Assembly (NCBI GenBank): GCA_040219255.1 | Contig: JAVJSW010000073.1 | Span: 1 to 64,000 of the forward strand | Direction of reading: 5' to 3' | DNA from: Sumerlaeia bacterium | GTDB taxonomy: Bacteria; Sumerlaeota; Sumerlaeia; SLMS01; JAHLLQ01 | DNA: 64,000 nt | Shown here: piece by piece, positions 1 through 64,000 of the stretch | Numbering within the stretch: position 1 is the first letter of the stretch | How the letters are laid out: each line of letters opens with the position of its first letter | Made by a program: the position numbers and the translations under genes | The notes under the pieces: model-generated | The model's input: only the letters and a program-made list of their open reading frames with translations | Databases searched by the model: none | Told to the model about the DNA's origin: nothing

Positions 1-255
1 GATGTCATTTCCGCTGGTGTAGCGTACTCCATTGGCCCACCAAGTGCGTTGGAGGTTGATGTCCGTGGCGAACTCGTCGAGTTCCACAACGCCCCAATGA
101 CCTGTCGTATCCCAAAAATTGATGCGAACCGGCGGGAACTCCCCCGGGAAACCTTTATCGCCCTCTTCACTCGCCCGTGCCACGGGCATGCCCGCTGCGC
201 AGAAGCACAGAGCGGCCGGAAGGCAGCGCCAGAGAGTGAAGGAAGGGGTAGGCAT
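1..255 (-). CDS. Secreted hypothetical protein, 5' part only (runs off the window start)
   Basis: Not in the ORF track. ATG at 255 opens a frame with no stop down to base 1: MPTPSFTLWRCLPAALCFCAAGMPVARASEEGDKGFPGEFPPVRINFW..., with a hydrophobic N-terminus and an ARA cleavage-like site. Confidence 0.5.
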   Translation of the reverse strand, partial: MPTPSFTLWRCLPAALCFCAAGMPVARASEEGDKGFPGEFPPVRINFWDTTGHWGVVELDEFATDINLQRTWWANGVRYTSGNDI

Positions 256-502
256 CGGGATTGCCGCTTTCTCAGTTGTACTGAAGCCCGTGGGCTGCGG
301 AGGCCATGTGACCGTCGGCATGGGTGGCGAAAAATTCCAGGCCTTCGACCTGGTCCATGTTTGGAAGAGTGATCTGCACGGTGACAGAATGAGAGATGGG
401 AACGGGAGAGGGAATGGTCGTGTCATCAGCGATCTTCGTCCGTACTCGCCGCCGTTGCGAGCGCAAACTGATCTTCCTGTCGCACTTGATGTACAGGCGC
501 GC

Positions 503-1504
503 TTAGGTCGTCGCCTGCCCGACCCCAAACTCCTGCAAACTGAACCACCGTCGCTTGTCCATCCACACCGCTTTCCGCACCAGCCCCGCCTTGCCGGCGA
601 TGGCGGCGAAGCGGTCTAGGGTGTATTTGTAGGAGCTTTCGGTCCAGATGGTTTCGCCCTCCGCGAAGGCGATGCGTTCGGCGCCGAGGCGGACGGTTTG
701 GCGGCGTTGGCTGACGAGGTGCATTTCGATGCGGCTGGCTTCGTCGTTGAAGAGGGCGCGGTGGCTCCAACCGCCTTCGAGATCGAAGTCTGCGCCAAGT
801 TCGGCGTTCAGGCGGCGGAGCAGGTTCAGGTTGAAGTCCGCCGTGACGCCCTGGGCGTCGTCGTAGGCGGCTTCCAGGATTGCCGGGTCTTTGCGTAAAT
901 CCACGCCGATCAGTAGTCCGCCTCCCTTGCCGATCAGGCGGGCGATGCGGCCGAGGAACTCCTCGGCCTCCTCGGGGTGGAAGTTCCCGATGGTGGACCC
1001 CGGAAAGAAGACGACCTTGCGCCGGGCGCCGTGGGCGGGGGGGACGTGGAGATCGTTGGTGTAATCGTGGCAGACGGGTTCGACGCACAGGCCGGGGTAA
1101 TCGCGGCGCAGTCGGCCGGCGCTCTTGGCCAGGTGCTCGCCGGAAATGTCGGTCGGCGTGTAGGCCGCCGGGGCGTGACCGGTCTCGATCAAGGCGTCCA
1201 GCAGGATGCGCGTCTTGGTCGAGGAGCCGCTGCCGAATTCGATCAGGTGGGCGGCGGGGCCGATGGCGCGGGCCATTTCGCCGCCGCTGGCGCGCAGGAT
1301 GGCGGCTTCCGTGCGCGTCGGGTAGTACTCCGGCAACTCCGTAATGGCGTCGAAGAGCGCGCTGCCCCGGGCGTCGTAGAAGTACTTGCAGGGCAGGGTT
1401 TTGCGCGGCTGGCTGAGACCATCGAGGGCTTCGGCGAGGAACAGTTCGCGCGCGCATTCGTCCGGGGTGCAGTCGGTGCCGGTGGTGGGATCGAGGGCGG
1501 TCAT
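503..1504 (-). CDS. egtD: L-histidine N-alpha-trimethyltransferase (ergothioneine biosynthesis)
   Basis: Motifs KTLPCKYFYDARGSALF, ITELPEYYPTRTE, EFGSGSSTKT, FPGSTIGNF, AYDDAQGVTADFNLN, RIEMHL, TESSYKY. Directly downstream of egtB. Start set at MTALDP. Confidence 0.93.
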   Translation of the reverse strand: MTALDPTTGTDCTPDECARELFLAEALDGLSQPRKTLPCKYFYDARGSALFDAITELPEYYPTRTEAAILRASGGEMARAIGPAAHLIEFGSGSSTKTRILLDALIETGHAPAAYTPTDISGEHLAKSAGRLRRDYPGLCVEPVCHDYTNDLHVPPAHGARRKVVFFPGSTIGNFHPEEAEEFLGRIARLIGKGGGLLIGVDLRKDPAILEAAYDDAQGVTADFNLNLLRRLNAELGADFDLEGGWSHRALFNDEASRIEMHLVSQRRQTVRLGAERIAFAEGETIWTESSYKYTLDRFAAIAGKAGLVRKAVWMDKRRWFSLQEFGVGQATT

Positions 1505-1524
1505 GTTGGGGTGTGGGCTCCTTG

Positions 1525-2838
1525 TCAGGCGTCTTTCGCCAGGCGCAGCCCCGTGAACTGCCACCGGGCTTCCGGTTGGAAAAAGTTGCGATAGGTGCGG
1601 CGGATATGGCTGCGGCTGGTGGCACAGGACCCGCCGCGCAGGACGAATTGGTTGCACATGAATTTGCCGTTGTATTCACCGAGGGCTCCGGGGGCGGCTT
1701 TGTATCCGGGATAGGGCGAGTACTGGCTCATGGTCCATTCCCAGACGTTGCCGAACGCCTGTCTCAATCCTGGGCCGCCGGGCGCGGCGGCGGGCTCGAA
1801 AGCGAGATTGTCGACGAAATTCCCCACGGCGGGGTCGAGGCCTTCGGTGGCGGCCTCCCATTCGAATTCCGTGGGCAGGCGGCACCCGCTCCAGCGCGCG
1901 AAGGCATCGGCCTCGAAATAACTGACGTGGCAGACGGTCCTGGCGGGGTCGATGGGGCGCAGTCCATTCATCGTCATGGCCATCCACTGGCCGTCGATTT
2001 TCTCCCAGTAATAGGGCGCGTCCCAGCCTGTCTCCTTGATCGTGGCCCACCCGGCGGAGAGCCACAGCAGCGGATCGCGATAGCCACCGCCGGCCATGAA
2101 TTCCATCCACTCGCCGTTGGTGACACAGCGGTTGGCCAACTCGAAATCGCGCAGCAGGGCGTCGTGGCGGGGGCTTTCGTTGTCGTAGGCGAAGCCGCCG
2201 CCCGCGTGGCCGATTTGGCGGATGCCGCCCTCGAAACCGAGCCATCGCAGCGGGATGGCCTCGGCGGCCGGGCGTTCGGGCGCGGCCTTGTAAACGGGGC
2301 GCATGGGGTTCGCGGTGAAGACGTTTTTGATATCGGTCAGGAGGAGTTCCTGGTGCTGCTGCTCGTGATGGATGCCGAGGGTCACGATGGGCGCGAGCTG
2401 GGCGAAATCGGCATCGCTGGCGCCGAGAATCAGGCGCTCCATGGCCCGGTCCACATGGTGGCGATAGGCGAAGCACTGGGCCACCGTGGGGCGCGACAGG
2501 GTGCCCCGGCGCGGCCGGCAGTGCATCGGCCCGGCGGCGTTGTAGTAGCTATTGAACATGTAGGCGTAAAGCGGGTCGATCTCCCGATACCCGCGCAGAT
2601 TGGGCTTTAGCAGAAAGGTCTCGAAAAACCAAGAGACGTGGGCGATGTGCCACTTTGCCGGCGAGACGTCGGGCATGGTCTGGACGATGTAGTCCTCGGT
2701 TTCGAGGGGCTCGCAGAGGGTTTCGGTAAAGGCGCGGACGCGGCGATAGTGTTCGAGAAGGGCTTCGCGCGCGGGGGCTTGCGGTGGGGCCGCCGCGGGC
2801 GCGGCGGGGTGGAGCAAATCGTTGGGAATGTGCGGCAT
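1525..2838 (-). CDS. egtB: Ergothioneine sulfoxide synthase EgtB (type II-like)
   Basis: DinB-like N-domain SPAKWHIAH and HHEQQHQE iron ligands, FNSYY and RPRRG, FGE-sulfatase C-domain RLPTEFEWE, GNVWEW, YNGKFM, VLRGGS, YRNFF. GGGAG RBS before MPHIP. Confidence 0.95.
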   Translation of the reverse strand: MPHIPNDLLHPAAPAAAPPQAPAREALLEHYRRVRAFTETLCEPLETEDYIVQTMPDVSPAKWHIAHVSWFFETFLLKPNLRGYREIDPLYAYMFNSYYNAAGPMHCRPRRGTLSRPTVAQCFAYRHHVDRAMERLILGASDADFAQLAPIVTLGIHHEQQHQELLLTDIKNVFTANPMRPVYKAAPERPAAEAIPLRWLGFEGGIRQIGHAGGGFAYDNESPRHDALLRDFELANRCVTNGEWMEFMAGGGYRDPLLWLSAGWATIKETGWDAPYYWEKIDGQWMAMTMNGLRPIDPARTVCHVSYFEADAFARWSGCRLPTEFEWEAATEGLDPAVGNFVDNLAFEPAAAPGGPGLRQAFGNVWEWTMSQYSPYPGYKAAPGALGEYNGKFMCNQFVLRGGSCATSRSHIRRTYRNFFQPEARWQFTGLRLAKDA

Positions 2839-2992
2839 CGGGGCTCCCTTTGCGAACGGAAGTGCGGCGCCGCGCATTGATGCGGAGCGGTCGCCGAAAT
2901 CTGAGCATCCGTAGCCATGGGAGCGAATTTCAGACCGCCGGACCTTCGTTCGCGAAATTCAAATGCGCCGGCGGGGAGTTTTCACCGGCGGC

Positions 2993-4930
2993 TCAGGGGG
3001 TTGGGAGAAGCATGGAGCGGCTCTCCTGGGGGCGGGTGCGCATGGTGGGGCTTTTGGCCTCGGCGGCGGCGCGGTGCTGGGCGGCGAGGGCGGTGTCGCC
3101 GAGTTCTTCGTGGGCGATGGATGCCAGCAAATGGGCGCGGGCGCTCTCGGCGGATTGGCGGAGGGCGCGTTGGACCTCGGCGACGGCGTCGTCGCGCTGG
3201 GATCGATTGGCTATCGCCTGGCGAAGTTGGCTTGTGTTGAAGGGCGTCACATAGCGGAAGCCGAATTGTCTCAGGTATTCACGCGCTTCTTCGTCGCCCG
3301 CTTCGGTGCGGACGAAGACGGCGTAGCGATCATCGAAATACACCAGCCCCCAAGCCGGGCTGCGGGCCAGACGGATCGCCGGGTGGGTGTCGCCGCGCTG
3401 GGCGAGATCGCCCTGATAGACGATGGCCGTCTGGAAACCATAGCGGCGGGTGGCTTCGATGAAAGACATCGTGCCTTCTTCGATGGCGTTGTAGTCGGCC
3501 CAGGTCTCGGGATCGTAGATGTCGAGGCGGCCGTCGATGAAGACCTGGGCGCGGGGGCCGAGGTGATAGAGCAGGTAGCCGCCGGGGCCGTAGCTGTTGA
3601 AGAGCGTGGGCGGGGGAGGGTTTTCCCGGAGGAAGGCGGTGGCGTGGACGGGCAGCAGGTTGTCCTCGATGCCGGTGCGGAAGAACCCGCCCGGGAAGCC
3701 GAGGCGGCCAGCGTTCTGCAAGGCGATAAGGCCCGCGAAACCAAGGACCGGCAGTGCGGCCCAAGCCAGCGGAGGGAGGCCAACCGGCGCGGGGGCGGGC
3801 GAGTCTGCGTCGTCCGCCCGGGAGCCCGAGGGAATCGCCAGCAAGGCCACAATCCCTAGCGAGGCCAGACCGGCGTGGCGGCGCTGCTGGAACTCGAGAT
3901 AAGCCAGGAAAAACGCGGCCGCGATGCGCCACCACGCGGGGAAGCGCCCCGGCGAAACCAGCCACGCCGCAGCCCCCGCCAGCCCCAGCGTCGCCATCGC
4001 TGCGCCGGCGATGGCTCCCGGCATGGGATGGATGCGATCCACCAGCGGGCGCCATTCGAGGATGAACCGCGAGACGTCTTCGATGGCGGCGATCTTGCCG
4101 CCCAAGGCCGCCAGCCGCCAGCCATAGGGATTCAGCATCCAGGCCACTGCGCACAGGCCGCAGGCGATCAACGCGGGCAGATGGGGCTTCCAGCCGTTGC
4201 GGTCCATCGCCGCGCGAACGAGACGCCACACGCCATAAACGCCCGCGACGGCGACGCCCAGCAGGACGCCCGCGTGCAGGTTCGCCCACAGCAGGATGAT
4301 GGCGGGGGCGGCCCAGAGGAGCCTAGGCCGGACCAGTGTCTCGGCGCGGCAGAAAACCCAGACCAGCGCCGCGAGACACGGAAAGCCGAAGACTTCGGGC
4401 CGGGGCGTGAAACGCATGGAGGCCGCCATGGCGGCCACGATGAGGGCGAGAGAAGCGGCGGCGGCTCCGGCAAGGGGAACGCGGCGAACCGCCACGGCGA
4501 AGTAAACCCCGAGGAACGCCGCGGCCATGAGGAGAAAAACGGTGAAGCTAAGTCCTGTCGCGCCAGCCATTTGCCAGACGCCATGGAGTAAAACCGAGGA
4601 GCCCCAGCCGCTGCTGATCCACTCGTTGCCGGCGGCAGTGTGGCTGAAAATGTCGGCTTTGGGAAAGGAGCCGGTCTCCAGTACCGTTCGTCCATAAGCC
4701 ATGTGAAACCAAAGGTCGGGGTCGGCGATGGGGCGGAACGACAGCACCGCCACGGCGGCGAGGAGCAGCAGGGGAAAAAGGCCGTAGCGGAGGGCTCCGT
4801 CGAGGGGGCTGCGGGAGGGGGCGGAGGAGGGCTGCCGCGGCGGCTCGGCGCCTTCACCCACAGCCAGCGGCTGAGCGTCGGCGGGTCGGGAACGTCGGCG
4901 GTTGCGGCGGTTGGACTTTGCGGAGGCCAT
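2993..4930 (-). CDS. Polytopic membrane protein, GT-C glycosyltransferase-like, with a C-terminal TPR-like helical tail
   Basis: About 10-11 hydrophobic segments, first-loop motif DPDLWFHMAYGR, WANLH, and late VFIDGRLDIY. The function is inferred. Confidence 0.6.
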   Translation of the reverse strand: MASAKSNRRNRRRSRPADAQPLAVGEGAEPPRQPSSAPSRSPLDGALRYGLFPLLLLAAVAVLSFRPIADPDLWFHMAYGRTVLETGSFPKADIFSHTAAGNEWISSGWGSSVLLHGVWQMAGATGLSFTVFLLMAAAFLGVYFAVAVRRVPLAGAAAASLALIVAAMAASMRFTPRPEVFGFPCLAALVWVFCRAETLVRPRLLWAAPAIILLWANLHAGVLLGVAVAGVYGVWRLVRAAMDRNGWKPHLPALIACGLCAVAWMLNPYGWRLAALGGKIAAIEDVSRFILEWRPLVDRIHPMPGAIAGAAMATLGLAGAAAWLVSPGRFPAWWRIAAAFFLAYLEFQQRRHAGLASLGIVALLAIPSGSRADDADSPAPAPVGLPPLAWAALPVLGFAGLIALQNAGRLGFPGGFFRTGIEDNLLPVHATAFLRENPPPPTLFNSYGPGGYLLYHLGPRAQVFIDGRLDIYDPETWADYNAIEEGTMSFIEATRRYGFQTAIVYQGDLAQRGDTHPAIRLARSPAWGLVYFDDRYAVFVRTEAGDEEAREYLRQFGFRYVTPFNTSQLRQAIANRSQRDDAVAEVQRALRQSAESARAHLLASIAHEELGDTALAAQHRAAAEAKSPTMRTRPQESRSMLLPTP

Positions 4931-4979
4931 GCCCTATCAGCCAAAGTGCCGCCGGGGTGGGAAAGAGGTTTTTAAGGGG

Positions 4980-5119
4980 AGCACGGGCGTCCCGCCCGTG
5001 ACCCGCCACGATGATCCCACGGTCATCACTGGGATCGATCCGTTGCCCTCTGGAAGGCGAAGACCTGACTGGCTTGTTGGAGTGAAAGCGCAGCTGGCCA
5101 TGGGCGGGACGCCCATGTT
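4980..5119. repeat. REP-like inverted pair of GC-rich palindromes
   Basis: AGCACGGGCGTCCCGCCCGTG (4980-5000) and CATGGGCGGGACGCCCATGTT (5099-5119) are near reverse complements, each self-palindromic, about 98 nt apart in an intergenic gap. Confidence 0.65.
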
Positions 5120-5151
5120 ACACAGAGGGGGCCCGGCTGGGGTACAAAGGC

Positions 5152-6462
5152 TTACGCCACCGCCGCCACCGACTCCTTGAGGATGCGCAGGGCGTCGTCG
5201 AGGTCTTCGTCGGGGATGGTGAGGGGCATCAAGGTGCGGACGACGTTGCCGCTGGCGCGCATGATGAGGAGGCCCTTGTCGCGGGCGGCGGCGAGGATCT
5301 TGCCGCAGCGGTCCGGGTCCGGCGTCATCGTGCCGGGCAGGACGACCTCGAAGGCGCACATGGCACCGAGGCCGCGAACGTCGCCGATGAAGTCGTAGGT
5401 TTTCTCCAACTCGAAGAACAACGCCATCACCTTCTCCCCGATTTTGAGTGCGCGTTCCGGCAGGCGTTCGTCTTTCATGACGTCGAGGACCGCCAGGGCC
5501 GCCGCGCAGGCCAGCGGGTTGCCGCCGTAGGTGCCGCCGATGGCGCCGACATGCAGGCTGTCCATGATCTCGGAGCGGGCCGTGACGGCGCTGATGGGCA
5601 GGCCATCGCCCATGCTCTTGGCCATGGCGACCATGTCCGGTTCGATTTCGTAGCGCTCGATGGCGAAGTTGGCGCCGCAGCGCCCGAAGCCGCTTTGCAC
5701 TTCGTCGGCGATGAAGAGAATGCCGTGCTGGGCGCAGGTCTCGCGCAGGATTTTCATGGCGACGCAGTGGGCTGGGTAGAAGCCGCCTTCGCCTAGAACC
5801 GGCTCGATCATCACACAGGCCACGTTTTCCGGCTCGATGTGATAGGCGAACAGGTTATCCAGCGCGTCCTTGGCCATGCGTTCGACTTCGGCGTCGGTGT
5901 GGCGGCGGTGGCTGGCGAAGAAGGGCTTCACCGGGAGGCGGTAAACCTCTGGCGCGAAGGGGCCCATTCCGGCGCTATAGGGCTTGGTCTTGCCGGTCAG
6001 GGTCATGCCCAGCAGCGTGCGGCCGTGAAAGGCGCGCTCGAACCCGACGACGCCGGTCCGTTTGGTGGCCATGCGGCAGATCTTGACCGCGTTCTCGCCC
6101 GCCTCGGCGCCGCTGTTGAAGAGGGCCGTTTTGCAGGGGCCATCGATCGGAACGAGGTTGTTGAGCTTCTCGGCCAGTGAAATATAGCCGTCGTACATCG
6201 CCACGTGAAAGCAGGTGTGGAGGAACTTATCGGCTTGATCCTTCACGGCTTGCACGACTTTTGGGTGGTTGTGTCCGACGTTCAGGACGCCGATGCCGCC
6301 GCAGAAGTCGTAGTAGCGATTGCCCTCGACGTCCCAGAGCAGATGGCCTTCCGCGCGTTCGCAGGCGATGGGGTGGATCAGCCCGAGGCCATCGGGGGTG
6401 GCGGCGCGGCGCCGGGCCGTCGTCTGGGCGTTGGTGGTCTGCTGTGCCGTCGCGGATGTCAT
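5152..6462 (-). CDS. gabT: Class III PLP aminotransferase, GabT-type; by context probably the acetylornithine aminotransferase
   Basis: HTCFHV, NSGAEA, FHGRT, EPVLGEGGF, DEVQSGFGR, AKS (PLP lysine), GGTYGGNP. Last gene of the argC-argB block. Confidence 0.82.
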   Translation of the reverse strand: MTSATAQQTTNAQTTARRRAATPDGLGLIHPIACERAEGHLLWDVEGNRYYDFCGGIGVLNVGHNHPKVVQAVKDQADKFLHTCFHVAMYDGYISLAEKLNNLVPIDGPCKTALFNSGAEAGENAVKICRMATKRTGVVGFERAFHGRTLLGMTLTGKTKPYSAGMGPFAPEVYRLPVKPFFASHRRHTDAEVERMAKDALDNLFAYHIEPENVACVMIEPVLGEGGFYPAHCVAMKILRETCAQHGILFIADEVQSGFGRCGANFAIERYEIEPDMVAMAKSMGDGLPISAVTARSEIMDSLHVGAIGGTYGGNPLACAAALAVLDVMKDERLPERALKIGEKVMALFFELEKTYDFIGDVRGLGAMCAFEVVLPGTMTPDPDRCGKILAAARDKGLLIMRASGNVVRTLMPLTIPDEDLDDALRILKESVAAVA

Positions 6463-6506
6463 GGCGGAAAACCTTCCTGGAAGCTATAAGTTTGAAGGGT
6501 TCAGTA

Positions 6507-7376
6507 TCAGGGAACGAACATCGTGCCGCAGCCGGTGTTGGTGAACACTTCGAGCAGCAGTTGATGGGGTTCGATGGCGCTGATGATGTGGGCCTGGGGC
6601 ACGCCATGGCCCAGGGCGTTGAGGGCTTCCTGGACCTTGGGGATCATGCCTTCGGTGATGATGCCGTTGTCGATGGCTTCGCGGGTTTCGCGGGCGGTCA
6701 GGGTCGCGATCAGCGAGTTCTCGTCCGCCGGGTCCGTCATGACGCCCAGGGGGCCGGTCATCAAAAGGAGCTTGTCGGCCTTCAGGGTAATGGCGATGTG
6801 CGAGGCGGCGACATCGGCGTTGATGTTGAGGGCCTGCCCGTTCTTGTCCGCGCCGAGGGGGGCGATCACCGGCAGGTAGTCCTGGTCGAGGAGACTGCGG
6901 AGCAAGCCGACATCGACCTGCTGGATATCGCCGACAAAGCCGAAGTCGATTGGGCCGTCGGCGCCATCGACTTTGCGGGGCGGGCGGCGGGTGGCTTGCA
7001 GCAGATCGGCGGACAGGCCTGTCAAGCCGACGGCCTTGACATTATGGCGCCGGAACTGGGAGACGATGTCCGTGTTGACCTGGCCAGCCAGGGCCATCTT
7101 GAGCACTTCGAGCGTTTCGCCGTCGGTGATGCGGCGCCCGCCAACCTTCTTGATTTCCAGGTTCAGGCGCTGGCTCAGGCTGTTGATCTGCGGATTGGCG
7201 CCATGCACCAGCACGAGGCGGATGCCGACGTTGTGGAGGAGGGCGACGTCGCCGACGAGGCGCTCGAGCGCCGTGGTGTTGCGGATCGCTTCGCCGCCGA
7301 TTTTCACGACGAAGACGCGGCCTTTGAACTTCTGGATGTAGGGGAGAGCTTGGCGGAGGGTTGTAATATCTTCCAT
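6507..7376 (-). CDS. argB: Acetylglutamate kinase
   Basis: ALPYIQKFKGRVFVVKIGG, LVHG, GRRITD, NINAD, GMIPK, LLLEVFTNTGCGT. Confidence 0.93.
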   Translation of the reverse strand: MEDITTLRQALPYIQKFKGRVFVVKIGGEAIRNTTALERLVGDVALLHNVGIRLVLVHGANPQINSLSQRLNLEIKKVGGRRITDGETLEVLKMALAGQVNTDIVSQFRRHNVKAVGLTGLSADLLQATRRPPRKVDGADGPIDFGFVGDIQQVDVGLLRSLLDQDYLPVIAPLGADKNGQALNINADVAASHIAITLKADKLLLMTGPLGVMTDPADENSLIATLTARETREAIDNGIITEGMIPKVQEALNALGHGVPQAHIISAIEPHQLLLEVFTNTGCGTMFVP

Positions 7377-7413
7377 TTTCTAACGCACGAGTGGAGTGGA
7401 GAGCTGTTAAGGC

Positions 7414-8490
7414 TCAGGGCCAGGCGCCGACAGCGCCCAGTCCCAGGTCTTCTGGCCAGCCCATTGCCAGGTTGAAGCATTGAATGGCCTGGCCGGACGC
7501 GCCCTTGACCAGATTGTCGATGGCACAGGTCACGTGCAGGCGGCCGTTCTTCACGCGGGCGCGGACTTCCGTGAAGTTCGTTCCCGCGATCGGACCTGGC
7601 TCCGGTTCGCCGCCGTCCAGCACTTGAACGAACGGCGCGTCCGCATAGAAGTCCGCATAGGCGGCGGGGGCGTCAAAGCCTTCCGCCACGGGCGCCGTGG
7701 CCACCACCAGAATCCCGCGCACGATGGGGGCGGAAATGGGGGTGAATTCCAGGAAGTCGGGGGCCTTGCCCGCGTCGGCCAGGAGCTGCAAGACCTCGGG
7801 CGTGTGCTGGTGGTCGAGGACCTTGTAGGGCCGCAGCGTCATGGCGCGGGTGGGGTGGTGGGTCCCGGGTTTGGCTTCCGTGCCCGAGCCCGAGGAGCCG
7901 GTCATGGCCACGATGGAGGCCGGACCGGCGATGGCCCGGGCCGCGGCGGCGGGCAGCAGTGCGAGATTGATGGCGGTGGCGAAACATCCCGCGCAGGCGA
8001 TCAGCTTGGCGCCGCGCAGGGCCTCGCGGTTCAGCTCGGGGCAGCCGTACACCGCCTTGCTCAGCAGGTCCGGGCGCGGATGCGTGTGCTTGTACCATTT
8101 CTCGTAGGTCGCCACGTCGCGCAGGCGGAAGTCGCCGCTCAGGTCCACCACCGGCACGCCTGCGTCCACAAAGGGCGCGAGGGCCTGGGCCGAAGCCGCG
8201 TGGGGCATGGCGCCAAAGACCACGTCGCAGGCGTCGATGATGGCGTCCGGGGCGGGATCGCTGAATTGAAGGTCACTGCGGCCGAGCATGCCGCGATGGA
8301 CCTGGCCGACGGGCACGCCGGCCTTCGAGCGGCTTGTGGCGTAGGCGACTTCGACGCGCGGGTGGGCGCCGAGGAGGCGCAGCAATTCTCCGCCGCCGTA
8401 ACCGGTGGCTCCCAGGATCGCGGCTGTGACTTTGTCGTTCGTGGAGGCGGCGGCGGTGTCCGTTTGTTCGCTTTCCAAACTCGCGGTCAT
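7414..8490 (-). CDS. argC: N-acetyl-gamma-glutamyl-phosphate reductase
   Basis: GATGYGGGELLRLL, VDLSGDFRL, YGCPE, catalytic AGCFAT, HQHTPE, IDNLVKGASGQAIQ. ATG overlaps the upstream stop (ATGA). Confidence 0.92.
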   Translation of the reverse strand: MTASLESEQTDTAAASTNDKVTAAILGATGYGGGELLRLLGAHPRVEVAYATSRSKAGVPVGQVHRGMLGRSDLQFSDPAPDAIIDACDVVFGAMPHAASAQALAPFVDAGVPVVDLSGDFRLRDVATYEKWYKHTHPRPDLLSKAVYGCPELNREALRGAKLIACAGCFATAINLALLPAAAARAIAGPASIVAMTGSSGSGTEAKPGTHHPTRAMTLRPYKVLDHQHTPEVLQLLADAGKAPDFLEFTPISAPIVRGILVVATAPVAEGFDAPAAYADFYADAPFVQVLDGGEPEPGPIAGTNFTEVRARVKNGRLHVTCAIDNLVKGASGQAIQCFNLAMGWPEDLGLGAVGAWP

Positions 8491-9608
8491 CCCTTTCCGC
8501 CTTTCACTTTCGGCTTCACGTACTCGATGACGAGACCGGCGAGTTTCTCCGGGTCCACCATGGCGTTGGCGCAATGGGTTTTCAGTTCGTTTTCGATGTA
8601 GGTGGTGCCGACGGCGTTGTCGGTGACGGGACCGCTGAGGATTTCCGGAACGTGCTTCAGGTCCTCAAGGTACTTCACGCCGCCCCAGGCGCCCACGATA
8701 TCGTTGGCGCAGAGGATGCGGCAGGCGGTGCGCTCGCGGATACTGTCGTCCTCCAGGACGGAACGGCCATTGTAGCCGCCGATGATGCCGTCGCCGAGTT
8801 CGAGCACGATGACGTCCGGGTCGGATTCTTCGAGGTGGGCGATGACCGAGCGAGCGACGGTTGCGAGGTCTTTCGTGAGAACCGTGCTGGGCAGGCCGTA
8901 GTTCAGGAACGAGGCGGTTTCGATGGCGCCATTGTCGCCCATGGCGAGGGTGTCGCGCAGCGCCGCGACGCCGGCCAATTTACCCGCCGCGATGCGCATC
9001 GGCGGGTGCATTTTCGAGCCGTGGGAGAGGATGCGAATCGTCTCCGTGGCGGCGTAGGTCTTGCCCGAGTTCATGCAGGTTCCCAGCACCAGGACCAGCG
9101 GCGGTCCTTCCTTGGCCAGTCCGGCGCAGGGCGGCAGCCCATAATCCTTGATGTTGAGCGGCTTGCCGTCGCGCACGATGCACCCCATGATTTCGATGGG
9201 GATGGGCGGGCCCATGGCCTTGTTGGGCTGGGGGCAAACGCCCATCACGCCCGCCATGTTCAGCATGGCCAGCACCTGGCCCACCTCGACGCGGTCCGGA
9301 ATATGGCCCATGTAGCCGTGGAGCGCCATGCGGGCGCCGAGAGCCCCGGCCACCAGATTGCCCTTCACGATCTTCGCCTTGCGGCCCGTCGGCAGTTCCA
9401 TCTCACCGTAGGAGCGGTGCTCGCCGAGCGCTTTGCCGACGATGACGATGCCTTCCTCGGCGGGGATGGTGGGGCTGATTTCCACGATCCCGCCAAGACG
9501 CGCGGGACTGGTGACCGAGCCGATTCGGTCCAGGCGGACTTTTCGGTTCAGCTTGGCAGCGAAGGACGGGTCCGGCTGGTTCTTGCGCGTCGAGATGGCT
9601 TCGATCAT
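8487..9608 (-). CDS. DUF1611/DgcN-like P-loop protein, first gene of the arg block
   Basis: P-loop-like VLGTCMNSGKT, then KLAGVAALRD, VLELGDG, LSGPVTDN. GGGAG before MIEAIS. Translationally coupled to argC. Confidence 0.7.
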   Translation of the reverse strand: MIEAISTRKNQPDPSFAAKLNRKVRLDRIGSVTSPARLGGIVEISPTIPAEEGIVIVGKALGEHRSYGEMELPTGRKAKIVKGNLVAGALGARMALHGYMGHIPDRVEVGQVLAMLNMAGVMGVCPQPNKAMGPPIPIEIMGCIVRDGKPLNIKDYGLPPCAGLAKEGPPLVLVLGTCMNSGKTYAATETIRILSHGSKMHPPMRIAAGKLAGVAALRDTLAMGDNGAIETASFLNYGLPSTVLTKDLATVARSVIAHLEESDPDVIVLELGDGIIGGYNGRSVLEDDSIRERTACRILCANDIVGAWGGVKYLEDLKHVPEILSGPVTDNAVGTTYIENELKTHCANAMVDPEKLAGLVIEYVKPKVKGGKG

Positions 9609-9693
9609 CGGATTGGGGGTGCTCCCTGGAAAAAAGAAGAACTGAAAAAGAAGACGAGCCGCGCCCTTTTGAGGCCCGGCGTCACAATCAGCA

Positions 9694-9724
9694 AGAATAC
9701 CACACAGACCCCGCCAGGATTCAA
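9694..9724 (-). promoter_or_regulatory. Possible sigma70 promoter of the arg block
   Basis: Minus strand TTGAAT-N19-TATTCT with an extended -10 TG. The spacer is longer than canonical. Confidence 0.3.
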
Positions 9725-9835
9725 GGCCGGACCGCGTCATGACCAAGGTTTTTTTCGGGCCATCGAAGGGGAATTCTTCGCTCCCCTCGCATAAGCGCCC
9801 TTGCCTTTGGCCCCGGATTGACCGAAATAGCCACC

Positions 9836-11032
9836 ATGACGATCTCTGTGACCTCCCCAAGCCCTGATCCCTCTGTGGTTATCCCGTCCGCCCAACACCT
9901 CCAGCCCACCCTTGCCGCCTGGCGCCGCCACCTGCACGCCCACCCGGAAGTGAGCTATGAGGAGGCGGAGACTTCCGCTTTTCTCAAACGGCATGTCGCC
10001 GCCCTCGGCCTGGCCATCACACCGGTCCCGGATCGCCATGGTTTCTGGGTCGATCTGGGGCCGGGCGAAGGGCCGCGCCTTCTGCTGCGCGCCGACATGG
10101 ACGCCTTGCCCATCGCCGAGAGAAACACCCACGACTTCGCCAGCCAACGCCCCGGCGCCGGCCACCTCTGCGGCCACGATTTCCACAGCGCCTGGCTGCT
10201 GGGCGCGGCGACGCTGCTGGCTCGCCGGGCGGGCGAGCTGCCGCGTGGGGTGCGGCTCCTCTTTCAACACAGCGAGGAAGAACCCGGCGGTGCCAAAGAC
10301 TGCATCGCCGCGGGGGCGCTGGAGGGAGTCGATCGATGCTTTGCGCTCCACGTCTCGCCCGAGGTGCCGCTGGGCCAGATGGCGCTGCGGGTGGGCGGGC
10401 TCCACGCCGGTTCGACCAAGTTCACCCTGACCATCACCGGCCGCGGAGGCCACGGCGCCCGGCCCCATGAATGCGCCGACCCCATCCTGGCGCAGGCGGC
10501 GATCATCCAGGGACTTCAGCACATCGTCTCGCGCCGCACCGATCCGCTCGATTGCGCCGTCGTGACCGTCGGAATGATCCAGGGCGGCGAAGCCTATAAC
10601 GCCATCCCGAGCACCGTAACCCTGATCGGCACCGCGCGCGGCCATTCCGTCGAGACCGTGGACCGGGTTTCCCGCGAGATTGAGGAGGTCGCCCGCGCCA
10701 TCGCCGGGGCGCATGGGTGCTCGGTGGCGTGCGAGACAATTTTCGGTGGGCCGCCGCTGCAAAACGACCCGCAGGCCATCGCCGCGCTGACGGCTGCGGG
10801 GCGGGCCGTTCTGGGCGAGGAGAATGTCCTGGAAGCGCCGCGCCGCATGGGGGGCGAGGACTTCGCCTTTATCGCGCAGGAGCGGCCGAGCGCGTTCGGT
10901 CTGCTGGGCGGAGCACGCCCGGATCGGGAAAATCCGCCGCTCCATCATCCGCGCTTCGATCCGGACGAGGAAGCGCTCTGGCGCGGGGCGGCGATCCTCG
11001 CCACGGTGGCGCTGCGGGGTGGCGCCACCTGA
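9836..11032 (+). CDS. M20D-family amidohydrolase (N-acyl-amino-acid deacylase-like)
   Basis: RRHLHAHPE, RADMDALP, HLCGHD, FQHSEE, GGHGARPH, GGEDF, LHHPRF. Confidence 0.9.
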   Translation: MTISVTSPSPDPSVVIPSAQHLQPTLAAWRRHLHAHPEVSYEEAETSAFLKRHVAALGLAITPVPDRHGFWVDLGPGEGPRLLLRADMDALPIAERNTHDFASQRPGAGHLCGHDFHSAWLLGAATLLARRAGELPRGVRLLFQHSEEEPGGAKDCIAAGALEGVDRCFALHVSPEVPLGQMALRVGGLHAGSTKFTLTITGRGGHGARPHECADPILAQAAIIQGLQHIVSRRTDPLDCAVVTVGMIQGGEAYNAIPSTVTLIGTARGHSVETVDRVSREIEEVARAIAGAHGCSVACETIFGGPPLQNDPQAIAALTAAGRAVLGEENVLEAPRRMGGEDFAFIAQERPSAFGLLGGARPDRENPPLHHPRFDPDEEALWRGAAILATVALRGGAT

Positions 11033-11612
11033 TCCAAAGTTCCACCGCCGCCAGCGGCACCACCCAACACCCCCACGCCGCCACGCGATAGAGCACCGTG
11101 TAATCCCAACCGGCGTACACCCCGACGTTCAGCGCCAGCCGCAGAGTGACCGCCGCGAAGGTCAGCGCGTAATTGCGCATCATCCACAGCCGGTGTTCGG
11201 CGAACCGCCGCCCGCGCGCCGACCGATACGCCCACCATCCGGTCCAGGCCCAGAGGATCGCCAGGACGCTGAGGCCCACCTGAGCCACTGGCCCGCCGAA
11301 GGCCATCGCCGCCATGTAGAGGCCGGTGGGGGCTCCGAGGGCGACGGCGAGCATGTAAGTTCTGCCGACGTAGCGATGCACGACCCGCCACCGCCCCCGA
11401 AACGTCAGGAAGGCCACCGGCCCCAGCGCCAACGCCGCAATGCCGCAGACAGCGTGCACGAGGATGACGGGCAGGTGGGCGGCGTACTTGGCGCGAAAGA
11501 GGGGGTCGAAGACTTCCGTGTCGAACGTGACGAACTGCACCGACGTCCAGGCCGTGCGAACGGCGAGGGCGGCCATGAGGGCGAAAGCGGTGGTGCGGAG
11601 GAGGTCTTTCAT
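10869..11612 (-). CDS. DUF2306-type membrane protein
   Basis: VHAVCG, HRYVGRTY, HRLWMMRNYALTFAAVTLR and six hydrophobic segments. The 3' end overlaps the M20 gene by 164 nt. Confidence 0.8.
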   Translation of the reverse strand: MKDLLRTTAFALMAALAVRTAWTSVQFVTFDTEVFDPLFRAKYAAHLPVILVHAVCGIAALALGPVAFLTFRGRWRVVHRYVGRTYMLAVALGAPTGLYMAAMAFGGPVAQVGLSVLAILWAWTGWWAYRSARGRRFAEHRLWMMRNYALTFAAVTLRLALNVGVYAGWDYTVLYRVAAWGCWVVPLAAVELWIRWRHPAAPPWRGSPPRARALPRPDRSADDGAADFPDPGVLRPADRTRSAAPAR

Positions 11613-11622
11613 GAGCTTTATT

Positions 11623-11650
11623 TTAACGCGAAGGTGCGAAGGTGAGAAGG
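11623..11650 (+). repeat. Short periodic purine-rich repeat, copy 1
   Basis: TTAACGCGAAGGTGCGAAGGTGAGAAGG; related to the element at 12210. Confidence 0.55.
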
Positions 11651-11653
11651 GGG

Positions 11654-12190
11654 TTACTGATCTTCTGAATGGAGTGGCCTCCGATAATGAAACATATCGC
11701 CGACGCTGGTCATGCCGTTCGTTGGATCGTAGCGATAGCGCTCTACGTCGTCATTACTTTGCATATAATTCAATAAATCCTGGGGTTTGAGTTGCCACGT
11801 GTTGTCCGGGCCGATGCTCATGATGACGAAGGATTCCTCGGACGCCGCATAAGCGAGGCGGCGGTCGTCTCCCTTCTGAAAGGCATCCGTTCCAATTCCT
11901 TCTTCAAGTCCGGCAGGGAGCCTGTGGGGCGTGGCGGAAGTGTCGGGTGGGGGAAATTGAACTTGCTTCTTGTGGTATTGGTCGAGAAATCCCGCCGTGG
12001 CTCGTAGCGAATGTGTGACGTCCTTCCGCCTGTTGTAGGCGATGTTCTCCGGAATTCGGGAGACTTGCATCAACAAAAAGACCAATGCGATAAACAAAAG
12101 GACGCCAAAGGTTGACCATCGCTCGCGCTTGCGGCTCGGCTTGGCGGGATAGCTTTTGAGGATGTCGTTCATTTCCGGGAGCTGTGGCAT
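11654..12190 (-). CDS. Pilin/GspG-like single-TM protein with YDPTNG motif (paralogue 3)
   Basis: One N-proximal TM, LDQYHKKQVQFP, SIGPD, RYDPTNGMTSVGD. Visibly lower GC than its neighbours. Confidence 0.7.
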   Translation of the reverse strand: MPQLPEMNDILKSYPAKPSRKRERWSTFGVLLFIALVFLLMQVSRIPENIAYNRRKDVTHSLRATAGFLDQYHKKQVQFPPPDTSATPHRLPAGLEEGIGTDAFQKGDDRRLAYAASEESFVIMSIGPDNTWQLKPQDLLNYMQSNDDVERYRYDPTNGMTSVGDMFHYRRPLHSEDQ

Positions 12191-12209
12191 TTAAGGCTGT
12201 CTTTTTAAA

Positions 12210-12246
12210 TTAACGCAAAGGTGCAAAGAGGCAAAGGTGCAAAGGG
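12210..12246 (+). repeat. Short periodic purine-rich repeat, copy 2 (8-nt GCAAAGNN x4)
   Basis: TTAAC GCAAAGGT GCAAAGAG GCAAAGGT GCAAAGGG. Confidence 0.65.
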
Positions 12247-12290
12247 GGTGGTGATGTTTTGGCAAGGGTGGTGTAAAACAATTATTAATC

Positions 12291-12328
12291 CCTCCGTGTA
12301 ACCTCTGTCCTCTGTGCCCTCTCTGGTT
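12291..12328 (+). repeat. Short pyrimidine-rich periodic repeat (CCTCTGT-like units)
   Basis: CCTCCGTGTAACCTCTGTCCTCTGTGCCCTCTCTGGTT in the same AT-rich spacer. Confidence 0.5.
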
Positions 12329-12330
12329 AT

Positions 12331-12849
12331 TTATTCCAGCCGCTCCCCGCCACCCACAAACACATAGTCCCCGAGGCTGAAAAGTCCGTTCGTTGGATCG
12401 TAGCGTACATCGGCCGCCCTTGGCAGATCGCTCTCCAGCTTTTCGATGCCCAGACCAAGCCATTCGTCGGCGCGCACTTCGTATTCGCCGTTGGGGCCTT
12501 GGGCGTGGAGGACGTAGCGCTGGCCGTCGGTGAAGTAGGCGATGGGCAGGCGGTCGAGGTAGGAACTGGTGTCGATGGGCAGTTCGTCCATAACGCCTGG
12601 CGGGAGCTTATAGATGTAGGTGCCTTGCGGGGAAATGATTTCGCCGGGGGGGTAAAACCCATGGTCGGCGTGATAGTTCTCCAGGGCATTGGCCATGGCA
12701 GCCATGCCGGTTTCAATGGCGTCGCGGCTGGAGCGGGCGCCTTCGGCGGGGGAGAGGAGGACGAGGTAGCCGAAGGCCCCTGCAAAGCCGGCGAGAACGG
12801 CGGCTCCGGCAGCGATTTCGGCCCAGGCGGCGGGGGAGCGGCGGGTCAT
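12331..12849 (-). CDS. Pilin/GspG-like single-TM protein with YDPTNG motif (paralogue 2)
   Basis: N-terminal hydrophobic helix, ALENYHADHGFYP, AQGPN, RYDPTNGLFSLGD. ATGA overlap with the upstream gene. Confidence 0.75.
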   Translation of the reverse strand: MTRRSPAAWAEIAAGAAVLAGFAGAFGYLVLLSPAEGARSSRDAIETGMAAMANALENYHADHGFYPPGEIISPQGTYIYKLPPGVMDELPIDTSSYLDRLPIAYFTDGQRYVLHAQGPNGEYEVRADEWLGLGIEKLESDLPRAADVRYDPTNGLFSLGDYVFVGGGERLE

Positions 12850-13466
12850 GGCTGGGGGGCCTTGGGTTGCGGACCCCAGTGGATCAGGTCGCCGGGGCTG
12901 ATAATCCCATTGGTGGGGTCGTAAGATCGGTTCAGATTTTCCGGTCGCCGAAAGGGCACACGAAGACTTGAAATACCCGGCTGAAAGTCCGCTGCCGAAA
13001 GCTCATCGAGGGCGGCCGCCAGATCCATCTCATACCGCTCGTCGGGCCCGGGTGAACTGAGCACCCAGTGCGCGCCATCGGTGGCGTAGAGCATCGGGTA
13101 ATCGCCGCCGGGTGAGAAGGGATCGCGCGGCACGCCGTATTGCTCGCTTCCGGGCGGCAAGACAAGGGGGCTGGCAAACTCGGCGGTCGTGGCGCCCGCG
13201 TCGGCAAGCAATTTGAGGCTCAGGCTGGTGTCCGCTGCCGCCTGGATAGGAGGATAGACGCCGTGGATCTCGCGATAGCCTTCGAGCCACGTACCCATGG
13301 CGCGGGCGTCGGCGCGAAAGCGCGAGACTTTGGAGCGCGGCACGGCATCCTGTCCTCGCAGAAGGAAGCTGGGAGCGACGACGATCGCGACCACCGCAAG
13401 CACAAGAAAGACGACAATCCCCTCGATCAAGGTCAGGGCGCGGGCGGTTTTTCGAAGACGGCGCAT
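12846..13466 (-). CDS. Prepilin/pseudopilin (GspG-like) with class III signal peptide and YDPTNG motif (paralogue 1)
   Basis: MRRLRKTARA/LTLIE (Glu at +5) plus a hydrophobic helix, LEGYREIHGVYP, PRDPF, SSPGPD, SYDPTNGIISPGD. GGGAG RBS. Confidence 0.8.
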   Translation of the reverse strand: MRRLRKTARALTLIEGIVVFLVLAVVAIVVAPSFLLRGQDAVPRSKVSRFRADARAMGTWLEGYREIHGVYPPIQAAADTSLSLKLLADAGATTAEFASPLVLPPGSEQYGVPRDPFSPGGDYPMLYATDGAHWVLSSPGPDERYEMDLAAALDELSAADFQPGISSLRVPFRRPENLNRSYDPTNGIISPGDLIHWGPQPKAPQP

Positions 13467-13701
13467 AATTTGTCTCCCGGGTTCTGCAAAGCATTCTGCC
13501 CTTAAGTATGCTGCCGCGTCGAGGTGGTTTCCCGGCGAAATGGACCACCGAGGTGGTTTTCTGGCGGCCGACTGATGAATGCTTTACCAGATTGGGAAAG
13601 CTTTTTCCTATCATTGGCCTTGCGAGGAAACAGGCGGCGCTCCCATTTTCCGCGCACTATTTCGCGCGGTTTCGAAACCCGCCGCGCCAGGAGTTCGCCC
13701 T

Positions 13702-15759
13702 TTGTCCCGATCCCCGTCCCGCAGCCTCCTCCGGACTGTGGCGTTGTTTTGCCTGTGGGCGGCGGCGATGGGGGCGAGGCCGCCGGTGGCAGGGGCGCAA
13801 TCCGGTTCGGCGAGCAAGTCGCTGGCGCCTGAGGCGAGCGCTGCTCAACCGGTCGAGTACCGAAGCGGCGGCCGCGGGATCCAGGCCTACGTGGCGCTCG
13901 ACCGGTACGCGGTCGAGACGACGGACGCGGACGGTTTGCGGACCTTCGAGGTGCTTTCCCCGGGCACGTCCGGGTCGCTGAAAGCGCTGGAGACGGCGGC
14001 TTCCGCACGGCGGAGCAAGCCGCTGGCGATCATCTACCCCACGGCCCGAGCGGCGCGCGATGGGAAGGGCGGCGTCCTGACGCGCCGCGTGGCGGTGAAG
14101 CCAAAGCCGGGGGTGGACGTGGGGGTGCTTGCGGCGCACCATGGCGCCCGCGTCGCCGGGCCGGTGGAGGCTGTACCAGGCGCCTGGACGCTGGAGCCCG
14201 CTTCGGGCGGATTGCTGGCGCCGCTGGATTTGGTGAATGCGCTGGCCGTGGATCGGGAAGCGGTGGAGTACGCCACGCCGCTCATCGCGCGCCAGCACGC
14301 GCCGCGCTTTGTGGCCAACGATCCGCTCTTTCCGAATCAATGGTCGCTTCTCAACACCGGCCAGGGCGACGGCGTCGCCGGGGAAGATGCCAGGGTATCG
14401 CTGGCCTGGGCCGACGCCGATGGCAACGGGGTCGTGGTGGCGATCACCGACGATGGCCTGGAATGGGATCATCCGGACTTGCGGACGCGCTACCGGCCGG
14501 ATTTGAGCTACGATTTCAACAGCAACGACGCGGACCCATCGCCGAAGTCCGAAGATGCCCACGGAACGTCCTGCGCCGGCGTCGCGGCGGCCACGGGGGG
14601 CAACGGCCAAGGGATTTCAGGCGCCGCTCCCTTCGCCGATCTGGCGGGCATTCGCCTCATCGCCGCGCCCACGACAGACGAACAAGACGCCGCCGCCTTT
14701 GCCTTTGGCACCACCGATACCCTCCGCCAAATCCACATCAAATCCAACAGTTGGGGCCCCGAGGACGACGGGCAGACGCTCAACGGGCCTGAACCCCTGG
14801 CGATGGATGCCCTCCTCGGCGCCATCCGCGAAGGGCGCGGTGGCCGGGGGACGATCTTCATGTGGGCGGCTGGCAACGGGCGAGCTTTCTCCGATTCGAT
14901 CAACGCCGATGGCTTCGCCTCGAGCCGCTATACGCTCGCGGTTGGGGCCTCGACGAACCGCGGGGGCGTGGCGAGCTATGGCGAAATGGGCGCCGCCATC
15001 GTGGTGAACGCGCCCAGCAGCGGCGGGTCGCTGGCGATGACGACGACCGACCTGACGGGCCGCGACGGCATCGACCGCACCGATTACCGCAGCAATTTCG
15101 GCGGCACGTCGGCGGCCTGTCCGCTGGCGGCGGGGGTGGTGGCGCTCATGCTCCAGGTCAACCCGGAGCTGACCTGGCGCGATGTGCAGCATCTCCTGAT
15201 CGTGACCGCCACGCAAAACGACCCCGCCAATCCCAGCTGGTTCACCAACGGCGCCGGGCTGCATTTCAGCCACGATTTCGGCTTCGGCCGAATCGACGCC
15301 CAGGCGGCGGTGGCGATGGCGCGCGACTGGCCGGGCCTGCGGCCCGAGGCCGAGCCGCTGATCGAGGTCGAACAGTTGGCCTTCGCCATTCCCGACAACT
15401 CGGCCGAAGGGATCACCCGCCCCGCCAACGTCGAGGCCCCGCCGGGTTTTGTGATCGAGCATGTCGAGGTCGTCGGCGATATCCTCCACACTTTTCGTGG
15501 CGATCTGCGGATCGAGCTCACATCGCCCCAGGGTACGACCTCCACCCTGATGATCCCGCGCGAGGACGGCGGCAGCAACTACATGGGCTGGACCTTCACC
15601 AGCGTCGCCCATTGGGGCGAGGACCCGGCGGGCGAGTGGCGCCTGCGCATCGCCGACGAACAGGCGATGGACGTGGGAGCGTTACAACGCTGGGAACTCA
15701 GGATTTACGGCCGGCGCGAACCGGTGCCTCAGAAATCCACCTGGGCGATTCTGGGGTAG
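13702..15759 (+). CDS. Secreted S8 serine protease, kexin/furin-like, with P-domain
   Basis: Triad AITDDG, HGTSCAG, GGTSAACP; oxyanion WAAGNG; SNSWGP, LTWRDVQH, FGFGRIDA; P-domain HTFRGDL...WGEDPAGEWRL. TTG start 8 nt after AGGAG, followed by a signal peptide. Confidence 0.92.
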   Translation: MSRSPSRSLLRTVALFCLWAAAMGARPPVAGAQSGSASKSLAPEASAAQPVEYRSGGRGIQAYVALDRYAVETTDADGLRTFEVLSPGTSGSLKALETAASARRSKPLAIIYPTARAARDGKGGVLTRRVAVKPKPGVDVGVLAAHHGARVAGPVEAVPGAWTLEPASGGLLAPLDLVNALAVDREAVEYATPLIARQHAPRFVANDPLFPNQWSLLNTGQGDGVAGEDARVSLAWADADGNGVVVAITDDGLEWDHPDLRTRYRPDLSYDFNSNDADPSPKSEDAHGTSCAGVAAATGGNGQGISGAAPFADLAGIRLIAAPTTDEQDAAAFAFGTTDTLRQIHIKSNSWGPEDDGQTLNGPEPLAMDALLGAIREGRGGRGTIFMWAAGNGRAFSDSINADGFASSRYTLAVGASTNRGGVASYGEMGAAIVVNAPSSGGSLAMTTTDLTGRDGIDRTDYRSNFGGTSAACPLAAGVVALMLQVNPELTWRDVQHLLIVTATQNDPANPSWFTNGAGLHFSHDFGFGRIDAQAAVAMARDWPGLRPEAEPLIEVEQLAFAIPDNSAEGITRPANVEAPPGFVIEHVEVVGDILHTFRGDLRIELTSPQGTTSTLMIPREDGGSNYMGWTFTSVAHWGEDPAGEWRLRIADEQAMDVGALQRWELRIYGRREPVPQKSTWAILG

Positions 15760-16340
15760 GCGGCGGGCGTCACCAGGAACCGTCGGGGCCATTCGGCGGC
15801 CTTCTTGATGCCGATGCGCGGGGTGACCTGGATGTCTTCCAGGGGAGCGCGGTGCCCCTTCAGGAGCCGAAGCGGGCTCGCTGGATCGAGCAAATCCGTG
15901 CGGTCGAGTTCCATGCCGAAGGCAAGGGCTTGCGTGAGTTTGCCGGGGCCATCGGTCAGGCCTTTGACAGGCTTGGGCTCGGGCCAGGTGCGGGTCTGCC
16001 GCATCGCTTCGATGCCCGCGATGGGCCACAGCGCCCGCAGCAGAACGCCCTGGCCGTGGCCTTCCGGGCCGGTGACCACGTTCAAGCAGCGGTGGATTCC
16101 GTAATTGATGTGGATGTACGCCAAGCCAGCGCGGCCGAACATGGCGCCGTTGCGGCGAGTTTCGCCGCGAAAGCAGTGCGACGCCGGGTCGTCTTCAGTA
16201 TAGGCCTCCGTTTCCACGACGATTCCGGCGCGAACGACCCGGTCGTCCGGCGAGACCCGCAACAGAATCGCCCCCAGCAGAGCCGGAGCGGCCTCCATGG
16301 CGCCAGCCTCCAAGACTTCCCGATCGAAAGCCTCTCGCAT
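15729..16340 (-). CDS. mpg: DNA-3-methyladenine glycosylase (MPG/Aag family)
   Basis: IVVETEAY, DPASH, YGIHRCLN, VLLRA, GPGKLTQAL, TPRIGI, PRRF. Alternative start at 16361. Confidence 0.9.
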   Translation of the reverse strand: MREAFDREVLEAGAMEAAPALLGAILLRVSPDDRVVRAGIVVETEAYTEDDPASHCFRGETRRNGAMFGRAGLAYIHINYGIHRCLNVVTGPEGHGQGVLLRALWPIAGIEAMRQTRTWPEPKPVKGLTDGPGKLTQALAFGMELDRTDLLDPASPLRLLKGHRAPLEDIQVTPRIGIKKAAEWPRRFLVTPAAYPRIAQVDF

Positions 16341-17301
16341 GACCCAACCGTCTTCGTCCATGTCCGTTCCTCGGGGAAAGTGGGTCGGCGTGCCCCTTGG
16401 GGCCATCGCCATCGTGGCCGGAGCCATCCTGTGGAGCACCGGCGGCGTCAGCGTCAAATGGCTCCAGGCGGACGCACCGCACGTTTCAGGCCTCGCCGTC
16501 AGCAGCGGCCGCGCCATTTTTACGGCACTATTCTTTCTCGCTCTCGCCCGGGGGCGCATTGGCATGCCGCGCCGGGGCAGGGGCTGGTTTCTGGCGGGGG
16601 TGCTGACGTATGCTTATGTGGTGACGAGCTTCGTGCTCTCGACGCGCCTGACCACCGCCGCGAACGCGATTCTGCTGCAATACACGGCGCCGATTTGGGT
16701 CATGCTGGTGGGCTGGCCGCTGCTGGGCGAGAAGCCCTCGCCGCGCGATGGGCTGGCTCTGTTCCTTGGGGGCATCGGCGTGGTGCTTTGCTGCCAGGAG
16801 GGCCTGCGGCTGCCAGGCCAAGGCGGCTCGGGCTTCAGCCGTCAGGCTCTCGGCGATCTGATGGGCCTCAGCAGTGGCGTGGCGTTCGGACTTTTCTCCG
16901 TGGTGCTGCGGTTTCTCAGGCGCGACGAGGGCGCGGGCGTGCGCCCGGCCACATCGCTGGCGATTCTGTTCTGGGGCAATGCGCTGGCGGCTCTCATCGG
17001 CGGACCGGCCCTCGTCGCCGCGTGGGCCGAATCGCCCCTTCCGGCCGCCGCTGTGGGCGTGCTGATCTGGCTCGGCGTGGGGCAGCTGGGGCTGGGTTAT
17101 TACCTGTTCCAGCGCGGCCTTCGCAGCGTCACCGCGCTCCACGCCAACATGCTTTCGCTGATCGAGCCGGTGTTGAACCCGGTCTGGGTGGCCTGGGCGG
17201 TGCATGAAATCCCCAGCCGGGGCACTCTCCTGGGCGGGGCTTTCGTGCTGGGGGCGATGGTGCTCAGCGCGTTGCCGGGTCGTTCGCGGCGACCACGATG
17301 A
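16339..17301 (+). CDS. EamA/DMT-family transporter
   Basis: Ten hydrophobic segments, LWSTGG, TTAANAILLQYTAP, LIEPVLNPVWV. Alternative start at 16360. Confidence 0.88.
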   Translation: MTQPSSSMSVPRGKWVGVPLGAIAIVAGAILWSTGGVSVKWLQADAPHVSGLAVSSGRAIFTALFFLALARGRIGMPRRGRGWFLAGVLTYAYVVTSFVLSTRLTTAANAILLQYTAPIWVMLVGWPLLGEKPSPRDGLALFLGGIGVVLCCQEGLRLPGQGGSGFSRQALGDLMGLSSGVAFGLFSVVLRFLRRDEGAGVRPATSLAILFWGNALAALIGGPALVAAWAESPLPAAAVGVLIWLGVGQLGLGYYLFQRGLRSVTALHANMLSLIEPVLNPVWVAWAVHEIPSRGTLLGGAFVLGAMVLSALPGRSRRPR

Positions 17302-17965
17302 GACCGAAGAGTTCGGCGGTGTCTTTCGCGACATAGCCGAAGGCGGAAAGTTCCTGGCGCGAACCCGTGCCCCAGTTCACCCCGACAAACGGCACGCCGG
17401 CCCGCCTCGCCGCTTCGGCGTCGGGCAGGCTGTCGCCCACCATCACCGCGCGCTCGGTACCCGCAGCCTGGCGCAGGCGCTCGATTCCGCCGGGGTCGGG
17501 TTTCAGGGGAATTTCCTGGCTGTTCAATTCGGCCCCGGCGCCCACCACAAAATCCACCAGCGGCGTCAGGCCCGTGCCCTCCGCCACCAGGGTTGTCAGG
17601 CCGTGCGCTTTGTTGCTGAGGACGGCGAGTTGGAAGCCCCAGGACCGCAGCTTCTGGAGAACGACGTCGATGCCGTCGAAGAACCTTGCATGATCGACCG
17701 GATGGGCTTCGTAATAGGCGAAGGTGTCGGCGACGAAGGCCTCGAAGGCGGCGGCGTCACTGTGCTCTGGCGCGCTTGTTGGCAAGGCCCGTTCGCAGAG
17801 CTTTCGTAAACCGTTGCCCACCATGCCATGGATGGCGTCATGATCGTGCTCCGGATATTCGCGCCGGGCGAGCGCGTGGTTGACGGCGGCACGAATGTCG
17901 CCGAAGGCATCGACCAGCGTTCCATCGAGATCGAAAACAATCAGCGCGTTCGGCGAATCTCTCAC
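17264..17965 (-). CDS. HAD-family hydrolase (phosphoglycolate phosphatase-like)
   Basis: FDLDGTLVD, LSNK, KPDP, MVGDSLPD. GTG start after AAGGGG. Confidence 0.88.
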   Translation of the reverse strand: MRDSPNALIVFDLDGTLVDAFGDIRAAVNHALARREYPEHDHDAIHGMVGNGLRKLCERALPTSAPEHSDAAAFEAFVADTFAYYEAHPVDHARFFDGIDVVLQKLRSWGFQLAVLSNKAHGLTTLVAEGTGLTPLVDFVVGAGAELNSQEIPLKPDPGGIERLRQAAGTERAVMVGDSLPDAEAARRAGVPFVGVNWGTGSRQELSAFGYVAKDTAELFGLIVVAANDPATR

Positions 17966-17995
17966 GGAAGAACCCCTTTTCCCGCAGTGTCTCAC

Positions 17996-18955
17996 ATGCC
18001 CGCCCACCAGATTCCGGACGAAGCGACGTCACCGGAGCCGTCACCGGCGCCCGCGTCAACGGAGGTTTCCCCCGCCGAGGCGGGATGGCGCAGCCCGGTG
18101 CTGACGGCGCGTTTCGTCCTGAACCCGCTGATCGCGGCGGAAATCCGCCGCTGGCGCGCCCGGCCCTTCAGCTATGGCGGCATGCTGGTGTTCGTGTTCG
18201 TCAGCATTTGCCTTCTGCTCTATAGCCAGCAGATCGGCGGCTGGTTTTCCCGCGTCTTCGGGGCCCGGGGTGGCGGACTTTTCGGGGCCCTGCCGAGCGC
18301 CGACAATCTGCGCCAGGCCTTTGGCGGCGACCTCGGCCGCATCGTCTCCTCGCTCTGGCAACTCATCATCCGCCCCAGCACGCTTCTGCCCGTGATGATG
18401 GTCTGGCGGGCGCTGGTCAGCCTGCGCGAGCCCGGGCTCTACGAGCCCTTCCGGCTCACCTACCTTTCGCCCGCCGAATTTCTCTGGGGCATCGTGGCGG
18501 TGCCGTTCTTCATCTCCTCGCTGATCCTCATCGGCTACACTGGCATCGTCATCGGCCCGCGGATCATCGACAGCTACTACTACTCCATTCCGGGCTCGCA
18601 GGGCACGCTCTTCTACACCCAGATCGTCGCCGGAATCCTGCTCGAGGGGTCCGCCAATGGCGCCCTCATTTCCTTTGTGGCACTGTTCTACGGCATTCGG
18701 GGAAAGGCGAGGTTGTCGGCCTTGATGCCGCTCGTCGTGGCGGTCTTCGTGATTCAGTTGGCCCAGGCGCTCGCCTTCATCCACTGGGACCACATCCAGC
18801 AGTTCCTCCGGCTGCCCCGGTTGCCCTTCGCAGAAATCCCCAAGGACTTCGATCAACGCTGGCGTTATTTACTCATCGGCGCCGTCAAGCTGGTACTGGC
18901 CATCGGGCTCTACGGGATCACGCTGCAGCGCCTCTCCCATCCGCCGGAGCGATAA
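17996..18955 (+). CDS. Membrane protein, ABC-2 permease-like (paralogue 1)
   Basis: LNPLIAAEIRRWR, then TM helices, and EPFRLTYLSPAEFLWG. Confidence 0.6.
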   Translation: MPAHQIPDEATSPEPSPAPASTEVSPAEAGWRSPVLTARFVLNPLIAAEIRRWRARPFSYGGMLVFVFVSICLLLYSQQIGGWFSRVFGARGGGLFGALPSADNLRQAFGGDLGRIVSSLWQLIIRPSTLLPVMMVWRALVSLREPGLYEPFRLTYLSPAEFLWGIVAVPFFISSLILIGYTGIVIGPRIIDSYYYSIPGSQGTLFYTQIVAGILLEGSANGALISFVALFYGIRGKARLSALMPLVVAVFVIQLAQALAFIHWDHIQQFLRLPRLPFAEIPKDFDQRWRYLLIGAVKLVLAIGLYGITLQRLSHPPER

Positions 18956-18961
18956 CGGGTA

Positions 18962-19825
18962 ATGGCTTGGCTTCACCGGTCGCGGGCGTCGCGCAGACGG
19001 TTTCTGAAGGAATTCCGCGAGAACCCCGTGCTCGCCCGCGAGGGCCGCATGCTTCGCCGGGGCTGGCTCCAATGGCTCCTGATCGTCGCCGGCGTCTGGT
19101 TGCCGGTGGCGCTGCTGACGCGGGTGTTTCTGTACACTCTCACCGGTGGCGCGATGGCCGGCTTGCCGTTGGTCCTCCTGATGGTTGTGGACACCCTGGG
19201 TCTCGTCTTCCGTCCCGATATTTTCCTCGGATTTTTCGTCGTGTACCGTATGGCGGCGAACGAGGGCTGGGAGCAAATGCGCGAACCGCTCGCCCTCACC
19301 TTCCTCGGCGAGCGCCAGATCGCCGTCAGCAAATTCGCCGTGCCCTTCGCCCTGCTGGCGGGCCTGAACCTGCTCGCGGCACCGTTCTATTACTGGCAGT
19401 TCTTCGCCACCGAGCAATACTTCGTTCCTATCGAACGGTGGGGCATCGGCGAGATTTCCACTGGCGCGCTCCTGGTGCCTTTCGCCGTGTGCGAGGACAT
19501 TTTCTTCGCCGCCCTGGTGGTGCTGGTGGCGATGAACGCCTACCTGTTCCGGCATCAGCCCCTTTGGGAAACCATCAAAGGCGTCGGCGTGATGGCGCTC
19601 GTGGGGCTGGCGGCGTCGCTCGCTTCGCTGGTCACCCTCTTCATCCCGGTGCAGTGGTACCTCAGCGTCGGCCGCCACTGGGGCTGGGTCCATCTCATGG
19701 AGAACGCCGTTTTTTTCGCCGTCGTGTTCCCGGTTCAGTGGCTTCTGATTCTGTACTTTTGGCGGCGGACGGTGCGGAACCTGGGGCGGTGGCTGCACGA
19801 GGAACCGGGCGGGGGCGGGGGCTAA
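18962..19825 (+). CDS. Membrane protein, ABC-2 permease-like (paralogue 2)
   Basis: ENPVLAREGR, EPLALTFLGERQIAVSKF, about six TM segments. Confidence 0.62.
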   Translation: MAWLHRSRASRRRFLKEFRENPVLAREGRMLRRGWLQWLLIVAGVWLPVALLTRVFLYTLTGGAMAGLPLVLLMVVDTLGLVFRPDIFLGFFVVYRMAANEGWEQMREPLALTFLGERQIAVSKFAVPFALLAGLNLLAAPFYYWQFFATEQYFVPIERWGIGEISTGALLVPFAVCEDIFFAALVVLVAMNAYLFRHQPLWETIKGVGVMALVGLAASLASLVTLFIPVQWYLSVGRHWGWVHLMENAVFFAVVFPVQWLLILYFWRRTVRNLGRWLHEEPGGGGG

Positions 19826-21441
19826 TTCGGCGGCGCGGTCCAGACCTCGCCGAAGGGCAGCCCGCGGACGGTGCGCTCGAAGATCGACTGCCAGAGGGCG
19901 GGGGTGGCGTAGAGGAGGACGATGAAGGCGAGGTAAAGGGGCGGGGGGATGTCGTCATACTGGACTGTCAAGACCATGGGGAGCCAGCAAGCGACAGCCA
20001 CACCGGAATGCACCAAGGCAACGAGGCGGCCGCGAACCGCGATATGACTCCAGATCGCGAAGGCGGCGCTGGCCCAGAGAAGACCCGCCAGGGCCATGCT
20101 CCAGCCGGTCAGTTCGCGGCGGCCAAAGAATTCCCAGATGCCCAGGTCGGCTTCCCGGAGGACCACCAGGGACAGTGCGAAGAACCCCACATAGATCAGC
20201 CCGGGAAGCCAGAGCACCGCCAGGAACGTCCCGATGGGCGCGCCGCTTACGATGAGTAATCGCTTTTCTTTTCTGGCTTTGCGGAGGAAGGTCTGCACAA
20301 ACAGAAAGAAGCTGAAGGCGAACAGCATCAGCGAACTCATCGGCAGAATATCGAGGCCGCTCCAAGCGAACCCGCTGAAAAGCCAGGGCGGTAGTACGGC
20401 ACACACGAGGGCGGTGTACAGGGCCCAGAATCCCGCCGGGACGGCCAGGCGCAGCCGGAAGCGGCGGGGAAAGGCCGCCCTCAGGATCTCGCTGACTTGG
20501 GTCCGCAGTTCCCTCCGATACCACCGGATGCCCTCGTGCCCCACGATCGTGTATCGGATGTAGGGCTCGAGATCGAAATTGCGCAAGAACAGCGTCGGCG
20601 CGAATCGGCCTGCCGACACCATCAGGTGGAGCACCAGAAGCCCCGTCAGGAAGTACTGGGCGAAATAGAGAGCGGTCAGGGGAGCTTCCGGCCCGACGCT
20701 GGCATGATCGAACGGCTGCCCGATAAACATCAGGTAGCACAGGAAGTAGGCCAGGAAAATCGCCGGCCCCGCCACCAGGATCAGCACCCGGTTGCTCCAC
20801 AGATAGAACCACACCTTCAGCGTCACGCAGACCGCCGCCACGGCCCACAGCACCAGCAAACCGGACAGCAGCACATTCTGCGCGCCCGTGGCTTCGAGGG
20901 TCTGTGACAGGCTGCGGATCGAGTCTTGCAGCAACGATGGCGGCACGTTGGCGCCGTAAGCCTCGTAGTAATCCACCGCCACCCGTCTCGCCAGCAGATG
21001 GCCACAAAGGCCGAACAGCGCGTGCGCCAGGGCCAGACCCAGCGGCACGATCATCGAGACGCCAACCGCCGTGGCGACGGAACCGTAGGCCATCTCGCGG
21101 GGCGTCAGACGCGTCAGGATCAAGTCCTCGAGCCAGCGGCGGCTACGCCAGCGCCTGGAAAAGACCAGCAGGTTCAGCGGCGGCAGGAGCAGGATACTGG
21201 CGAACCAGGCGCCGCGCAGCATTTCCGCGACGGGATGGCTGGCGGTGAAACTGGAGGCGGGGGAGAGGTAGAGGGCGAGAACCGTCAGATTCGCCCCGCC
21301 GGCGGCGAACCATTGGAGAATGACCCAAGCGCGCACAATCCCGGACGAGCGCCAGAAGGACGTCGCCACGGCGAGCGGATTGTCGCCGCGCCCGCGGTCG
21401 AGCGCCCACACCGCGCGCAGTCTCGCGAATGCCGAAATCAA
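19822..21441 (-). CDS. Membrane protein, ABC-2 permease-like, extended (paralogue 3)
   Basis: DNPLAV, EDLILTRLTPREMAYG, about 12 TM segments. Start set at the TTG overlapping the upstream stop (TTGA); the longer track ORF runs through another gene. Confidence 0.6.
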   Translation of the reverse strand: MISAFARLRAVWALDRGRGDNPLAVATSFWRSSGIVRAWVILQWFAAGGANLTVLALYLSPASSFTASHPVAEMLRGAWFASILLLPPLNLLVFSRRWRSRRWLEDLILTRLTPREMAYGSVATAVGVSMIVPLGLALAHALFGLCGHLLARRVAVDYYEAYGANVPPSLLQDSIRSLSQTLEATGAQNVLLSGLLVLWAVAAVCVTLKVWFYLWSNRVLILVAGPAIFLAYFLCYLMFIGQPFDHASVGPEAPLTALYFAQYFLTGLLVLHLMVSAGRFAPTLFLRNFDLEPYIRYTIVGHEGIRWYRRELRTQVSEILRAAFPRRFRLRLAVPAGFWALYTALVCAVLPPWLFSGFAWSGLDILPMSSLMLFAFSFFLFVQTFLRKARKEKRLLIVSGAPIGTFLAVLWLPGLIYVGFFALSLVVLREADLGIWEFFGRRELTGWSMALAGLLWASAAFAIWSHIAVRGRLVALVHSGVAVACWLPMVLTVQYDDIPPPLYLAFIVLLYATPALWQSIFERTVRGLPFGEVWTAPPN

Positions 21442-22292
21442 TGCCGCGCACGCGCCTCCGCGAGGCGGTTGCTCAGATGCTCGAAGAACCCGCCGGCCAT
21501 GCCGAGCTTGAGAAGCGTCAGCAGCGGCAGAATGATCAGGGCGCTCGCCGGCCAAGCCAGGACCCCCAGAATCAACAGTGGAATCCAGAGCAGCACGCCC
21601 AGAAACATCAGCACGACAGCGATGCGGGGAAGAGGGCTGTCGCCCCTGCCGTAGGTCATGGCGATCGCCAGAGCACCCGTACTGAGGATGCTCGCGGCCA
21701 GGTGAGGGAAATGGAGCAACGCCAGCGGAATCAAGAAGCCGGACGGCAGGACCGGGTCCTCCGGAAAGAACAGCGACCAGATCACGAGGCTTGGCCATAG
21801 GGTCAGCGACGCGCACAGGATGGGGAGCAAGGAACCGGTCAACAGGCCCCAGGCGATTTCGTCGGGCTTGAGCGGCGTGACCGCCAGTTCCTCCATCAGG
21901 CCCGGCTGAGTCGCCTTCTGGGTTGCGGAGATTCCCGCCAGCAGCGCCCAGAGCACCGCGATGAAATGACTGAAGACGATGACGCCGAGGATCAGACCGC
22001 GGCCGAGCCAGACATCCTGCTTGCCCAGGAGCAGGCCCGCGGGCGGCAGCAGCAACCCGAAGAAGAGCCCCAGAAACAACGCCCACAGCCACAGGTGCGA
22101 GGCGAAGGGACCGAGCCGGCGCCGCGTCCGGGCCCAGAGGCGGAAGAACATGGGGTTGGAGGAGGGGTCGCGCAGAAAGAGCGAGACGAAATGGCTGAAC
22201 TCGCCCGAGAAAACGCTGGGGATGGCGTTGTCGCGCTCGAAGTCGCCGGGGATCGACCGGATCGGTTCGTAGACGCCGCTTTCCGAATACAT
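21438..22292 (-). CDS. Membrane protein, ABC-2 permease-like (paralogue 4)
   Basis: SNPMFFRLW, EELAVTPLKPDEIAWG, about six TM segments. Confidence 0.62.
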   Translation of the reverse strand: MYSESGVYEPIRSIPGDFERDNAIPSVFSGEFSHFVSLFLRDPSSNPMFFRLWARTRRRLGPFASHLWLWALFLGLFFGLLLPPAGLLLGKQDVWLGRGLILGVIVFSHFIAVLWALLAGISATQKATQPGLMEELAVTPLKPDEIAWGLLTGSLLPILCASLTLWPSLVIWSLFFPEDPVLPSGFLIPLALLHFPHLAASILSTGALAIAMTYGRGDSPLPRIAVVLMFLGVLLWIPLLILGVLAWPASALIILPLLTLLKLGMAGGFFEHLSNRLAEARARH

Positions 22293-22569
22293 GAGACCCG
22301 GCCCCGCTCCTGCCTAGAGAGTCGAATAGATGACGAAACAAGTGGGGTGCAGGTGTCGAGGGAAATGGGGGCGGAGGAGAAGCGTCCGAATTCTTCTGGT
22401 CAGCATGACTAAATTAGACCGGTCTTGTGCAGCGCTTCGAATACTTTCTGTACAAAAAAAGCCACCTTGTTTGAAAGGGCGCTTCAGGGAGATTTTTTGA
22501 TTCGAGTCTGAATTAGTCTGGTTTTCCATAGAGAAGATTGAAAAACATGGCGTTGTGCTATGTCAAAAA

Positions 22570-22608
22570 CAACAACCCGTTACAAACGGAGAATGGCACG
22601 TCTTTCGA
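22570..22608 (+). promoter_or_regulatory. Possible sigma54 promoter with an adjacent IHF-like site
   Basis: TGGCACG-N4-TCGA at 22594-22608 (perfect -24 element, deviant -12), preceded by CAACAACCCGTTA (CAAnnnnTTR core) in an AT-rich 400-nt gap. Confidence 0.35.
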
Positions 22609-22692
22609 GTAAGGGAGGGCATCAGTCAGAGCGGCTCCCCATCGAGCCCCTGCACCTTGAGAGTTTGATTGTGAAATCAGGAGATTACGACC

Positions 22693-22950
22693 ATGTCGAA
22701 GCTTGCAAACAACGGCGGACTGACCATTCGCGACATCGCCCGCATTACGGGCTATAGCCGTTCCACGGTTTCTCTGGCCATCAACGATAGCGACAAGATC
22801 AACGTCGAGACGAAGAAGCTGATCATGGAAACGATCGGCCGTGTCGGCTACAGCCCCAACCCCGCCGCCCGCGCCCTGGGTATCCGCAGCCGCCAGGTTG
22901 TGGCCGCCCGCAAGGCCCAGACCGGTCCGTCCCTCAGCCACGTCGCCTGA
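22693..22950 (+). CDS. Stand-alone LacI-type helix-turn-helix protein (85 aa)
   Basis: TIRDIARITGYSRSTVSLAIN...VGYSPNPAARAL includes the hinge helix. No effector domain. AGGAG RBS. Confidence 0.85.
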   Translation: MSKLANNGGLTIRDIARITGYSRSTVSLAINDSDKINVETKKLIMETIGRVGYSPNPAARALGIRSRQVVAARKAQTGPSLSHVA

Positions 22951-23018
22951 GAACCGCCGCCTCCGGGAAGGCTCTTCTTCCTAAAGGCCCCATGACTGAG
23001 CCCGGGCCCGGGTCCTTT

Positions 23019-23588
23019 TCAGCTGTTCTTCAACACGGCCATACAGGCCCGGGTCACTGGTGAGCTTTGCGCGCGCAGCTTGCCCTTGATCCGCCCGTAA
23101 CGATGGCCCACCGCCGCATGCATAACCATTCCCATCAGTAAATGCGTAGTCAGGATCGCGTCCTGTTCGGGGATTTCCCCGGACGTGATGGCGTCCCGAA
23201 GCACATCCAGGAGCACGTCGGTCGGGTTCGCCATATCCCGGCGGACGTCTTCCAGGAGTACGTGACGGACGTTCATGACGAAGAGGAAACTCTTCGGATC
23301 GCGGTCGTACTCGGTGTAGAATCCTTCGATCATGGCGCCGAGCTTGCTTTCCATTGTGCCAGCGCCCTCTGCGGCGTGACGGAGAAGTTCGGCGTAATTT
23401 TCAAAATAATGAAAAAATAGCGCCCGCACCAGATCGTTTTTGCTGGCGTGGTGCCGATAGAGAGCGCCTTCCGTGACCCCCGCGCGCCGGGCGATGTCGC
23501 GGATGCTGGTGCCGTCGATTCCCTTTTCGACGAACAGTTCAAGGGCGGAGCGCTCGATCGCGTCCTTCTTCACGGCCGGTCTTGGCAC
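23019..23588 (-). CDS. TetR/AcrR-family transcriptional regulator
   Basis: ALELFVEKGIDGTSIRDIARRAGVTEGALYRHHASK. GGAG RBS before GTG. Confidence 0.92.
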   Translation of the reverse strand: MPRPAVKKDAIERSALELFVEKGIDGTSIRDIARRAGVTEGALYRHHASKNDLVRALFFHYFENYAELLRHAAEGAGTMESKLGAMIEGFYTEYDRDPKSFLFVMNVRHVLLEDVRRDMANPTDVLLDVLRDAITSGEIPEQDAILTTHLLMGMVMHAAVGHRYGRIKGKLRAQSSPVTRACMAVLKNS

Positions 23589-23700
23589 AGGCGCTTACTC
23601 CGTTCATTGCGGGAGCCGATTCCCAGATACAAGACCACAGCCTAGGGTGACGGACCCGTCCCGTCGCAAATGAAAAAACGAGCGTTCCTTTACTAATGCG

Positions 23701-25230
23701 TCACTGCGACGATTCTGAGGCCGTGGGCACGGGTCCCTCGTTCAGATTCACCAGGCGCATGGTCATCCAGACATTGAGGAAGAGCAGGATCGCGAGGGCA
23801 ACGAAGACCGCGGCGGTCAGAGTTCGGCGCCAAGCGTTGCGGCGCCGCGTGGTGCTCTCCGCGCCTTCCACCATGGCCACCAGTTCGTCGCGGGCCGTGC
23901 CATCGGGAAGGACTTCGGCCTCGATGCGGGCAAGGGCGATGTCGCCATTGACGATGGCGTCGCGGATCAGGTTTTCGCGGGCGCGCAGCAGCAGCACGCG
24001 GGCTTCCATGTTCCCGGGCCAGAGTTGGAGCGCGTGGTTGAGGTCGTAGATCAGGCGGGCGTGGTCGCGATAGCTCATTTCGGACCCGGTTCCGACGCGG
24101 TCTTGCAGGTTCTGGACGAGGGCCATCGATTCCTGGCGCCGCGCGGTGCCACGCAGGTAGTCTTGGAGGCGGTCGACGAATTCGGCGGCGGTCAATTTGC
24201 GTTCGCTGTGCTCGGCCACCATGGCTTTCAGGGCCAAATCCACGAGGTCTCGCGGGCTGTCGGCGCCGAGAGTCTTGGTGATGGGCCGGATTTCGCCCAG
24301 GGCGGCCTTGTAGAAGATCGAGCGGCTGTCCTCGCCCGGGTGGGGCGGCTGCTTGCTCAGCACATAGAACAGCGTTGCCCCCAGAAGGTAAACATCCGTC
24401 CATGGCCCCAGATCGCAGGCCGTGTCGGTGGTTTGCTCAGGCGCCATAAAGGCCAGGGTGCCGGAGGGATTTTGCGATCGGCGGCAATTGGGCAGGGGAT
24501 CCTCCAGAAGCGACGGCAGCTTTTCCGCCAGCAGTTCCTCGTCGAAGACCATGGCCAGACCCCAATCCATCAGGACCACTTCGCCGAATTCACCGACGGC
24601 CACCTGGTGGGGTTTGATGTCGCGGTGAATGATGCCTCGGCTGTGGGCAAAGGCCACCGCCTGGGCCACCTGGACCATGATGGGGAGGTGCTTCTCCAGG
24701 TAAGCGTCGCGCGAGAGCGTTTCGTATTCCGCCTTGATGAGTTCGTTCCACGGTTTGCCGCGGATGTACTTCATCGCGATGGCGGGGCGGTCGTCCCCGT
24801 CGCGCACCAGGTCATAGACGGGCACGATGTTGGGGTGCTCCAGCGCCGCCAGCGTCAGGGCTTCGTACTCGAAGCTTTCCTCCAGTTCCCGCAGCCGTTC
24901 CGGCGAATCGGCGACGGATGCGGTGATGTCCGGGCGGATCGCTTTGAGCGCGACGAGACGTCCCAGGCTGGCCTGCCGGGCCGCCCAGACTTCGCCAAAG
25001 CCGCCTTCGCCGATCACGTCGCGGTTCTTGAAGGTGCCCGAACCGCGGGCGATCCAGCCCGGCTCGCGCGTTGCCGCCATGGCGGGTAGCTCACTGGCCG
25101 AGGGCGGCAAGTCCAGCGAATCGCTCAGCGTCTCGGCATGCTTCGCCAGCCACGTGCGGCTCGCCCTCAGGGTCCGTCCCTCGGGGTCGGTGGGCAGATC
25201 GTCTGGCGTTTGAATGTCCGGTCGGGTCAT
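23701..25230 (-). CDS. Hanks-type Ser/Thr protein kinase with C-terminal TM anchor
   Basis: GEGGFGEVW, VALK, LEHPNIVPVYD, HRDIKPHQV, DWGLA, GTLAFMAPE, TDVYLLG. Confidence 0.9.
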   Translation of the reverse strand: MTRPDIQTPDDLPTDPEGRTLRASRTWLAKHAETLSDSLDLPPSASELPAMAATREPGWIARGSGTFKNRDVIGEGGFGEVWAARQASLGRLVALKAIRPDITASVADSPERLRELEESFEYEALTLAALEHPNIVPVYDLVRDGDDRPAIAMKYIRGKPWNELIKAEYETLSRDAYLEKHLPIMVQVAQAVAFAHSRGIIHRDIKPHQVAVGEFGEVVLMDWGLAMVFDEELLAEKLPSLLEDPLPNCRRSQNPSGTLAFMAPEQTTDTACDLGPWTDVYLLGATLFYVLSKQPPHPGEDSRSIFYKAALGEIRPITKTLGADSPRDLVDLALKAMVAEHSERKLTAAEFVDRLQDYLRGTARRQESMALVQNLQDRVGTGSEMSYRDHARLIYDLNHALQLWPGNMEARVLLLRARENLIRDAIVNGDIALARIEAEVLPDGTARDELVAMVEGAESTTRRRNAWRRTLTAAVFVALAILLFLNVWMTMRLVNLNEGPVPTASESSQ

Positions 25231-25429
25231 GGACGGGGGCAACCTGTGGGCCGGGGATGTGGTGCGCAATCTGCGGAGCAGAAGAAAGGCCGGGGGCCTC
25301 GCGCGGCAAGCCCGAGTTCGTGGATCCGGGCTTGCAACGCTCCGGCCCGGCCCTTTGAAATGCGCCCCGCAAGTCAGCGGCTTGCGCTAAGCCCAATTCT
25401 TCCAACTTCCCGTTAGGACTCCGCGATCC

Positions 25430-26953
25430 ATGGACAAACCCTCCGCGCCCGGCCCCGTCTGGGCGAAACGCGTCGCTCACGAAGAGCGCGAAACGGCCGC
25501 TCTGAACGTCGCCTACTGCGCCGGCCGCGACGTCAAGACGCGCCCCATGGCGGACGAAGCGCTGATTCCCTACGATCTGGCGACCAACACGGCCCACGCG
25601 CTGATGCTGGCCGAACGCGGCATCCTGAGTTCCACCGAAGCCGAGGCCATTCTGCGGGGCCTGGCGGAGGTCAAGCGGCGCTTCGAAGCGGGCGACCCGG
25701 TCCTCGACCCGGCCTGTGAAGACGTGCACATGAGCAGCGAGGTTATTGTCACCGAAATCGCCGGACCGGAAGCCGGCGGCAGGCTGCACACGGGGCGCAG
25801 CCGCAACGATCAGGTGGCCACTGACATGCGCCTTTGGCTGCGGGAACGGCTGGTGGCATTGGCCGGCGAGATCGCTGTCCTGACGCGGGTCCTCGCCGAT
25901 CACGCCAAACGCCACGCCAACACCGTCTGCCCCGGCTTCACCCACATGCAGCCCGCGATGGTCACCACCTGGGGACATTGGGTCGCGGCCTACCTGCCGC
26001 GTTTCCTGCGCGATCTGCGCGCCATCGAGGCACTCCTCGCCGAGTGCGACGAGTGCCCCCTGGGCGCCGCCGCGTCCTATGGCACCTCCTGGCCAATCGA
26101 CCGCAACCGCACGGCGGAACTGCTGGGCTTCAAGCGCCCTGCACCCTCGACTATCGATGCGATCTGGAGCCGGGGCGAGCTGGAGAGCCGATTCGCCGCC
26201 ATTGTTGCCCAGGTTCTCAGCCATTTGTCTGGCATCGGGCAGGACCTCATTCTGTTTTCCACGCCGCCGCGGGAATGGCTGCGCCTTCCCGATGGCTGCG
26301 TTACCGGCAGCAGCATCATGCCTCAGAAGCGGAACCCGGATTTCGCGGAAGTCACCCGCTCGAAAGCCGCCGTCGCCGCCGGTCATGTGCAGCAACTGCT
26401 CGGCATCGCCCACGCCTTGCCGGGCGGCTACAATCGCGACACACAATGGACGAAGTACATCGCGATGGACGTGGCGGAGGAAGTGCGCAATGGCCCGTTG
26501 CTGTTCGCGGCGGCCTTTGAGGGCCTGAAGGTCAACACGGAGGAGATGCGCGAGGCGTGCCGCGAGGGCTTCCTGAACGCGACGGACGTGGCGGATTTCC
26601 TGGCTCGTAGCCGCAAGCTGCCCTTCCGCTCCTGCTATCGCGTGGTCGGCGCGGCGGTGAAGGCCTCCGAGGCAGAGGGCGAACTGACCCTGGAAGCGTT
26701 GAACGACGCGCTGGCCGAGGTGGCGCCGGACGCGCGGCCGCTGGAGCTGGAGGAGTGGCTGGGTCTGTCGGAGCCGGAGCGGCTGTTGTCGCAGCGCACC
26801 CAAACCGGCGGCCCGCATCCCGACGCGGTGGCGGGCGACGCGGTGGCGCTGGGCGAGGAATGCCAAGCGGTGACCCGGCGCATTCAACGCGCCGCCGAGC
26901 GATGGCAGGGGGCGATGACGATGCTGATGGGGCGGCTCGATTCCGCGAAATAA
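25430..26953 (+). CDS. argH: Argininosuccinate lyase
   Basis: EDVH, LHTGRSRNDQV, PGFTHMQPA, GSSIMPQKRNPD, GYNRD. Confidence 0.95.
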   Translation: MDKPSAPGPVWAKRVAHEERETAALNVAYCAGRDVKTRPMADEALIPYDLATNTAHALMLAERGILSSTEAEAILRGLAEVKRRFEAGDPVLDPACEDVHMSSEVIVTEIAGPEAGGRLHTGRSRNDQVATDMRLWLRERLVALAGEIAVLTRVLADHAKRHANTVCPGFTHMQPAMVTTWGHWVAAYLPRFLRDLRAIEALLAECDECPLGAAASYGTSWPIDRNRTAELLGFKRPAPSTIDAIWSRGELESRFAAIVAQVLSHLSGIGQDLILFSTPPREWLRLPDGCVTGSSIMPQKRNPDFAEVTRSKAAVAAGHVQQLLGIAHALPGGYNRDTQWTKYIAMDVAEEVRNGPLLFAAAFEGLKVNTEEMREACREGFLNATDVADFLARSRKLPFRSCYRVVGAAVKASEAEGELTLEALNDALAEVAPDARPLELEEWLGLSEPERLLSQRTQTGGPHPDAVAGDAVALGEECQAVTRRIQRAAERWQGAMTMLMGRLDSAK

Positions 26954-27081
26954 AACTTTATCGGATTGGCCGTGTCCAAACTGTCATGGATTCATGAGGC
27001 CACGAGGCCGGGGTTGACGCCCGGCGCAAACCGCTCTTAATCCCCGCCATTGCTTGTTTTCCGGAGGCCCCGCCCGCTCCC

Positions 27082-28137
27082 ATGCGCATCGGCATCGTCA
27101 CTTTTCACCGCGTCGTGAACGCCGGCGGGTTCCTTCAGGCCTATGCGCTTCAGCAGTTTCTGCGCAACGCCGGCCACGACGCCATGATCGCCAACCACAT
27201 CGACCGCGGCGTTCTCAAGCAGGAGATGAAATCGGCCATCCATCGCGCCAAAGGCTTCAAGCGCTTCGCCGAGCTGCTGCCCATCTGGCGCTATCGCCAA
27301 CTCCAGCAGAAGCACTTCCACCTCTCGCCCCCCATCAAGGACCCGGCCAGCTATGACTGGTCTTATTTCGACGTGGTGGTCTTCGGCAGCGACGAGCTGT
27401 GGAACTACGAGAACTTCTTCTATGGTCTGAAACCGTTCTTCTTCGGCCACGGCATCGAGGGGCCACGAAAAGTCTCCTACGCCCCCAGTTTCGGCGAGAT
27501 CAAGCCGACGGACAAACTGCCCGAGCAGGTCGTCTCTGGAATCAAGAGCCTGGACGCGGTGGCCGTGCGCGATCACAACTCGGTCGAGGTCGTGAAGACC
27601 CAAACCGGCATCACGCCCGAGCTGGTGCTGGACCCGACGCTGATCTACGATTTCGAAGGCGATGTGGTGGCGGATAACGCCCGCGACGACGCCCTGATCG
27701 TGTACGCGACCAGCGTCAGCGAACCGCACCGCGAGCAGCTTCGGGCGTTCGCCAAGGACAAGGGACTGCGGCTGGTGTCGCTCGGCACCCGCCAGTGGTG
27801 GTGCGACGAAGGCTACGACAAGATTTCTCCCTTCGAGGTGCTCGGCTGGTTCTCGAAGGCGCCCTACGTTTTCACGAACACCTTCCACGGAACGATTTTC
27901 GCCACGAAGTTCGGTGCCACGAGCTGCATCAACATCGGCCACGGCAAGGCCAACAAGATCCTGTCGCTCTCCAGGACGCTGGGCCTTGAGAATCGCATCC
28001 TGAAACCGGGCGAGAGCTGCGCCGACATCTTCGAGCGCCCCGTCGCCAGCCAGGCGATTCAGGAGCGGCTCGCCGATTCCATCGCCGCCTCGCGCAACTA
28101 TCTGCTTACCCAATGCGCCGCGGCGCGGGAGAAGTAA
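27082..28137 (+). CDS. Polysaccharide pyruvyl transferase family protein
   Basis: IGIVTFHRVVNAGGFLQAYAL, GSDELW, SYAPSFG, VRD, DPTL, TNTFHG. Confidence 0.85.
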   Translation: MRIGIVTFHRVVNAGGFLQAYALQQFLRNAGHDAMIANHIDRGVLKQEMKSAIHRAKGFKRFAELLPIWRYRQLQQKHFHLSPPIKDPASYDWSYFDVVVFGSDELWNYENFFYGLKPFFFGHGIEGPRKVSYAPSFGEIKPTDKLPEQVVSGIKSLDAVAVRDHNSVEVVKTQTGITPELVLDPTLIYDFEGDVVADNARDDALIVYATSVSEPHREQLRAFAKDKGLRLVSLGTRQWWCDEGYDKISPFEVLGWFSKAPYVFTNTFHGTIFATKFGATSCINIGHGKANKILSLSRTLGLENRILKPGESCADIFERPVASQAIQERLADSIAASRNYLLTQCAAAREK

Positions 28138-28139
28138 CC

Positions 28140-28994
28140 ATGGCGACGCGCCTGGAAAACGAACCGCTTTCCAAACATACGACGCTCAAGATCGGCGGCC
28201 CCGCCGAGGTGCTCTCCATCCCGGATGACCTCGACGATCTGTTGGCCGAGATCCGTCACTGTCAGGAAAACGGCATCACCTATCGCATCCTGGGCCGAGG
28301 TTCGAACCTGCTGGTGAACGACAAAGGTGTTAAGGGCTTCGTGATCAAGCTGTCGAAAGCTTGCTCCGAACTGACCTTCGAGGGCGACGGCCGCGTCATC
28401 TGCGGCGCCAGCGTGACCTTTCAGAAGTTCATCAAGTTCTGTATCGAGAACGATTTGTATGGGAATGAAAACCTGCAATCGGTGCCCGGAGCGATGGGCG
28501 GCGGGATTTTCATGAACGCCGGCACCTGGACGGATAAGAATCTTTACTTGTCCGACTACCTGGTGAAAGTGAAATATTTCGACGGCAAAGAAATCCGCGA
28601 GATCGCCAAGGAAGACTGCCGCTTCGGTTATCGCTCTTCGATCTTCCAGGAAAAGCCTGAGTGGGTGATTCTTTCCGCGGAGTTCAAACTGCCCCACCAG
28701 CCCAAGGAAGTGGGCGAGAAAGCCAAGCGCGACCGCGTCGAGTGGTCCAAAGGCTATCAGGACATCACCTATGCCAACGCGGGCTCGGTTTTCCGGGCGG
28801 GGCACGGCCGAGCCTACAACTGGGTCAAGGGCATGAAAATCGGCGGAGCCGGGTGGTCCGAACGGACCGGCAACTGGATCAACAACTACGGCAGCGCCAA
28901 GTGCAGTGACGTGCTTTGGCTGATCCGCATCGTCAAAGTTCTGAGCTTTCTGATGGGGCGGAAAGCCTCGATCGAGTGGATTTACTGGAAGTAG
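28140..28994 (+). CDS. murB: MurB-like FAD-dependent enolpyruvyl reductase (divergent paralogue)
   Basis: HTTLKIGGPA, ILGRGSNLLV, PGAMGGGIFMNAG, FGYRSSIF, NAGSVF. The C-terminus deviates (TGNW where HANF is usual). Starts 2 nt after the pyruvyltransferase stop. Confidence 0.75.
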   Translation: MATRLENEPLSKHTTLKIGGPAEVLSIPDDLDDLLAEIRHCQENGITYRILGRGSNLLVNDKGVKGFVIKLSKACSELTFEGDGRVICGASVTFQKFIKFCIENDLYGNENLQSVPGAMGGGIFMNAGTWTDKNLYLSDYLVKVKYFDGKEIREIAKEDCRFGYRSSIFQEKPEWVILSAEFKLPHQPKEVGEKAKRDRVEWSKGYQDITYANAGSVFRAGHGRAYNWVKGMKIGGAGWSERTGNWINNYGSAKCSDVLWLIRIVKVLSFLMGRKASIEWIYWK

Positions 28995-28999
28995 CAGGC

Positions 29000-30187
29000 T
29001 CAGAGCCCGCGGCGATAAGTCTTCAACAGTTCTCCGCCATACGTCCGGACGAGCCGAATGGGACGCCAGAGGTAGAGCAACGGCGCGAAGATTCTCGGCA
29101 GCGGGAACGTGGCCCGATCCTTCTCGGAAGGATGGGCGCGAGCCATCGCGTACCTGGCCAGTTCCATGCGCTTGGTCGTCTGATCGCGAAGAAGGCTGCT
29201 GGGCCCGTAGCAAATCCACTCTGGCAGGGGCGGCGCATTGCCCAGCAGGTACCGGCGGATCGCGCGCGCGTACCAGCGATCCAGCCGGCGGCACTCCACC
29301 CGGTCCGTCATGGCATCGGGCACATCGTAACCGAGGACGTCGCGAAGCAGCCGCAGGCTGATCTGGCAGATGCGCAGCAGCCCTTTGCTGCGGGCTTCCT
29401 GGGCCAGAAGGTCCCAGTCGATGGGAAATTTGCAGGTCATCAGGCCGACATCACACAACCATCCAAGGCGCGCCCAGCCGTGCTTGAAGCCATGGGCGCA
29501 GAGCGCGATGATGGTGTGTTCGGGTTTGAGGAAGAGGAACTTCCACCCCTGGAGCCGAATCTCCAGGGCCTGCGCGATCCAGTCGCGATCCAGGGGAAAA
29601 TCGTAGGCTTCCGAACCGAAGGAGTGATGCAACTCGAGGTGGGCCTTCGTCCGCGAGCAGACCAGGCTGCGGTGAAAACGTGTGTCGCTCTGCGACGGCG
29701 CGATGGCGAAACCGCCTTCCGACGCCAGAACCCGGACCGCTTCCTCGAAGGCCTCGGGCAGCACGAGCAAGTCGATGTCGGCGCTGTATCGTTCGCTCAA
29801 TCCGCCATAGAGCACGTGTGAAAGCAGCATGCCCTTGTAGGGCACGGCCGCGATGCCGTGGGTCTTGAGAAGTTTGACGACTTCGCCCAGCACGTGGACC
29901 TGCACCAGATTGCGGCGGGCGGTGTGCTCGGCCCATTGGCGCAGAGCCTTGGCGATTTGAGTGCTGGGGAATAGAGCTGGCCGGGCCTGGAAGTGCCGAT
30001 GGGCGAGGCCCGCGAGGCCGTGCGAGCGGCACAGGTGGACGAAGGCCTCCCAGTCGAACCCTTCGGCGGCCGTAAGTCTGCGGACGCGCTCTTCCAGTTC
30101 GCCGGAGAGCATTTCCGGCGGCCGCGCGAGGCAAAACATCAGCCGCCTCTCGCGCGAAGGTTCCCGGTCCTCAGCAGCGCCCGGCAT
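29000..30187 (-). CDS. Uncharacterised nucleotidyltransferase (NTP_transf_5-like)
   Basis: YKGMLLSHVLYG...RYSADIDLLV, HLELH, HGFKHGWARLGWLCD. Overlaps the rfbB 3' end. Confidence 0.8.
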   Translation of the reverse strand: MPGAAEDREPSRERRLMFCLARPPEMLSGELEERVRRLTAAEGFDWEAFVHLCRSHGLAGLAHRHFQARPALFPSTQIAKALRQWAEHTARRNLVQVHVLGEVVKLLKTHGIAAVPYKGMLLSHVLYGGLSERYSADIDLLVLPEAFEEAVRVLASEGGFAIAPSQSDTRFHRSLVCSRTKAHLELHHSFGSEAYDFPLDRDWIAQALEIRLQGWKFLFLKPEHTIIALCAHGFKHGWARLGWLCDVGLMTCKFPIDWDLLAQEARSKGLLRICQISLRLLRDVLGYDVPDAMTDRVECRRLDRWYARAIRRYLLGNAPPLPEWICYGPSSLLRDQTTKRMELARYAMARAHPSEKDRATFPLPRIFAPLLYLWRPIRLVRTYGGELLKTYRRGL

Positions 30188-31229
30188 AATTCAGGTCGTA
30201 GTACTCGCGATATTCCCCGCTGCGGCAGGACGCCAGCCAGCCCTCGTGGTCGAGGTACCACTGCACGGTTTGGCGCAGGGCGCCGCGGAAGTCGTGCCGG
30301 GGGCGCCAGCCGAGTTCCCTTTCGATTTTTGAAAAGTCGATCGCGTACCGCCGGTCGTGGCCGGGGCGGTCCTTCACGTAAGTCACCAGTCCGCGGCGCG
30401 GACCGTTCGCAAGGGGCGCAACCATTTCGTCGATCAGGTCGCAGAGGGCGTGGACCAATTCGATGTTGGGGACTTCGTTGTCGCCGCCGATGCAGTAGGT
30501 TTCCCCGCCGCGGCCCTTGAGGAAAGCGGTGAGGAGCGCTTCGCAGTGGTCCTCGACGTAGAGCCAGTCGCGCACGTTCATGCCATCGCCATAGACCGGC
30601 AGCTTTTTGCCTTCGATAGCGTTGCAGATCATGACCGGGATCATTTTCTCGGGGAACTGCCAGGGGCCGAAATTGTTCGAGCAGTTCGTCGTCACCGTGT
30701 CCATGCCGTGGGTGTGGTGGCAAGCGCGGACGAGGTGGTCGCTGGCGGCTTTGCTGGCGGAGTAAGGGGAGTTGGGGGCGTAGTTCGTGGTCTCGCTGAA
30801 GGGCGGATCGGCAGGGCCGAGGGACCCGAAGACTTCGTCGGTGGAGACATGAAGGAAACGGCCCTTGATCGACTGCTCCACCCAAGCCTTGCGGGCGGCT
30901 TCGAGGAGGGCGTGGGTGCCTTCCACGTTGGTCTTGATAAAGGCTCCCGCGTCAAGGATCGAGCGGTCCACGTGGCTCTCGGCGGCCAGATGGAAAACAC
31001 CGTCGATGGAGACCTCGGCGAAGAGGGAGTCGAGGAGGTCGCGGTCTGTGATGTCGCCGCGGACGAATCGGAAACGGGGGTTATCGCGGGCCTGCTCGAG
31101 ATTCGCCAGATTTCCAGCGTAAGTCAAAGCGTCGAGGACAACGATGTCTTGCTCCGGCAGTTCCCGGAGGATTCGGTGGACAAGGTTCGAACCGATGAAG
31201 CCGGCCCCGCCGGTGATCAGCCATGCCAT
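30171..31229 (-). CDS. rfbB: dTDP-glucose 4,6-dehydratase
   Basis: ITGGAGFIGSN, DALTYAGN, HLAAESHVDRSI, STDEVFG, YSASKA, NNFGPWQFPEK, DRPGHDRRY. Confidence 0.96.
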   Translation of the reverse strand: MAWLITGGAGFIGSNLVHRILRELPEQDIVVLDALTYAGNLANLEQARDNPRFRFVRGDITDRDLLDSLFAEVSIDGVFHLAAESHVDRSILDAGAFIKTNVEGTHALLEAARKAWVEQSIKGRFLHVSTDEVFGSLGPADPPFSETTNYAPNSPYSASKAASDHLVRACHHTHGMDTVTTNCSNNFGPWQFPEKMIPVMICNAIEGKKLPVYGDGMNVRDWLYVEDHCEALLTAFLKGRGGETYCIGGDNEVPNIELVHALCDLIDEMVAPLANGPRRGLVTYVKDRPGHDRRYAIDFSKIERELGWRPRHDFRGALRQTVQWYLDHEGWLASCRSGEYREYYDLNYAGRC

Positions 31230-31602
31230 AAGAGTGCCCTTTCCTATGGGCGCGCTCGCCCCGGGTCTCAATAGACGAGGGGTTGGGGATGCCGGTCAAG
31301 GCGACTTGCGCTTTATTAGAGCCACCTATTTCGGACGGCCAACCTCTCTTGACACTTGCTCGTCAATTCCCGCAATCACACGCGTCCGCCTCATTTTCCC
31401 CGGAACGCCAGACGGTGCCGAGAGGCCCGGCCAGCGGGGGGGACGATGGGGGGCGACCGATGAATCGCCAGCCGGCGCTCTTGGGCTGTGAGCCGAACTG
31501 TGGCTCTCTCCCCCGCGCCGGCGATAAAAAAATTATTCGATTGGCCTCCGCGGTCATATCCCCGCGGCCTGGAGCCCATCCAGCGTCTAAAGGACCCCCT
31601 TC

Positions 31603-32382
31603 ATGAAAACAGTTATTCTCGCCGGTGGCTTGGGAACGCGACTCAGCGAAGAAACCGTTTTGCGCCCCAAACCCATGGTGGAGGTCGGCGGCAAGCCCAT
31701 CCTCTGGCACATTCTCAACATTTACGCCGCCCACAACTTCACGGAATTCATCATCGCACTTGGCTACAAGGCGGAGTTCGTGAAGGAGTACTTCCTGAAT
31801 TTCTACGCTCTGAACAACGATCTGACGGTGGACCTCGCCGCCGGCCAGACCAAGGTCCATGACGGCAAGCAGCCCAACTGGAAGATTCACCTGAAGGACA
31901 CGGGCCTGCACACCATGACTGGCGGCCGCATCAAGCGCCTGCGCGATTGGATCGGCGACGAAACCTTTATGGTCACCTATGGCGACGGCCTCGCCAACGT
32001 GGATATCGGCAAGCTGGTGGAATTCCACAAGGCCCACGGCAAGCTGGCCACCCTGACCGCCGTTCGCCCCCCGGCCCGCTTCGGCGGTCTGCGGTTCGAG
32101 GGCGACCGCATCGCCGAGTTCCTGGAGAAGCCCCAGACCGGCGAAGGCTGGATCAATGGCGGCTTCTTCGTGCTCGAGCCGGGCGTGTTCGACTACATCG
32201 CCGACGACACGATTTCCTGGGAGCGCGAACCCCTGGAAGCCATCGCCAATGCGGGCCAACTGATGGCCTTCCGCCACGAGGGCTTCTTCCAGCCGATGGA
32301 CACGATCCGCGAGAAGACCATGCTCGATAAGATGTGGAACAGCGGGAACGCGCCCTGGAAGGTCTGGGGCGACCAGAGCTGA
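31603..32382 (+). CDS. rfbF: Glucose-1-phosphate cytidylyltransferase
   Basis: ILAGGLGTRLSEET, PKPMVE, TMTGGRIKR, TYGDG, WINGGFF, MDTIRE, APWKVW. Confidence 0.95.
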   Translation: MKTVILAGGLGTRLSEETVLRPKPMVEVGGKPILWHILNIYAAHNFTEFIIALGYKAEFVKEYFLNFYALNNDLTVDLAAGQTKVHDGKQPNWKIHLKDTGLHTMTGGRIKRLRDWIGDETFMVTYGDGLANVDIGKLVEFHKAHGKLATLTAVRPPARFGGLRFEGDRIAEFLEKPQTGEGWINGGFFVLEPGVFDYIADDTISWEREPLEAIANAGQLMAFRHEGFFQPMDTIREKTMLDKMWNSGNAPWKVWGDQS

Positions 32383-32444
32383 GGGCTGCTCATCCCGAAC
32401 GTCCGATCGACCCAATTGACGATACGAAAGAGGTTTAGGCAGCG

Positions 32445-33584
32445 ATGAAAGACTTCAAGACAACGTATGCGGGGCAGTCCGTCTTTCTGACGGGCCACAC
32501 GGGTTTCAAAGGCTCCTGGATGGCGCTCTGGCTTTCTCAGCTGGGGGCTTCGGTGCATGGCTATTCCCTGCCGGCGCCGACGGATCCAAGCAACTTCGCC
32601 GTCTCTCGGATCGAAGACGCCATCGCCAGTCACACCGTCGGCGACATTCGCGATCTGGACAAAATGACCGCCGCGCTTCGCCAGGCCAAACCCCGCTTCG
32701 TCTTCCATCTCGCCGCCCAGCCCCTGGTGCGCCTCAGCTATCGCGAACCGCGCGAGACCTACGAAACCAACGTCATGGGCACCGTCAATCTGCTGGAAGC
32801 CGTGAGAGCCTATGCGGCGGAGACGAATGAGCCCGTGACCTGTGTGGTAATCACCAGCGACAAGTGCTACGAAAACCGCGAGCACGTCTGGGGTTACCGC
32901 GAATGCGACGCCATGGGCGGCCACGATCCCTACAGTTGCAGCAAAGGCGTCGCGGAACTTGTGACGTCGTCGTACCGCCGCAGCTTTTTCGACCCGGCCC
33001 ATTTCTCCGAGCATGGCGTGAAGTTGGCTTCGGCCCGCGCCGGCAACGTGATCGGCGGGGGCGACTGGGCGCTCGACCGGATCGTGACCGACATTGTGCG
33101 CACCCTGGCCGCGGGCGACGCGGTGCCGGTTCGCAACCCCAAGGCGATCCGCCCCTGGCAGCATGTGCTCGAGCCCATCAGCGGCTACATGACATTGGCG
33201 GCCGCGATGGCGGACTCGGAGCCGAAGGCGGAAGGCGCCAAGTTCTGCGACGGCTGGAATTTCGGCCCCCGCAGCGGCGACGAACGCTGCGTCGGCGATC
33301 TTGTGGAGGAATTCATCTCGGCCTGGGGGAGCGGCTCCTGGGACGACCTGAGTGACCCGAACGCGCTGCACGAGGCGAAGATCCTGCGCCTGTCGATCGA
33401 CAAGGCGGTCTCCATCCTGAATTGGCGCCCGCGCTGGGATTTTCCCGAAACGATCAGCCGCACCGCTAACTGGTATCGCCTTTATCACGAAACCCGCGCG
33501 GAAGGCGCCTCGATGCGCGAGGCCTGCCTGGAAGACATTGCCGCCTACACCGGTCAACTGACCGCCGAACCCGCCCAAGTCTAA
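32445..33584 (+). CDS. rfbG: CDP-glucose 4,6-dehydratase
   Basis: TGHTGFKGSW, HLAAQPLVR, TSDKCY, DPYSCSK, RAGNVIGGGDW, RPWQHVLEP, WNFGP. Confidence 0.95.
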   Translation: MKDFKTTYAGQSVFLTGHTGFKGSWMALWLSQLGASVHGYSLPAPTDPSNFAVSRIEDAIASHTVGDIRDLDKMTAALRQAKPRFVFHLAAQPLVRLSYREPRETYETNVMGTVNLLEAVRAYAAETNEPVTCVVITSDKCYENREHVWGYRECDAMGGHDPYSCSKGVAELVTSSYRRSFFDPAHFSEHGVKLASARAGNVIGGGDWALDRIVTDIVRTLAAGDAVPVRNPKAIRPWQHVLEPISGYMTLAAAMADSEPKAEGAKFCDGWNFGPRSGDERCVGDLVEEFISAWGSGSWDDLSDPNALHEAKILRLSIDKAVSILNWRPRWDFPETISRTANWYRLYHETRAEGASMREACLEDIAAYTGQLTAEPAQV

Positions 33585-33599
33585 GAAAAGGAAGCCTAC

Positions 33600-34556
33600 A
33601 TGGCCGACTCAAAAGCGATCTTAGTCACCGGAGCGGGCGGTTTCCTCGGCAAACGCGTTTGCCGCCGACTCCTGGCCGATGGCCACACCGTTCACGCGCT
33701 GGAGTTTCGCGAGGACGCGATTCGCAGCATCCCCATCCCTGAGGGTGCGCCGGGAACTCTGGTTCCCCAGATTCTCGATCTCACCAACGCCACCTCCCTC
33801 GACAATCTTTTCGAGGCCGCTCCGATCCAAAGCGTCATCCACCTGGCGGCTTACGGCGTGCGCGCCGACCGCCTCGAAGTGGACAAAATGCTCAACGTGA
33901 ACGCCACCGCCACGGCGATGCTGGCGCACGCGGCCAAGAAGGCCGGCATCGAGCGCTTCCTTCTGATCGGCTCCGGCTCGGAATATCTGCCGGTGGCGCG
34001 TCCCACGACCGAAAGCGATGTGATGGGGGCGATCAACCTCTACGGCGCGTCGAAGATCAGCGCGTGGTACACGCTCGATTATCTTCGGCGCATGGAATCC
34101 TTCCCCCTCGTGACGCTGCGGCCGTTCGGATTTTACGGGATCGGGGAAGTCGTTCCGCGCCTGGTGCCCTACGTTCTGGAGCAGGCGAAGGCCGGCCAGA
34201 CCATGGAGTTCACGGAAGGCACACAGATTCGCGACTGGTTGTTTGTCGACGATCTTGTCGACGCGATCGTGCGGGCGTTGCTGATGCCTCAGGCGCTGGG
34301 CGAAGTTTTCAACATCGGTTACGGTCCTTCCGGGGCCTGCACGGTGCGCGAAGCGGTGGAGACCGCGGTCCGTGTGGCCGGGGGCGATCTGTCGCTGGCG
34401 AAGTTCGGCGCCATCGTGCGCGAGCGCGCCGAACCGCCGTACTTCGTCTGCGATCCATCGAAGGCCATGACGCTGCTGAAGTGGCGGCCGAAGACGGGCC
34501 TGCGCGAAGGCCTTGAGCTGACCGCGGAGTCCCTTTGGGGAGCGAAGGACAGCTAA
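33600..34556 (+). CDS. NAD(P)-dependent nucleotide-sugar 4-ketoreductase/epimerase
   Basis: TGAGGFLG, HLAAYG, GSGSEY, YGASK, QIRDW. Follows rfbG, where CDP-deoxysugar reductases normally sit. Confidence 0.8.
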   Translation: MADSKAILVTGAGGFLGKRVCRRLLADGHTVHALEFREDAIRSIPIPEGAPGTLVPQILDLTNATSLDNLFEAAPIQSVIHLAAYGVRADRLEVDKMLNVNATATAMLAHAAKKAGIERFLLIGSGSEYLPVARPTTESDVMGAINLYGASKISAWYTLDYLRRMESFPLVTLRPFGFYGIGEVVPRLVPYVLEQAKAGQTMEFTEGTQIRDWLFVDDLVDAIVRALLMPQALGEVFNIGYGPSGACTVREAVETAVRVAGGDLSLAKFGAIVRERAEPPYFVCDPSKAMTLLKWRPKTGLREGLELTAESLWGAKDS

Positions 34557-34561
34557 CCCCC

Positions 34562-36169
34562 ATGAGCGACGACGCACGGAAAAATGCCTCACGGCGGGTG
34601 AACTTCGCCGTTATGGTTTCCTTCCTGGGGCGGACGATGGGGATTCTCTCCAGTCTGTTCCTGCTACCCGTGCTGTTCCGCTTTCTCAGCGATGAAGAAA
34701 TCGGCCTGTGGTTCCTGCTGCTCAGCAGCCAGACGTTCCTCGGGCTCCTGGGTTTTGGCGTGGCGCCCACAATGGCGCGCCATATCGCTTTCGCAAAAGG
34801 CCTGAGCGGCCCTGACCCGGAAGTCGAACTGACGGGCGAAAGCCGCGAGCGCATCGCGAATCTGGTCACGACGGGGCGGTACATCCTCTTTGGTGTCGCC
34901 GCGCTTGTCTTGTTGGTGGCGCTGCCTATCGGGTACTTCGCGATCAAGGGGCTCGATCTGGTCGAGGTCCCCTACAGCACGGCGAATATGGCCTGGCTCA
35001 TCGTCTGCATCGGTTATTCCATTGGTGTTTATATTCAGTATCTCAGTTCGTACCTCATCGGCATCGGCTATGTGGGCTGGGACACGACGATCCGGATTCT
35101 GGTGGAGTTCGTGGCTCTGGGGGCCAAATTCCTGATCGTGATTTTCGGCGGTGGCATCGTCGGCCTCGCCATCGCCCAGGTTGCAACCGCGGTGGTCAAC
35201 CGGGCCCTGGTCGTGGCGTTTATTCGCAAGCGCCGGCCCGATCTGTTCCATCTTAAGGGGCGTTGGCAGAGAAGCCTGGTGCAAGAGACCTGGCGCCCGG
35301 CGATTTCCTACTGGGTCATGATGCTGGGGGCGTTCATGCTCAGCAAGACCGACGCCTACTTCATCGCGTTCTTCAAGGGCGTCAACGAACTGCCGCTGTA
35401 CCAGGCGGCCTATCGGCTTTTCGAGAACGTGATGGATATCGCCATCTTGTTCACCACCACATCGGCGACTTTCATCAGCCAAGCCTGGAAAGCGGAGGAC
35501 ATGCGCGGCGTGCATGCTCTGTCCTTTCGTTCCTGGCGCATCGGTGTGGTTGTGATGGCCACGGGGGCGGCTTTCCTGCTGACCGGGGGAAACGATTTCC
35601 TGCATCTTTGGCTAAAGACCGAAGACCAGTTGCCGATGCTGGTTCTGGTGATGATCGCTTGTCTGTTCGGCATGCGGGTGAATTTCAAGTTGCTCAGCAT
35701 GGCCGCCCGGGCGACGGACTTCGAGCGCTGGGCCGTGACAAGTGTGATCGCTGGCATCCTCAATCTGGGTCTGACCTGGTGGCTAATCCAGGAGCTTGGC
35801 TTGTGGGGCGTTCCCTTGAGCACGTTGATTGCTGTCACGGTGACGAACGGATGGTACGTCACCTATCACTCGCTCAAGCGTCTCAAGGTCTCGTTCGGCC
35901 GGTACCTGTTGAACATGCCGCTTTTCGGGGCTGGAATTTTTCTGGTCTGCTTCCTGAGTATCGAGGGGCTCTTCGACGCGGCTTCTCATCTGACTTTCTA
36001 TCAGGAGCAGACCGATTGGGCGCGGGTCGCGATTTCCAGCGGCGTTTGCGCGATAGTGGGGGGATCGGCGTTCATCGCCGTCTCCTTCAGCCGGGTCACC
36101 GGCCAACTCCGCCGTGTGTCCCGCCGGATGCACGGCATGGTTCGAAAGCAACCTTCACCCTCCGTCTAA
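34562..36169 (+). CDS. wzx: Oligosaccharide flippase (Wzx/MOP family)
   Basis: About 13-14 TM segments, with a typical N-terminus (LPVLFRFLSDEEIGLWFLL...FGVAPTMARHIA). Lies inside the glycan operon. Confidence 0.8.
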   Translation: MSDDARKNASRRVNFAVMVSFLGRTMGILSSLFLLPVLFRFLSDEEIGLWFLLLSSQTFLGLLGFGVAPTMARHIAFAKGLSGPDPEVELTGESRERIANLVTTGRYILFGVAALVLLVALPIGYFAIKGLDLVEVPYSTANMAWLIVCIGYSIGVYIQYLSSYLIGIGYVGWDTTIRILVEFVALGAKFLIVIFGGGIVGLAIAQVATAVVNRALVVAFIRKRRPDLFHLKGRWQRSLVQETWRPAISYWVMMLGAFMLSKTDAYFIAFFKGVNELPLYQAAYRLFENVMDIAILFTTTSATFISQAWKAEDMRGVHALSFRSWRIGVVVMATGAAFLLTGGNDFLHLWLKTEDQLPMLVLVMIACLFGMRVNFKLLSMAARATDFERWAVTSVIAGILNLGLTWWLIQELGLWGVPLSTLIAVTVTNGWYVTYHSLKRLKVSFGRYLLNMPLFGAGIFLVCFLSIEGLFDAASHLTFYQEQTDWARVAISSGVCAIVGGSAFIAVSFSRVTGQLRRVSRRMHGMVRKQPSPSV

Positions 36170-36223
36170 GGCGCCCATTGCCGGCCTGGCGGGTTTATCA
36201 TTCTCAAGGGAGACCTCAAGATC

Positions 36224-36985
36224 ATGGCTCTCATGCTCAAATGCGGCGCAGTTTTCCTTCACGTCCCCAAGACCGGTGGATCGTGGGTCACGGAAGTTCT
36301 TCAGGGGTGCGATCTGGTCGCCTACGAGGTCGGCGCCAAGCACGGTTATCTCGACCAGGTGCTCGAGTACCCGAAAATCTTCTCGCAACAGAATTTCAAG
36401 CGCTGTCTCAAGCGCGGCCCTTTCTGGCATCAGGAGGTGATGCAGGCCTTCAAGTTCGGCATCGTCCGCCACCCGCTCAAGTGGTACGAGTCCTGGTTCA
36501 AGTACCTGGGCGGCCGATGGGAGATTCATACTCAGAATCGCAACAATTGTCACAAGTGGAGCATGAACCTCCTGATCGAGGAAAGCGCCGATGACGACTT
36601 CAACGCTTTCGTGCGCAAGCTCAACGAGCGGTGCCCGGGTTTCGCCACTCGCTGCTTCGATCGCTACTTCGGCCCGGAAGTGAACTTTGTCGGGCGCTGC
36701 GAGAACCTGGTGGACGATTTGATTTCCGCTCTGGATTTGTGCAACGCGAGCTATGACGAGGACCGCATCCGCAACTGGCCGCGGGTCAACGAGAGCCCGT
36801 GCCTGGCCGGCAAGCCGAAGTGGGACCCGGAACTGAAAGTCCTGGTGGAGCGTCTGGAAGCCCCTGGTTTCATCAAGTATGGGTACGAACTCGAGCGCTT
36901 CCTGCCGCCCCTGCCGGGCGCCTCCCCCGCGGCTGCCGGCGCTAACGGTAGCACTGCCGCGCAATCGCTCGCCACAACCAACTGA
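36224..36985 (+). CDS. Sulfotransferase (family 2-like)
   Basis: 5'-PSB motif FLHVPKTGGS, 3'-PB-like VRHPLKWYESW, FVGRCENL. Confidence 0.75.
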   Translation: MALMLKCGAVFLHVPKTGGSWVTEVLQGCDLVAYEVGAKHGYLDQVLEYPKIFSQQNFKRCLKRGPFWHQEVMQAFKFGIVRHPLKWYESWFKYLGGRWEIHTQNRNNCHKWSMNLLIEESADDDFNAFVRKLNERCPGFATRCFDRYFGPEVNFVGRCENLVDDLISALDLCNASYDEDRIRNWPRVNESPCLAGKPKWDPELKVLVERLEAPGFIKYGYELERFLPPLPGASPAAAGANGSTAAQSLATTN

Positions 36986-37017
36986 ATGCACCAGCGGGAC
37001 CCGATCCAGGAGGAGAG

Positions 37018-37977
37018 ATGATGACCTTAGCCGAACCCAAAGCCGAAATGGAGTCCTCCGGGGACACTCCGCCAGCGGCGCTGCCTAACTTCATCATGGT
37101 CGGCGCGCCCAAGTGCGGCACCACGGCCATGTTTCGATACCTGAGCGCTCATCCCGAGGTCTTCATGTCCGATCCCAAGGAGCCGATGTACTTCAATTAC
37201 ATGGGCGACGGCAGCGGTTCGGACGAGGCGACCTACGTGACGAACTGGACGGAATACCGCAACCTCTTCTCCGGGGCCGCTGGCAAGGCGGCCATCGGCG
37301 AGGCGTCCACCTGGTATCTCTACAGCCCCGCCGCCGCCAAGCGCATCCACGATCGCCTGCCGGACGCGAAGATCATCGCTTTCCTGCGCCAGCCGGTGGA
37401 TCGCGCATGGTCTTTGTATAACTTCAACATTCAGCGCCGCAAAGGCGAGTTGGCGACGTTTGAGGAGGAGTTGGCCCGCGAACCCGAGTTCGTGGAAAAG
37501 CGCTCGTCCTGGGAGCGGCATTACTTGGGTTTCGGGCGCTATGGCGAGCAGCTCGAGCGCTACTATACGCTCTTCCCGCGAGAAAACATTCGTGTCTACC
37601 TGATGGACGAAATCCAGGCCGACTCGGTGGCCGTGGCCCGCGATCTGCTCCAATTCATCGGGGTGGACCCTTCCTTCGCCAAAGACGCCGTGAAGGGCGC
37701 GAACGTGACCTTCGTTCCCAAGAACAAGGCGATCCACAAGTTTTTCGGAAACCAGGGTCTGCGCGCCCTGACGGCCAAAATCCTTCCGGAAGCCATCAAG
37801 CGCCGCATCCGCAAGGTGGAGCGAGACAACATGACTCGGCCGCCCAAGCTGGACCCGGCTCTGCGCGAGAAACTGACGCGGCCCTTCCACGACGATTTCC
37901 GCAAAATCGAGGAACTGACCGGCAAGGACTTGTCCGCCTGGTACGCCAAGGATTCGGCCGGAGCGGCCAAAGGATGA
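37018..37977 (+). CDS. Sulfotransferase (heparan-sulfate-sulfotransferase-like PAPS motifs)
   Basis: PNFIMVGAPKCGTT, HPEV, KEPMYF, GEASTWY, LRQPVDRAWS. AGGAG RBS. Confidence 0.9.
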   Translation: MMTLAEPKAEMESSGDTPPAALPNFIMVGAPKCGTTAMFRYLSAHPEVFMSDPKEPMYFNYMGDGSGSDEATYVTNWTEYRNLFSGAAGKAAIGEASTWYLYSPAAAKRIHDRLPDAKIIAFLRQPVDRAWSLYNFNIQRRKGELATFEEELAREPEFVEKRSSWERHYLGFGRYGEQLERYYTLFPRENIRVYLMDEIQADSVAVARDLLQFIGVDPSFAKDAVKGANVTFVPKNKAIHKFFGNQGLRALTAKILPEAIKRRIRKVERDNMTRPPKLDPALREKLTRPFHDDFRKIEELTGKDLSAWYAKDSAGAAKG

Positions 37978-37980
37978 CCT

Positions 37981-38910
37981 ATGAGTAAGCGTCTGACCGT
38001 TGCCCTGCCCACCTACAACCGCGAGTCGATGCTGCGCCCCGCCATCGAGAGCGTCCTCAAGTGTCCCCGCCAGGACTTCGAACTCCTCATCGTGGACAAC
38101 GCCAGCAAGGACAAGACCGGCGAACTGGTGGCCTCCTTCGACGATCCCCGCATCGTGTACAAGCGCTACGATGAAGTGGTCAGCATGTACGCCAACCACA
38201 ACCGCTGCATTCGAGACGCGAATTCGGAGTGGGTGGCGTTCCTTCACAGCGACGACAAATTCAGCGACCTGGAAAACGCCTTCAAGCTCCTTGACGAGCA
38301 CGGCGAGAGCGCTGACGTGGTCTGGACTCATTCCTACATCCCGGCGCGCCACAACCACCAGCGGCTGACCTGGCGGGAAATCCTCAAGATGCTCAACGGC
38401 TACTCGCCCTGCGGAAAGCTCTATCGGGCTTCGGCGGTCGAGAACGCCGGGTTTTTCGCCGAGGACAATATCATCTCCGACTGGGAAACCTGCCTGCATA
38501 TCGCCTATGGCGGCGGGACCATCGTGGTGGATCAGGACAAGCCGTTCGTGGAGCGCGTTTTCCATGAGGGCCAATCGCAGGTTGGCATCAAGTACGACGG
38601 CACCTTCTACACGCACCGGGCCCGATGCGTGAAACGCTTCTTCGCCAGCATCCGGCCCGAAGATCGCGAGGCGCTGCTCGACGAAATCGCGTCCGATTGG
38701 GACGGGGTCAAGTCTCGAGAACTGGCGCTGCTGTTGAACCTGGCGGGTCGCCGCGGCGACGCCCGCGAAGTCATCGCCCGCTCAACCGAAAGCGGCCGCC
38801 TGAAGCTCTCCGCCAAGGCGAAGTTCAAGAACCTGATCGCTTCCGCTCTGGGCGAGCGGCATTATGAAAAAGTCTACTGGATTCTCGGCCCGATGACCCG
38901 GCCCCGCTAA
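37981..38910 (+). CDS. Glycosyltransferase family 2
   Basis: VALPTYNR, IVDNASKD, FLHSDD. Confidence 0.88.
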   Translation: MSKRLTVALPTYNRESMLRPAIESVLKCPRQDFELLIVDNASKDKTGELVASFDDPRIVYKRYDEVVSMYANHNRCIRDANSEWVAFLHSDDKFSDLENAFKLLDEHGESADVVWTHSYIPARHNHQRLTWREILKMLNGYSPCGKLYRASAVENAGFFAEDNIISDWETCLHIAYGGGTIVVDQDKPFVERVFHEGQSQVGIKYDGTFYTHRARCVKRFFASIRPEDREALLDEIASDWDGVKSRELALLLNLAGRRGDAREVIARSTESGRLKLSAKAKFKNLIASALGERHYEKVYWILGPMTRPR

Positions 38911-38926
38911 GGAGAACGCTGTCGTT

Positions 38927-40120
38927 TTGGAAACGCTCACCGAGCCAGAAACGAATTCGACCCCGGCGTCTGACGAAATCGCCAGAGCGCCGCGCGTGGC
39001 GTTTTACCTGCCGTCGCTGGCTGGCGGGGGAGCGGAACGGACCATTCTCAAACTGGCGGCGCGATTCTCCGAAATCGGCATCCCTACCGATTTGGTTCTG
39101 GCTAAGGTCAAGGGGGCCTACACCGGCGATGTGCCGGAAGCGATACGCGTACTGGAAATCGGCTCCACGTCGGTCAAGCAGCGCCTGCCCTGGCTGATGA
39201 AGTACCTGCGGCGCGAGCGGCCCCACGCTATGATCACGGCCCTGGATCACGGAAATGTAGCGGGCATCGCCAAGAAGCTGAGCCTTTCCAGGACGCGCGT
39301 TATCTACACGATTCGCAATCAGTTGTCCTTGGAACTGGGCCCCAATCGCGTGGCCAAAGAGCAGGCCCGCAGCTTTCATATCGCCAAGCGCTTCTTTCGC
39401 TGGGCCGACGCGGTGGTGGGCGTGTCCGACGGCGTTTGCGACGATTTCGCCGACTTCGCCGATTTTCCCCGCCATCGAATCCAGACGATCTACAACCCGA
39501 TCGTGACGCCGCTCCTGCTCGAGCAGGCGGAGGCGGGTGTGCCGGACCATCCGTTCTTTCATCGCGAGGACCGCCAGCCGATCATCGTCGGCGCCGGGAG
39601 GCTGTCTTCCCAGAAGAACTTCCCCTGCCTGATGAAGGCCTTCGCGAAGATGCGTCGGGAAATGCCGAGCCGGCTGCTCATTCTCGGCAAGGGAGAATTG
39701 CTCGAGAAGCTAGAGAGTCTCGGGAAGGACCTCGGCCTGGGTCCGGACGATTTCGATCTGCCGGGATTTCAGGCCAATCCCTACCGGTATTTCCGTCATG
39801 CCGATCTGTTCGTTTTGTCGTCGAACTTCGAGGGCCTCCCCGGCGCCCTGAGCGAAGCGCTGGCCTGCGGTTGCCCGGTGGTCTCGACCGATTGCCCAAG
39901 CGGTCCGAGGGAAATTCTCGAGGACGGGCGATGGGGCGAACTGGTGCCGGTCGACGATCCGGATGCCTTGGCCGCCGCGATGCTGCGAACGCTTCGCAAT
40001 CCGCCGAAGCGCGAGATCTGCCGCGCCCGGGGCATGGCTTTTTCCCAGGACCGCTCGGTGGCGAATTATCTGAAGATCATCGGGCTCGGCCAGTTCGCTC
40101 CGGAGAACTCGCCGTCATGA
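38927..40120 (+). CDS. Glycosyltransferase family 4
   Basis: GGGAER, GRLSSQKNF, SNFEGLPGALSEA (EX7E), TDCPSGPREIL. Confidence 0.9.
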   Translation: METLTEPETNSTPASDEIARAPRVAFYLPSLAGGGAERTILKLAARFSEIGIPTDLVLAKVKGAYTGDVPEAIRVLEIGSTSVKQRLPWLMKYLRRERPHAMITALDHGNVAGIAKKLSLSRTRVIYTIRNQLSLELGPNRVAKEQARSFHIAKRFFRWADAVVGVSDGVCDDFADFADFPRHRIQTIYNPIVTPLLLEQAEAGVPDHPFFHREDRQPIIVGAGRLSSQKNFPCLMKAFAKMRREMPSRLLILGKGELLEKLESLGKDLGLGPDDFDLPGFQANPYRYFRHADLFVLSSNFEGLPGALSEALACGCPVVSTDCPSGPREILEDGRWGELVPVDDPDALAAAMLRTLRNPPKREICRARGMAFSQDRSVANYLKIIGLGQFAPENSPS

Positions 40121-41379
40121 CCAAGCGCAAGATCCTCATCAGTGGCGGGCTCGCCGGGGGCGGCATCAAGACCATCGTCAAGAACGTCCTCCAACTGCTC
40201 GCGCGGGAAGACGCCGAAGTCACGGTGCTCTCTCTGCAAAGCCATTGGACGCCCGAGGATTTCCGCGACGTCGAGGGCAGCGGGGCCCGATTCGTTTATC
40301 CAAAGAGCCCGCTTCTCAAACTGCCCCACGGAGCCAAAATCGAAGCGATTCTGACCTGGCCCCTGAGGCTTCGCCGAGACTTCGATGTGCTCTACTGCAT
40401 CGGCCATTCGAAAGTCCACGCCCCACTGCGCAAGTTTCTCGGGCCCGGGGGCCTCAGCATCTATCACGAGGTGGTGGAAGCGCCCCATCCGGACGTTCGC
40501 GATGGCTCGGCGAAAATCCGCGACATCATGGTACACGATGGTATTGTGGCGACATCGCGCGATATCGCCGAGCGGATGCGCCCCTTCTTTCCCGCCAAAC
40601 CGATGACGGTGATTCCATCGCTTCTGGAGCACGTCCCCGCCCCCGTGAATCGCAGGCCGGGCCCCGTTTCCGCCGACGGCAAGCTCAACGTGGCCTATCT
40701 GAGCCGCATCGCGAAGCAGAAGTTTCCCCACTGGCTGGTGGCGCGATGGAAGGAATGGACCGAACGGCCCGGGCCTTTGCAGGGTGCTCGGCTGAACCTC
40801 TATGCCAGTACCAAGGCCAATGAAACCAAGGACTCGGCTCTTGTGCTCGATCAAATTCTGCGGACCATTCAGAAGGACGATCTGGCTGGCCAGGTGATCC
40901 TCCACCGCACGGAGTTCCGAGGCGAGGACCGGATGGAAAAGCTCCGCGCCGTTTTTGCCGAATCCGACCTGATCGCGTTGCCCTCGTTTTACGAGGGCCT
41001 GCCACTTAGCCTGGTGGAAGCGATGCTCCATGGCGTGCCCATCGTGGCCCTGGCTTCAGGGGGAATTGCCGAATTGGGCGATGACAATCCGGATGCGGAA
41101 ATCGCCGATTTCCTCCTGTCCGACGGGCACGATCCGAACTTCGCCCGCTTCGAGGCGGCGCTGTTCCGCATCGCCGAACGCATCCAATCCGGGGAAAACG
41201 ATCCCCAGCGCCTCCACAAATGGACTAACGAGCGCTACGGGTACGAGGTGGCCCGGGCGAGATGGGTCCGGGCTTTCTTCGAGACCGATGAGTTTCTGGC
41301 GGCACTGCGAAATGAGCCGGTCAGGCAAGCTTCCAAGTCCGGCGACGAGTCCTCCGCGGCGGCGGCCAGCGTTTCGTGA
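40117..41379 (+). CDS. Glycosyltransferase family 4
   Basis: LSRIAKQK, PSFYEGLPLSLVEA. Start MTKRKIL at an ATGA overlap. Confidence 0.85.
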   Translation: MTKRKILISGGLAGGGIKTIVKNVLQLLAREDAEVTVLSLQSHWTPEDFRDVEGSGARFVYPKSPLLKLPHGAKIEAILTWPLRLRRDFDVLYCIGHSKVHAPLRKFLGPGGLSIYHEVVEAPHPDVRDGSAKIRDIMVHDGIVATSRDIAERMRPFFPAKPMTVIPSLLEHVPAPVNRRPGPVSADGKLNVAYLSRIAKQKFPHWLVARWKEWTERPGPLQGARLNLYASTKANETKDSALVLDQILRTIQKDDLAGQVILHRTEFRGEDRMEKLRAVFAESDLIALPSFYEGLPLSLVEAMLHGVPIVALASGGIAELGDDNPDAEIADFLLSDGHDPNFARFEAALFRIAERIQSGENDPQRLHKWTNERYGYEVARARWVRAFFETDEFLAALRNEPVRQASKSGDESSAAAASVS

Positions 41380-42638
41380 CCCCGACCTCGCCTCCGCGGT
41401 TTCTCCTGGCAATGCTCGGCGCGCGGCGGCACTATGCGGTGCCGCAAATCCTCCACCGGGCCGGCATGCTGTCCCACTTCGTTACGGATCTGACGAGCGC
41501 CCGGGGGTTGCCTTCCCTGCTGACCCATTTGCCCCAGCGCCTCCTTCCCGCATCCCTGCGCCGCATCGCCCAGCGCCGACCCAAGTCCATCCCCTCAAGC
41601 CACATCACCGCCTTCAATGGCTTCGGGTTGGAGTATGCCCGGCGTCTCAAAGCTGCCCGGACTCCCGGCGACCGCACCGCCGCCTTCCTTTGGAGCGGCA
41701 GGAAGTTCACCTCACTCATTTTGGAAAAGGGGCTGCTCGATCGGCGGCGCGGTGGCGGCACAAACGCCGTCTATACCTTCAACAGCGCCGGCCTCGAGCT
41801 TCTCCACGCCGCCCGGCAGCGCGGCCTGCTCGCCGTGATGGACCAAACGATTGCCCCGAAAGCCTACGAATCCTATTTGCTGCACCTCGCACACGACCGT
41901 TTTCCCGAATGGGATGTGGCGTTGGCGGAGGACCCGCTGCGGGGCGAGTACGCCGAGCGCGAAAAGGCCGAGTGGGACGCGGCGGATTGGATCGTCTGCG
42001 GCTCGGAATTCGTGCGCCAGGGCATCGTCTGGTCCGGCGGGGCCGAAGGCAAGTGTCTCGTCGTTCCTTACGGCACCAGCCACGCCCATCCGGGGATCGA
42101 GCCCCGCCGGCGTCCGGAGGGCCGCAAGCTGCGGGTGCTTTTCCTGGGCCAGGTGAACCTGCGAAAAGGCATTCCGGTGGTATACGACGCCGCCCGCTCC
42201 CTGGCAGGAAAAGCGGAATTCCGCGTCGTCGGCCCTGTTCTCGTTCCTGACGGGGCCCGCGAGAAGTTGTCCCAGGTGGCCGAAGTGCTTGGATCGGTTC
42301 CCCGCTCTGATGTTCATCGGCACTACGAATGGGCCGACGTGTTTGTTTTTCCCTCGCTTTGCGAGGGCTCCGCGGGGGTGACTTACGAGGCCTTGGCCTG
42401 TGGCCTGCCGCTGATCACGACGGAGAATTCCGGCAGCATCGTCCGCGACGGAGAGGATGGGTTCATCGTTCCGGTCATGGAAAGCGAACCGGTCGTCGCG
42501 GCGCTGGAGCGCCTCCTGTCGGAGCCGGGCCTGTTGGAGACGATGAGCCGAGGTGCGCTGGAGCGAGCCGCACACGGAACGTCCGCTTCCTATCAGGGGC
42601 GGCTGGTCTGCGAATTGGCGGGATTGGCGAATCGCTGA
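41376..42638 (+). CDS. Glycosyltransferase family 4
   Basis: GARRHYAVP, LRKG, PSLCEGSAGVTYEA. GTGA overlap. Confidence 0.88.
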   Translation: MTPTSPPRFLLAMLGARRHYAVPQILHRAGMLSHFVTDLTSARGLPSLLTHLPQRLLPASLRRIAQRRPKSIPSSHITAFNGFGLEYARRLKAARTPGDRTAAFLWSGRKFTSLILEKGLLDRRRGGGTNAVYTFNSAGLELLHAARQRGLLAVMDQTIAPKAYESYLLHLAHDRFPEWDVALAEDPLRGEYAEREKAEWDAADWIVCGSEFVRQGIVWSGGAEGKCLVVPYGTSHAHPGIEPRRRPEGRKLRVLFLGQVNLRKGIPVVYDAARSLAGKAEFRVVGPVLVPDGAREKLSQVAEVLGSVPRSDVHRHYEWADVFVFPSLCEGSAGVTYEALACGLPLITTENSGSIVRDGEDGFIVPVMESEPVVAALERLLSEPGLLETMSRGALERAAHGTSASYQGRLVCELAGLANR

Positions 42639-42698
42639 AGGGGGCGTCAGCGCGCTCTCTCGGCTCAAGCATTACACGTTTCGAGGTCGAATAGTCGT

Positions 42699-43829
42699 AT
42701 GAAAGTCTTACTGTCTTGCACGGGCGTCGGGATTATGACCCGGGGCATCGAAACCTTTGCCAGAGAATGCTTCGACGGCCTGCATGGGATGCAGGGTCTG
42801 AACATCAAGCTCGTTAGGGGCCGGGGCGAAGGAGGGGAGGATGAAATTCGCGTGCGCTGTATTCGGCGCGACAACCCGGTGGCGGACCGGTTGGCTAAGC
42901 TGACCGGCCGCAACGGCTATGTGGTCGAGCAGTTGAGTTCCCTTCCCGCCATTATCAAGGTCATCCGCGAGTTCCAGCCCGACGTGGTCTTCAGCAGCGA
43001 AGCCAACCTGTTGTTCCAACTCTATAAACGGCGCGCCAAGATCGGCGTGCCTTACCGGACGCTGTTTTCGAACGGCGGGCCGACGCATCCGCCCTTTGTC
43101 CGGCGCGATCACGTTCAGCAGGTGGCTCCGTTCTACCTCGAGGAGGCCCTCGAGGCGGGCGAACCGGAAGCCAAGCACACGCTCGTTCCCTACGGCATCA
43201 AGGTTCCTTCCGGCGTCCTGGAACCGGTGGGGGTGGAAGAAAAAGCCGCTCTCCGGAAACGGCTCGGATTGCCGGGGGACCGGCCCGTCGTTCTCTCGGT
43301 GGGCTGGATCAGCACCAAGTCCCACAAGCGCCCCCAGTACCTGATCCGCGAAATGGCGAAGCTGGGCCAGCCACGCCCCTTCCTGATGATGCTGGGTCAT
43401 CTGGACGAAGATTCGGAAACCGTTCTGGCGGAGGCCCGCGACCTGCTGGGCGAGGAGAATTTCCTGGCGCGCTCCGTTCCCTACGAAGAAGTGAACGATT
43501 ACTATCGCTGCTCCGACGTTTTTGCCCTGGCGAGTCTCTCCGAAGGCTTCGGAAGGGTTTACCTCGAGGCCATGATCAACGGCCTGCCAATCGTCTGCCA
43601 CGATCACCCCGTGATGCGGTACGTGGTCGGTGACGGAGGGCACTTCGGTGACTTCAACGAGCCGGAGGGTATGGCCCCGATCCTGCGGAAGTTGATGGAC
43701 GGCGGGGCTCCGATCGGCCAGGACCCGGCTCTTCGCGAGTCGGTAAGGAAGCGCTTTTCATGGGAAACTCTCCAACCGCGCTATTTGGAGATGTTTCATC
43801 GTTGCGCGGCGATGCCACTCCCCGCATAG
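42699..43829 (+). CDS. Glycosyltransferase family 4
   Basis: RGIET, HKR, ASLSEGFGRVYLEA. Confidence 0.88.
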   Translation: MKVLLSCTGVGIMTRGIETFARECFDGLHGMQGLNIKLVRGRGEGGEDEIRVRCIRRDNPVADRLAKLTGRNGYVVEQLSSLPAIIKVIREFQPDVVFSSEANLLFQLYKRRAKIGVPYRTLFSNGGPTHPPFVRRDHVQQVAPFYLEEALEAGEPEAKHTLVPYGIKVPSGVLEPVGVEEKAALRKRLGLPGDRPVVLSVGWISTKSHKRPQYLIREMAKLGQPRPFLMMLGHLDEDSETVLAEARDLLGEENFLARSVPYEEVNDYYRCSDVFALASLSEGFGRVYLEAMINGLPIVCHDHPVMRYVVGDGGHFGDFNEPEGMAPILRKLMDGGAPIGQDPALRESVRKRFSWETLQPRYLEMFHRCAAMPLPA

Positions 43830-43860
43830 TTATCAGAACCTCGACGAGGCACGAAATCGC

Positions 43861-45180
43861 ATGACGACCCTCCTCCTGGCGGTGCTCTTCCTCTCCAACT
43901 TCTCTGTGCTTGCCTGGTGTTTCATCAAGCGTGAGCGGATCTATGAGTACCCCTTCTTCCTGGGTGGCATCTTCGCCGTGTTCGTGCTTCCGCAGGCGTT
44001 GGCGCTGGCTCAAAATCCCGAACCGATGTCAACGCAGGCGGTGAATCGCATCTTCGTGGTGTCGATTCTGTGTCTCTTGGGCGGCTTCGCCGGCTACTTC
44101 GTCTATCGGCCCAAACCCTCCACGCTCAGCCGTTTCGACTCTCATCTTCATCCGGTCCGGGTGTTCCACGCAGGCATTCTGTTCCTCGTTGTCGGTCTCG
44201 TCAGCTTTCGACTGATGCTCCAATCCGCCACGGCGGGCTCCTCCAGCATCGGCAATTTCACGGGTTGGTCGACCAAGTTCCACTTCTTCAGCCAGCTCGT
44301 CTATCCGGCACTTGCCATCTTGATCTTCAACGCCATTCGCAAGAAAACGCTCGGGTCCTATATCCTGGTTCTCGCCGCGGCCGCCATGCCCTTGCGAAGC
44401 GCGATCAAATGGGGGCGGCGTGAAGACATGGCGACGCTGGCGCTGACGATCGGCATCGCACTTTTCTTCGAGAAGGGCTATAAGGTCAATCGTGCCGTGG
44501 CTTTGGGCGGCTTGCTCTTTGTCGCCGTCGCCATTCCCTTCACCACGATTTATCGCCAGTACTCCCGCGATGGCCGCTACTCCGAGATGCTCCAGTACAA
44601 CCCCGTGGAGATTTTCATCGAGCACGTCAACGCTGGTGAGGTGCTCGAACTCAGAAATGCCGCCTATTACGCGGACACCGCTCTCGTGACCAATACCATC
44701 GCGTACGGCACCGGCTATTGGGACACGATGGTCTTCCGTTTTGTCCCGGCCCAGTTCGTCGGCGCCGAATTCAAGAACAGCCTCCGTTTCAAAATCGGCC
44801 GCGAAATCCACCCGGATATCAAGTACGCCATTCACCCTGGCACAACCAAGACCGGCATGGGCGATACCTTCGAGCAACTCGGTTACTTCGGCTTTGTCGT
44901 CTTCCTCATCATTGGTGCAATCTTCCGGTTCGTGTGGAGCCTCGCCCGAGAACGGGAGAATGTCGCCGCCCAGGTCATGTACGTCACCCTCGTCCCATCC
45001 GCCATGACCTCCGTCACCCACGGAACGATGCGCTTCTTTCCCGACTTCGTGTTCCTCCTCGTCTTCATCGGCATCATGGTGCTCCACGCCCGCACCCGCC
45101 GAGTCATCGTCATCCCCAATTCGCGATCACGCCAACCCCAAGTCGCCGCCATGCAACCCCGATGGAACACGCCGCAATGA
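43861..45180 (+). CDS. wzy: Putative polysaccharide polymerase (Wzy-like)
   Basis: About 11 TM segments, a GRRE motif and a large late extracytoplasmic loop. Embedded among glycosyltransferases. Confidence 0.65.
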   Translation: MTTLLLAVLFLSNFSVLAWCFIKRERIYEYPFFLGGIFAVFVLPQALALAQNPEPMSTQAVNRIFVVSILCLLGGFAGYFVYRPKPSTLSRFDSHLHPVRVFHAGILFLVVGLVSFRLMLQSATAGSSSIGNFTGWSTKFHFFSQLVYPALAILIFNAIRKKTLGSYILVLAAAAMPLRSAIKWGRREDMATLALTIGIALFFEKGYKVNRAVALGGLLFVAVAIPFTTIYRQYSRDGRYSEMLQYNPVEIFIEHVNAGEVLELRNAAYYADTALVTNTIAYGTGYWDTMVFRFVPAQFVGAEFKNSLRFKIGREIHPDIKYAIHPGTTKTGMGDTFEQLGYFGFVVFLIIGAIFRFVWSLARERENVAAQVMYVTLVPSAMTSVTHGTMRFFPDFVFLLVFIGIMVLHARTRRVIVIPNSRSRQPQVAAMQPRWNTPQ

Positions 45181-46445
45181 CCCTGAGCGCTCCCGCCTCC
45201 GACCCCACCTCGTCCTACGAGCCGGCCGCCGAGACAGTCGCCGCCGGGCCTCTAGCGATCCTGTTCCACCGCTTCGGCCCTTATCACCGGGCCCGCATCG
45301 AGGGCGCCGCCCAGTTCGGTCCGGTCCTCGCCATTGAAATGTCGAGCCGCACCAGCGTCTACGCCTGGGACCCGGTCGAGTTGAGCGGCGACGTGCGCCG
45401 CGAAACGCTCTTCAAGGACTCTGACTCGCGCGAGCAGGACTTCGCCACCCTTTACGCCCGCATCGACCAGGTTCTCTCCGAGGCCAGACCCTGCGCCGTC
45501 GCTGTCAATGGCTGGTCCGACAACGGAGCGCTCGCGTCGCTCCTCTGGTGCCGCAAGAATGCCGTGCCAGCCATCGTGATGTCGGAAACGCAGGAGCGCG
45601 ATTTCGCCCGCGTCGGCTGGAAAGAATGGATCAAGCGGCGCATCGTCGGCGGCTTCTCCGCCGGCTTCGGAGGCGGGCACAACCACACCGCTTACCTGGC
45701 CAAGCTCGGCCTGCCGCGGGACTCGCTCTTCATCGGTTACGACGCCGTGGACAACGCCCATTTCCGCGAGAAATCCGCCGCCGCACGCCAGGACCCCGCC
45801 GCCGCCCGCGCCACACACGGTATCCCGGAACGCCCCTTTATTCTGACCTCCAATCGCTTCATCGAGAAAAAAAACCTCGCCCGCGTGCTCGACGCCTTCG
45901 CCCTCTATCGCAAGGAAGCCCCCCAAACCTCCCGCCTCTGGGACCTCGTGTTGCTCGGTGACGGAGACTTGCGAGCCGATTTGGAAGCCCGCGTCGCCGA
46001 GCACGGCCTGCAGGACCACGTCCACTTCTGTGGCTTTCGCCAGTACGACGAACTGCCCGCCTGGTACGGACTCACGGACCTCTTTCTTCACGCCAGCACC
46101 ACCGAGCAATGGGGCCTCGTCGTCAACGAAGCCATGGCGGCTGGCCTGCCGGTCGTCGTTTCGGAAGCCTGCGGGTCCTCCGAACTGGTGGCCGACGGCG
46201 AAAGCGGTTACCGCTTCGATCCCCTGGAAATGCGCCAGTTGGCGGACATTCTGCTCAAGATGGCTGCAGACCCGGAGAAGCTCTCCGCCATGGGCGAACG
46301 AGGTGCCGAGTTGATCGCCGATTACTCGCCCGCAACCTTTGGCGAGGGCATCTGGCGCGCCGTCGAAGCCGCCCGCCGCAACGGAGCCAAGCCCCTCAAT
46401 TTCCTCGATGCGCTGATCGTGCGCTACTGCCACCCGCGATCATGA
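45177..46445 (+). CDS. Glycosyltransferase family 4
   Basis: GPYHRAR, RFIEKKN, ASTTEQWGLVVNEA. ATGA overlap. Confidence 0.9.
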   Translation: MTLSAPASDPTSSYEPAAETVAAGPLAILFHRFGPYHRARIEGAAQFGPVLAIEMSSRTSVYAWDPVELSGDVRRETLFKDSDSREQDFATLYARIDQVLSEARPCAVAVNGWSDNGALASLLWCRKNAVPAIVMSETQERDFARVGWKEWIKRRIVGGFSAGFGGGHNHTAYLAKLGLPRDSLFIGYDAVDNAHFREKSAAARQDPAAARATHGIPERPFILTSNRFIEKKNLARVLDAFALYRKEAPQTSRLWDLVLLGDGDLRADLEARVAEHGLQDHVHFCGFRQYDELPAWYGLTDLFLHASTTEQWGLVVNEAMAAGLPVVVSEACGSSELVADGESGYRFDPLEMRQLADILLKMAADPEKLSAMGERGAELIADYSPATFGEGIWRAVEAARRNGAKPLNFLDALIVRYCHPRS

Positions 46446-47698
46446 GATCCCCCGCCGCTCCGACCGAAGTCAACCCGGCGCCGGCTTCCCCCGCGCCGCC
46501 ATCGCCGCTGACCGTGACCGTTCTGATGAGCGGTTGCTCGCGGCTCCAGGGCGGCATGTTCCATTCGATCCGGCGCCTGTGGCAAACGGCCCACGTCCGA
46601 GAAGGGATCGCCCCCCGCGTGCGCGCCGTGGCCGATCCTCACAGCGCCGAGGACAGCGCCACCTACGCCCCCATTCCCGTCGCGGTTTACCCCAGCACCT
46701 TCCCCCGCGTCGCTGCCTTCAGCAAACCGCTCGAAGCCGCCTGCCTCGCCGAGCCGCCCGCCCATGTCGTCTCCGTTCATGGCCTCTGGCAATACCACAC
46801 GCGCGTCGCCCTGCGGCTCCAGCAAACCCATGGCACGCCCGTCATCGTGCATCCGCACGGCATGCTGGAGGAATGGGCGCTTCAGTTCTCCCGCTGGAAA
46901 AAGCGCCTCGTGGGCGGGCTCTGGCACGATCGATTCATGCGCGACGCCAACTGCTTCCGCGCCCTCACCCGCTCGGAGTGGCAAGACGTCCGCCGCCTTG
47001 GCCTGAAAACGCCGGTGGCTATTATTCCGAACGGCATTTTGCTCGAGGACTACGCCGACCTGCCGGACGAGGATGCCTTCGCCGCCCGCTTTCCGGAAGC
47101 CGCCGGCCGCAAGCGACTCCTTTTCCTCTCGCGCATTCACCCGAAAAAAGGCCTGCCGCACCTGATCGAGGCGTGGAAGCAGGTCGCCGACGCGCGGGGC
47201 GACGACTGGGTCCTGATGATCGCCGGACCGGACCAGTTGGGCCACGAGGCGGAGATGAGGACCCTCGCGGCGGACCTGGGAATCGCTGACGCCATTCATT
47301 TTACTGGGCCTCTTTACGACGAAGACAAGCGCATCGCCCTCAGCGGCTCCCACGCCTTCGTCCTGCCGTCCTTCAGCGAAGGCTTCCCCGTGGCCGTGCT
47401 CGAAGCCTCCGCCTGTCGTCTGCCGATCGTGATGACGCCCCGATGCAATTTCCCCGAGTTGGAAGAAGCCGGCGGCGGTATCGTCTGCCAACCCGAGGTC
47501 GAATCGACCGCCGAGGCTCTGCGGCAGGTTCTCGCCATGTCCGACTCCGAGCGCGACGCCATGGGCGCGGCGGGCCGGCGCTTGGTCGAAGAACGATATA
47601 GCTGGGCGCAGGTTGCCCACGCGATGGGCGGGGTGACGCGGTGGCTGGCGGCGGGGGCGAAAAAGGCTGAGGCGCCGGATTGCGTTGTCTTCGATTGA
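46442..47698 (+). CDS. Glycosyltransferase family 4
   Basis: HGLW, PHGML, SRIHPKKG, PSFSEGFPVAVLEA. ATGA overlap. Confidence 0.9.
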   Translation: MRSPAAPTEVNPAPASPAPPSPLTVTVLMSGCSRLQGGMFHSIRRLWQTAHVREGIAPRVRAVADPHSAEDSATYAPIPVAVYPSTFPRVAAFSKPLEAACLAEPPAHVVSVHGLWQYHTRVALRLQQTHGTPVIVHPHGMLEEWALQFSRWKKRLVGGLWHDRFMRDANCFRALTRSEWQDVRRLGLKTPVAIIPNGILLEDYADLPDEDAFAARFPEAAGRKRLLFLSRIHPKKGLPHLIEAWKQVADARGDDWVLMIAGPDQLGHEAEMRTLAADLGIADAIHFTGPLYDEDKRIALSGSHAFVLPSFSEGFPVAVLEASACRLPIVMTPRCNFPELEEAGGGIVCQPEVESTAEALRQVLAMSDSERDAMGAAGRRLVEERYSWAQVAHAMGGVTRWLAAGAKKAEAPDCVVFD

Positions 47699-47779
47699 GT
47701 CGTAAGCGTAAAGAAACCAGCTCTGTGTAGCACTGGCGCCTCGCCCGTGACCAGCCAGCCTCCGCCTCCGGAACCCGCC

Positions 47780-48667
47780 CTACGCCCCTTCGTGCTTCAG
47801 CAAGCCCTGCAAGTACTGCGTATAGCTGGAGCCTTGCGGCATGCCCGCCAACAGCTCCGCGAACTCATCGCTGGAAATGAAACCCATGCGCCAGGCGACT
47901 TCCTCCGGGCAGCCGACTTTGAAGCCCTGACGCATCTCGATGGTTTCGATGAAGTTCGCCGCCGCCAGTAAGCTCTCGTGCGTGCCGGTGTCCAGCCACG
48001 CCACCCCGCGGCCCAGCTTCTGCACGCGTAACTTGCCTTCCCTCAGGTAATGGCGGTTGACGTCGGTGATTTCCAGTTCGCCCCGGGGAGAAGACTTCAG
48101 GTTGCGCGCTACTTCGACGACATCGCCATCGTAAAAATACAGCCCCGGAACGGCGTAACGGCTCTTCGGAGCCCTGGGCTTTTCCTCGATCGAGATCGCA
48201 TTGCCCGCGCTGTCGAAATCCACCACGCCGTAACGCTCCGGGTCGTTGACGGCGTAGGCGTAGACGACGCCGCCCTCGGTGAATTCGGTGGCGGCGCGGA
48301 AATCGCCGAGGCGCCCATAGAACATGTTGTCGCCCAGAATCAGGCTCACCCGGTCGTTTCCGATAAAGTGCTCGCCAATCAGGAAGGCTTGGGCGATGCC
48401 CTCCGGGGCCGGTTGTTCAGCATACTGGATCGAAAGGCCCCACTGCGAACCGTCGCCCAGCAACTCGTGAAAGCGCGGCAGATCGTGGGGCGTGGAAATC
48501 AGAAGGAAGTCACGAATGCCCAAGAGCATTTGGTGGCTCAGTGGGTAGTAGATCATCGGCTTGTCGTAAACCGGCATGAGTTGTTTGCTGGCCGACAGCG
48601 TCAGCGGATAGAGCCGCGTGCCCGAGCCACCGGCGAGCAGAATGCCTTTGAGAGTCGATGCGCACAT
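47780..48667 (-). CDS. rfbA: Glucose-1-phosphate thymidylyltransferase
   Basis: [53 protein letters not shown]. Confidence 0.96.
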
Positions 48668-48862
48668 GGGCCGTCGGTTTCCTTTGGCTTCGCGAGGTCG
48701 GCGCCGCACGGGCGCGAGGCCTGGATAAAGCACCCCGCTGGCGGCTCCGCAACAGGCGACTGTGTGTTTGCGTCAGTCGCCGCAAAACCTTTTGCCCCGC
48801 AGCGCGGGAGCCCCGCTTCATCGTCCGCCCGTCTCGACCGCAAACGCTTGGAAAGGCCCCTC

Positions 48863-49327
48863 ATGCGCATCCTGATCCAGAGAGTCCGCTGCGCCGCCGT
48901 CCGTGTGGACGGCGAAACCGTCGGCGAAATCGGACCCGGATTGCTGCTCTTCGTGGGGTTGGGTGGCGAGGACTCGGCCTCCGCTTTTCCTAAGATCATC
49001 GAGAAGGTCACAAAGCTGCGTATCTTCCCCGACGACGAAGACCGGTTCGATCGATCCGTCGAAGACATCGGCGGCGGGATTTTGACCGTCAGTCAGTTCA
49101 CCCTCTATGGCGATCTGCGTCGCGGCCGGCGGCCTAGTTTTTCCGCCGCCATGCCACCCGCCCAAGCGCGCGCTCTTTACGCCGAGTGGGTCGGAGCGCT
49201 ACGCTTGGCCTACACCGCCGGGCCGGTGGCGGACGGCCAATTCGCCGCCATGATGGACGTGGACTTGGTGAACGATGGGCCCGTGACGCTTTGGCTCGAT
49301 ACTCGCGAATTCAATCCTTCTGAATAA
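48863..49327 (+). CDS. dtd: D-aminoacyl-tRNA deacylase
   Basis: MRILIQRV, LRIF, VSQFTL, GRRPSF, NDGPVT. Confidence 0.95.
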   Translation: MRILIQRVRCAAVRVDGETVGEIGPGLLLFVGLGGEDSASAFPKIIEKVTKLRIFPDDEDRFDRSVEDIGGGILTVSQFTLYGDLRRGRRPSFSAAMPPAQARALYAEWVGALRLAYTAGPVADGQFAAMMDVDLVNDGPVTLWLDTREFNPSE

Positions 49328-49351
49328 TCTCTCGCCGATCTGGAGCACTTC

Positions 49352-49882
49352 ATGCCGAAACGTATCGCTGTTTTGATCGCTGATATCTTTGAAGATATGG
49401 AAGCGATGTACCCCATCTTCCGCCTCCGCGAGGCGGGCTTCGAGGTCGTCACCATCGGCCTCGAAGCAGGCAAGACCTACACCAGCAAGCACCAGTATCC
49501 CCTGACCAGCGACGCGGGGCCAAAGGCCGCCAAGGCGGCGGATTTCGACGGCGTTTACATCCCCGGTGGCTACGCACCCGATAAGTTCCGCCGTGACAAG
49601 GACCTGGTGCAATTCGTCGCCGATATGGACAAAGCTGGCAAGATGATCGGCAGCATTTGCCACGGCCCCTGGATGCTGTGCGAAGCGGACGTGCTGCGCG
49701 GCAAGAACTTCACCTCTGTCGGGGCGATCCGTAGAGACTGCGAGAATGCCGGTGGCACCTATCACGATCAGGCGGTCGTTCAGGACGGCCACCTGTTCAC
49801 CAGCCGAACGCCCCCGGACCTGCCGGCGCAGATGCGTGCCATCCTCAAGTGGTTTGGCGTCGACTCGCCCCAAGTCAACTAA
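49352..49882 (+). CDS. PfpI/DJ-1 family protein
   Basis: FEDME, IPGGYAPD, ICHGPW, TSRTPPDL. GGAG RBS. Confidence 0.92.
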   Translation: MPKRIAVLIADIFEDMEAMYPIFRLREAGFEVVTIGLEAGKTYTSKHQYPLTSDAGPKAAKAADFDGVYIPGGYAPDKFRRDKDLVQFVADMDKAGKMIGSICHGPWMLCEADVLRGKNFTSVGAIRRDCENAGGTYHDQAVVQDGHLFTSRTPPDLPAQMRAILKWFGVDSPQVN

Positions 49883-49930
49883 CTCCCCGTTCCTCCTCTC
49901 GAACCGATCCTCGGAAGGCATCTCATCGCC

Positions 49931-50887
49931 ATGGCCCCAGAAAATCACTCCCGGCATCGTCCCCTCGCCGAGTTGACGCCGCTGCGCTTTACGCAATTCC
50001 GGCGCGCGTTGGCGCGGCTGACCACCTCTCCGGTTGCCGAGGACTGGTTCGAGGCGACGGAAATGGCGGCGCCCATCGCGGCCGATCTCGCCGGGGATAT
50101 GACGTTACTCAAGGCCCTGCGCGGGCCGACCATTACCATCCACGAATTCCTCGTCGGCGTGGAATTCGCCATCGGGCGCCAGATCCCGTTCCACGATGGC
50201 GGGGGCGGCGTCGAAATCGGCGAGCTGCGCCACGGCCTCGAAATCATCCTGCGCGCGGCGGTTATCGCCGGGCCATCGGCCACGGCGCTTCTGGCGCAGG
50301 AAGGGCCGGAGCTTGGAGTCGGCAAGATCCTCGACCTCTTCGATCGGGGCCCCGAACGCTTCGCCTCGCGCCGCTACTACGGCCAGACGGTCCCAGCCCA
50401 GCGCCTCCGCCATCTGCTCGAAACGCCACTCGAAATGCCGGATCATGTCGATGACCTGCTGGGCGAGGCGGCCGTCGGCGCCATGCCCGTACAGTTCGCT
50501 TGGCTGCCCGGCGAGGTGCGCCTCCCGCGGACGCTGGAGGGCAACATCGCCCTGTTCTTAAGCCTGCTGCCGCCGACCTACTCACCGGATCAGGCGGTCC
50601 GCCTGCTCAATGCGCTCTGCGCGGCGAACAAGCTGCCGCAGCCCCCCAGCATCGGGCCGCTCTTCGCGGATTTGCGCGGCCTGCCCGCGGATCGCGAGTG
50701 GGCGCCGCGCCGGGTGGCCCGCCTCCTGGAGTGGTTGCAAGACAACCTGCCGCCCCAGCCGGACCTGGGCCTGTCGGCGGTCGAGCAGCTCGAGGCGGGC
50801 GCCGAACGCGAGAAAGCCCTTGTGCGGCTTTTATCGAAAGCGGAGCGAATGGCCCTTGAACTGACCCCCGCTTCTTCCTCAACCTGA
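49931..50887 (+). CDS. Hypothetical protein (helical, no recognised motif)
   Basis: 318-codon ORF with host-like GC3 bias that fills the gap, co-oriented with its neighbours. Confidence 0.65.
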   Translation: MAPENHSRHRPLAELTPLRFTQFRRALARLTTSPVAEDWFEATEMAAPIAADLAGDMTLLKALRGPTITIHEFLVGVEFAIGRQIPFHDGGGGVEIGELRHGLEIILRAAVIAGPSATALLAQEGPELGVGKILDLFDRGPERFASRRYYGQTVPAQRLRHLLETPLEMPDHVDDLLGEAAVGAMPVQFAWLPGEVRLPRTLEGNIALFLSLLPPTYSPDQAVRLLNALCAANKLPQPPSIGPLFADLRGLPADREWAPRRVARLLEWLQDNLPPQPDLGLSAVEQLEAGAEREKALVRLLSKAERMALELTPASSST

Positions 50888-51137
50888 CGTATATCATCCC
50901 GGTGGATGACCGAAAACGTTGCTTGCCAACAGGCTTTTGAATAGCGACGATGCGGGGACGTAGAGTCCTTGGCCGCGCCGGTAGGGGCGGCGCCAAGGGC
51001 GTTCCCGGACCCGCCATGGCCCGGTAGAGGTAGAGGTTCCCATGATTGCCCCCGAACGGTGGAAACGGCTGCATCCGGTGCGAGACGTGGGGGCTTCCTT
51101 ATCCGATGCTTCGGAAGGCGAATTGGTGCGTCGCGAG

Positions 51138-51641
51138 ATGATGGAACGCAACGAACCGGACACGCGGATTCGCGACATATTGCGAGCCTGCCCTCTTTTT
51201 CTCGAGGTGCCCGTGCGGGACCTCGACCGAATCGCCGCGTCCTGCCAACTCTTTCGCACGTATCGCGGCCAGACCTTGATGGAGGAAGGCGATGAGGACA
51301 ACGACGTCTTCCTGATTCTGTCGGGACGGGCGACGGTATCGGTCGAGTCCATCTCCCCCTTCATCCAGGTTTCCCTCTCGCGCCTCAATCCCGGCGAAGT
51401 GGCCGGGGAGATGTCCCTCGTCAGCGACGACGTGCGCTCCGCCACGGTGGTGGCCGAAACGCCCGGCGACGTGCTTCAGGTCAAGGGTGAGGAACTGAAG
51501 GCGATGATGAAGGACGACCCCCAATTCGGCTACCTGATGATGCGCAACGTGGCGTCGATCCTCTCTCGCCGCGTTCGCCAGATGAATCGCCGGCTGACGA
51601 ATCTGGTCAAGGGCCCCTATTTTCAAACGGAAGAAGGCTGA
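51138..51641 (+). CDS. Stand-alone cyclic-nucleotide-binding domain protein
   Basis: CPLF, LMEEG, FLILSG, GEVAGEMSL...RSATV. No DNA-binding HTH. Start uncertain (51042 is possible). Confidence 0.85.
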   Translation: MMERNEPDTRIRDILRACPLFLEVPVRDLDRIAASCQLFRTYRGQTLMEEGDEDNDVFLILSGRATVSVESISPFIQVSLSRLNPGEVAGEMSLVSDDVRSATVVAETPGDVLQVKGEELKAMMKDDPQFGYLMMRNVASILSRRVRQMNRRLTNLVKGPYFQTEEG

Positions 51642-51735
51642 GCGGCCGGGCGTTCTGGCCGAATTTTCGCTCTTTCCCGGACAGGCGGGTGCCGGGGGCT
51701 TGGAACGTGCCGGCGCTGGCCGCTTCGCTCCTGGA

Positions 51736-51764
51736 TTGACAGCCTTTGCCGCCCGCGAGACGCT
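51736..51764 (+). promoter_or_regulatory. Possible sigma70 promoter of phoH
   Basis: TTGACA-N17-GACGCT about 45 nt upstream of the ATG. Confidence 0.35.
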
Positions 51765-51809
51765 GATTTTCAGGAAATCACGCGCAAGGCCGGGAGGGCC
51801 ACGTATCGT

Positions 51810-52934
51810 ATGGCAGAACGCGAAGAGCGGGTTATCACCCTGAGTCAATCCGAGGCCATGGAATTGGCCGGCGCCCGGGACGAAAAACTGAGGCGATTGC
51901 AGGAGCACCTGGAGGCCAAGGTGGTCCTGCGGGGAAACCAGCTCAAAATCGTCGGCCAAAGCGATGAAGTCGAGCGCACCGCCCATGTGATCGAGGAAAT
52001 TCTACACGTCGTGCGCAAAGGCGGCCGCCTCAGCGAGCAGCAGTTCCGCTCGGCCATGAGCTACGCGGCGGGCCGGGCGCGGTCGGGTCTCGATCCCAAC
52101 GGTCCCGCCGACGCCCCCATCGAGGCCCCCGCCACCGAAGCGGCCCGCTCGCCAAGCGCCTCCGTCACAGCCGCGCCCGTTGTGGCACCCGGTCCCGAAG
52201 GGGTGTCCAAGCGGGAAAGCACGCTCAGCGAACTGTTCCTCGACGAAATTCCGGTGCCGCTCAAGCGCCGCCGCCTCTCGCCGCTGACAACGGCTCAGAA
52301 GCGTTACATCCAGGCGATCCGCAAGTACGACATCGTTTTCGGCGTCGGCCCCGCGGGCACCGGCAAGACATACCTGGCGATGGCGATGGCCGTGGGAGCG
52401 TTGATCGAGGGCAAGGTGAACCGCATCATCCTCTGCCGCCCCGCTGTGGAAGCGGGCGAGCGGCTGGGCTTCCTGCCGGGCGACCTGGCGCAGAAGTTCG
52501 ACCCCTACGTTCGCCCCCTGTGGGACGCGCTCTACGAAATGATGGATGCCGACAAAATCAAGTCCGCCATCGAAAGCGGCGTGATCGAAATCGCCCCGTT
52601 GGCCTACATGCGCGGCCGGACGCTGAACAACGCGTTCGTGATCCTCGACGAAGGCCAGAACACCACCATCGAGCAGATGAAGATGTTCCTGACCCGCCTC
52701 GGCTTCGACGCCAAGGCCGTCATCACGGGCGATGTGACGCAGGTGGACCTGCCCCGGACCCAGCCTTCGGGACTGCTGCACGCGATGCGGGTCTTGAAGG
52801 ACATCAAAGGCATCGAGCATGTGCGCTTCTCGGGCCAGGACGTGGTGCGCCATCCGCTGATCATGAAGATCATCCAGGCCTATGAGCACGACAAGAACGG
52901 CCCAATGTCGAGCGACGCGGGGGAGGAAGAGTAG
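51810..52934 (+). CDS. phoH: PhoH-family ATPase (YbeZ-like)
   Basis: GPAGTGKT, RPAVEAGERLGFLPGD, APLAYMRGRT, LDEGQN, GDVTQVDL, DVVRH. Confidence 0.93.
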   Translation: MAEREERVITLSQSEAMELAGARDEKLRRLQEHLEAKVVLRGNQLKIVGQSDEVERTAHVIEEILHVVRKGGRLSEQQFRSAMSYAAGRARSGLDPNGPADAPIEAPATEAARSPSASVTAAPVVAPGPEGVSKRESTLSELFLDEIPVPLKRRRLSPLTTAQKRYIQAIRKYDIVFGVGPAGTGKTYLAMAMAVGALIEGKVNRIILCRPAVEAGERLGFLPGDLAQKFDPYVRPLWDALYEMMDADKIKSAIESGVIEIAPLAYMRGRTLNNAFVILDEGQNTTIEQMKMFLTRLGFDAKAVITGDVTQVDLPRTQPSGLLHAMRVLKDIKGIEHVRFSGQDVVRHPLIMKIIQAYEHDKNGPMSSDAGEEE

Positions 52935-52964
52935 AAACGCCCCCGCCCTCCGGCGGGGCCGTTT
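52935..52964 (+). terminator. GC-rich hairpin between phoH and the HD gene
   Basis: AAACGCCCCCGCC-CTCC-GGCGGGGCCGTTT, with only a short U tract. Confidence 0.4.
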
Positions 52965-52976
52965 CTCCGATTGCCG

Positions 52977-55415
52977 ATGGAAGTCACGTCGCTAGTCAAG
53001 AAGGCGCGACAGTTTTCGAAAGGGTCGGAACTCTTCGAGTCCCGCCGTCAGCGGTCCACGCGTTGGTACGCGCTGACCGGGATTTTTATCGCGACGGTTT
53101 TCATCACCTCGCCGGCGGTGTGGCGAAAACACATCGAGGTGGAGGAGGGCGAGGTCCTGACGGCGCCCATCGTGGCCGAAATGGATTTCGACTATGTGCC
53201 GCCCGACGCCGAGGAAAAGTGGGAGGCGGCGCGTGAGCAATCGCATGCCCGGATTTACGTTTTCGACCCCCGGGTCGAGCGCCAGGCCATCGCCCGCGTC
53301 GAAAAGATCCTTGCCGCGGCCCGCCAACTCAAACCCGAAGCGGTGCAGGACCCGGAAGAATTGCGCATCGCTCTCGAGGCGGCGGACCCGCAGCTGGGCA
53401 TTTGGACCACCGGTGAAATCGTTGGCCTGGCGGGTTTGTCCAAGGACGAACGGTTCGGCGAGCGCGTCCGCAACCTCCTCGAGAACTTTTATTTCCAATA
53501 CGTCGTCGCCGACAGCGCGGTCAAGTACCGTTACCTCAGCGACTTCCGCCGCGCCCAAGTCATTTCGGCGCAGGAGGCGGAGCAGGTCGTCGAGACCGGC
53601 GGCGAGGCTTTGCGTTCCGACGGGGTGCTGGATCGCAGCGCGATCGAACTGCACCGGGTCCTGGAATTCCCCAACGAGGTTCGGCCCCAGCTCCAGCGGC
53701 GCATCGATCAACTGATCCTCGATCTGGCCCGCGGCAATCCGAAGGCTTCGGTTCTCAGGCCGGGGCAGACGGAAGCCGCCAAGCGCCTGATCAACCTGGT
53801 GGTGAAGCCGAACCTGCGCTATGACGCCGAAGCGACGGAACTGGCCAGGGAGAACTTCGAACGGCCCGCCACCTTCGCCCAACCGGTGCCCGAGGGCACT
53901 TATCTTGCCGGCAACGAGTCCACTTCGCCGCAAACCCCGCACGTCATCTCGGCCCGCGAGTCGACGCTGCTGCACGATTACCGCCGCACGTTGCGCCAAT
54001 GGACCCTGATGCAACTCGGCGCCCAGGCCATTTTCGTCCTCATCGCCTTCATTATCGTCGCCTTCTTCGTCCGCAAATCGAGCACCGATCTGAAGTTCAA
54101 CTCGCGCACCATCTACCTGCTTTCCATGCCGGTGCTACTGGCTCTGGGCCTGGGGCGCGTGTTCCTGCTGCTCGGCGACGTTCCCTACATCGGCTACGCC
54201 TTCCCAGCCGGCCTGATCGGCATCCTGGCGGTCTTGCTGATGGATGTCCGGATGGCGCTTTTGCTGGTCACTTGGGGATGCTTGCTGTTCGGGCTGGAGA
54301 CGCGTTTCGAATTCGACTTCGTGCTCGTCGGCCTCTTCGGCGGCTATACCGCGGTGGCTGCGTTGTATACCTTCCGCGAACGGCGCGAGGTCCTTTATGC
54401 CGGGGCCCTGATCGGTGTGGTCAACGCAGCGACGATCACGATCGTCCACCTGATCAACGGCAAGACGGGGACCATTGTGCCGGCGGCGGCGGTGGGCGCG
54501 TTTTCCGGCATGCTGAGCGCTCTGATCGCCTACGCCGTGGCGCCACTTTTCGAATCCGCCTTCCGCATCACGACGGACCTGCGGCTGCTCGAACTCTCCG
54601 GCCTCCAGCACCCGCTGCTTCGGCGCCTGGAGGAAGAAGCCCCCGGCACCTGGCAGCACACGCTCAACGTGACGAAGCTGGCCGAGCCGGCGGCCCAGGC
54701 CATCGGCGCCAACTACCTGCTGGTGCGCGCCGCGTGCCTGTACCACGACATCGGCAAACTCAGCAAACCGGGCTATTTCACGGAAAATCAAACCACGGCG
54801 GAGGAAAAACGCCGGCACGCCCAGCTCTCGCCCCACATCTCGACGCTGGTGATTCTCAACCACGTCAAGGAAGGGGTCGAAATGGCGAGGAAGGCGAGCC
54901 TGCCCAACGCCATCATCGATCACATCCAGCAGCACCACGGCTCGAGCCGCGTGAACTACTTCTACCTGAAGGCCATCAACGAATTCGAGGAAGGCAAGAC
55001 CAAGGACCCGGTGCGCGAAGAAGATTACCGCTACCCCGGCCCCAAGCCCCAATCCATCGAAGCCGCTATCATCATGCTGGCGGACACTGTGGAGGCCACC
55101 GCCACGGCCAAATTGTCCAGCCGCTCTGTCCGCGAAGACGACATTCAGTTGCTGGTGCGCAACGCCATCACCGAGAAATTCAACGATGGGCAGTTCGACA
55201 GTTGCCGCCTGACGATGCAGGACTTGAACGTGATTCGCGAGTCGCTGATCCGGACGCTGAGAAGCCGCTTCCACACGCGGATCGACTATCCGCCCAAGAG
55301 CGGTGGCACGGCAAAAGCGAAAGGCGGAGCGAAGGCTCCCGGCGCGGACGGCCGGGACGGACAGAGCAAAGCGACCCCGCAGAAGGCTCGTAAGGAAATC
55401 GCCACGGCGGGCTGA
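52977..55415 (+). CDS. 7TM-HDIG phosphohydrolase (PgpH-like cyclic-di-AMP phosphodiesterase)
   Basis: N-terminal TM, large extracytoplasmic domain, seven TM segments, then APGTWQH, YHDIGK, QHHG, YPGPKP, MLADTVEA. Conserved position after phoH. Confidence 0.88.
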   Translation: MEVTSLVKKARQFSKGSELFESRRQRSTRWYALTGIFIATVFITSPAVWRKHIEVEEGEVLTAPIVAEMDFDYVPPDAEEKWEAAREQSHARIYVFDPRVERQAIARVEKILAAARQLKPEAVQDPEELRIALEAADPQLGIWTTGEIVGLAGLSKDERFGERVRNLLENFYFQYVVADSAVKYRYLSDFRRAQVISAQEAEQVVETGGEALRSDGVLDRSAIELHRVLEFPNEVRPQLQRRIDQLILDLARGNPKASVLRPGQTEAAKRLINLVVKPNLRYDAEATELARENFERPATFAQPVPEGTYLAGNESTSPQTPHVISARESTLLHDYRRTLRQWTLMQLGAQAIFVLIAFIIVAFFVRKSSTDLKFNSRTIYLLSMPVLLALGLGRVFLLLGDVPYIGYAFPAGLIGILAVLLMDVRMALLLVTWGCLLFGLETRFEFDFVLVGLFGGYTAVAALYTFRERREVLYAGALIGVVNAATITIVHLINGKTGTIVPAAAVGAFSGMLSALIAYAVAPLFESAFRITTDLRLLELSGLQHPLLRRLEEEAPGTWQHTLNVTKLAEPAAQAIGANYLLVRAACLYHDIGKLSKPGYFTENQTTAEEKRRHAQLSPHISTLVILNHVKEGVEMARKASLPNAIIDHIQQHHGSSRVNYFYLKAINEFEEGKTKDPVREEDYRYPGPKPQSIEAAIIMLADTVEATATAKLSSRSVREDDIQLLVRNAITEKFNDGQFDSCRLTMQDLNVIRESLIRTLRSRFHTRIDYPPKSGGTAKAKGGAKAPGADGRDGQSKATPQKARKEIATAG

Positions 55416-55534
55416 GATTTCCGGCCTATCGCGGTAAATCCGATTGTCCCCCCGCTTTTTCGCCTCCAGCGTTTGCTATCCCATTTCCCGGGTGCCGGAA
55501 CCCGAAATCCGAACCGCCACCAGCCGAGACGCGA

Positions 55535-56407
55535 TTGAATACTCCTGACCCGAGCGAATCCACCCGCGAGCAGCAAGAGCCCAAGAGCCCGGGCCATGTC
55601 TCGCCCTGGACCGAAGACGACGCCCGCGCCACCGCGCCCCGCGTCAGCTCGGCCCTCGACGACCCGCCCCGCGGCGCCAGCCTCTTCGAAGTCTTCCGCA
55701 ATCGCTTCATCGCCGGTCTGGTGACCATCGTCCCCATCGTCATGACTGTCTGGGCCGTGACGGTGATTCTGGGTCTGACGGAGCAGGCCTTCGGCGGCGT
55801 GATCCGCAAGCCGGTCCGCGAATTCCTCGCCAGCGTCAACCTGCCCACTCAACTGACCGACACCCTTGTCGTGTTCTTCAGCTTGTTCGTGGCCATCATC
55901 ACCATCGTGGCGGTGGGCTATTTGTCGCGCTTCTTCCTGGTGCGGCGGGTGATTTCGCTCGGCGAAGCCATCGTGACCCGAGTGCCCTTCATCAAGTTTT
56001 TCTACGGCTGGCCCAAGGAAGTCATCAGCACCCTGGCCCAGAAGCGCGAAGGCACCAAACGCGTCGTGATGGTCGAGTACCCCCGAAAAGGCGTTTGGGT
56101 GTTGGCCTATGCCACCGGCGAGATTCGCATGAAGCCGGAAAACAAGACCTTGGTGACGGTGTTCCTGCCGACCACACCGAACCCGACAAGCGGTTTTCTG
56201 CTCCTGGTGCCCGCCGATGAAGTGCGCGACGTCAATGTGGCCGTGGAGGATGCGGTGCGACTGATTATTTCCGCCGGTATTTTGGCCCCGCGCAAGGTCT
56301 CCACGGCGCCCTTCACGGGGCTGGAACACGCGCCCCAGCTCCCCCCGCCGGTGTCCCTGACGCCTCCTGACAACACGGGGACATTCCCCGATTCGTCCGC
56401 GCGCTGA
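55535..56407 (+). CDS. DUF502 membrane protein
   Basis: FIAGLVTIVP, RVPFIK, VVMVEYPRKG, VFLPTTPNPTSGFL, IISAG. Confidence 0.88.
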   Translation: MNTPDPSESTREQQEPKSPGHVSPWTEDDARATAPRVSSALDDPPRGASLFEVFRNRFIAGLVTIVPIVMTVWAVTVILGLTEQAFGGVIRKPVREFLASVNLPTQLTDTLVVFFSLFVAIITIVAVGYLSRFFLVRRVISLGEAIVTRVPFIKFFYGWPKEVISTLAQKREGTKRVVMVEYPRKGVWVLAYATGEIRMKPENKTLVTVFLPTTPNPTSGFLLLVPADEVRDVNVAVEDAVRLIISAGILAPRKVSTAPFTGLEHAPQLPPPVSLTPPDNTGTFPDSSAR

Positions 56408-56516
56408 GGTCGGAACGCAAATCAAGGTGCCATCACCGGTTGCCCACCAGTTGGCGCCGGTTTTTGCTATCCCCAGACCGATAGCAAACCCCGAATCGAT
56501 TGGCGAATCCTCTTTC

Positions 56517-57878
56517 ATGACAGCAAATCTCCTCCTCGTTGACGATCAGCCGGAAGTTCTCGAGGGCCTGGAAATGGCCTTTAACCGCACTGATAACAAC
56601 GTGATAACGGCCAGCAGCGGCGAAGAAGCGATCCACGTTCTCAACAGCCAGGAAGTCGATGTCGTCGTCACCGACCTGAAAATGGACGGCGTCGACGGCT
56701 TTGGCGTACTGCGTCACGCGTTATCGCTCAGCCCCTCGCCAGCGGTCATTATGTTGACCGCCCATGGCACGATCGAGGGCGCCGTGGATGCGCTGAAGGA
56801 GGGGGCGTTCCACTATCTGACCAAGCCGGTGAACGTCAAGGAGCTGCGCGTCCTGGTGGACAAGGCGGCGCAGCACCGCAGTCTGATCCGCGAAAACGTG
56901 CAACTGCGCCAGCAGCTCGACAAGCGCTTCGGACTCGAAGGCATGGTTGGCGACTCGTCCGACATGCACCAACTCTACGACATGATTCGTCAGGTCGGAC
57001 CGACCCGCGCCACGGTTCTGATCACCGGCGAGAGCGGCACTGGCAAGGAAGTGGTCGCGAAGGCGCTGCACAAGAGCAGCCCAAGGGCCAAAAAGGACTT
57101 CGTGGCGGTGCACTGTGCCGCACTGCCGGAGACCCTTTTGGAAAGCGAACTGTTCGGTCACGAACGGGGCGCCTTCACGGGCGCGGTGAGCCGCCGGCCG
57201 GGGCGCTTCGAAATCGCCAGCGGAGGCACACTGTTCCTCGACGAAATCGGCGAAATCCCGCTGTCGATGCAGGTGAAGCTGCTGCGCGTCCTGGAAATGA
57301 GAGAGATCACCCGCGTCGGCGGGAACGAATCGCTCAAGGTGGACGTGCGGCTGGTCGCCGCGACGAACCGCGATTTGGAGGAAGAAGTCGCGGAAGGACG
57401 GTTCCGGGAGGATCTCTACTACCGCCTCAAAGTCGTCCAGATCGTGCTGCCCCCCTTGCGCAAGCGGCGGAGCGACATCCCCCTGCTGGCTCAACACTTC
57501 CTCAAAGAGTTCTCCAAAGAGAACGGCCGGCCCGTGCCGGTGCTCAGCAAAGAAGCCAACGAGAAGTTGCAGACATGGCATTGGCCAGGAAATGTGCGCG
57601 AACTGCGGAACATCATGGAGAACACCTTTGTCTTCCTCAAGGGTGACGAAGTGGGGGCGGACGACCTGCCGCAGTCGCTGCGCGGCGACCGAGAGAAGGT
57701 CGAAGACGGGATTATGATGCCGCTTGGCATGCCTCTTGAGGAGGTGGAGACCCGATATTTGAAGCGGACGCTCAATTCCGTCGATGGAAACCGTACCCGG
57801 GCCGCCGAGATTTTGGGAATCAGCCGCCGGACCTTGCAGCGCCGCATCAAAGAACTCGGGATCGACAGCGGAGGATAA
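56517..57878 (+). CDS. Sigma54-dependent response regulator (NtrC/AtoC family)
   Basis: Receiver domain (VDD, TDLKM, KP), [38 protein letters not shown], Fis-type HTH. Confidence 0.95.
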
Positions 57879-57972
57879 AGTGCCGAAGCGTCGGCGCCAT
57901 CCCCCCATTCCGATCACCACGAACGAGTCGCTTCCAGCGATTCTATAAATCTTTCTACCTAAAGGACCTTCT

Positions 57973-59796
57973 ATGAGTCGATTTGTCTCACAATTTTCCG
58001 CCGTGGCCTTGGCAGCGGGTCTGACCGCTCCCGCCATCGCGCAAAAAGACGTTGCCGAAAAAGACGTCACCCTGACCAACGTTCCCTTGTCCCAGTGGGA
58101 CATCACGCCGGAAACGAACCCTGTCACCGGCTTTGCCCGCGGCCGGGTTTCCTTCAACCAGGACCAGACCGAGATCATCTTCCAGCCCAACGCCACGACG
58201 CCCGGCAACACGTTCGCCTTCATCAGTTCGCCGGTGCTCGACGCCCCGCCCATGGTGGAGCCGGACAAGCCCGGCACGATGGCCGTGGGCATGCGTCTTC
58301 TTTATGAAGCCGACGCCGTGGCCCAAGGCCAATTCGCGCCGTTTATCCGGCTCCGCGCCGGATTGGGCGACAACTTGGGCACCGCGCCCGTCTTCGATAC
58401 CTTCGCCGAATCCCAAGCCACGCAGAACCGCATCGGCGCCGGCGGCAGCGGCCAGCTCGTCGTACTCGTCGATCAGAGCCAGCTCATCAACGGCACCGAC
58501 GGCGACATCCGCTACTTCATCGATTTCATCGCCTTTGGCGAACCGGTCGATCCCAACTACACCGTTCGGATCGTCGGCACCGACCTGCTGGAAATCGAAG
58601 CCGGCGACATCGTCAACTCCGACTCCTCGGTGATTCGCGCCGCTTATGTGGACGACGACCGCCTCTACGTTCACGTCAACGATCTGAGCGACAACCGCAT
58701 CGAAGTGGTCAGCGGCTCCGATGTCGACGATTACGCCTACCGGGGCCGGTTCCTGGTGGTGATCAACGACGACGGCGAACTGTTCGGCTATGACGCCGCC
58801 GTGGGCTTCAACTCGGGCGACCGCTTCGACATCGAAGTGGACTCGGGCGACGAAGTCGTCGGCGCCGCCATCTCGGGCAACTTCGTCTCCTACGTTGAGG
58901 AAGGCGGCCGCACCCGCGTCTTCAACCTCGACAGCAAAACCCAGACGGCCACCATCATCGATCAGGACACGCCGGACATTTCGCCCGACGAAGTCTTCGG
59001 CATCACCGCCGGCGGCGTTCCCGGGTCCTTCATCCTGGTTCTCGAAGACAACGAGAACGATATCGGCGAACGCGATCTCTTCGCCTTCGACGCCAACAAC
59101 CTCGGCGCCGGCGTTCCTCCCATCGCCTCCGATGTGGAACTCGATTACATCCGCACCCTGACCACCAACAACTCCCGCAACGCGAACGATATCGGGTTCT
59201 TGAAGGGCGCCACCCAGGACAGCACGGTCTTCGCGGCCTACGTCGCCGACGACGTCCTTTATGTCCACCTGGACGCGCCCACCAGCACCCGCAACGATAT
59301 CGCCGAAGCGGACGAATTGACGGACTACGTTTACAACGGAGCCTTCATCGCCATCGTCGATAATGACGGCGCCCTAGGCTTCTACGACGCCACGGAAGGG
59401 TTCGCCGATTCGGACTTCACAGAGATCGAGCCCGACGGCGGCGTCCTCGCCGTGGCTATCGGTCAAGACTATTTGGTCTACACGGACGACGATAACCGCG
59501 CCCGCCTCGTGAATCTGGCGACCTTCCCGCAGACCCCCGCCGGTTCCAGCACCAACCGCCCGGTTCTGATCTCCTCCGACGATCTCTATGGCATCGGCGT
59601 CGGCGGCGACGGCAGCACCTTCCTCGTGTTCACCGATGAAGGCAGCGGCGATGTGGGCATCCAGGCCTACGACGCCGAGACCGGCGATCCGGCGAACCCG
59701 AGTCTTGTCACGCTGACGGACTCGGCGGACCTGAACCTAGTTCGCTACAACACCACGGGCGCCTCCTACAACGCCCGCGGGAGCTTCTTCCGCTAA
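57973..59796 (+). CDS. Secreted acidic beta-rich protein with a tandem approx. 199-aa duplication
   Basis: Signal peptide (..APAIA/Q), AAGGA RBS, strongly C-ending codons, repeats beginning at 58621 and 59218. Confidence 0.8.
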   Translation: MSRFVSQFSAVALAAGLTAPAIAQKDVAEKDVTLTNVPLSQWDITPETNPVTGFARGRVSFNQDQTEIIFQPNATTPGNTFAFISSPVLDAPPMVEPDKPGTMAVGMRLLYEADAVAQGQFAPFIRLRAGLGDNLGTAPVFDTFAESQATQNRIGAGGSGQLVVLVDQSQLINGTDGDIRYFIDFIAFGEPVDPNYTVRIVGTDLLEIEAGDIVNSDSSVIRAAYVDDDRLYVHVNDLSDNRIEVVSGSDVDDYAYRGRFLVVINDDGELFGYDAAVGFNSGDRFDIEVDSGDEVVGAAISGNFVSYVEEGGRTRVFNLDSKTQTATIIDQDTPDISPDEVFGITAGGVPGSFILVLEDNENDIGERDLFAFDANNLGAGVPPIASDVELDYIRTLTTNNSRNANDIGFLKGATQDSTVFAAYVADDVLYVHLDAPTSTRNDIAEADELTDYVYNGAFIAIVDNDGALGFYDATEGFADSDFTEIEPDGGVLAVAIGQDYLVYTDDDNRARLVNLATFPQTPAGSSTNRPVLISSDDLYGIGVGGDGSTFLVFTDEGSGDVGIQAYDAETGDPANPSLVTLTDSADLNLVRYNTTGASYNARGSFFR

Positions 59797-59837
59797 GACC
59801 GAGCAAGGACATCACGGGCTCCAGCAGCCCGAAGACC

Positions 59838-59865
59838 GAGCCGCCTCGTACAACCGGGGCGGCTC
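59838..59865. terminator. Hairpin between convergent genes
   Basis: GAGCCGCCTCG-TACAAC-CGGGGCGGCTC. Confidence 0.55.
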
Positions 59866-61423
59866 AGTCTATTTTACCCCAACCGCCGCCGCCAGGGGTC
59901 TCGACCCGCAGGCGGTCGCCGGGGCCCAGCTCCAGCGTCGCGCAGCCCTCCACCGGCTCCTCTCGCCCCCCGGCCCGGCGCACGGTCTGGCGCCCCACGG
60001 CCCCCGGCTCGCCCCCGTCGGCGCCATAGGGCGCCTCGCCGCGGTGCTGCGTGATGAGCGAAATGGAAACCGGTTCGAGGAACTCGTACTCGCGCACGAG
60101 GCCCTCTCCGCCGCGCCAGCGCCCCGCCCCGCCCGAGCCCTCGCGCAGATGGAACGCCCGCAGCCGCACGGGAAAGCGCTGCTCCAGGACCTCTGGATCC
60201 GTGATCTTCGTGTTCGTCATGTGGACCTGAACGCCGTCGGCGCCGCGGAATCCGCCCCCCGCTCCGGCGCCGCCCCCGATGGTTTCGTAGTAGCCGAACC
60301 GTGCGTTGCCGAACAAGACGTTGTTCATCGTTCCCTGGCCACAGGCGCCCAGCCCCAGCGCTCGGATCAGCGCATCCACGAGGCGCTGGCTCACTTCCGT
60401 ATTGCCACCGCCGACAGCCGGCGCGCCGGCGGGGTCCGTGAACCCGGGATTGAGCAAGCAGCCCGGTGGCAGGGCGAGCTGGACCGGGTGGAGAAAGCCC
60501 TCGTTCAGCGGCAGGTCTTCGCGCACCATCAGCCGCAGTACGTAGACCACGGCGCTGCTGACGATGGCTGGTGTGGCGTTGAGGTTGCGCGGATGGACGG
60601 CGCCGGTGCCGGCGAAGTCGAAACGCGCGGACCCATCGGCCTCAAAGGCAATGGCCACCGCGATGGGCGAGCCATCGTCCAACCGCTCGACGGCTTCGGC
60701 GCGCATTCCGGCGCGCATTCCGGCGCGCTCGGCCAGCACGGCCCGCACGCGGCGCTCCGAGAGGGCCTTCAGGTCCTCCATGCGCCGGTGGATTTCGGCG
60801 GTTCCGAACTCGCGGCAGAGGGCGCGCAGAGCCGCTTCGCCCCGCTTGTTGGCGGCAACGGCGGAGCGCAAGTCGGCGAGGTTCTGCTCTGGAGCGCGGC
60901 TGGGCCAGGGCCCGGCCCGGAGGAGGTGCTCCATTTTGTCCCACTGAGGTGCGCCGCCCTCGATCAGGCGAAAGGGCGCGATGGCGATGCCTTCCTCGCT
61001 AAGGCGGGTGGCGTCTGGGGGCATGGACCCGGGGCGAGTGCCGCCCAGCTCGGCATGATGGGCGCGGTTCGCGACGATGCCAAGGAGGGCGCCGCCCGCT
61101 TCGTCGAACACTGGCGTAATGACTGTAATATCAGGCAAATGCGATCCGCCAAAGGCGGGGTGGTTGGTGACGAAAACATCGCCCGGATGGGGCTCCAATT
61201 CGGCCAGGACCCGCCGCACACAAAGGCTCATGGCGCCGAGATGCACCGGAATATGCGGCGCGTTGGCGATCAGTTCCCCCGCCGGATCGAGCAGCGCGCA
61301 GGAATAATCCAGCCGCTCCTTGATATTCGTCGAGATGGCGGTGCGCCGCAGTTGCTCGCCCATCTCCTCGGCGATGGCGCGGAAGCGATTGGTGAACAAT
61401 TCCAGCTCGACGGCTTCGATCAT
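59864..61423 (-). CDS. Hydantoinase B / 5-oxoprolinase C-terminal half
   Basis: [69 protein letters not shown]. Confidence 0.92.
60697..60728. repeat. In-frame 12-nt tandem duplication
   Basis: CGGCGCGCATTC x2.7, encoding [10 protein letters not shown] on the minus strand. Confidence 0.7.
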
Positions 61424-62205
61424 TTCGGTTTGAGCATCTTCCCGGCAACGTTGCGGATCCAGGGCTTGGGAAAGAACCGCAGGGAAAACGCCCGCAGGTT
61501 CGCGAAGAGCCCATCGGTGCGTACCACGCGGCCCGCCTCGTAGGCATCCAGCGCCCGCCGCACGCAGTCTTCCGCGGGCACGAGCCGGCGCTTGCGGAAT
61601 TGCGTCGGGCTGTCGGCTTTCTCGTGGAATTCGCTCTCCGTGGGGCCGGGGCAGAGCGCCATGACGCGCACGTTGTAGGGCCGCATCTCGACCGCCATGG
61701 CTTCGGAAAAGCTCGTCAGATAGGCCTTCGTCGCCCCGTACACGGCCAGGTAAGGGCAGGGCTGGAATCCGGTGATCGAGGACACGTTGATGATGCCACC
61801 GGCCTGATGGCGCGCCATCATCTTGCCGATCTCGTGCGACAAAATGGTCGCCGTCTCGACGTTCAGCCGCACCATATCGACCAGCGTCATCAGGTCCTGC
61901 TCGACCACGGCGCCATACTGGCCAAAGCCCGCATTGTTCACCAGCAGCGCCGGGATCAGCCGGTGCTCCTCCAGGTAGTCCAGCAGCGTTTTCGGCCCGC
62001 CCTGGGCCACCAGGTCCGTGGCGAGGACGTGGACGGTGCGGCCCTGCTCGGCCCGCAGCCGCTCCGCCAGTTCCTCCAGCCGTTCCTTGCGCCGCGCCAC
62101 GATCAGCAAATCGTAACCCCGCGCCGCCAAATCCCGCGCGAACGCGTGCCCCAGGCCCGAGGACGCCCCCGTCACGACTGCCAAGCCTTTGTCCTCATTT
62201 GCCAT
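61420..62205 (-). CDS. Short-chain dehydrogenase/reductase
   Basis: TGASSGLG, NNAGFG, NVSS, YGATK, LCPGPT. Confidence 0.92.
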   Translation of the reverse strand: MANEDKGLAVVTGASSGLGHAFARDLAARGYDLLIVARRKERLEELAERLRAEQGRTVHVLATDLVAQGGPKTLLDYLEEHRLIPALLVNNAGFGQYGAVVEQDLMTLVDMVRLNVETATILSHEIGKMMARHQAGGIINVSSITGFQPCPYLAVYGATKAYLTSFSEAMAVEMRPYNVRVMALCPGPTESEFHEKADSPTQFRKRRLVPAEDCVRRALDAYEAGRVVRTDGLFANLRAFSLRFFPKPWIRNVAGKMLKPK

Positions 62206-64000
62206 CTTCCGTTGTCCTTTCGCGGGTCAGCACCAGGGTGCGGCGGCCGTCAAGCCGGCCGGCCCAGCCGGGCTCGACGAGCAGCGCGCTGTGGGAATCG
62301 AAAACAAGAGCCGGGCCTGACAGTTCGCCGCCGGGCGTCATGGCGCCGCGTTCGAAAACCGGGATGTCGCTCCAGCCGGTGGCAGCGAAGTACACGGGCC
62401 GATGGCGCAGCGGCTCGGCGCGTTGGGGGCGAGTAGGTTCCTCCGGCATGGCGAGAGGCGCTTCCGCCGACTTGGCCACCACGCGGAGGGACTCGGCCTC
62501 TATGGAGGCGTCTTCCGGGCAATGGCCGAAAATCTCGGCGTAGAGCCCGCGGAATGCGGCGACGGTATCGACGCCAGGCGACCACTCGACGGCAAGCGTG
62601 GCGTCCTGGCCCAGAAAGCGGAGACTCGCGATGCGGCGGGTGATTTCCGCGCGGCCGCGGGGAATGCCTTCGCTGGCCAGGCGGTCGATGGCTTCCTCGT
62701 CGGCTTCGGCGAAGGCTCCGGCGAGGTCCAGCTCGGCGAGCAAGCGCAGAATCTGGCGCTCCGCCATGGCCGTAAAGCGTGCCAAGCCAACGCCATAGGC
62801 GCTCAGCAAGCCCGCGTCGGCGGGGGAGAGGACGGTGCGGATCGCCAGCAGCCCGGCCAACGCGCACGCATGCTGGCCCCCCGCGCCGCCAAAGGAAACC
62901 AGCGCGTGACTGGCGGGGTCGTAGCCCTTGCGCAGAGAAATGCGCCGCACCGTGTCGGCCATACGCTCGTTGGCGATGCGCAGGAACCCGGCGGCGAGGG
63001 CTTCGCGGGCTGGGGCGCTCTGGCCCGCCTCCTCCATTGCGCCGCGGATGGCATCGATGCGGGCGCTGGAGGCTTCGACGGAAACGGGGAAAGGGAAGGC
63101 TTCGGGATCGAGGCGCCCCAGCAGCAAATTCGCGTCGGTAATCGTCAGCGGCCCGCCCGCGCCATAGCACGCGGGCCCGGGAGACGCCCCGGCGCTTTCC
63201 GGCCCCACCAGGAGGCGGTCGCCATCGAAGCGGCAGATCGACCCCCCGCCCGCCGCCACCGTCTCGATAGCCAGTGCCGGGGCGGAAAGCAGCGCGTCGC
63301 CGACCCGGTGCTCGAACACATAGTCGAAGGCGTCAGCGTAGCGCGAGACGTCGGTGCTCGTCCCACCCATGTCGAAGCCGATCAGCCGCGTGAACCCGGC
63401 GGCCCGGCCCACCGCCGCCATGCCCGCCACTCCGCCCGCGGGGCCGCTGAGGAGCGAGTCCTTGGGCTGATAGCGATCGGCGTGCACCAGGCCTCCGGCG
63501 CTCGTCATCATCGCGGTCGAGGAGCCCTCGCGGCGGCCCGCGCCCGCCCCCACCCGGTCCAAGTACCCCCCGATGATCGGCGCTAGGTACGCGTTCACCA
63601 CGGCCGTTTGGGCGCGCGGAAGAATCTGAATCAGCGGCGACAAGTGGCTGGAGAGCGAAACGTGATCGAAGCCTTCCTCGCGCAGCATCGCTGCCAGCGC
63701 GTCCTCGTGCGCCGGGTTGCGGTAGCTGTGGAGCAACGCCACGGCGGCCGTCTCGTGTCCCTCAGCGCGCAGTGCGCGAACGCGCGGGCGCAGGGCCTCC
63801 ACGTTCAGGGGCTCGATCTCAGCGCCGGTGGCGTCCAGGCGGCCGGGGACCTCGACGACAGGACCGTGGAGCGGCTCGGGCTTCTCGATGGCCAGGGCGA
63901 AAATGTCGGGGCGCCGCTGATCGCCCACACGGAGCAGATCGCGAAAGCCCTCGGTCACGAAGAACACCGGCGGTGTGCCCTTGCGCTCCAGCAGCGCGTT
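62195..64000 (-). CDS. Hydantoinase A / 5-oxoprolinase N-terminal half (5' end outside the window)
   Basis: Frame open to the window edge (NALLERKG...), GFRDLL, SGPAGG, DMGGTSTDVS, TVAAGGGS, GPESAGASPGPACY, FGGAGGQH, LSAYG. Confidence 0.92.
   Translation of the reverse strand, partial: NALLERKGTPPVFFVTEGFRDLLRVGDQRRPDIFALAIEKPEPLHGPVVEVPGRLDATGAEIEPLNVEALRPRVRALRAEGHETAAVALLHSYRNPAHEDALAAMLREEGFDHVSLSSHLSPLIQILPRAQTAVVNAYLAPIIGGYLDRVGAGAGRREGSSTAMMTSAGGLVHADRYQPKDSLLSGPAGGVAGMAAVGRAAGFTRLIGFDMGGTSTDVSRYADAFDYVFEHRVGDALLSAPALAIETVAAGGGSICRFDGDRLLVGPESAGASPGPACYGAGGPLTITDANLLLGRLDPEAFPFPVSVEASSARIDAIRGAMEEAGQSAPAREALAAGFLRIANERMADTVRRISLRKGYDPASHALVSFGGAGGQHACALAGLLAIRTVLSPADAGLLSAYGVGLARFTAMAERQILRLLAELDLAGAFAEADEEAIDRLASEGIPRGRAEITRRIASLRFLGQDATLAVEWSPGVDTVAAFRGLYAEIFGHCPEDASIEAESLRVVAKSAEAPLAMPEEPTRPQRAEPLRHRPVYFAATGWSDIPVFERGAMTPGGELSGPALVFDSHSALLVEPGWAGRLDGRRTLVLTRERTTEDGK

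What the first reader, a model, noticed from the sequence alone, without database searches (positions are those of the whole stretch)
27082..28994. Pyruvyltransferase + divergent MurB: candidate module for lactyl-ether (1-carboxyethyl) decoration of a surface glycan
Seen: a polysaccharide pyruvyltransferase is followed 2 nt later by a MurB homologue, away from any dcw/mur genes and next to the glycan locus. The MurB keeps the FAD motifs and putative catalytic Arg (GYRSS), Ser (NAGS) and terminal Glu, but has TGNW for HANF and a shortened C-domain. Known: MurA/MurB make muramic acid by enolpyruvyl transfer from PEP followed by flavin-dependent reduction to a lactyl ether, and lactyl-ether sugars occur in several O-antigens and capsules with poorly defined biosynthesis. 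Inferred: this pair repeats MurA/MurB chemistry on a different sugar, with the pyruvyltransferase-family protein acting as an enolpyruvyl transferase.
Basis: partly seen in the sequence, partly recalled or inferred. Interest (0 to 1): 0.76.

Follow-up and report, generated by a model that had tools for sequence, protein, structure and literature searches.

The report
Pyruvyltransferase plus MurB-like reductase glycan module
A sugar-pyruvyltransferase gene and a divergent copy of the cell-wall enzyme MurB form a conserved pair in surface-polysaccharide gene clusters of bacteria and salt-loving archaea, and most likely add a lactic-acid ether group to a sugar, a decoration whose biosynthesis is poorly understood.

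Summary
A PF04230 pyruvyltransferase gene (27082-28137) is followed 2 nt later by a 284-aa MurB-like gene (28140-28994). The pair sits at the edge of a Wzx/Wzy glycan locus.

The genome has a separate canonical murB inside a dcw cluster on another contig.

The MurB-like protein belongs to a distinct clade (SH-aLRT 100). At least 108 of the top 150 representative clusters fall in it.
- **Kept:** the residues that hold and protonate the enolpyruvyl group (E. coli Arg159, Ser229, Glu325).
- **Replaced:** two diphosphate-binding residues (Asn233, Gln288/His).

The clade is tied to one pyruvyltransferase subfamily:
- The pyruvyltransferase is present in 4 of 4 clade loci (own, a haloarchaeal plasmid, Cetobacterium, Prevotella) and in 0 of 79 canonical murB loci.
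- Two fused pyruvyltransferase-MurB-like proteins exist.
- The two proteins' identity matrices correlate (r = 0.89).

Best reading (about 0.6): the pyruvyltransferase transfers enolpyruvyl from PEP to a glycan sugar, and the flavoenzyme reduces it to a 1-carboxyethyl (lactyl) ether. The chemistry, acceptor sugar and electron donor are untested.

I found no open paper describing this pairing. Two papers on E. coli lactyl O-antigen genes could not be read.

The parts
27082..28137 (+). Polysaccharide pyruvyltransferase-family gene (351 aa), the only PF04230 gene found in this genome
   Evidence: PF04230 at 88.4 bits. It is not CsaB: TIGR03609 scores 15.9 against a cut-off of 213.1. It is the single PF04230 hit in the genome. 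The AF2 model has pLDDT 95.7 and two Rossmann-like halves, and Foldseek returns GT-B enzymes at TM 0.4-0.5.
28127..28131 (+). GGGAG Shine-Dalgarno-like word inside the 3' end of the pyruvyltransferase gene, 8 nt before the MurB-like ATG. It suggests translational coupling.
   Evidence: Read directly from the sequence. Function is inferred.
28140..28994 (+). MurB-like flavoenzyme (284 aa), member of a distinct pyruvyltransferase-associated MurB clade
   Evidence: The AF2 model has pLDDT 94.1 and TM 0.91 to MurB structure 4pyt.
29000..30187 (-). Convergent gene of the PF14907 family of uncharacterised nucleotidyltransferases
   Evidence: PF14907 at 178.5 bits.
30171..31271 (-). dTDP-glucose 4,6-dehydratase
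   Evidence: TIGR01181 at 467.8 bits.
31603..34556 (+). CDP-hexose genes: glucose-1-P cytidylyltransferase (31603-32382), CDP-glucose 4,6-dehydratase (32445-33584) and an SDR epimerase/reductase (33600-34556)
   Evidence: TIGR02623 at 384.9 bits, TIGR02622 at 462 bits, and the Epimerase family.
34535..36169 (+). Wzx-like O-unit flippase
   Evidence: NF041503 at 121.1 bits, below its cut-off of 300.
37018..37977 (+). Sulfotransferase
   Evidence: PF13469 and PF00685.
37981..43829 (+). Five glycosyltransferase genes: GT2 at 37981-38910; GT4 at 38927-40120, 40117-41379, 41376-42638 and 42699-43829
43861..45180 (+). Wzy-like oligosaccharide repeat-unit polymerase
   Evidence: TIGR04370 at 40 bits, exactly at its cut-off.
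46109..47698 (+). GT4 glycosyltransferase
47780..48733 (-). Sugar-phosphate nucleotidyltransferase, the likely far boundary of the glycan locus
   Evidence: PF00483 at 221.5 bits.

Best explanation
The two genes form one functional module that adds a 1-carboxyethyl (lactyl) ether to a sugar of the polysaccharide made by the adjoining Wzx/Wzy locus.

- **Step 1 (inferred).** The PF04230 enzyme takes phosphoenolpyruvate and transfers the enolpyruvyl group to one sugar hydroxyl, releasing phosphate. This is what MurA does, but on an unrelated GT-B-like scaffold.
- **Step 2 (inferred from conserved residues).** The MurB-like flavoenzyme binds the enolpyruvyl carboxylate with Arg165 and Glu279. It delivers a hydride from reduced FAD and a proton from Ser216, giving the lactyl ether.

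The acceptor is not UDP-GlcNAc. Whether it is another nucleotide sugar or a lipid-linked repeat unit is open. The reductant is presumed to be NAD(P)H, as in MurB, but this is untested.

The genome's peptidoglycan MurB is a different gene, in the dcw cluster.
For: **Paralog, not the housekeeping gene.**
- A canonical murB lies on contig C46 (MurB_C 97.8 bits against 30.4 here). The same cluster also encodes murE, murF, murD, ftsW, murC and ftsA.
- In the Prevotella genome G075 the clade member (260.4 bits) also coexists with a second, weak MurB match (70.3 bits).

**Distinct clade.**
- In an 82-row tree, 34 rows split from 48 canonical rows with SH-aLRT 100 and branch length 0.68. The 34 rows are the window protein, its 30 closest homologues, and the Natrinema, Cetobacterium and Prevotella proteins.
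- A two-HMM test separates 4 clade loci (+69 to +188 bits) from 79 canonical loci (-110 to -195 bits) with no overlap.
- In an exhaustive profile search, 108 of the 150 best representative clusters are clade-like.

**Catalytic residues kept, across the 108 clade representatives.**
- Arg159-equivalent: 108 of 108.
- Ser229-equivalent: Ser 81, Thr 25.
- Glu325-equivalent: 101, with 7 gaps.
- A review passage assigns Arg159 and Glu325 to the enolpyruvyl carboxylate, and Tyr190, Lys217, Asn233 and Glu288 (as that passage prints it; E. coli K-12 reads Gln288) to the diphosphate (PMC12844806, section 3.4.2).

**Diphosphate binders changed.**
- Asn233 position: no consensus in the clade (K 23, E 13, R 12 and others). 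Canonical-like representatives have N 26 and R 11 of 42.
- Gln288/His position: Thr 75 and His 0 of 108 in the clade, against His 42 of 42 canonical-like.

**Coupling to a pyruvyltransferase.**
- The subfamily-type pyruvyltransferase is present in 4 of 4 clade loci and 0 of 79 canonical MurB loci, within the held flanks of up to 10 kb.
- It lies immediately upstream on the same strand in the window (2-nt gap), on Natrinema pellirubrum pNATPE01 (17-nt overlap) and in Cetobacterium somerae (13-nt gap). It is one GT4 gene away in a Prevotella MAG. All four sit inside glycan loci.
- 5 of the 7 best pyruvyltransferase homologues have exactly the same longest-contig length as a close MurB-like homologue: 5787, 5751, 528968, 8888 and 3953.
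- Two independent fusion proteins, P0294 (645 aa) and P0330 (640 aa), carry PF04230 N-terminally and the MurB-like domain C-terminally. That is the operon order. They are 34% identical to each other.
- For 9 pairs, the identity matrices of the two proteins correlate at Mantel r = 0.893, reached by 0 of 5000 permutations.
- The other pyruvyltransferase in the Prevotella locus, adjacent to an FrhB-like gene, is not detectably similar to this subfamily (E 0.7).

**Haloarchaeal carriers.** Natrinema, Natronorubrum and Natronomonas carry it. From general knowledge, these make no murein.

**Own genome.** It has one PF04230 gene, which is this one. Its two EPSP-synthase/MurA-family genes lie elsewhere, on contig C4.
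Against: - No biochemical or glycan-structure evidence exists for any carrier in my set.
- PF04230 enzymes characterised so far (CsaB, Pvg1p) make cyclic ketals (passages of PMC10435577). None is known to release an enol ether.
- Asn233 and residue 288 are listed as diphosphate contacts, and MurB's NADPH binds in the same channel (recalled). Their loss could therefore also mean a different electron donor, or a different reaction.
- One clade representative (P0309) is fused to an FrhB-like Fe-S flavoprotein rather than a pyruvyltransferase. This genome has no FrhB-like gene at 92% completeness.
- 25 of the 30 close MurB-like homologues have no contig-length match among the 120 pyruvyltransferases listed, so their context is unknown.
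- Each fusion rests on a single assembled contig, so a sequencing or gene-calling error cannot be excluded.
- The Mantel correlation would also arise from shared organismal descent.
- The pair lies at the edge of the locus, convergent with the next genes and 128 nt downstream of argH. Its transcription unit is unknown.
Confidence: 0.6

Rival explanations
1. The two enzymes are coupled, but the product is not a simple lactyl ether. One possibility is that the flavoenzyme acts on the pyruvyl group in another way: oxidatively, as an isomerase, or on a ketal-forming intermediate. Another is that it needs a different electron donor and makes a different reduced substituent.
For: - The coupling evidence says nothing about the product.
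- The substrate-channel residues Asn233 and Gln288/His are changed.
- One clade member is fused to an FrhB-like Fe-S flavoprotein. An FrhB-like gene also sits in the Prevotella locus. Both hint at other redox wiring.
Against: - The Arg/Ser(Thr)/Glu set that defines enolpyruvyl reduction in MurB is kept in 101 to 108 of 108 representatives.
- The model superposes on MurB structures at TM 0.91.
- Ketal pyruvyltransferases work alone in vitro (passages of PMC10435577).
Confidence: 0.17
2. The two genes are independent decorators that merely travel together. The pyruvyltransferase adds an ordinary ketal pyruvate. The MurB-like enzyme makes a muramic-acid-type nucleotide sugar from an enolpyruvyl-UDP-sugar supplied by the housekeeping MurA, or by a MurA-like enzyme.
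For: - Glycan loci do recruit MurA/MurB-type pairs. In Bacteroidales genome G165, a MurB lies next to an EPSP-synthase/MurA-family gene between a flippase and a Wzy gene.
- The window genome has a MurA-family gene available in trans.
Against: - That Bacteroidales MurB is of the canonical type (MurB_C 121 bits) and falls with canonical MurBs in the tree. When MurA chemistry is used, the canonical type is the partner.
- The clade lacks the conserved diphosphate contacts.
- It is fused to the pyruvyltransferase in two proteins.
- It occurs in haloarchaea.
- The association is with one pyruvyltransferase subfamily, not with pyruvyltransferases in general.
Confidence: 0.12
3. It is a redundant second peptidoglycan MurB that happens to sit next to a glycan locus.
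For: It reaches the TIGR00179 murB cut-off by 2.4 bits. Several source databases name clade members 'UDP-N-acetylmuramate dehydrogenase'.
Against: - A canonical murB sits in the dcw cluster.
- This copy falls in a separate clade.
- It fails NF010480.
- His is replaced in 108 of 108 clade representatives.
- The gene is absent at E <= 1e-40 from the 74 other genomes of its phylum.
- Haloarchaea carry it.
Confidence: 0.03

Closest known systems
MurB, UDP-N-acetylenolpyruvoylglucosamine reductase (EC 1.3.1.98; TIGR00179, PF01565 + PF02873)
   Same: - Same three-domain fold: TM 0.91 to 4pyt and 1hsk.
- Same FAD-binding domain.
- Same Arg/Ser/Glu residues that hold and protonate the enolpyruvyl group.
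   Different: - Separate clade.
- Asn233 and Gln288/His equivalents replaced, giving 'KTGNW' for 'KH(A/G)NF'.
- A loop of about 6 residues deleted.
- Not in a dcw cluster.
- Always an extra copy where the rest of the genome could be checked: 2 of 2 genomes, own and G075.
- Present in haloarchaea.
MurA + MurB two-step synthesis of the lactyl ether of muramic acid
   Same: The proposed logic is identical: enolpyruvyl transfer from PEP to a sugar hydroxyl, followed by flavin-dependent reduction.
   Different: The transferase here is a PF04230 GT-B-like protein, not an EPSP-synthase-fold enzyme. It has no PF00275 match, and Foldseek returns only GT-B enzymes. The acceptor is a glycan sugar, not UDP-GlcNAc for murein.
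Ketal pyruvyltransferases CsaB (Paenibacillus alvei), Pvg1p (S. pombe) and WcaK-type enzymes (PF04230)
   Same: Same Pfam family. The presumed PEP donor is the same. The 42-row subfamily alignment has invariant Arg163 and His269, and Arg and His residues are reported as PEP binders in Pvg1p and CsaB (passages of PMC10435577).
   Different: - Below the CsaB equivalog cut-off by about 200 bits.
- No PDB sequence match at E <= 1.
- Forms a subfamily that travels with, and is fused to, a MurB-like reductase.
- A ketal product would need no reductase.
Genes for glycolactilic acids in E. coli and Shigella O-antigens (wfeP of O124/O164; O69 and O146 clusters)
   Same: Same class of product. A review passage states that O164 lacks the lactyl group of O124 because of a frameshift in wfeP (PMC7685785). 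Lactyl groups are listed for O58, O124, O146, O69 and O150.
   Different: I could not learn which protein family WfeP belongs to. Liu et al. 2008 and Knirel et al. 2017 are not held, and supplements are closed. These papers may already propose a pyruvyltransferase/reductase route. blastn with the Cetobacterium and Prevotella modules found nothing in 5,426 E. coli genomes, which is uninformative at this divergence.
MurA-like + canonical-type MurB pair inside a Bacteroidales glycan locus (G165, locus L116)
   Same: An extra MurB placed in a Wzx/Wzy locus, presumably for a lactyl-ether sugar.
   Different: There the partner is an EPSP-synthase-family enzyme and the MurB is canonical (MurB_C 121 bits). 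Here the partner is PF04230 and the MurB is of the divergent clade.

Membership tests
MurB (UDP-N-acetylenolpyruvoylglucosamine reductase) | FAD_binding_4 domain plus MurB_C domain | tested here: met
   PF01565 at 51.7 bits. PF02873 at 29.3 bits against a cut-off of 27, which is marginal.
MurB (UDP-N-acetylenolpyruvoylglucosamine reductase) | Score above the curated equivalog cut-offs | tested here: inconclusive
   TIGR00179 at 146.9 against 144.5 (just met). NF010480 at 197.3 against 259 (not met). Five other MurB equivalogs are not met.
MurB (UDP-N-acetylenolpyruvoylglucosamine reductase) | Catalytic Arg159, Ser229 and Glu325 (E. coli numbering) | tested here: met
   R165, S216 and E279. Kept in 108, 106 (Ser or Thr) and 101 of 108 clade representatives.
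MurB (UDP-N-acetylenolpyruvoylglucosamine reductase) | Diphosphate-binding Asn233 and Gln288 (His in type II MurB) | tested here: not met
   A220 and T243. The clade has His 0 of 108 and no consensus at the Asn position. Canonical-like representatives have His 42 of 42.
MurB (UDP-N-acetylenolpyruvoylglucosamine reductase) | Falls within canonical MurB in a tree | tested here: not met
   A 34-row clade is split from 48 canonical rows with SH-aLRT 100. The two-HMM score difference is +188 bits.
MurB (UDP-N-acetylenolpyruvoylglucosamine reductase) | The genome's peptidoglycan murB (dcw/mur context, sole copy) | tested here: not met
   The canonical copy is on C46, in a cluster that also encodes murC and ftsA.
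MurB (UDP-N-acetylenolpyruvoylglucosamine reductase) | Reduces UDP-GlcNAc-enolpyruvate with NADPH | not testable with these tools
   Needs an enzyme assay.
PF04230 polysaccharide pyruvyltransferase | Pfam domain above the gathering score | tested here: met
   88.4 bits against 25.3, covering residues 13-278.
PF04230 polysaccharide pyruvyltransferase | GT-B-like two-domain fold | tested here: met
   The AF2 model has pLDDT 95.7. The best Foldseek matches are GT-B enzymes (WaaC, UDP-GlcNAc 2-epimerases) at TM 0.40-0.52. Pvg1p itself was not among the rows shown.
PF04230 polysaccharide pyruvyltransferase | Conserved basic and His residues for PEP binding | tested here: inconclusive
   R163 and H269 are invariant in the 42-row subfamily alignment. 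Their equivalence to Pvg1p R217/R337/H339 or CsaB H308 was not aligned here.
PF04230 polysaccharide pyruvyltransferase | Product is a cyclic pyruvate ketal | not testable with these tools
   This is the point in question. The conserved reductase partner argues against a ketal end product.
CsaB (TIGR03609) | Equivalog score | tested here: not met
   15.9 bits against a cut-off of 213.1.
MurA / EPSP-synthase enolpyruvyl transferases (PF00275) | EPSP_synthase domain in the transferase of the pair | tested here: not met
   The pyruvyltransferase has no PF00275 match. The genome's two PF00275 genes are on contig C4.

The most novel reading that the evidence does not exclude
A subfamily of PF04230 'ketal' pyruvyltransferases are in fact true enolpyruvyl (1-carboxyvinyl) transferases: a second, GT-B-fold invention of MurA chemistry. 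With interchangeable flavoreductase partners they would be the general machinery for lactyl-ether sugars in bacterial and archaeal surface glycans. The partners would be the MurB-like clade here, perhaps FrhB-like proteins in Bacteroidota, and perhaps 'nitroreductase' genes in Klebsiella cps loci. This would explain pyruvyltransferase genes in capsule types that carry no ketal pyruvate.
Probability: 0.3. Interest if true: 0.8.

Novelty: new variant of a known kind. Interest (0 to 1): 0.66.

Why it matters
Lactic-acid ethers of sugars other than muramic acid occur in O-antigens, capsules and exopolysaccharides (E. coli O58, O69, O124, O146 and O150; Shigella dysenteriae; Proteus penneri). In the literature I could read, their enzymology is not described.

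This module gives a concrete, testable two-enzyme route and a sequence signature: Thr and Trp in 'KTGNW', plus a loop deletion. The signature separates the reductase from true MurB. That has two practical uses:
- It corrects the common annotation 'UDP-N-acetylmuramate dehydrogenase', including in archaea.
- It allows lactyl-ether glycans to be predicted from genomes.

If confirmed, it would also show that PF04230 enzymes can stop at the enol-ether stage. That bears on the still unexplored mechanism of ketal pyruvylation.

Tried and rejected
- **Genome-contig scan.** The clade alignment picked the pan-MurB motif GG[AG][IV][YFV]MNAG. 79 of the 80 loci returned were canonical MurB. They later served as the negative control.
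- **Metagenome scan.** I used my own degenerate pattern for the clade motif. It gave 19 loci, and none encodes a MurB-like protein.
- **Word-index search for longer proteins.** It found only 3 MurC-MurB fusions. The exhaustive profile search later found the pyruvyltransferase fusions.
- **Sampling whole genomes.** Few carriers turned up:
  - 1 of 75 in the window's own phylum.
  - 3 of 401 Bacteroidales matched, of which only the centre genome is a clade member.
  - 0 of 401 in the phylum of a Desulfuromonadales MAG at E <= 1e-66.
- **Plasmid searches with the Natrinema and Cetobacterium proteins.** No further examples.
- **Phage collection.** 22 records matched at 29-35% identity. The 10 listed rows are unannotated records, which I judged canonical from their identities and did not classify further.
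- **Link to E. coli serotypes with known lactyl sugars.** This failed. blastn found nothing. E. coli and plasmid records get handles without relatives.
- **Knirel et al. 2017.** Not held.
- **Literature.** Ten searches found no open paper linking a PF04230 enzyme with a MurB-like reductase.
- **Complex prediction.** The pair gave no verdict (score 0.00). This is neither for nor against binding.
- **Promoter and terminator scan of 26500-31800.** No promoter-like site, and no terminator between the two genes.
Full report
**1. What is there**

The window is G000:C73:1-64000, about 64% G+C. Two genes make up the finding.

- ORF 27082-28137 (+) encodes a 351-aa protein that matches PF04230, polysaccharide pyruvyl transferase. 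The match is 88.4 bits (E 1e-24) over residues 13-278.
- It is far below the CsaB equivalog: 15.9 bits against a cut-off of 213.1.
- Its stop codon (28135-28137) is followed by two bases and then an ATG at 28140. A GGGAG word lies 8 nt upstream of that ATG.
- ORF 28140-28994 (+) encodes 284 aa with a FAD_binding_4 domain (51.7 bits) and a marginal MurB_C domain (29.3 bits against 27).
- The 28140 start, rather than the in-frame ATG at 28113, fits the N-termini of 30 homologues.
- Against NCBIfam the protein passes TIGR00179 by 2.4 bits and fails NF010480 by 62 bits.

**2. Surroundings**

- Upstream is an argininosuccinate-lyase-like gene (25430-26953), separated by a 128-nt gap.
- Downstream, on the opposite strand and convergent, are a PF14907 nucleotidyltransferase and a dTDP-glucose 4,6-dehydratase.
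- Then, on the + strand, come a glucose-1-P cytidylyltransferase, a CDP-glucose 4,6-dehydratase, an SDR epimerase/reductase, a Wzx-like flippase, a sulfotransferase, one GT2, six GT4s and a Wzy-like polymerase.
- The locus closes with a nucleotidyltransferase on the - strand at 47780-48733.

So the pair sits at one boundary of a Wzx/Wzy heteropolysaccharide locus. None of the 42 window ORFs that I scanned is a mur or dcw gene.

**3. It is not the housekeeping murB**

MurB models hit two places in the 5.35-Mb, 92%-complete genome.

- The other copy is at C46:113890-114849 (319 aa). It has a strong MurB_C domain (97.8 bits) and the canonical motifs.
- It lies in a cluster that also encodes murE, murF, murD, ftsW, murC and ftsA.
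- The genome has only one PF04230 gene, the one in this pair.
- Its two EPSP-synthase/MurA-family genes are elsewhere, on contig C4.

**4. A distinct MurB clade**

- The 30 closest homologues are 271-295 aa and 38-60% identical. Ordinary MurBs follow at 41% identity or less.
- In a maximum-likelihood tree of 82 rows, 34 rows are split from 48 canonical MurBs by a branch of length 0.68 with SH-aLRT 100. The tree used the quick search with no bootstrap. I included every second canonical hit from P0034 to P0122.
- The 34 rows are the window protein, those 30 homologues, and the Natrinema, Cetobacterium and Prevotella proteins. The 48 canonical rows include the genome's own murB.
- HMMs built from the two groups, without the locus-derived rows, classify 83 MurB loci with no overlap. 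Four loci score +69 to +188 bits and 79 score -110 to -195 bits.
- An exhaustive profile search of 1.84 billion representatives put 108 clade-like and 42 canonical-like clusters among the best 150. The clade therefore has at least 108 clusters at 50% identity.
- The AF2 model is confident (pLDDT 94.1) and superposes on MurB structures at TM 0.91.

**5. Which residues are kept and which are changed**

I aligned E. coli K-12 MurB, taken from the annotated genome, to fix the numbering. A review passage assigns roles to the residues (PMC12844806, section 3.4.2):
- Arg159 and Glu325 contact the enolpyruvyl carboxylate.
- Tyr190, Lys217, Asn233 and Glu288, as that passage prints it, contact the diphosphate. 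E. coli K-12 reads Gln at 288, and a second review passage also writes Gln288.

That Ser229 is the proton donor is textbook knowledge that I recall.

| E. coli residue | Window residue | 108 clade representatives | 42 canonical-like representatives |
|---|---|---|---|
| Arg159 | R165 | Arg 108 | Arg 42 |
| Ser229 | S216 | Ser 81, Thr 25 | Ser 34, Cys 8 |
| Glu325 | E279 | Glu 101, gaps 7 | Glu 22, gaps 20 |
| Asn233 | A220 | no consensus (K 23, E 13, R 12, ...) | Asn 26, Arg 11 |
| Gln288 / His | T243 | Thr 75, His 0 | His 42 |
| next aromatic residue | W246 | Trp 94 | Phe 39 |

In addition, a stretch of about 6 residues ('LI(E/D)xxGL') is missing in 97% of the 34 clade rows.

The chemistry-defining residues are conserved and the nucleotide-diphosphate contacts are not. 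That is the pattern expected for the same reaction on a different carrier.

**6. Coupling to a pyruvyltransferase**

This is the strongest result.

- *Context.* On Natrinema pellirubrum plasmid pNATPE01, a 'polysaccharide pyruvyl transferase family protein' gene overlaps the start of the 'FAD-binding protein' gene by 17 nt. The pair lies between GT2/GT4 genes and a flippase. In Cetobacterium somerae the same order occurs with a 13-nt gap, between a GT4 and an O-antigen polymerase. In a Prevotella MAG the MurB-like gene is one GT4 gene away from a PF04230 gene (128 bits), in a locus with Wzy, a GT2 and a UDP-sugar dehydrogenase.
- *How these loci were found.* All three were found by similarity to the MurB-like protein only.
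- *Control.* A subfamily pyruvyltransferase HMM hits 4 of 4 clade loci and 0 of 79 canonical-MurB loci within the held flanks. That HMM sees this subfamily only, not all of PF04230.
- *Same contigs.* 5 of the 7 best pyruvyltransferase homologues share their exact longest-contig length with one of the closest MurB-like homologues. The other 25 MurB-like homologues have no such match among the 120 rows shown, so their context is unknown.
- *Fusions.* P0294 (645 aa) and P0330 (640 aa) carry PF04230 at residues 13-289 and the MurB-like domain from about residue 364 to the end. They are 34% identical to each other over their full length. Each is known from one contig only.
- *Co-variation.* For 9 pairs the two identity matrices correlate at r = 0.893, reached by 0 of 5000 permutations. 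Shared descent of the hosts would contribute to this.
- *Specificity.* The pyruvyltransferases next to MurB-like genes align with each other over their full length (22-49% identity). The second pyruvyltransferase of the Prevotella locus, next to an FrhB-like gene, does not (E 0.7).

**7. Distribution**

Names given by the sources or records are:
- Nostocales cyanobacterium LEGE 11386
- Nodularia sp.
- a Deltaproteobacteria MAG
- Natronorubrum texcoconense
- Natronomonas salina
- Natrinema pellirubrum
- Cetobacterium somerae
- Prevotella sp.

The module is rare and patchy. It was found in 1 of 75 genomes of the window's own small phylum. In a sample of 401 Bacteroidales, only the centre genome is a clade member. 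It was found in 0 of 401 genomes of another phylum at E <= 1e-66. This is the pattern of an accessory glycan gene spread by transfer. That haloarchaea lack murein is general knowledge, not tested here.

**8. Mechanism proposed**

*Shown:*
- two tightly linked genes
- a conserved and sometimes fused pair
- a MurB fold with the enolpyruvyl-handling residues

*Inferred:*
- The PF04230 enzyme adds a sugar hydroxyl to C2 of PEP and eliminates phosphate, giving an enol ether, as MurA does. It does not close a ketal.
- The flavoenzyme reduces that ether to a 1-carboxyethyl ether.

*Open:*
- the acceptor sugar. Three of the four loci encode a nucleotide-sugar dehydrogenase, but the window's does not.
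- whether the acceptor is a nucleotide sugar or a lipid-linked unit
- the stereochemistry
- the reductant

One clade member is fused to an FrhB-like Fe-S flavoprotein. This genome has no FrhB-like gene.

**9. Comparison with what is known**

- Lactyl groups are listed for E. coli O58, O124, O146, O69 and O150 (PMC7685785 passage).
[quoted passage not shown] I could not learn WfeP's family.
- The pyruvylation review PMC6801904 contains neither 'MurB' nor 'lactyl'.
- The CsaB paper calls pyruvylation 'mechanistically unexplored' in its abstract (search listing). The passages I read treat PF04230 enzymes as ketal-forming.
- A survey of Klebsiella capsule loci notes pyruvyltransferase genes in four types without pyruvylation: K8, K22, K37 and K66 (PMC4616057 passage). 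I recall, but could not verify, that K22, K37 and K66 carry lactyl-ether sugars.
- I also recall that Nostoc polysaccharides contain a lactyl-glucuronic acid. Only search listings were seen for that.
- A preprint notes that a 234-Da sugar proposed to be glucolactilic acid occurs in Campylobacter species whose pgl operons hold a pyruvyl transferase gene.
- Ten full-text searches found no open paper that pairs PF04230 with a MurB-like reductase. Liu et al. 2008 and Knirel et al. 2017, which I could not read, may contain such a proposal.

**10. Verdict**

The chemistry remains a prediction.

I file the reductase as working like MurB but not as MurB. Two defining features were tested and not met: the diphosphate contacts and the housekeeping context and phylogeny. 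The pair is best described as a new variant of the MurA/MurB logic with a non-homologous transferase. My confidence in the lactyl-ether reading is about 0.6.

Noticed in passing
L116 (G165:C80) 5055-7291, - strand: A Bacteroidales genome has a canonical-type MurB (MurB_C 121 bits) directly next to an EPSP-synthase/MurA-family gene, inside a locus with a flippase, a GT and a Wzy gene. This looks like a 'classical' MurA/MurB pair recruited to a glycan locus.
   Followed up: partly
P0309 (674 aa, representative protein); L007 4079-6525: One member of the MurB-like clade is fused to a 4Fe-4S + FrhB/FdhB-like domain instead of a pyruvyltransferase. In the Prevotella locus, an FrhB-like gene sits next to a second, unrelated pyruvyltransferase. 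FrhB-like proteins may be alternative redox partners in pyruvyl-group chemistry.
   Followed up: partly
window 37018-37977 (+) and 1525-2877 (-): A sulfotransferase lies inside the glycan locus, and a protein with an FGE-sulfatase domain lies elsewhere in the window. The polysaccharide may be sulfated. The Natrinema locus also has sulfatase and PAPS-reductase-family genes nearby.
   Followed up: no
window 18001-22341: AT skew swings sharply from -0.226 to +0.319 between adjacent 2-kb bins. The swing lies over an 839-aa ORF (19822-22341, - strand) that has no Pfam match, next to two more ORFs (17828-18955 and 18962-19825) that also have none.
   Followed up: no
paper PMC4616057 (Klebsiella cps loci): Pyruvyltransferase genes are reported in four capsule types without pyruvylation: K8, K22, K37 and K66. 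'Nitroreductase' (n = 2) and 'coenzyme F420 hydrogenase' (n = 1) genes are also reported in cps loci. This may be the same logic with other reductases. The supplementary tables could not be opened.
   Followed up: no
L020 (2886-bp contig of a Bathyarchaeia MAG): A canonical-type MurB (two-HMM difference -127 bits) sits on a very short contig binned to an archaeon. This is probably a binning contaminant.
   Followed up: no
L086-L104 (metagenome contigs): 19 contigs contain an exact match to the back-translated TGNWINxYG pattern, yet none encodes a MurB-like protein. Several come from similarly named sample series. What they encode was not examined.
   Followed up: no
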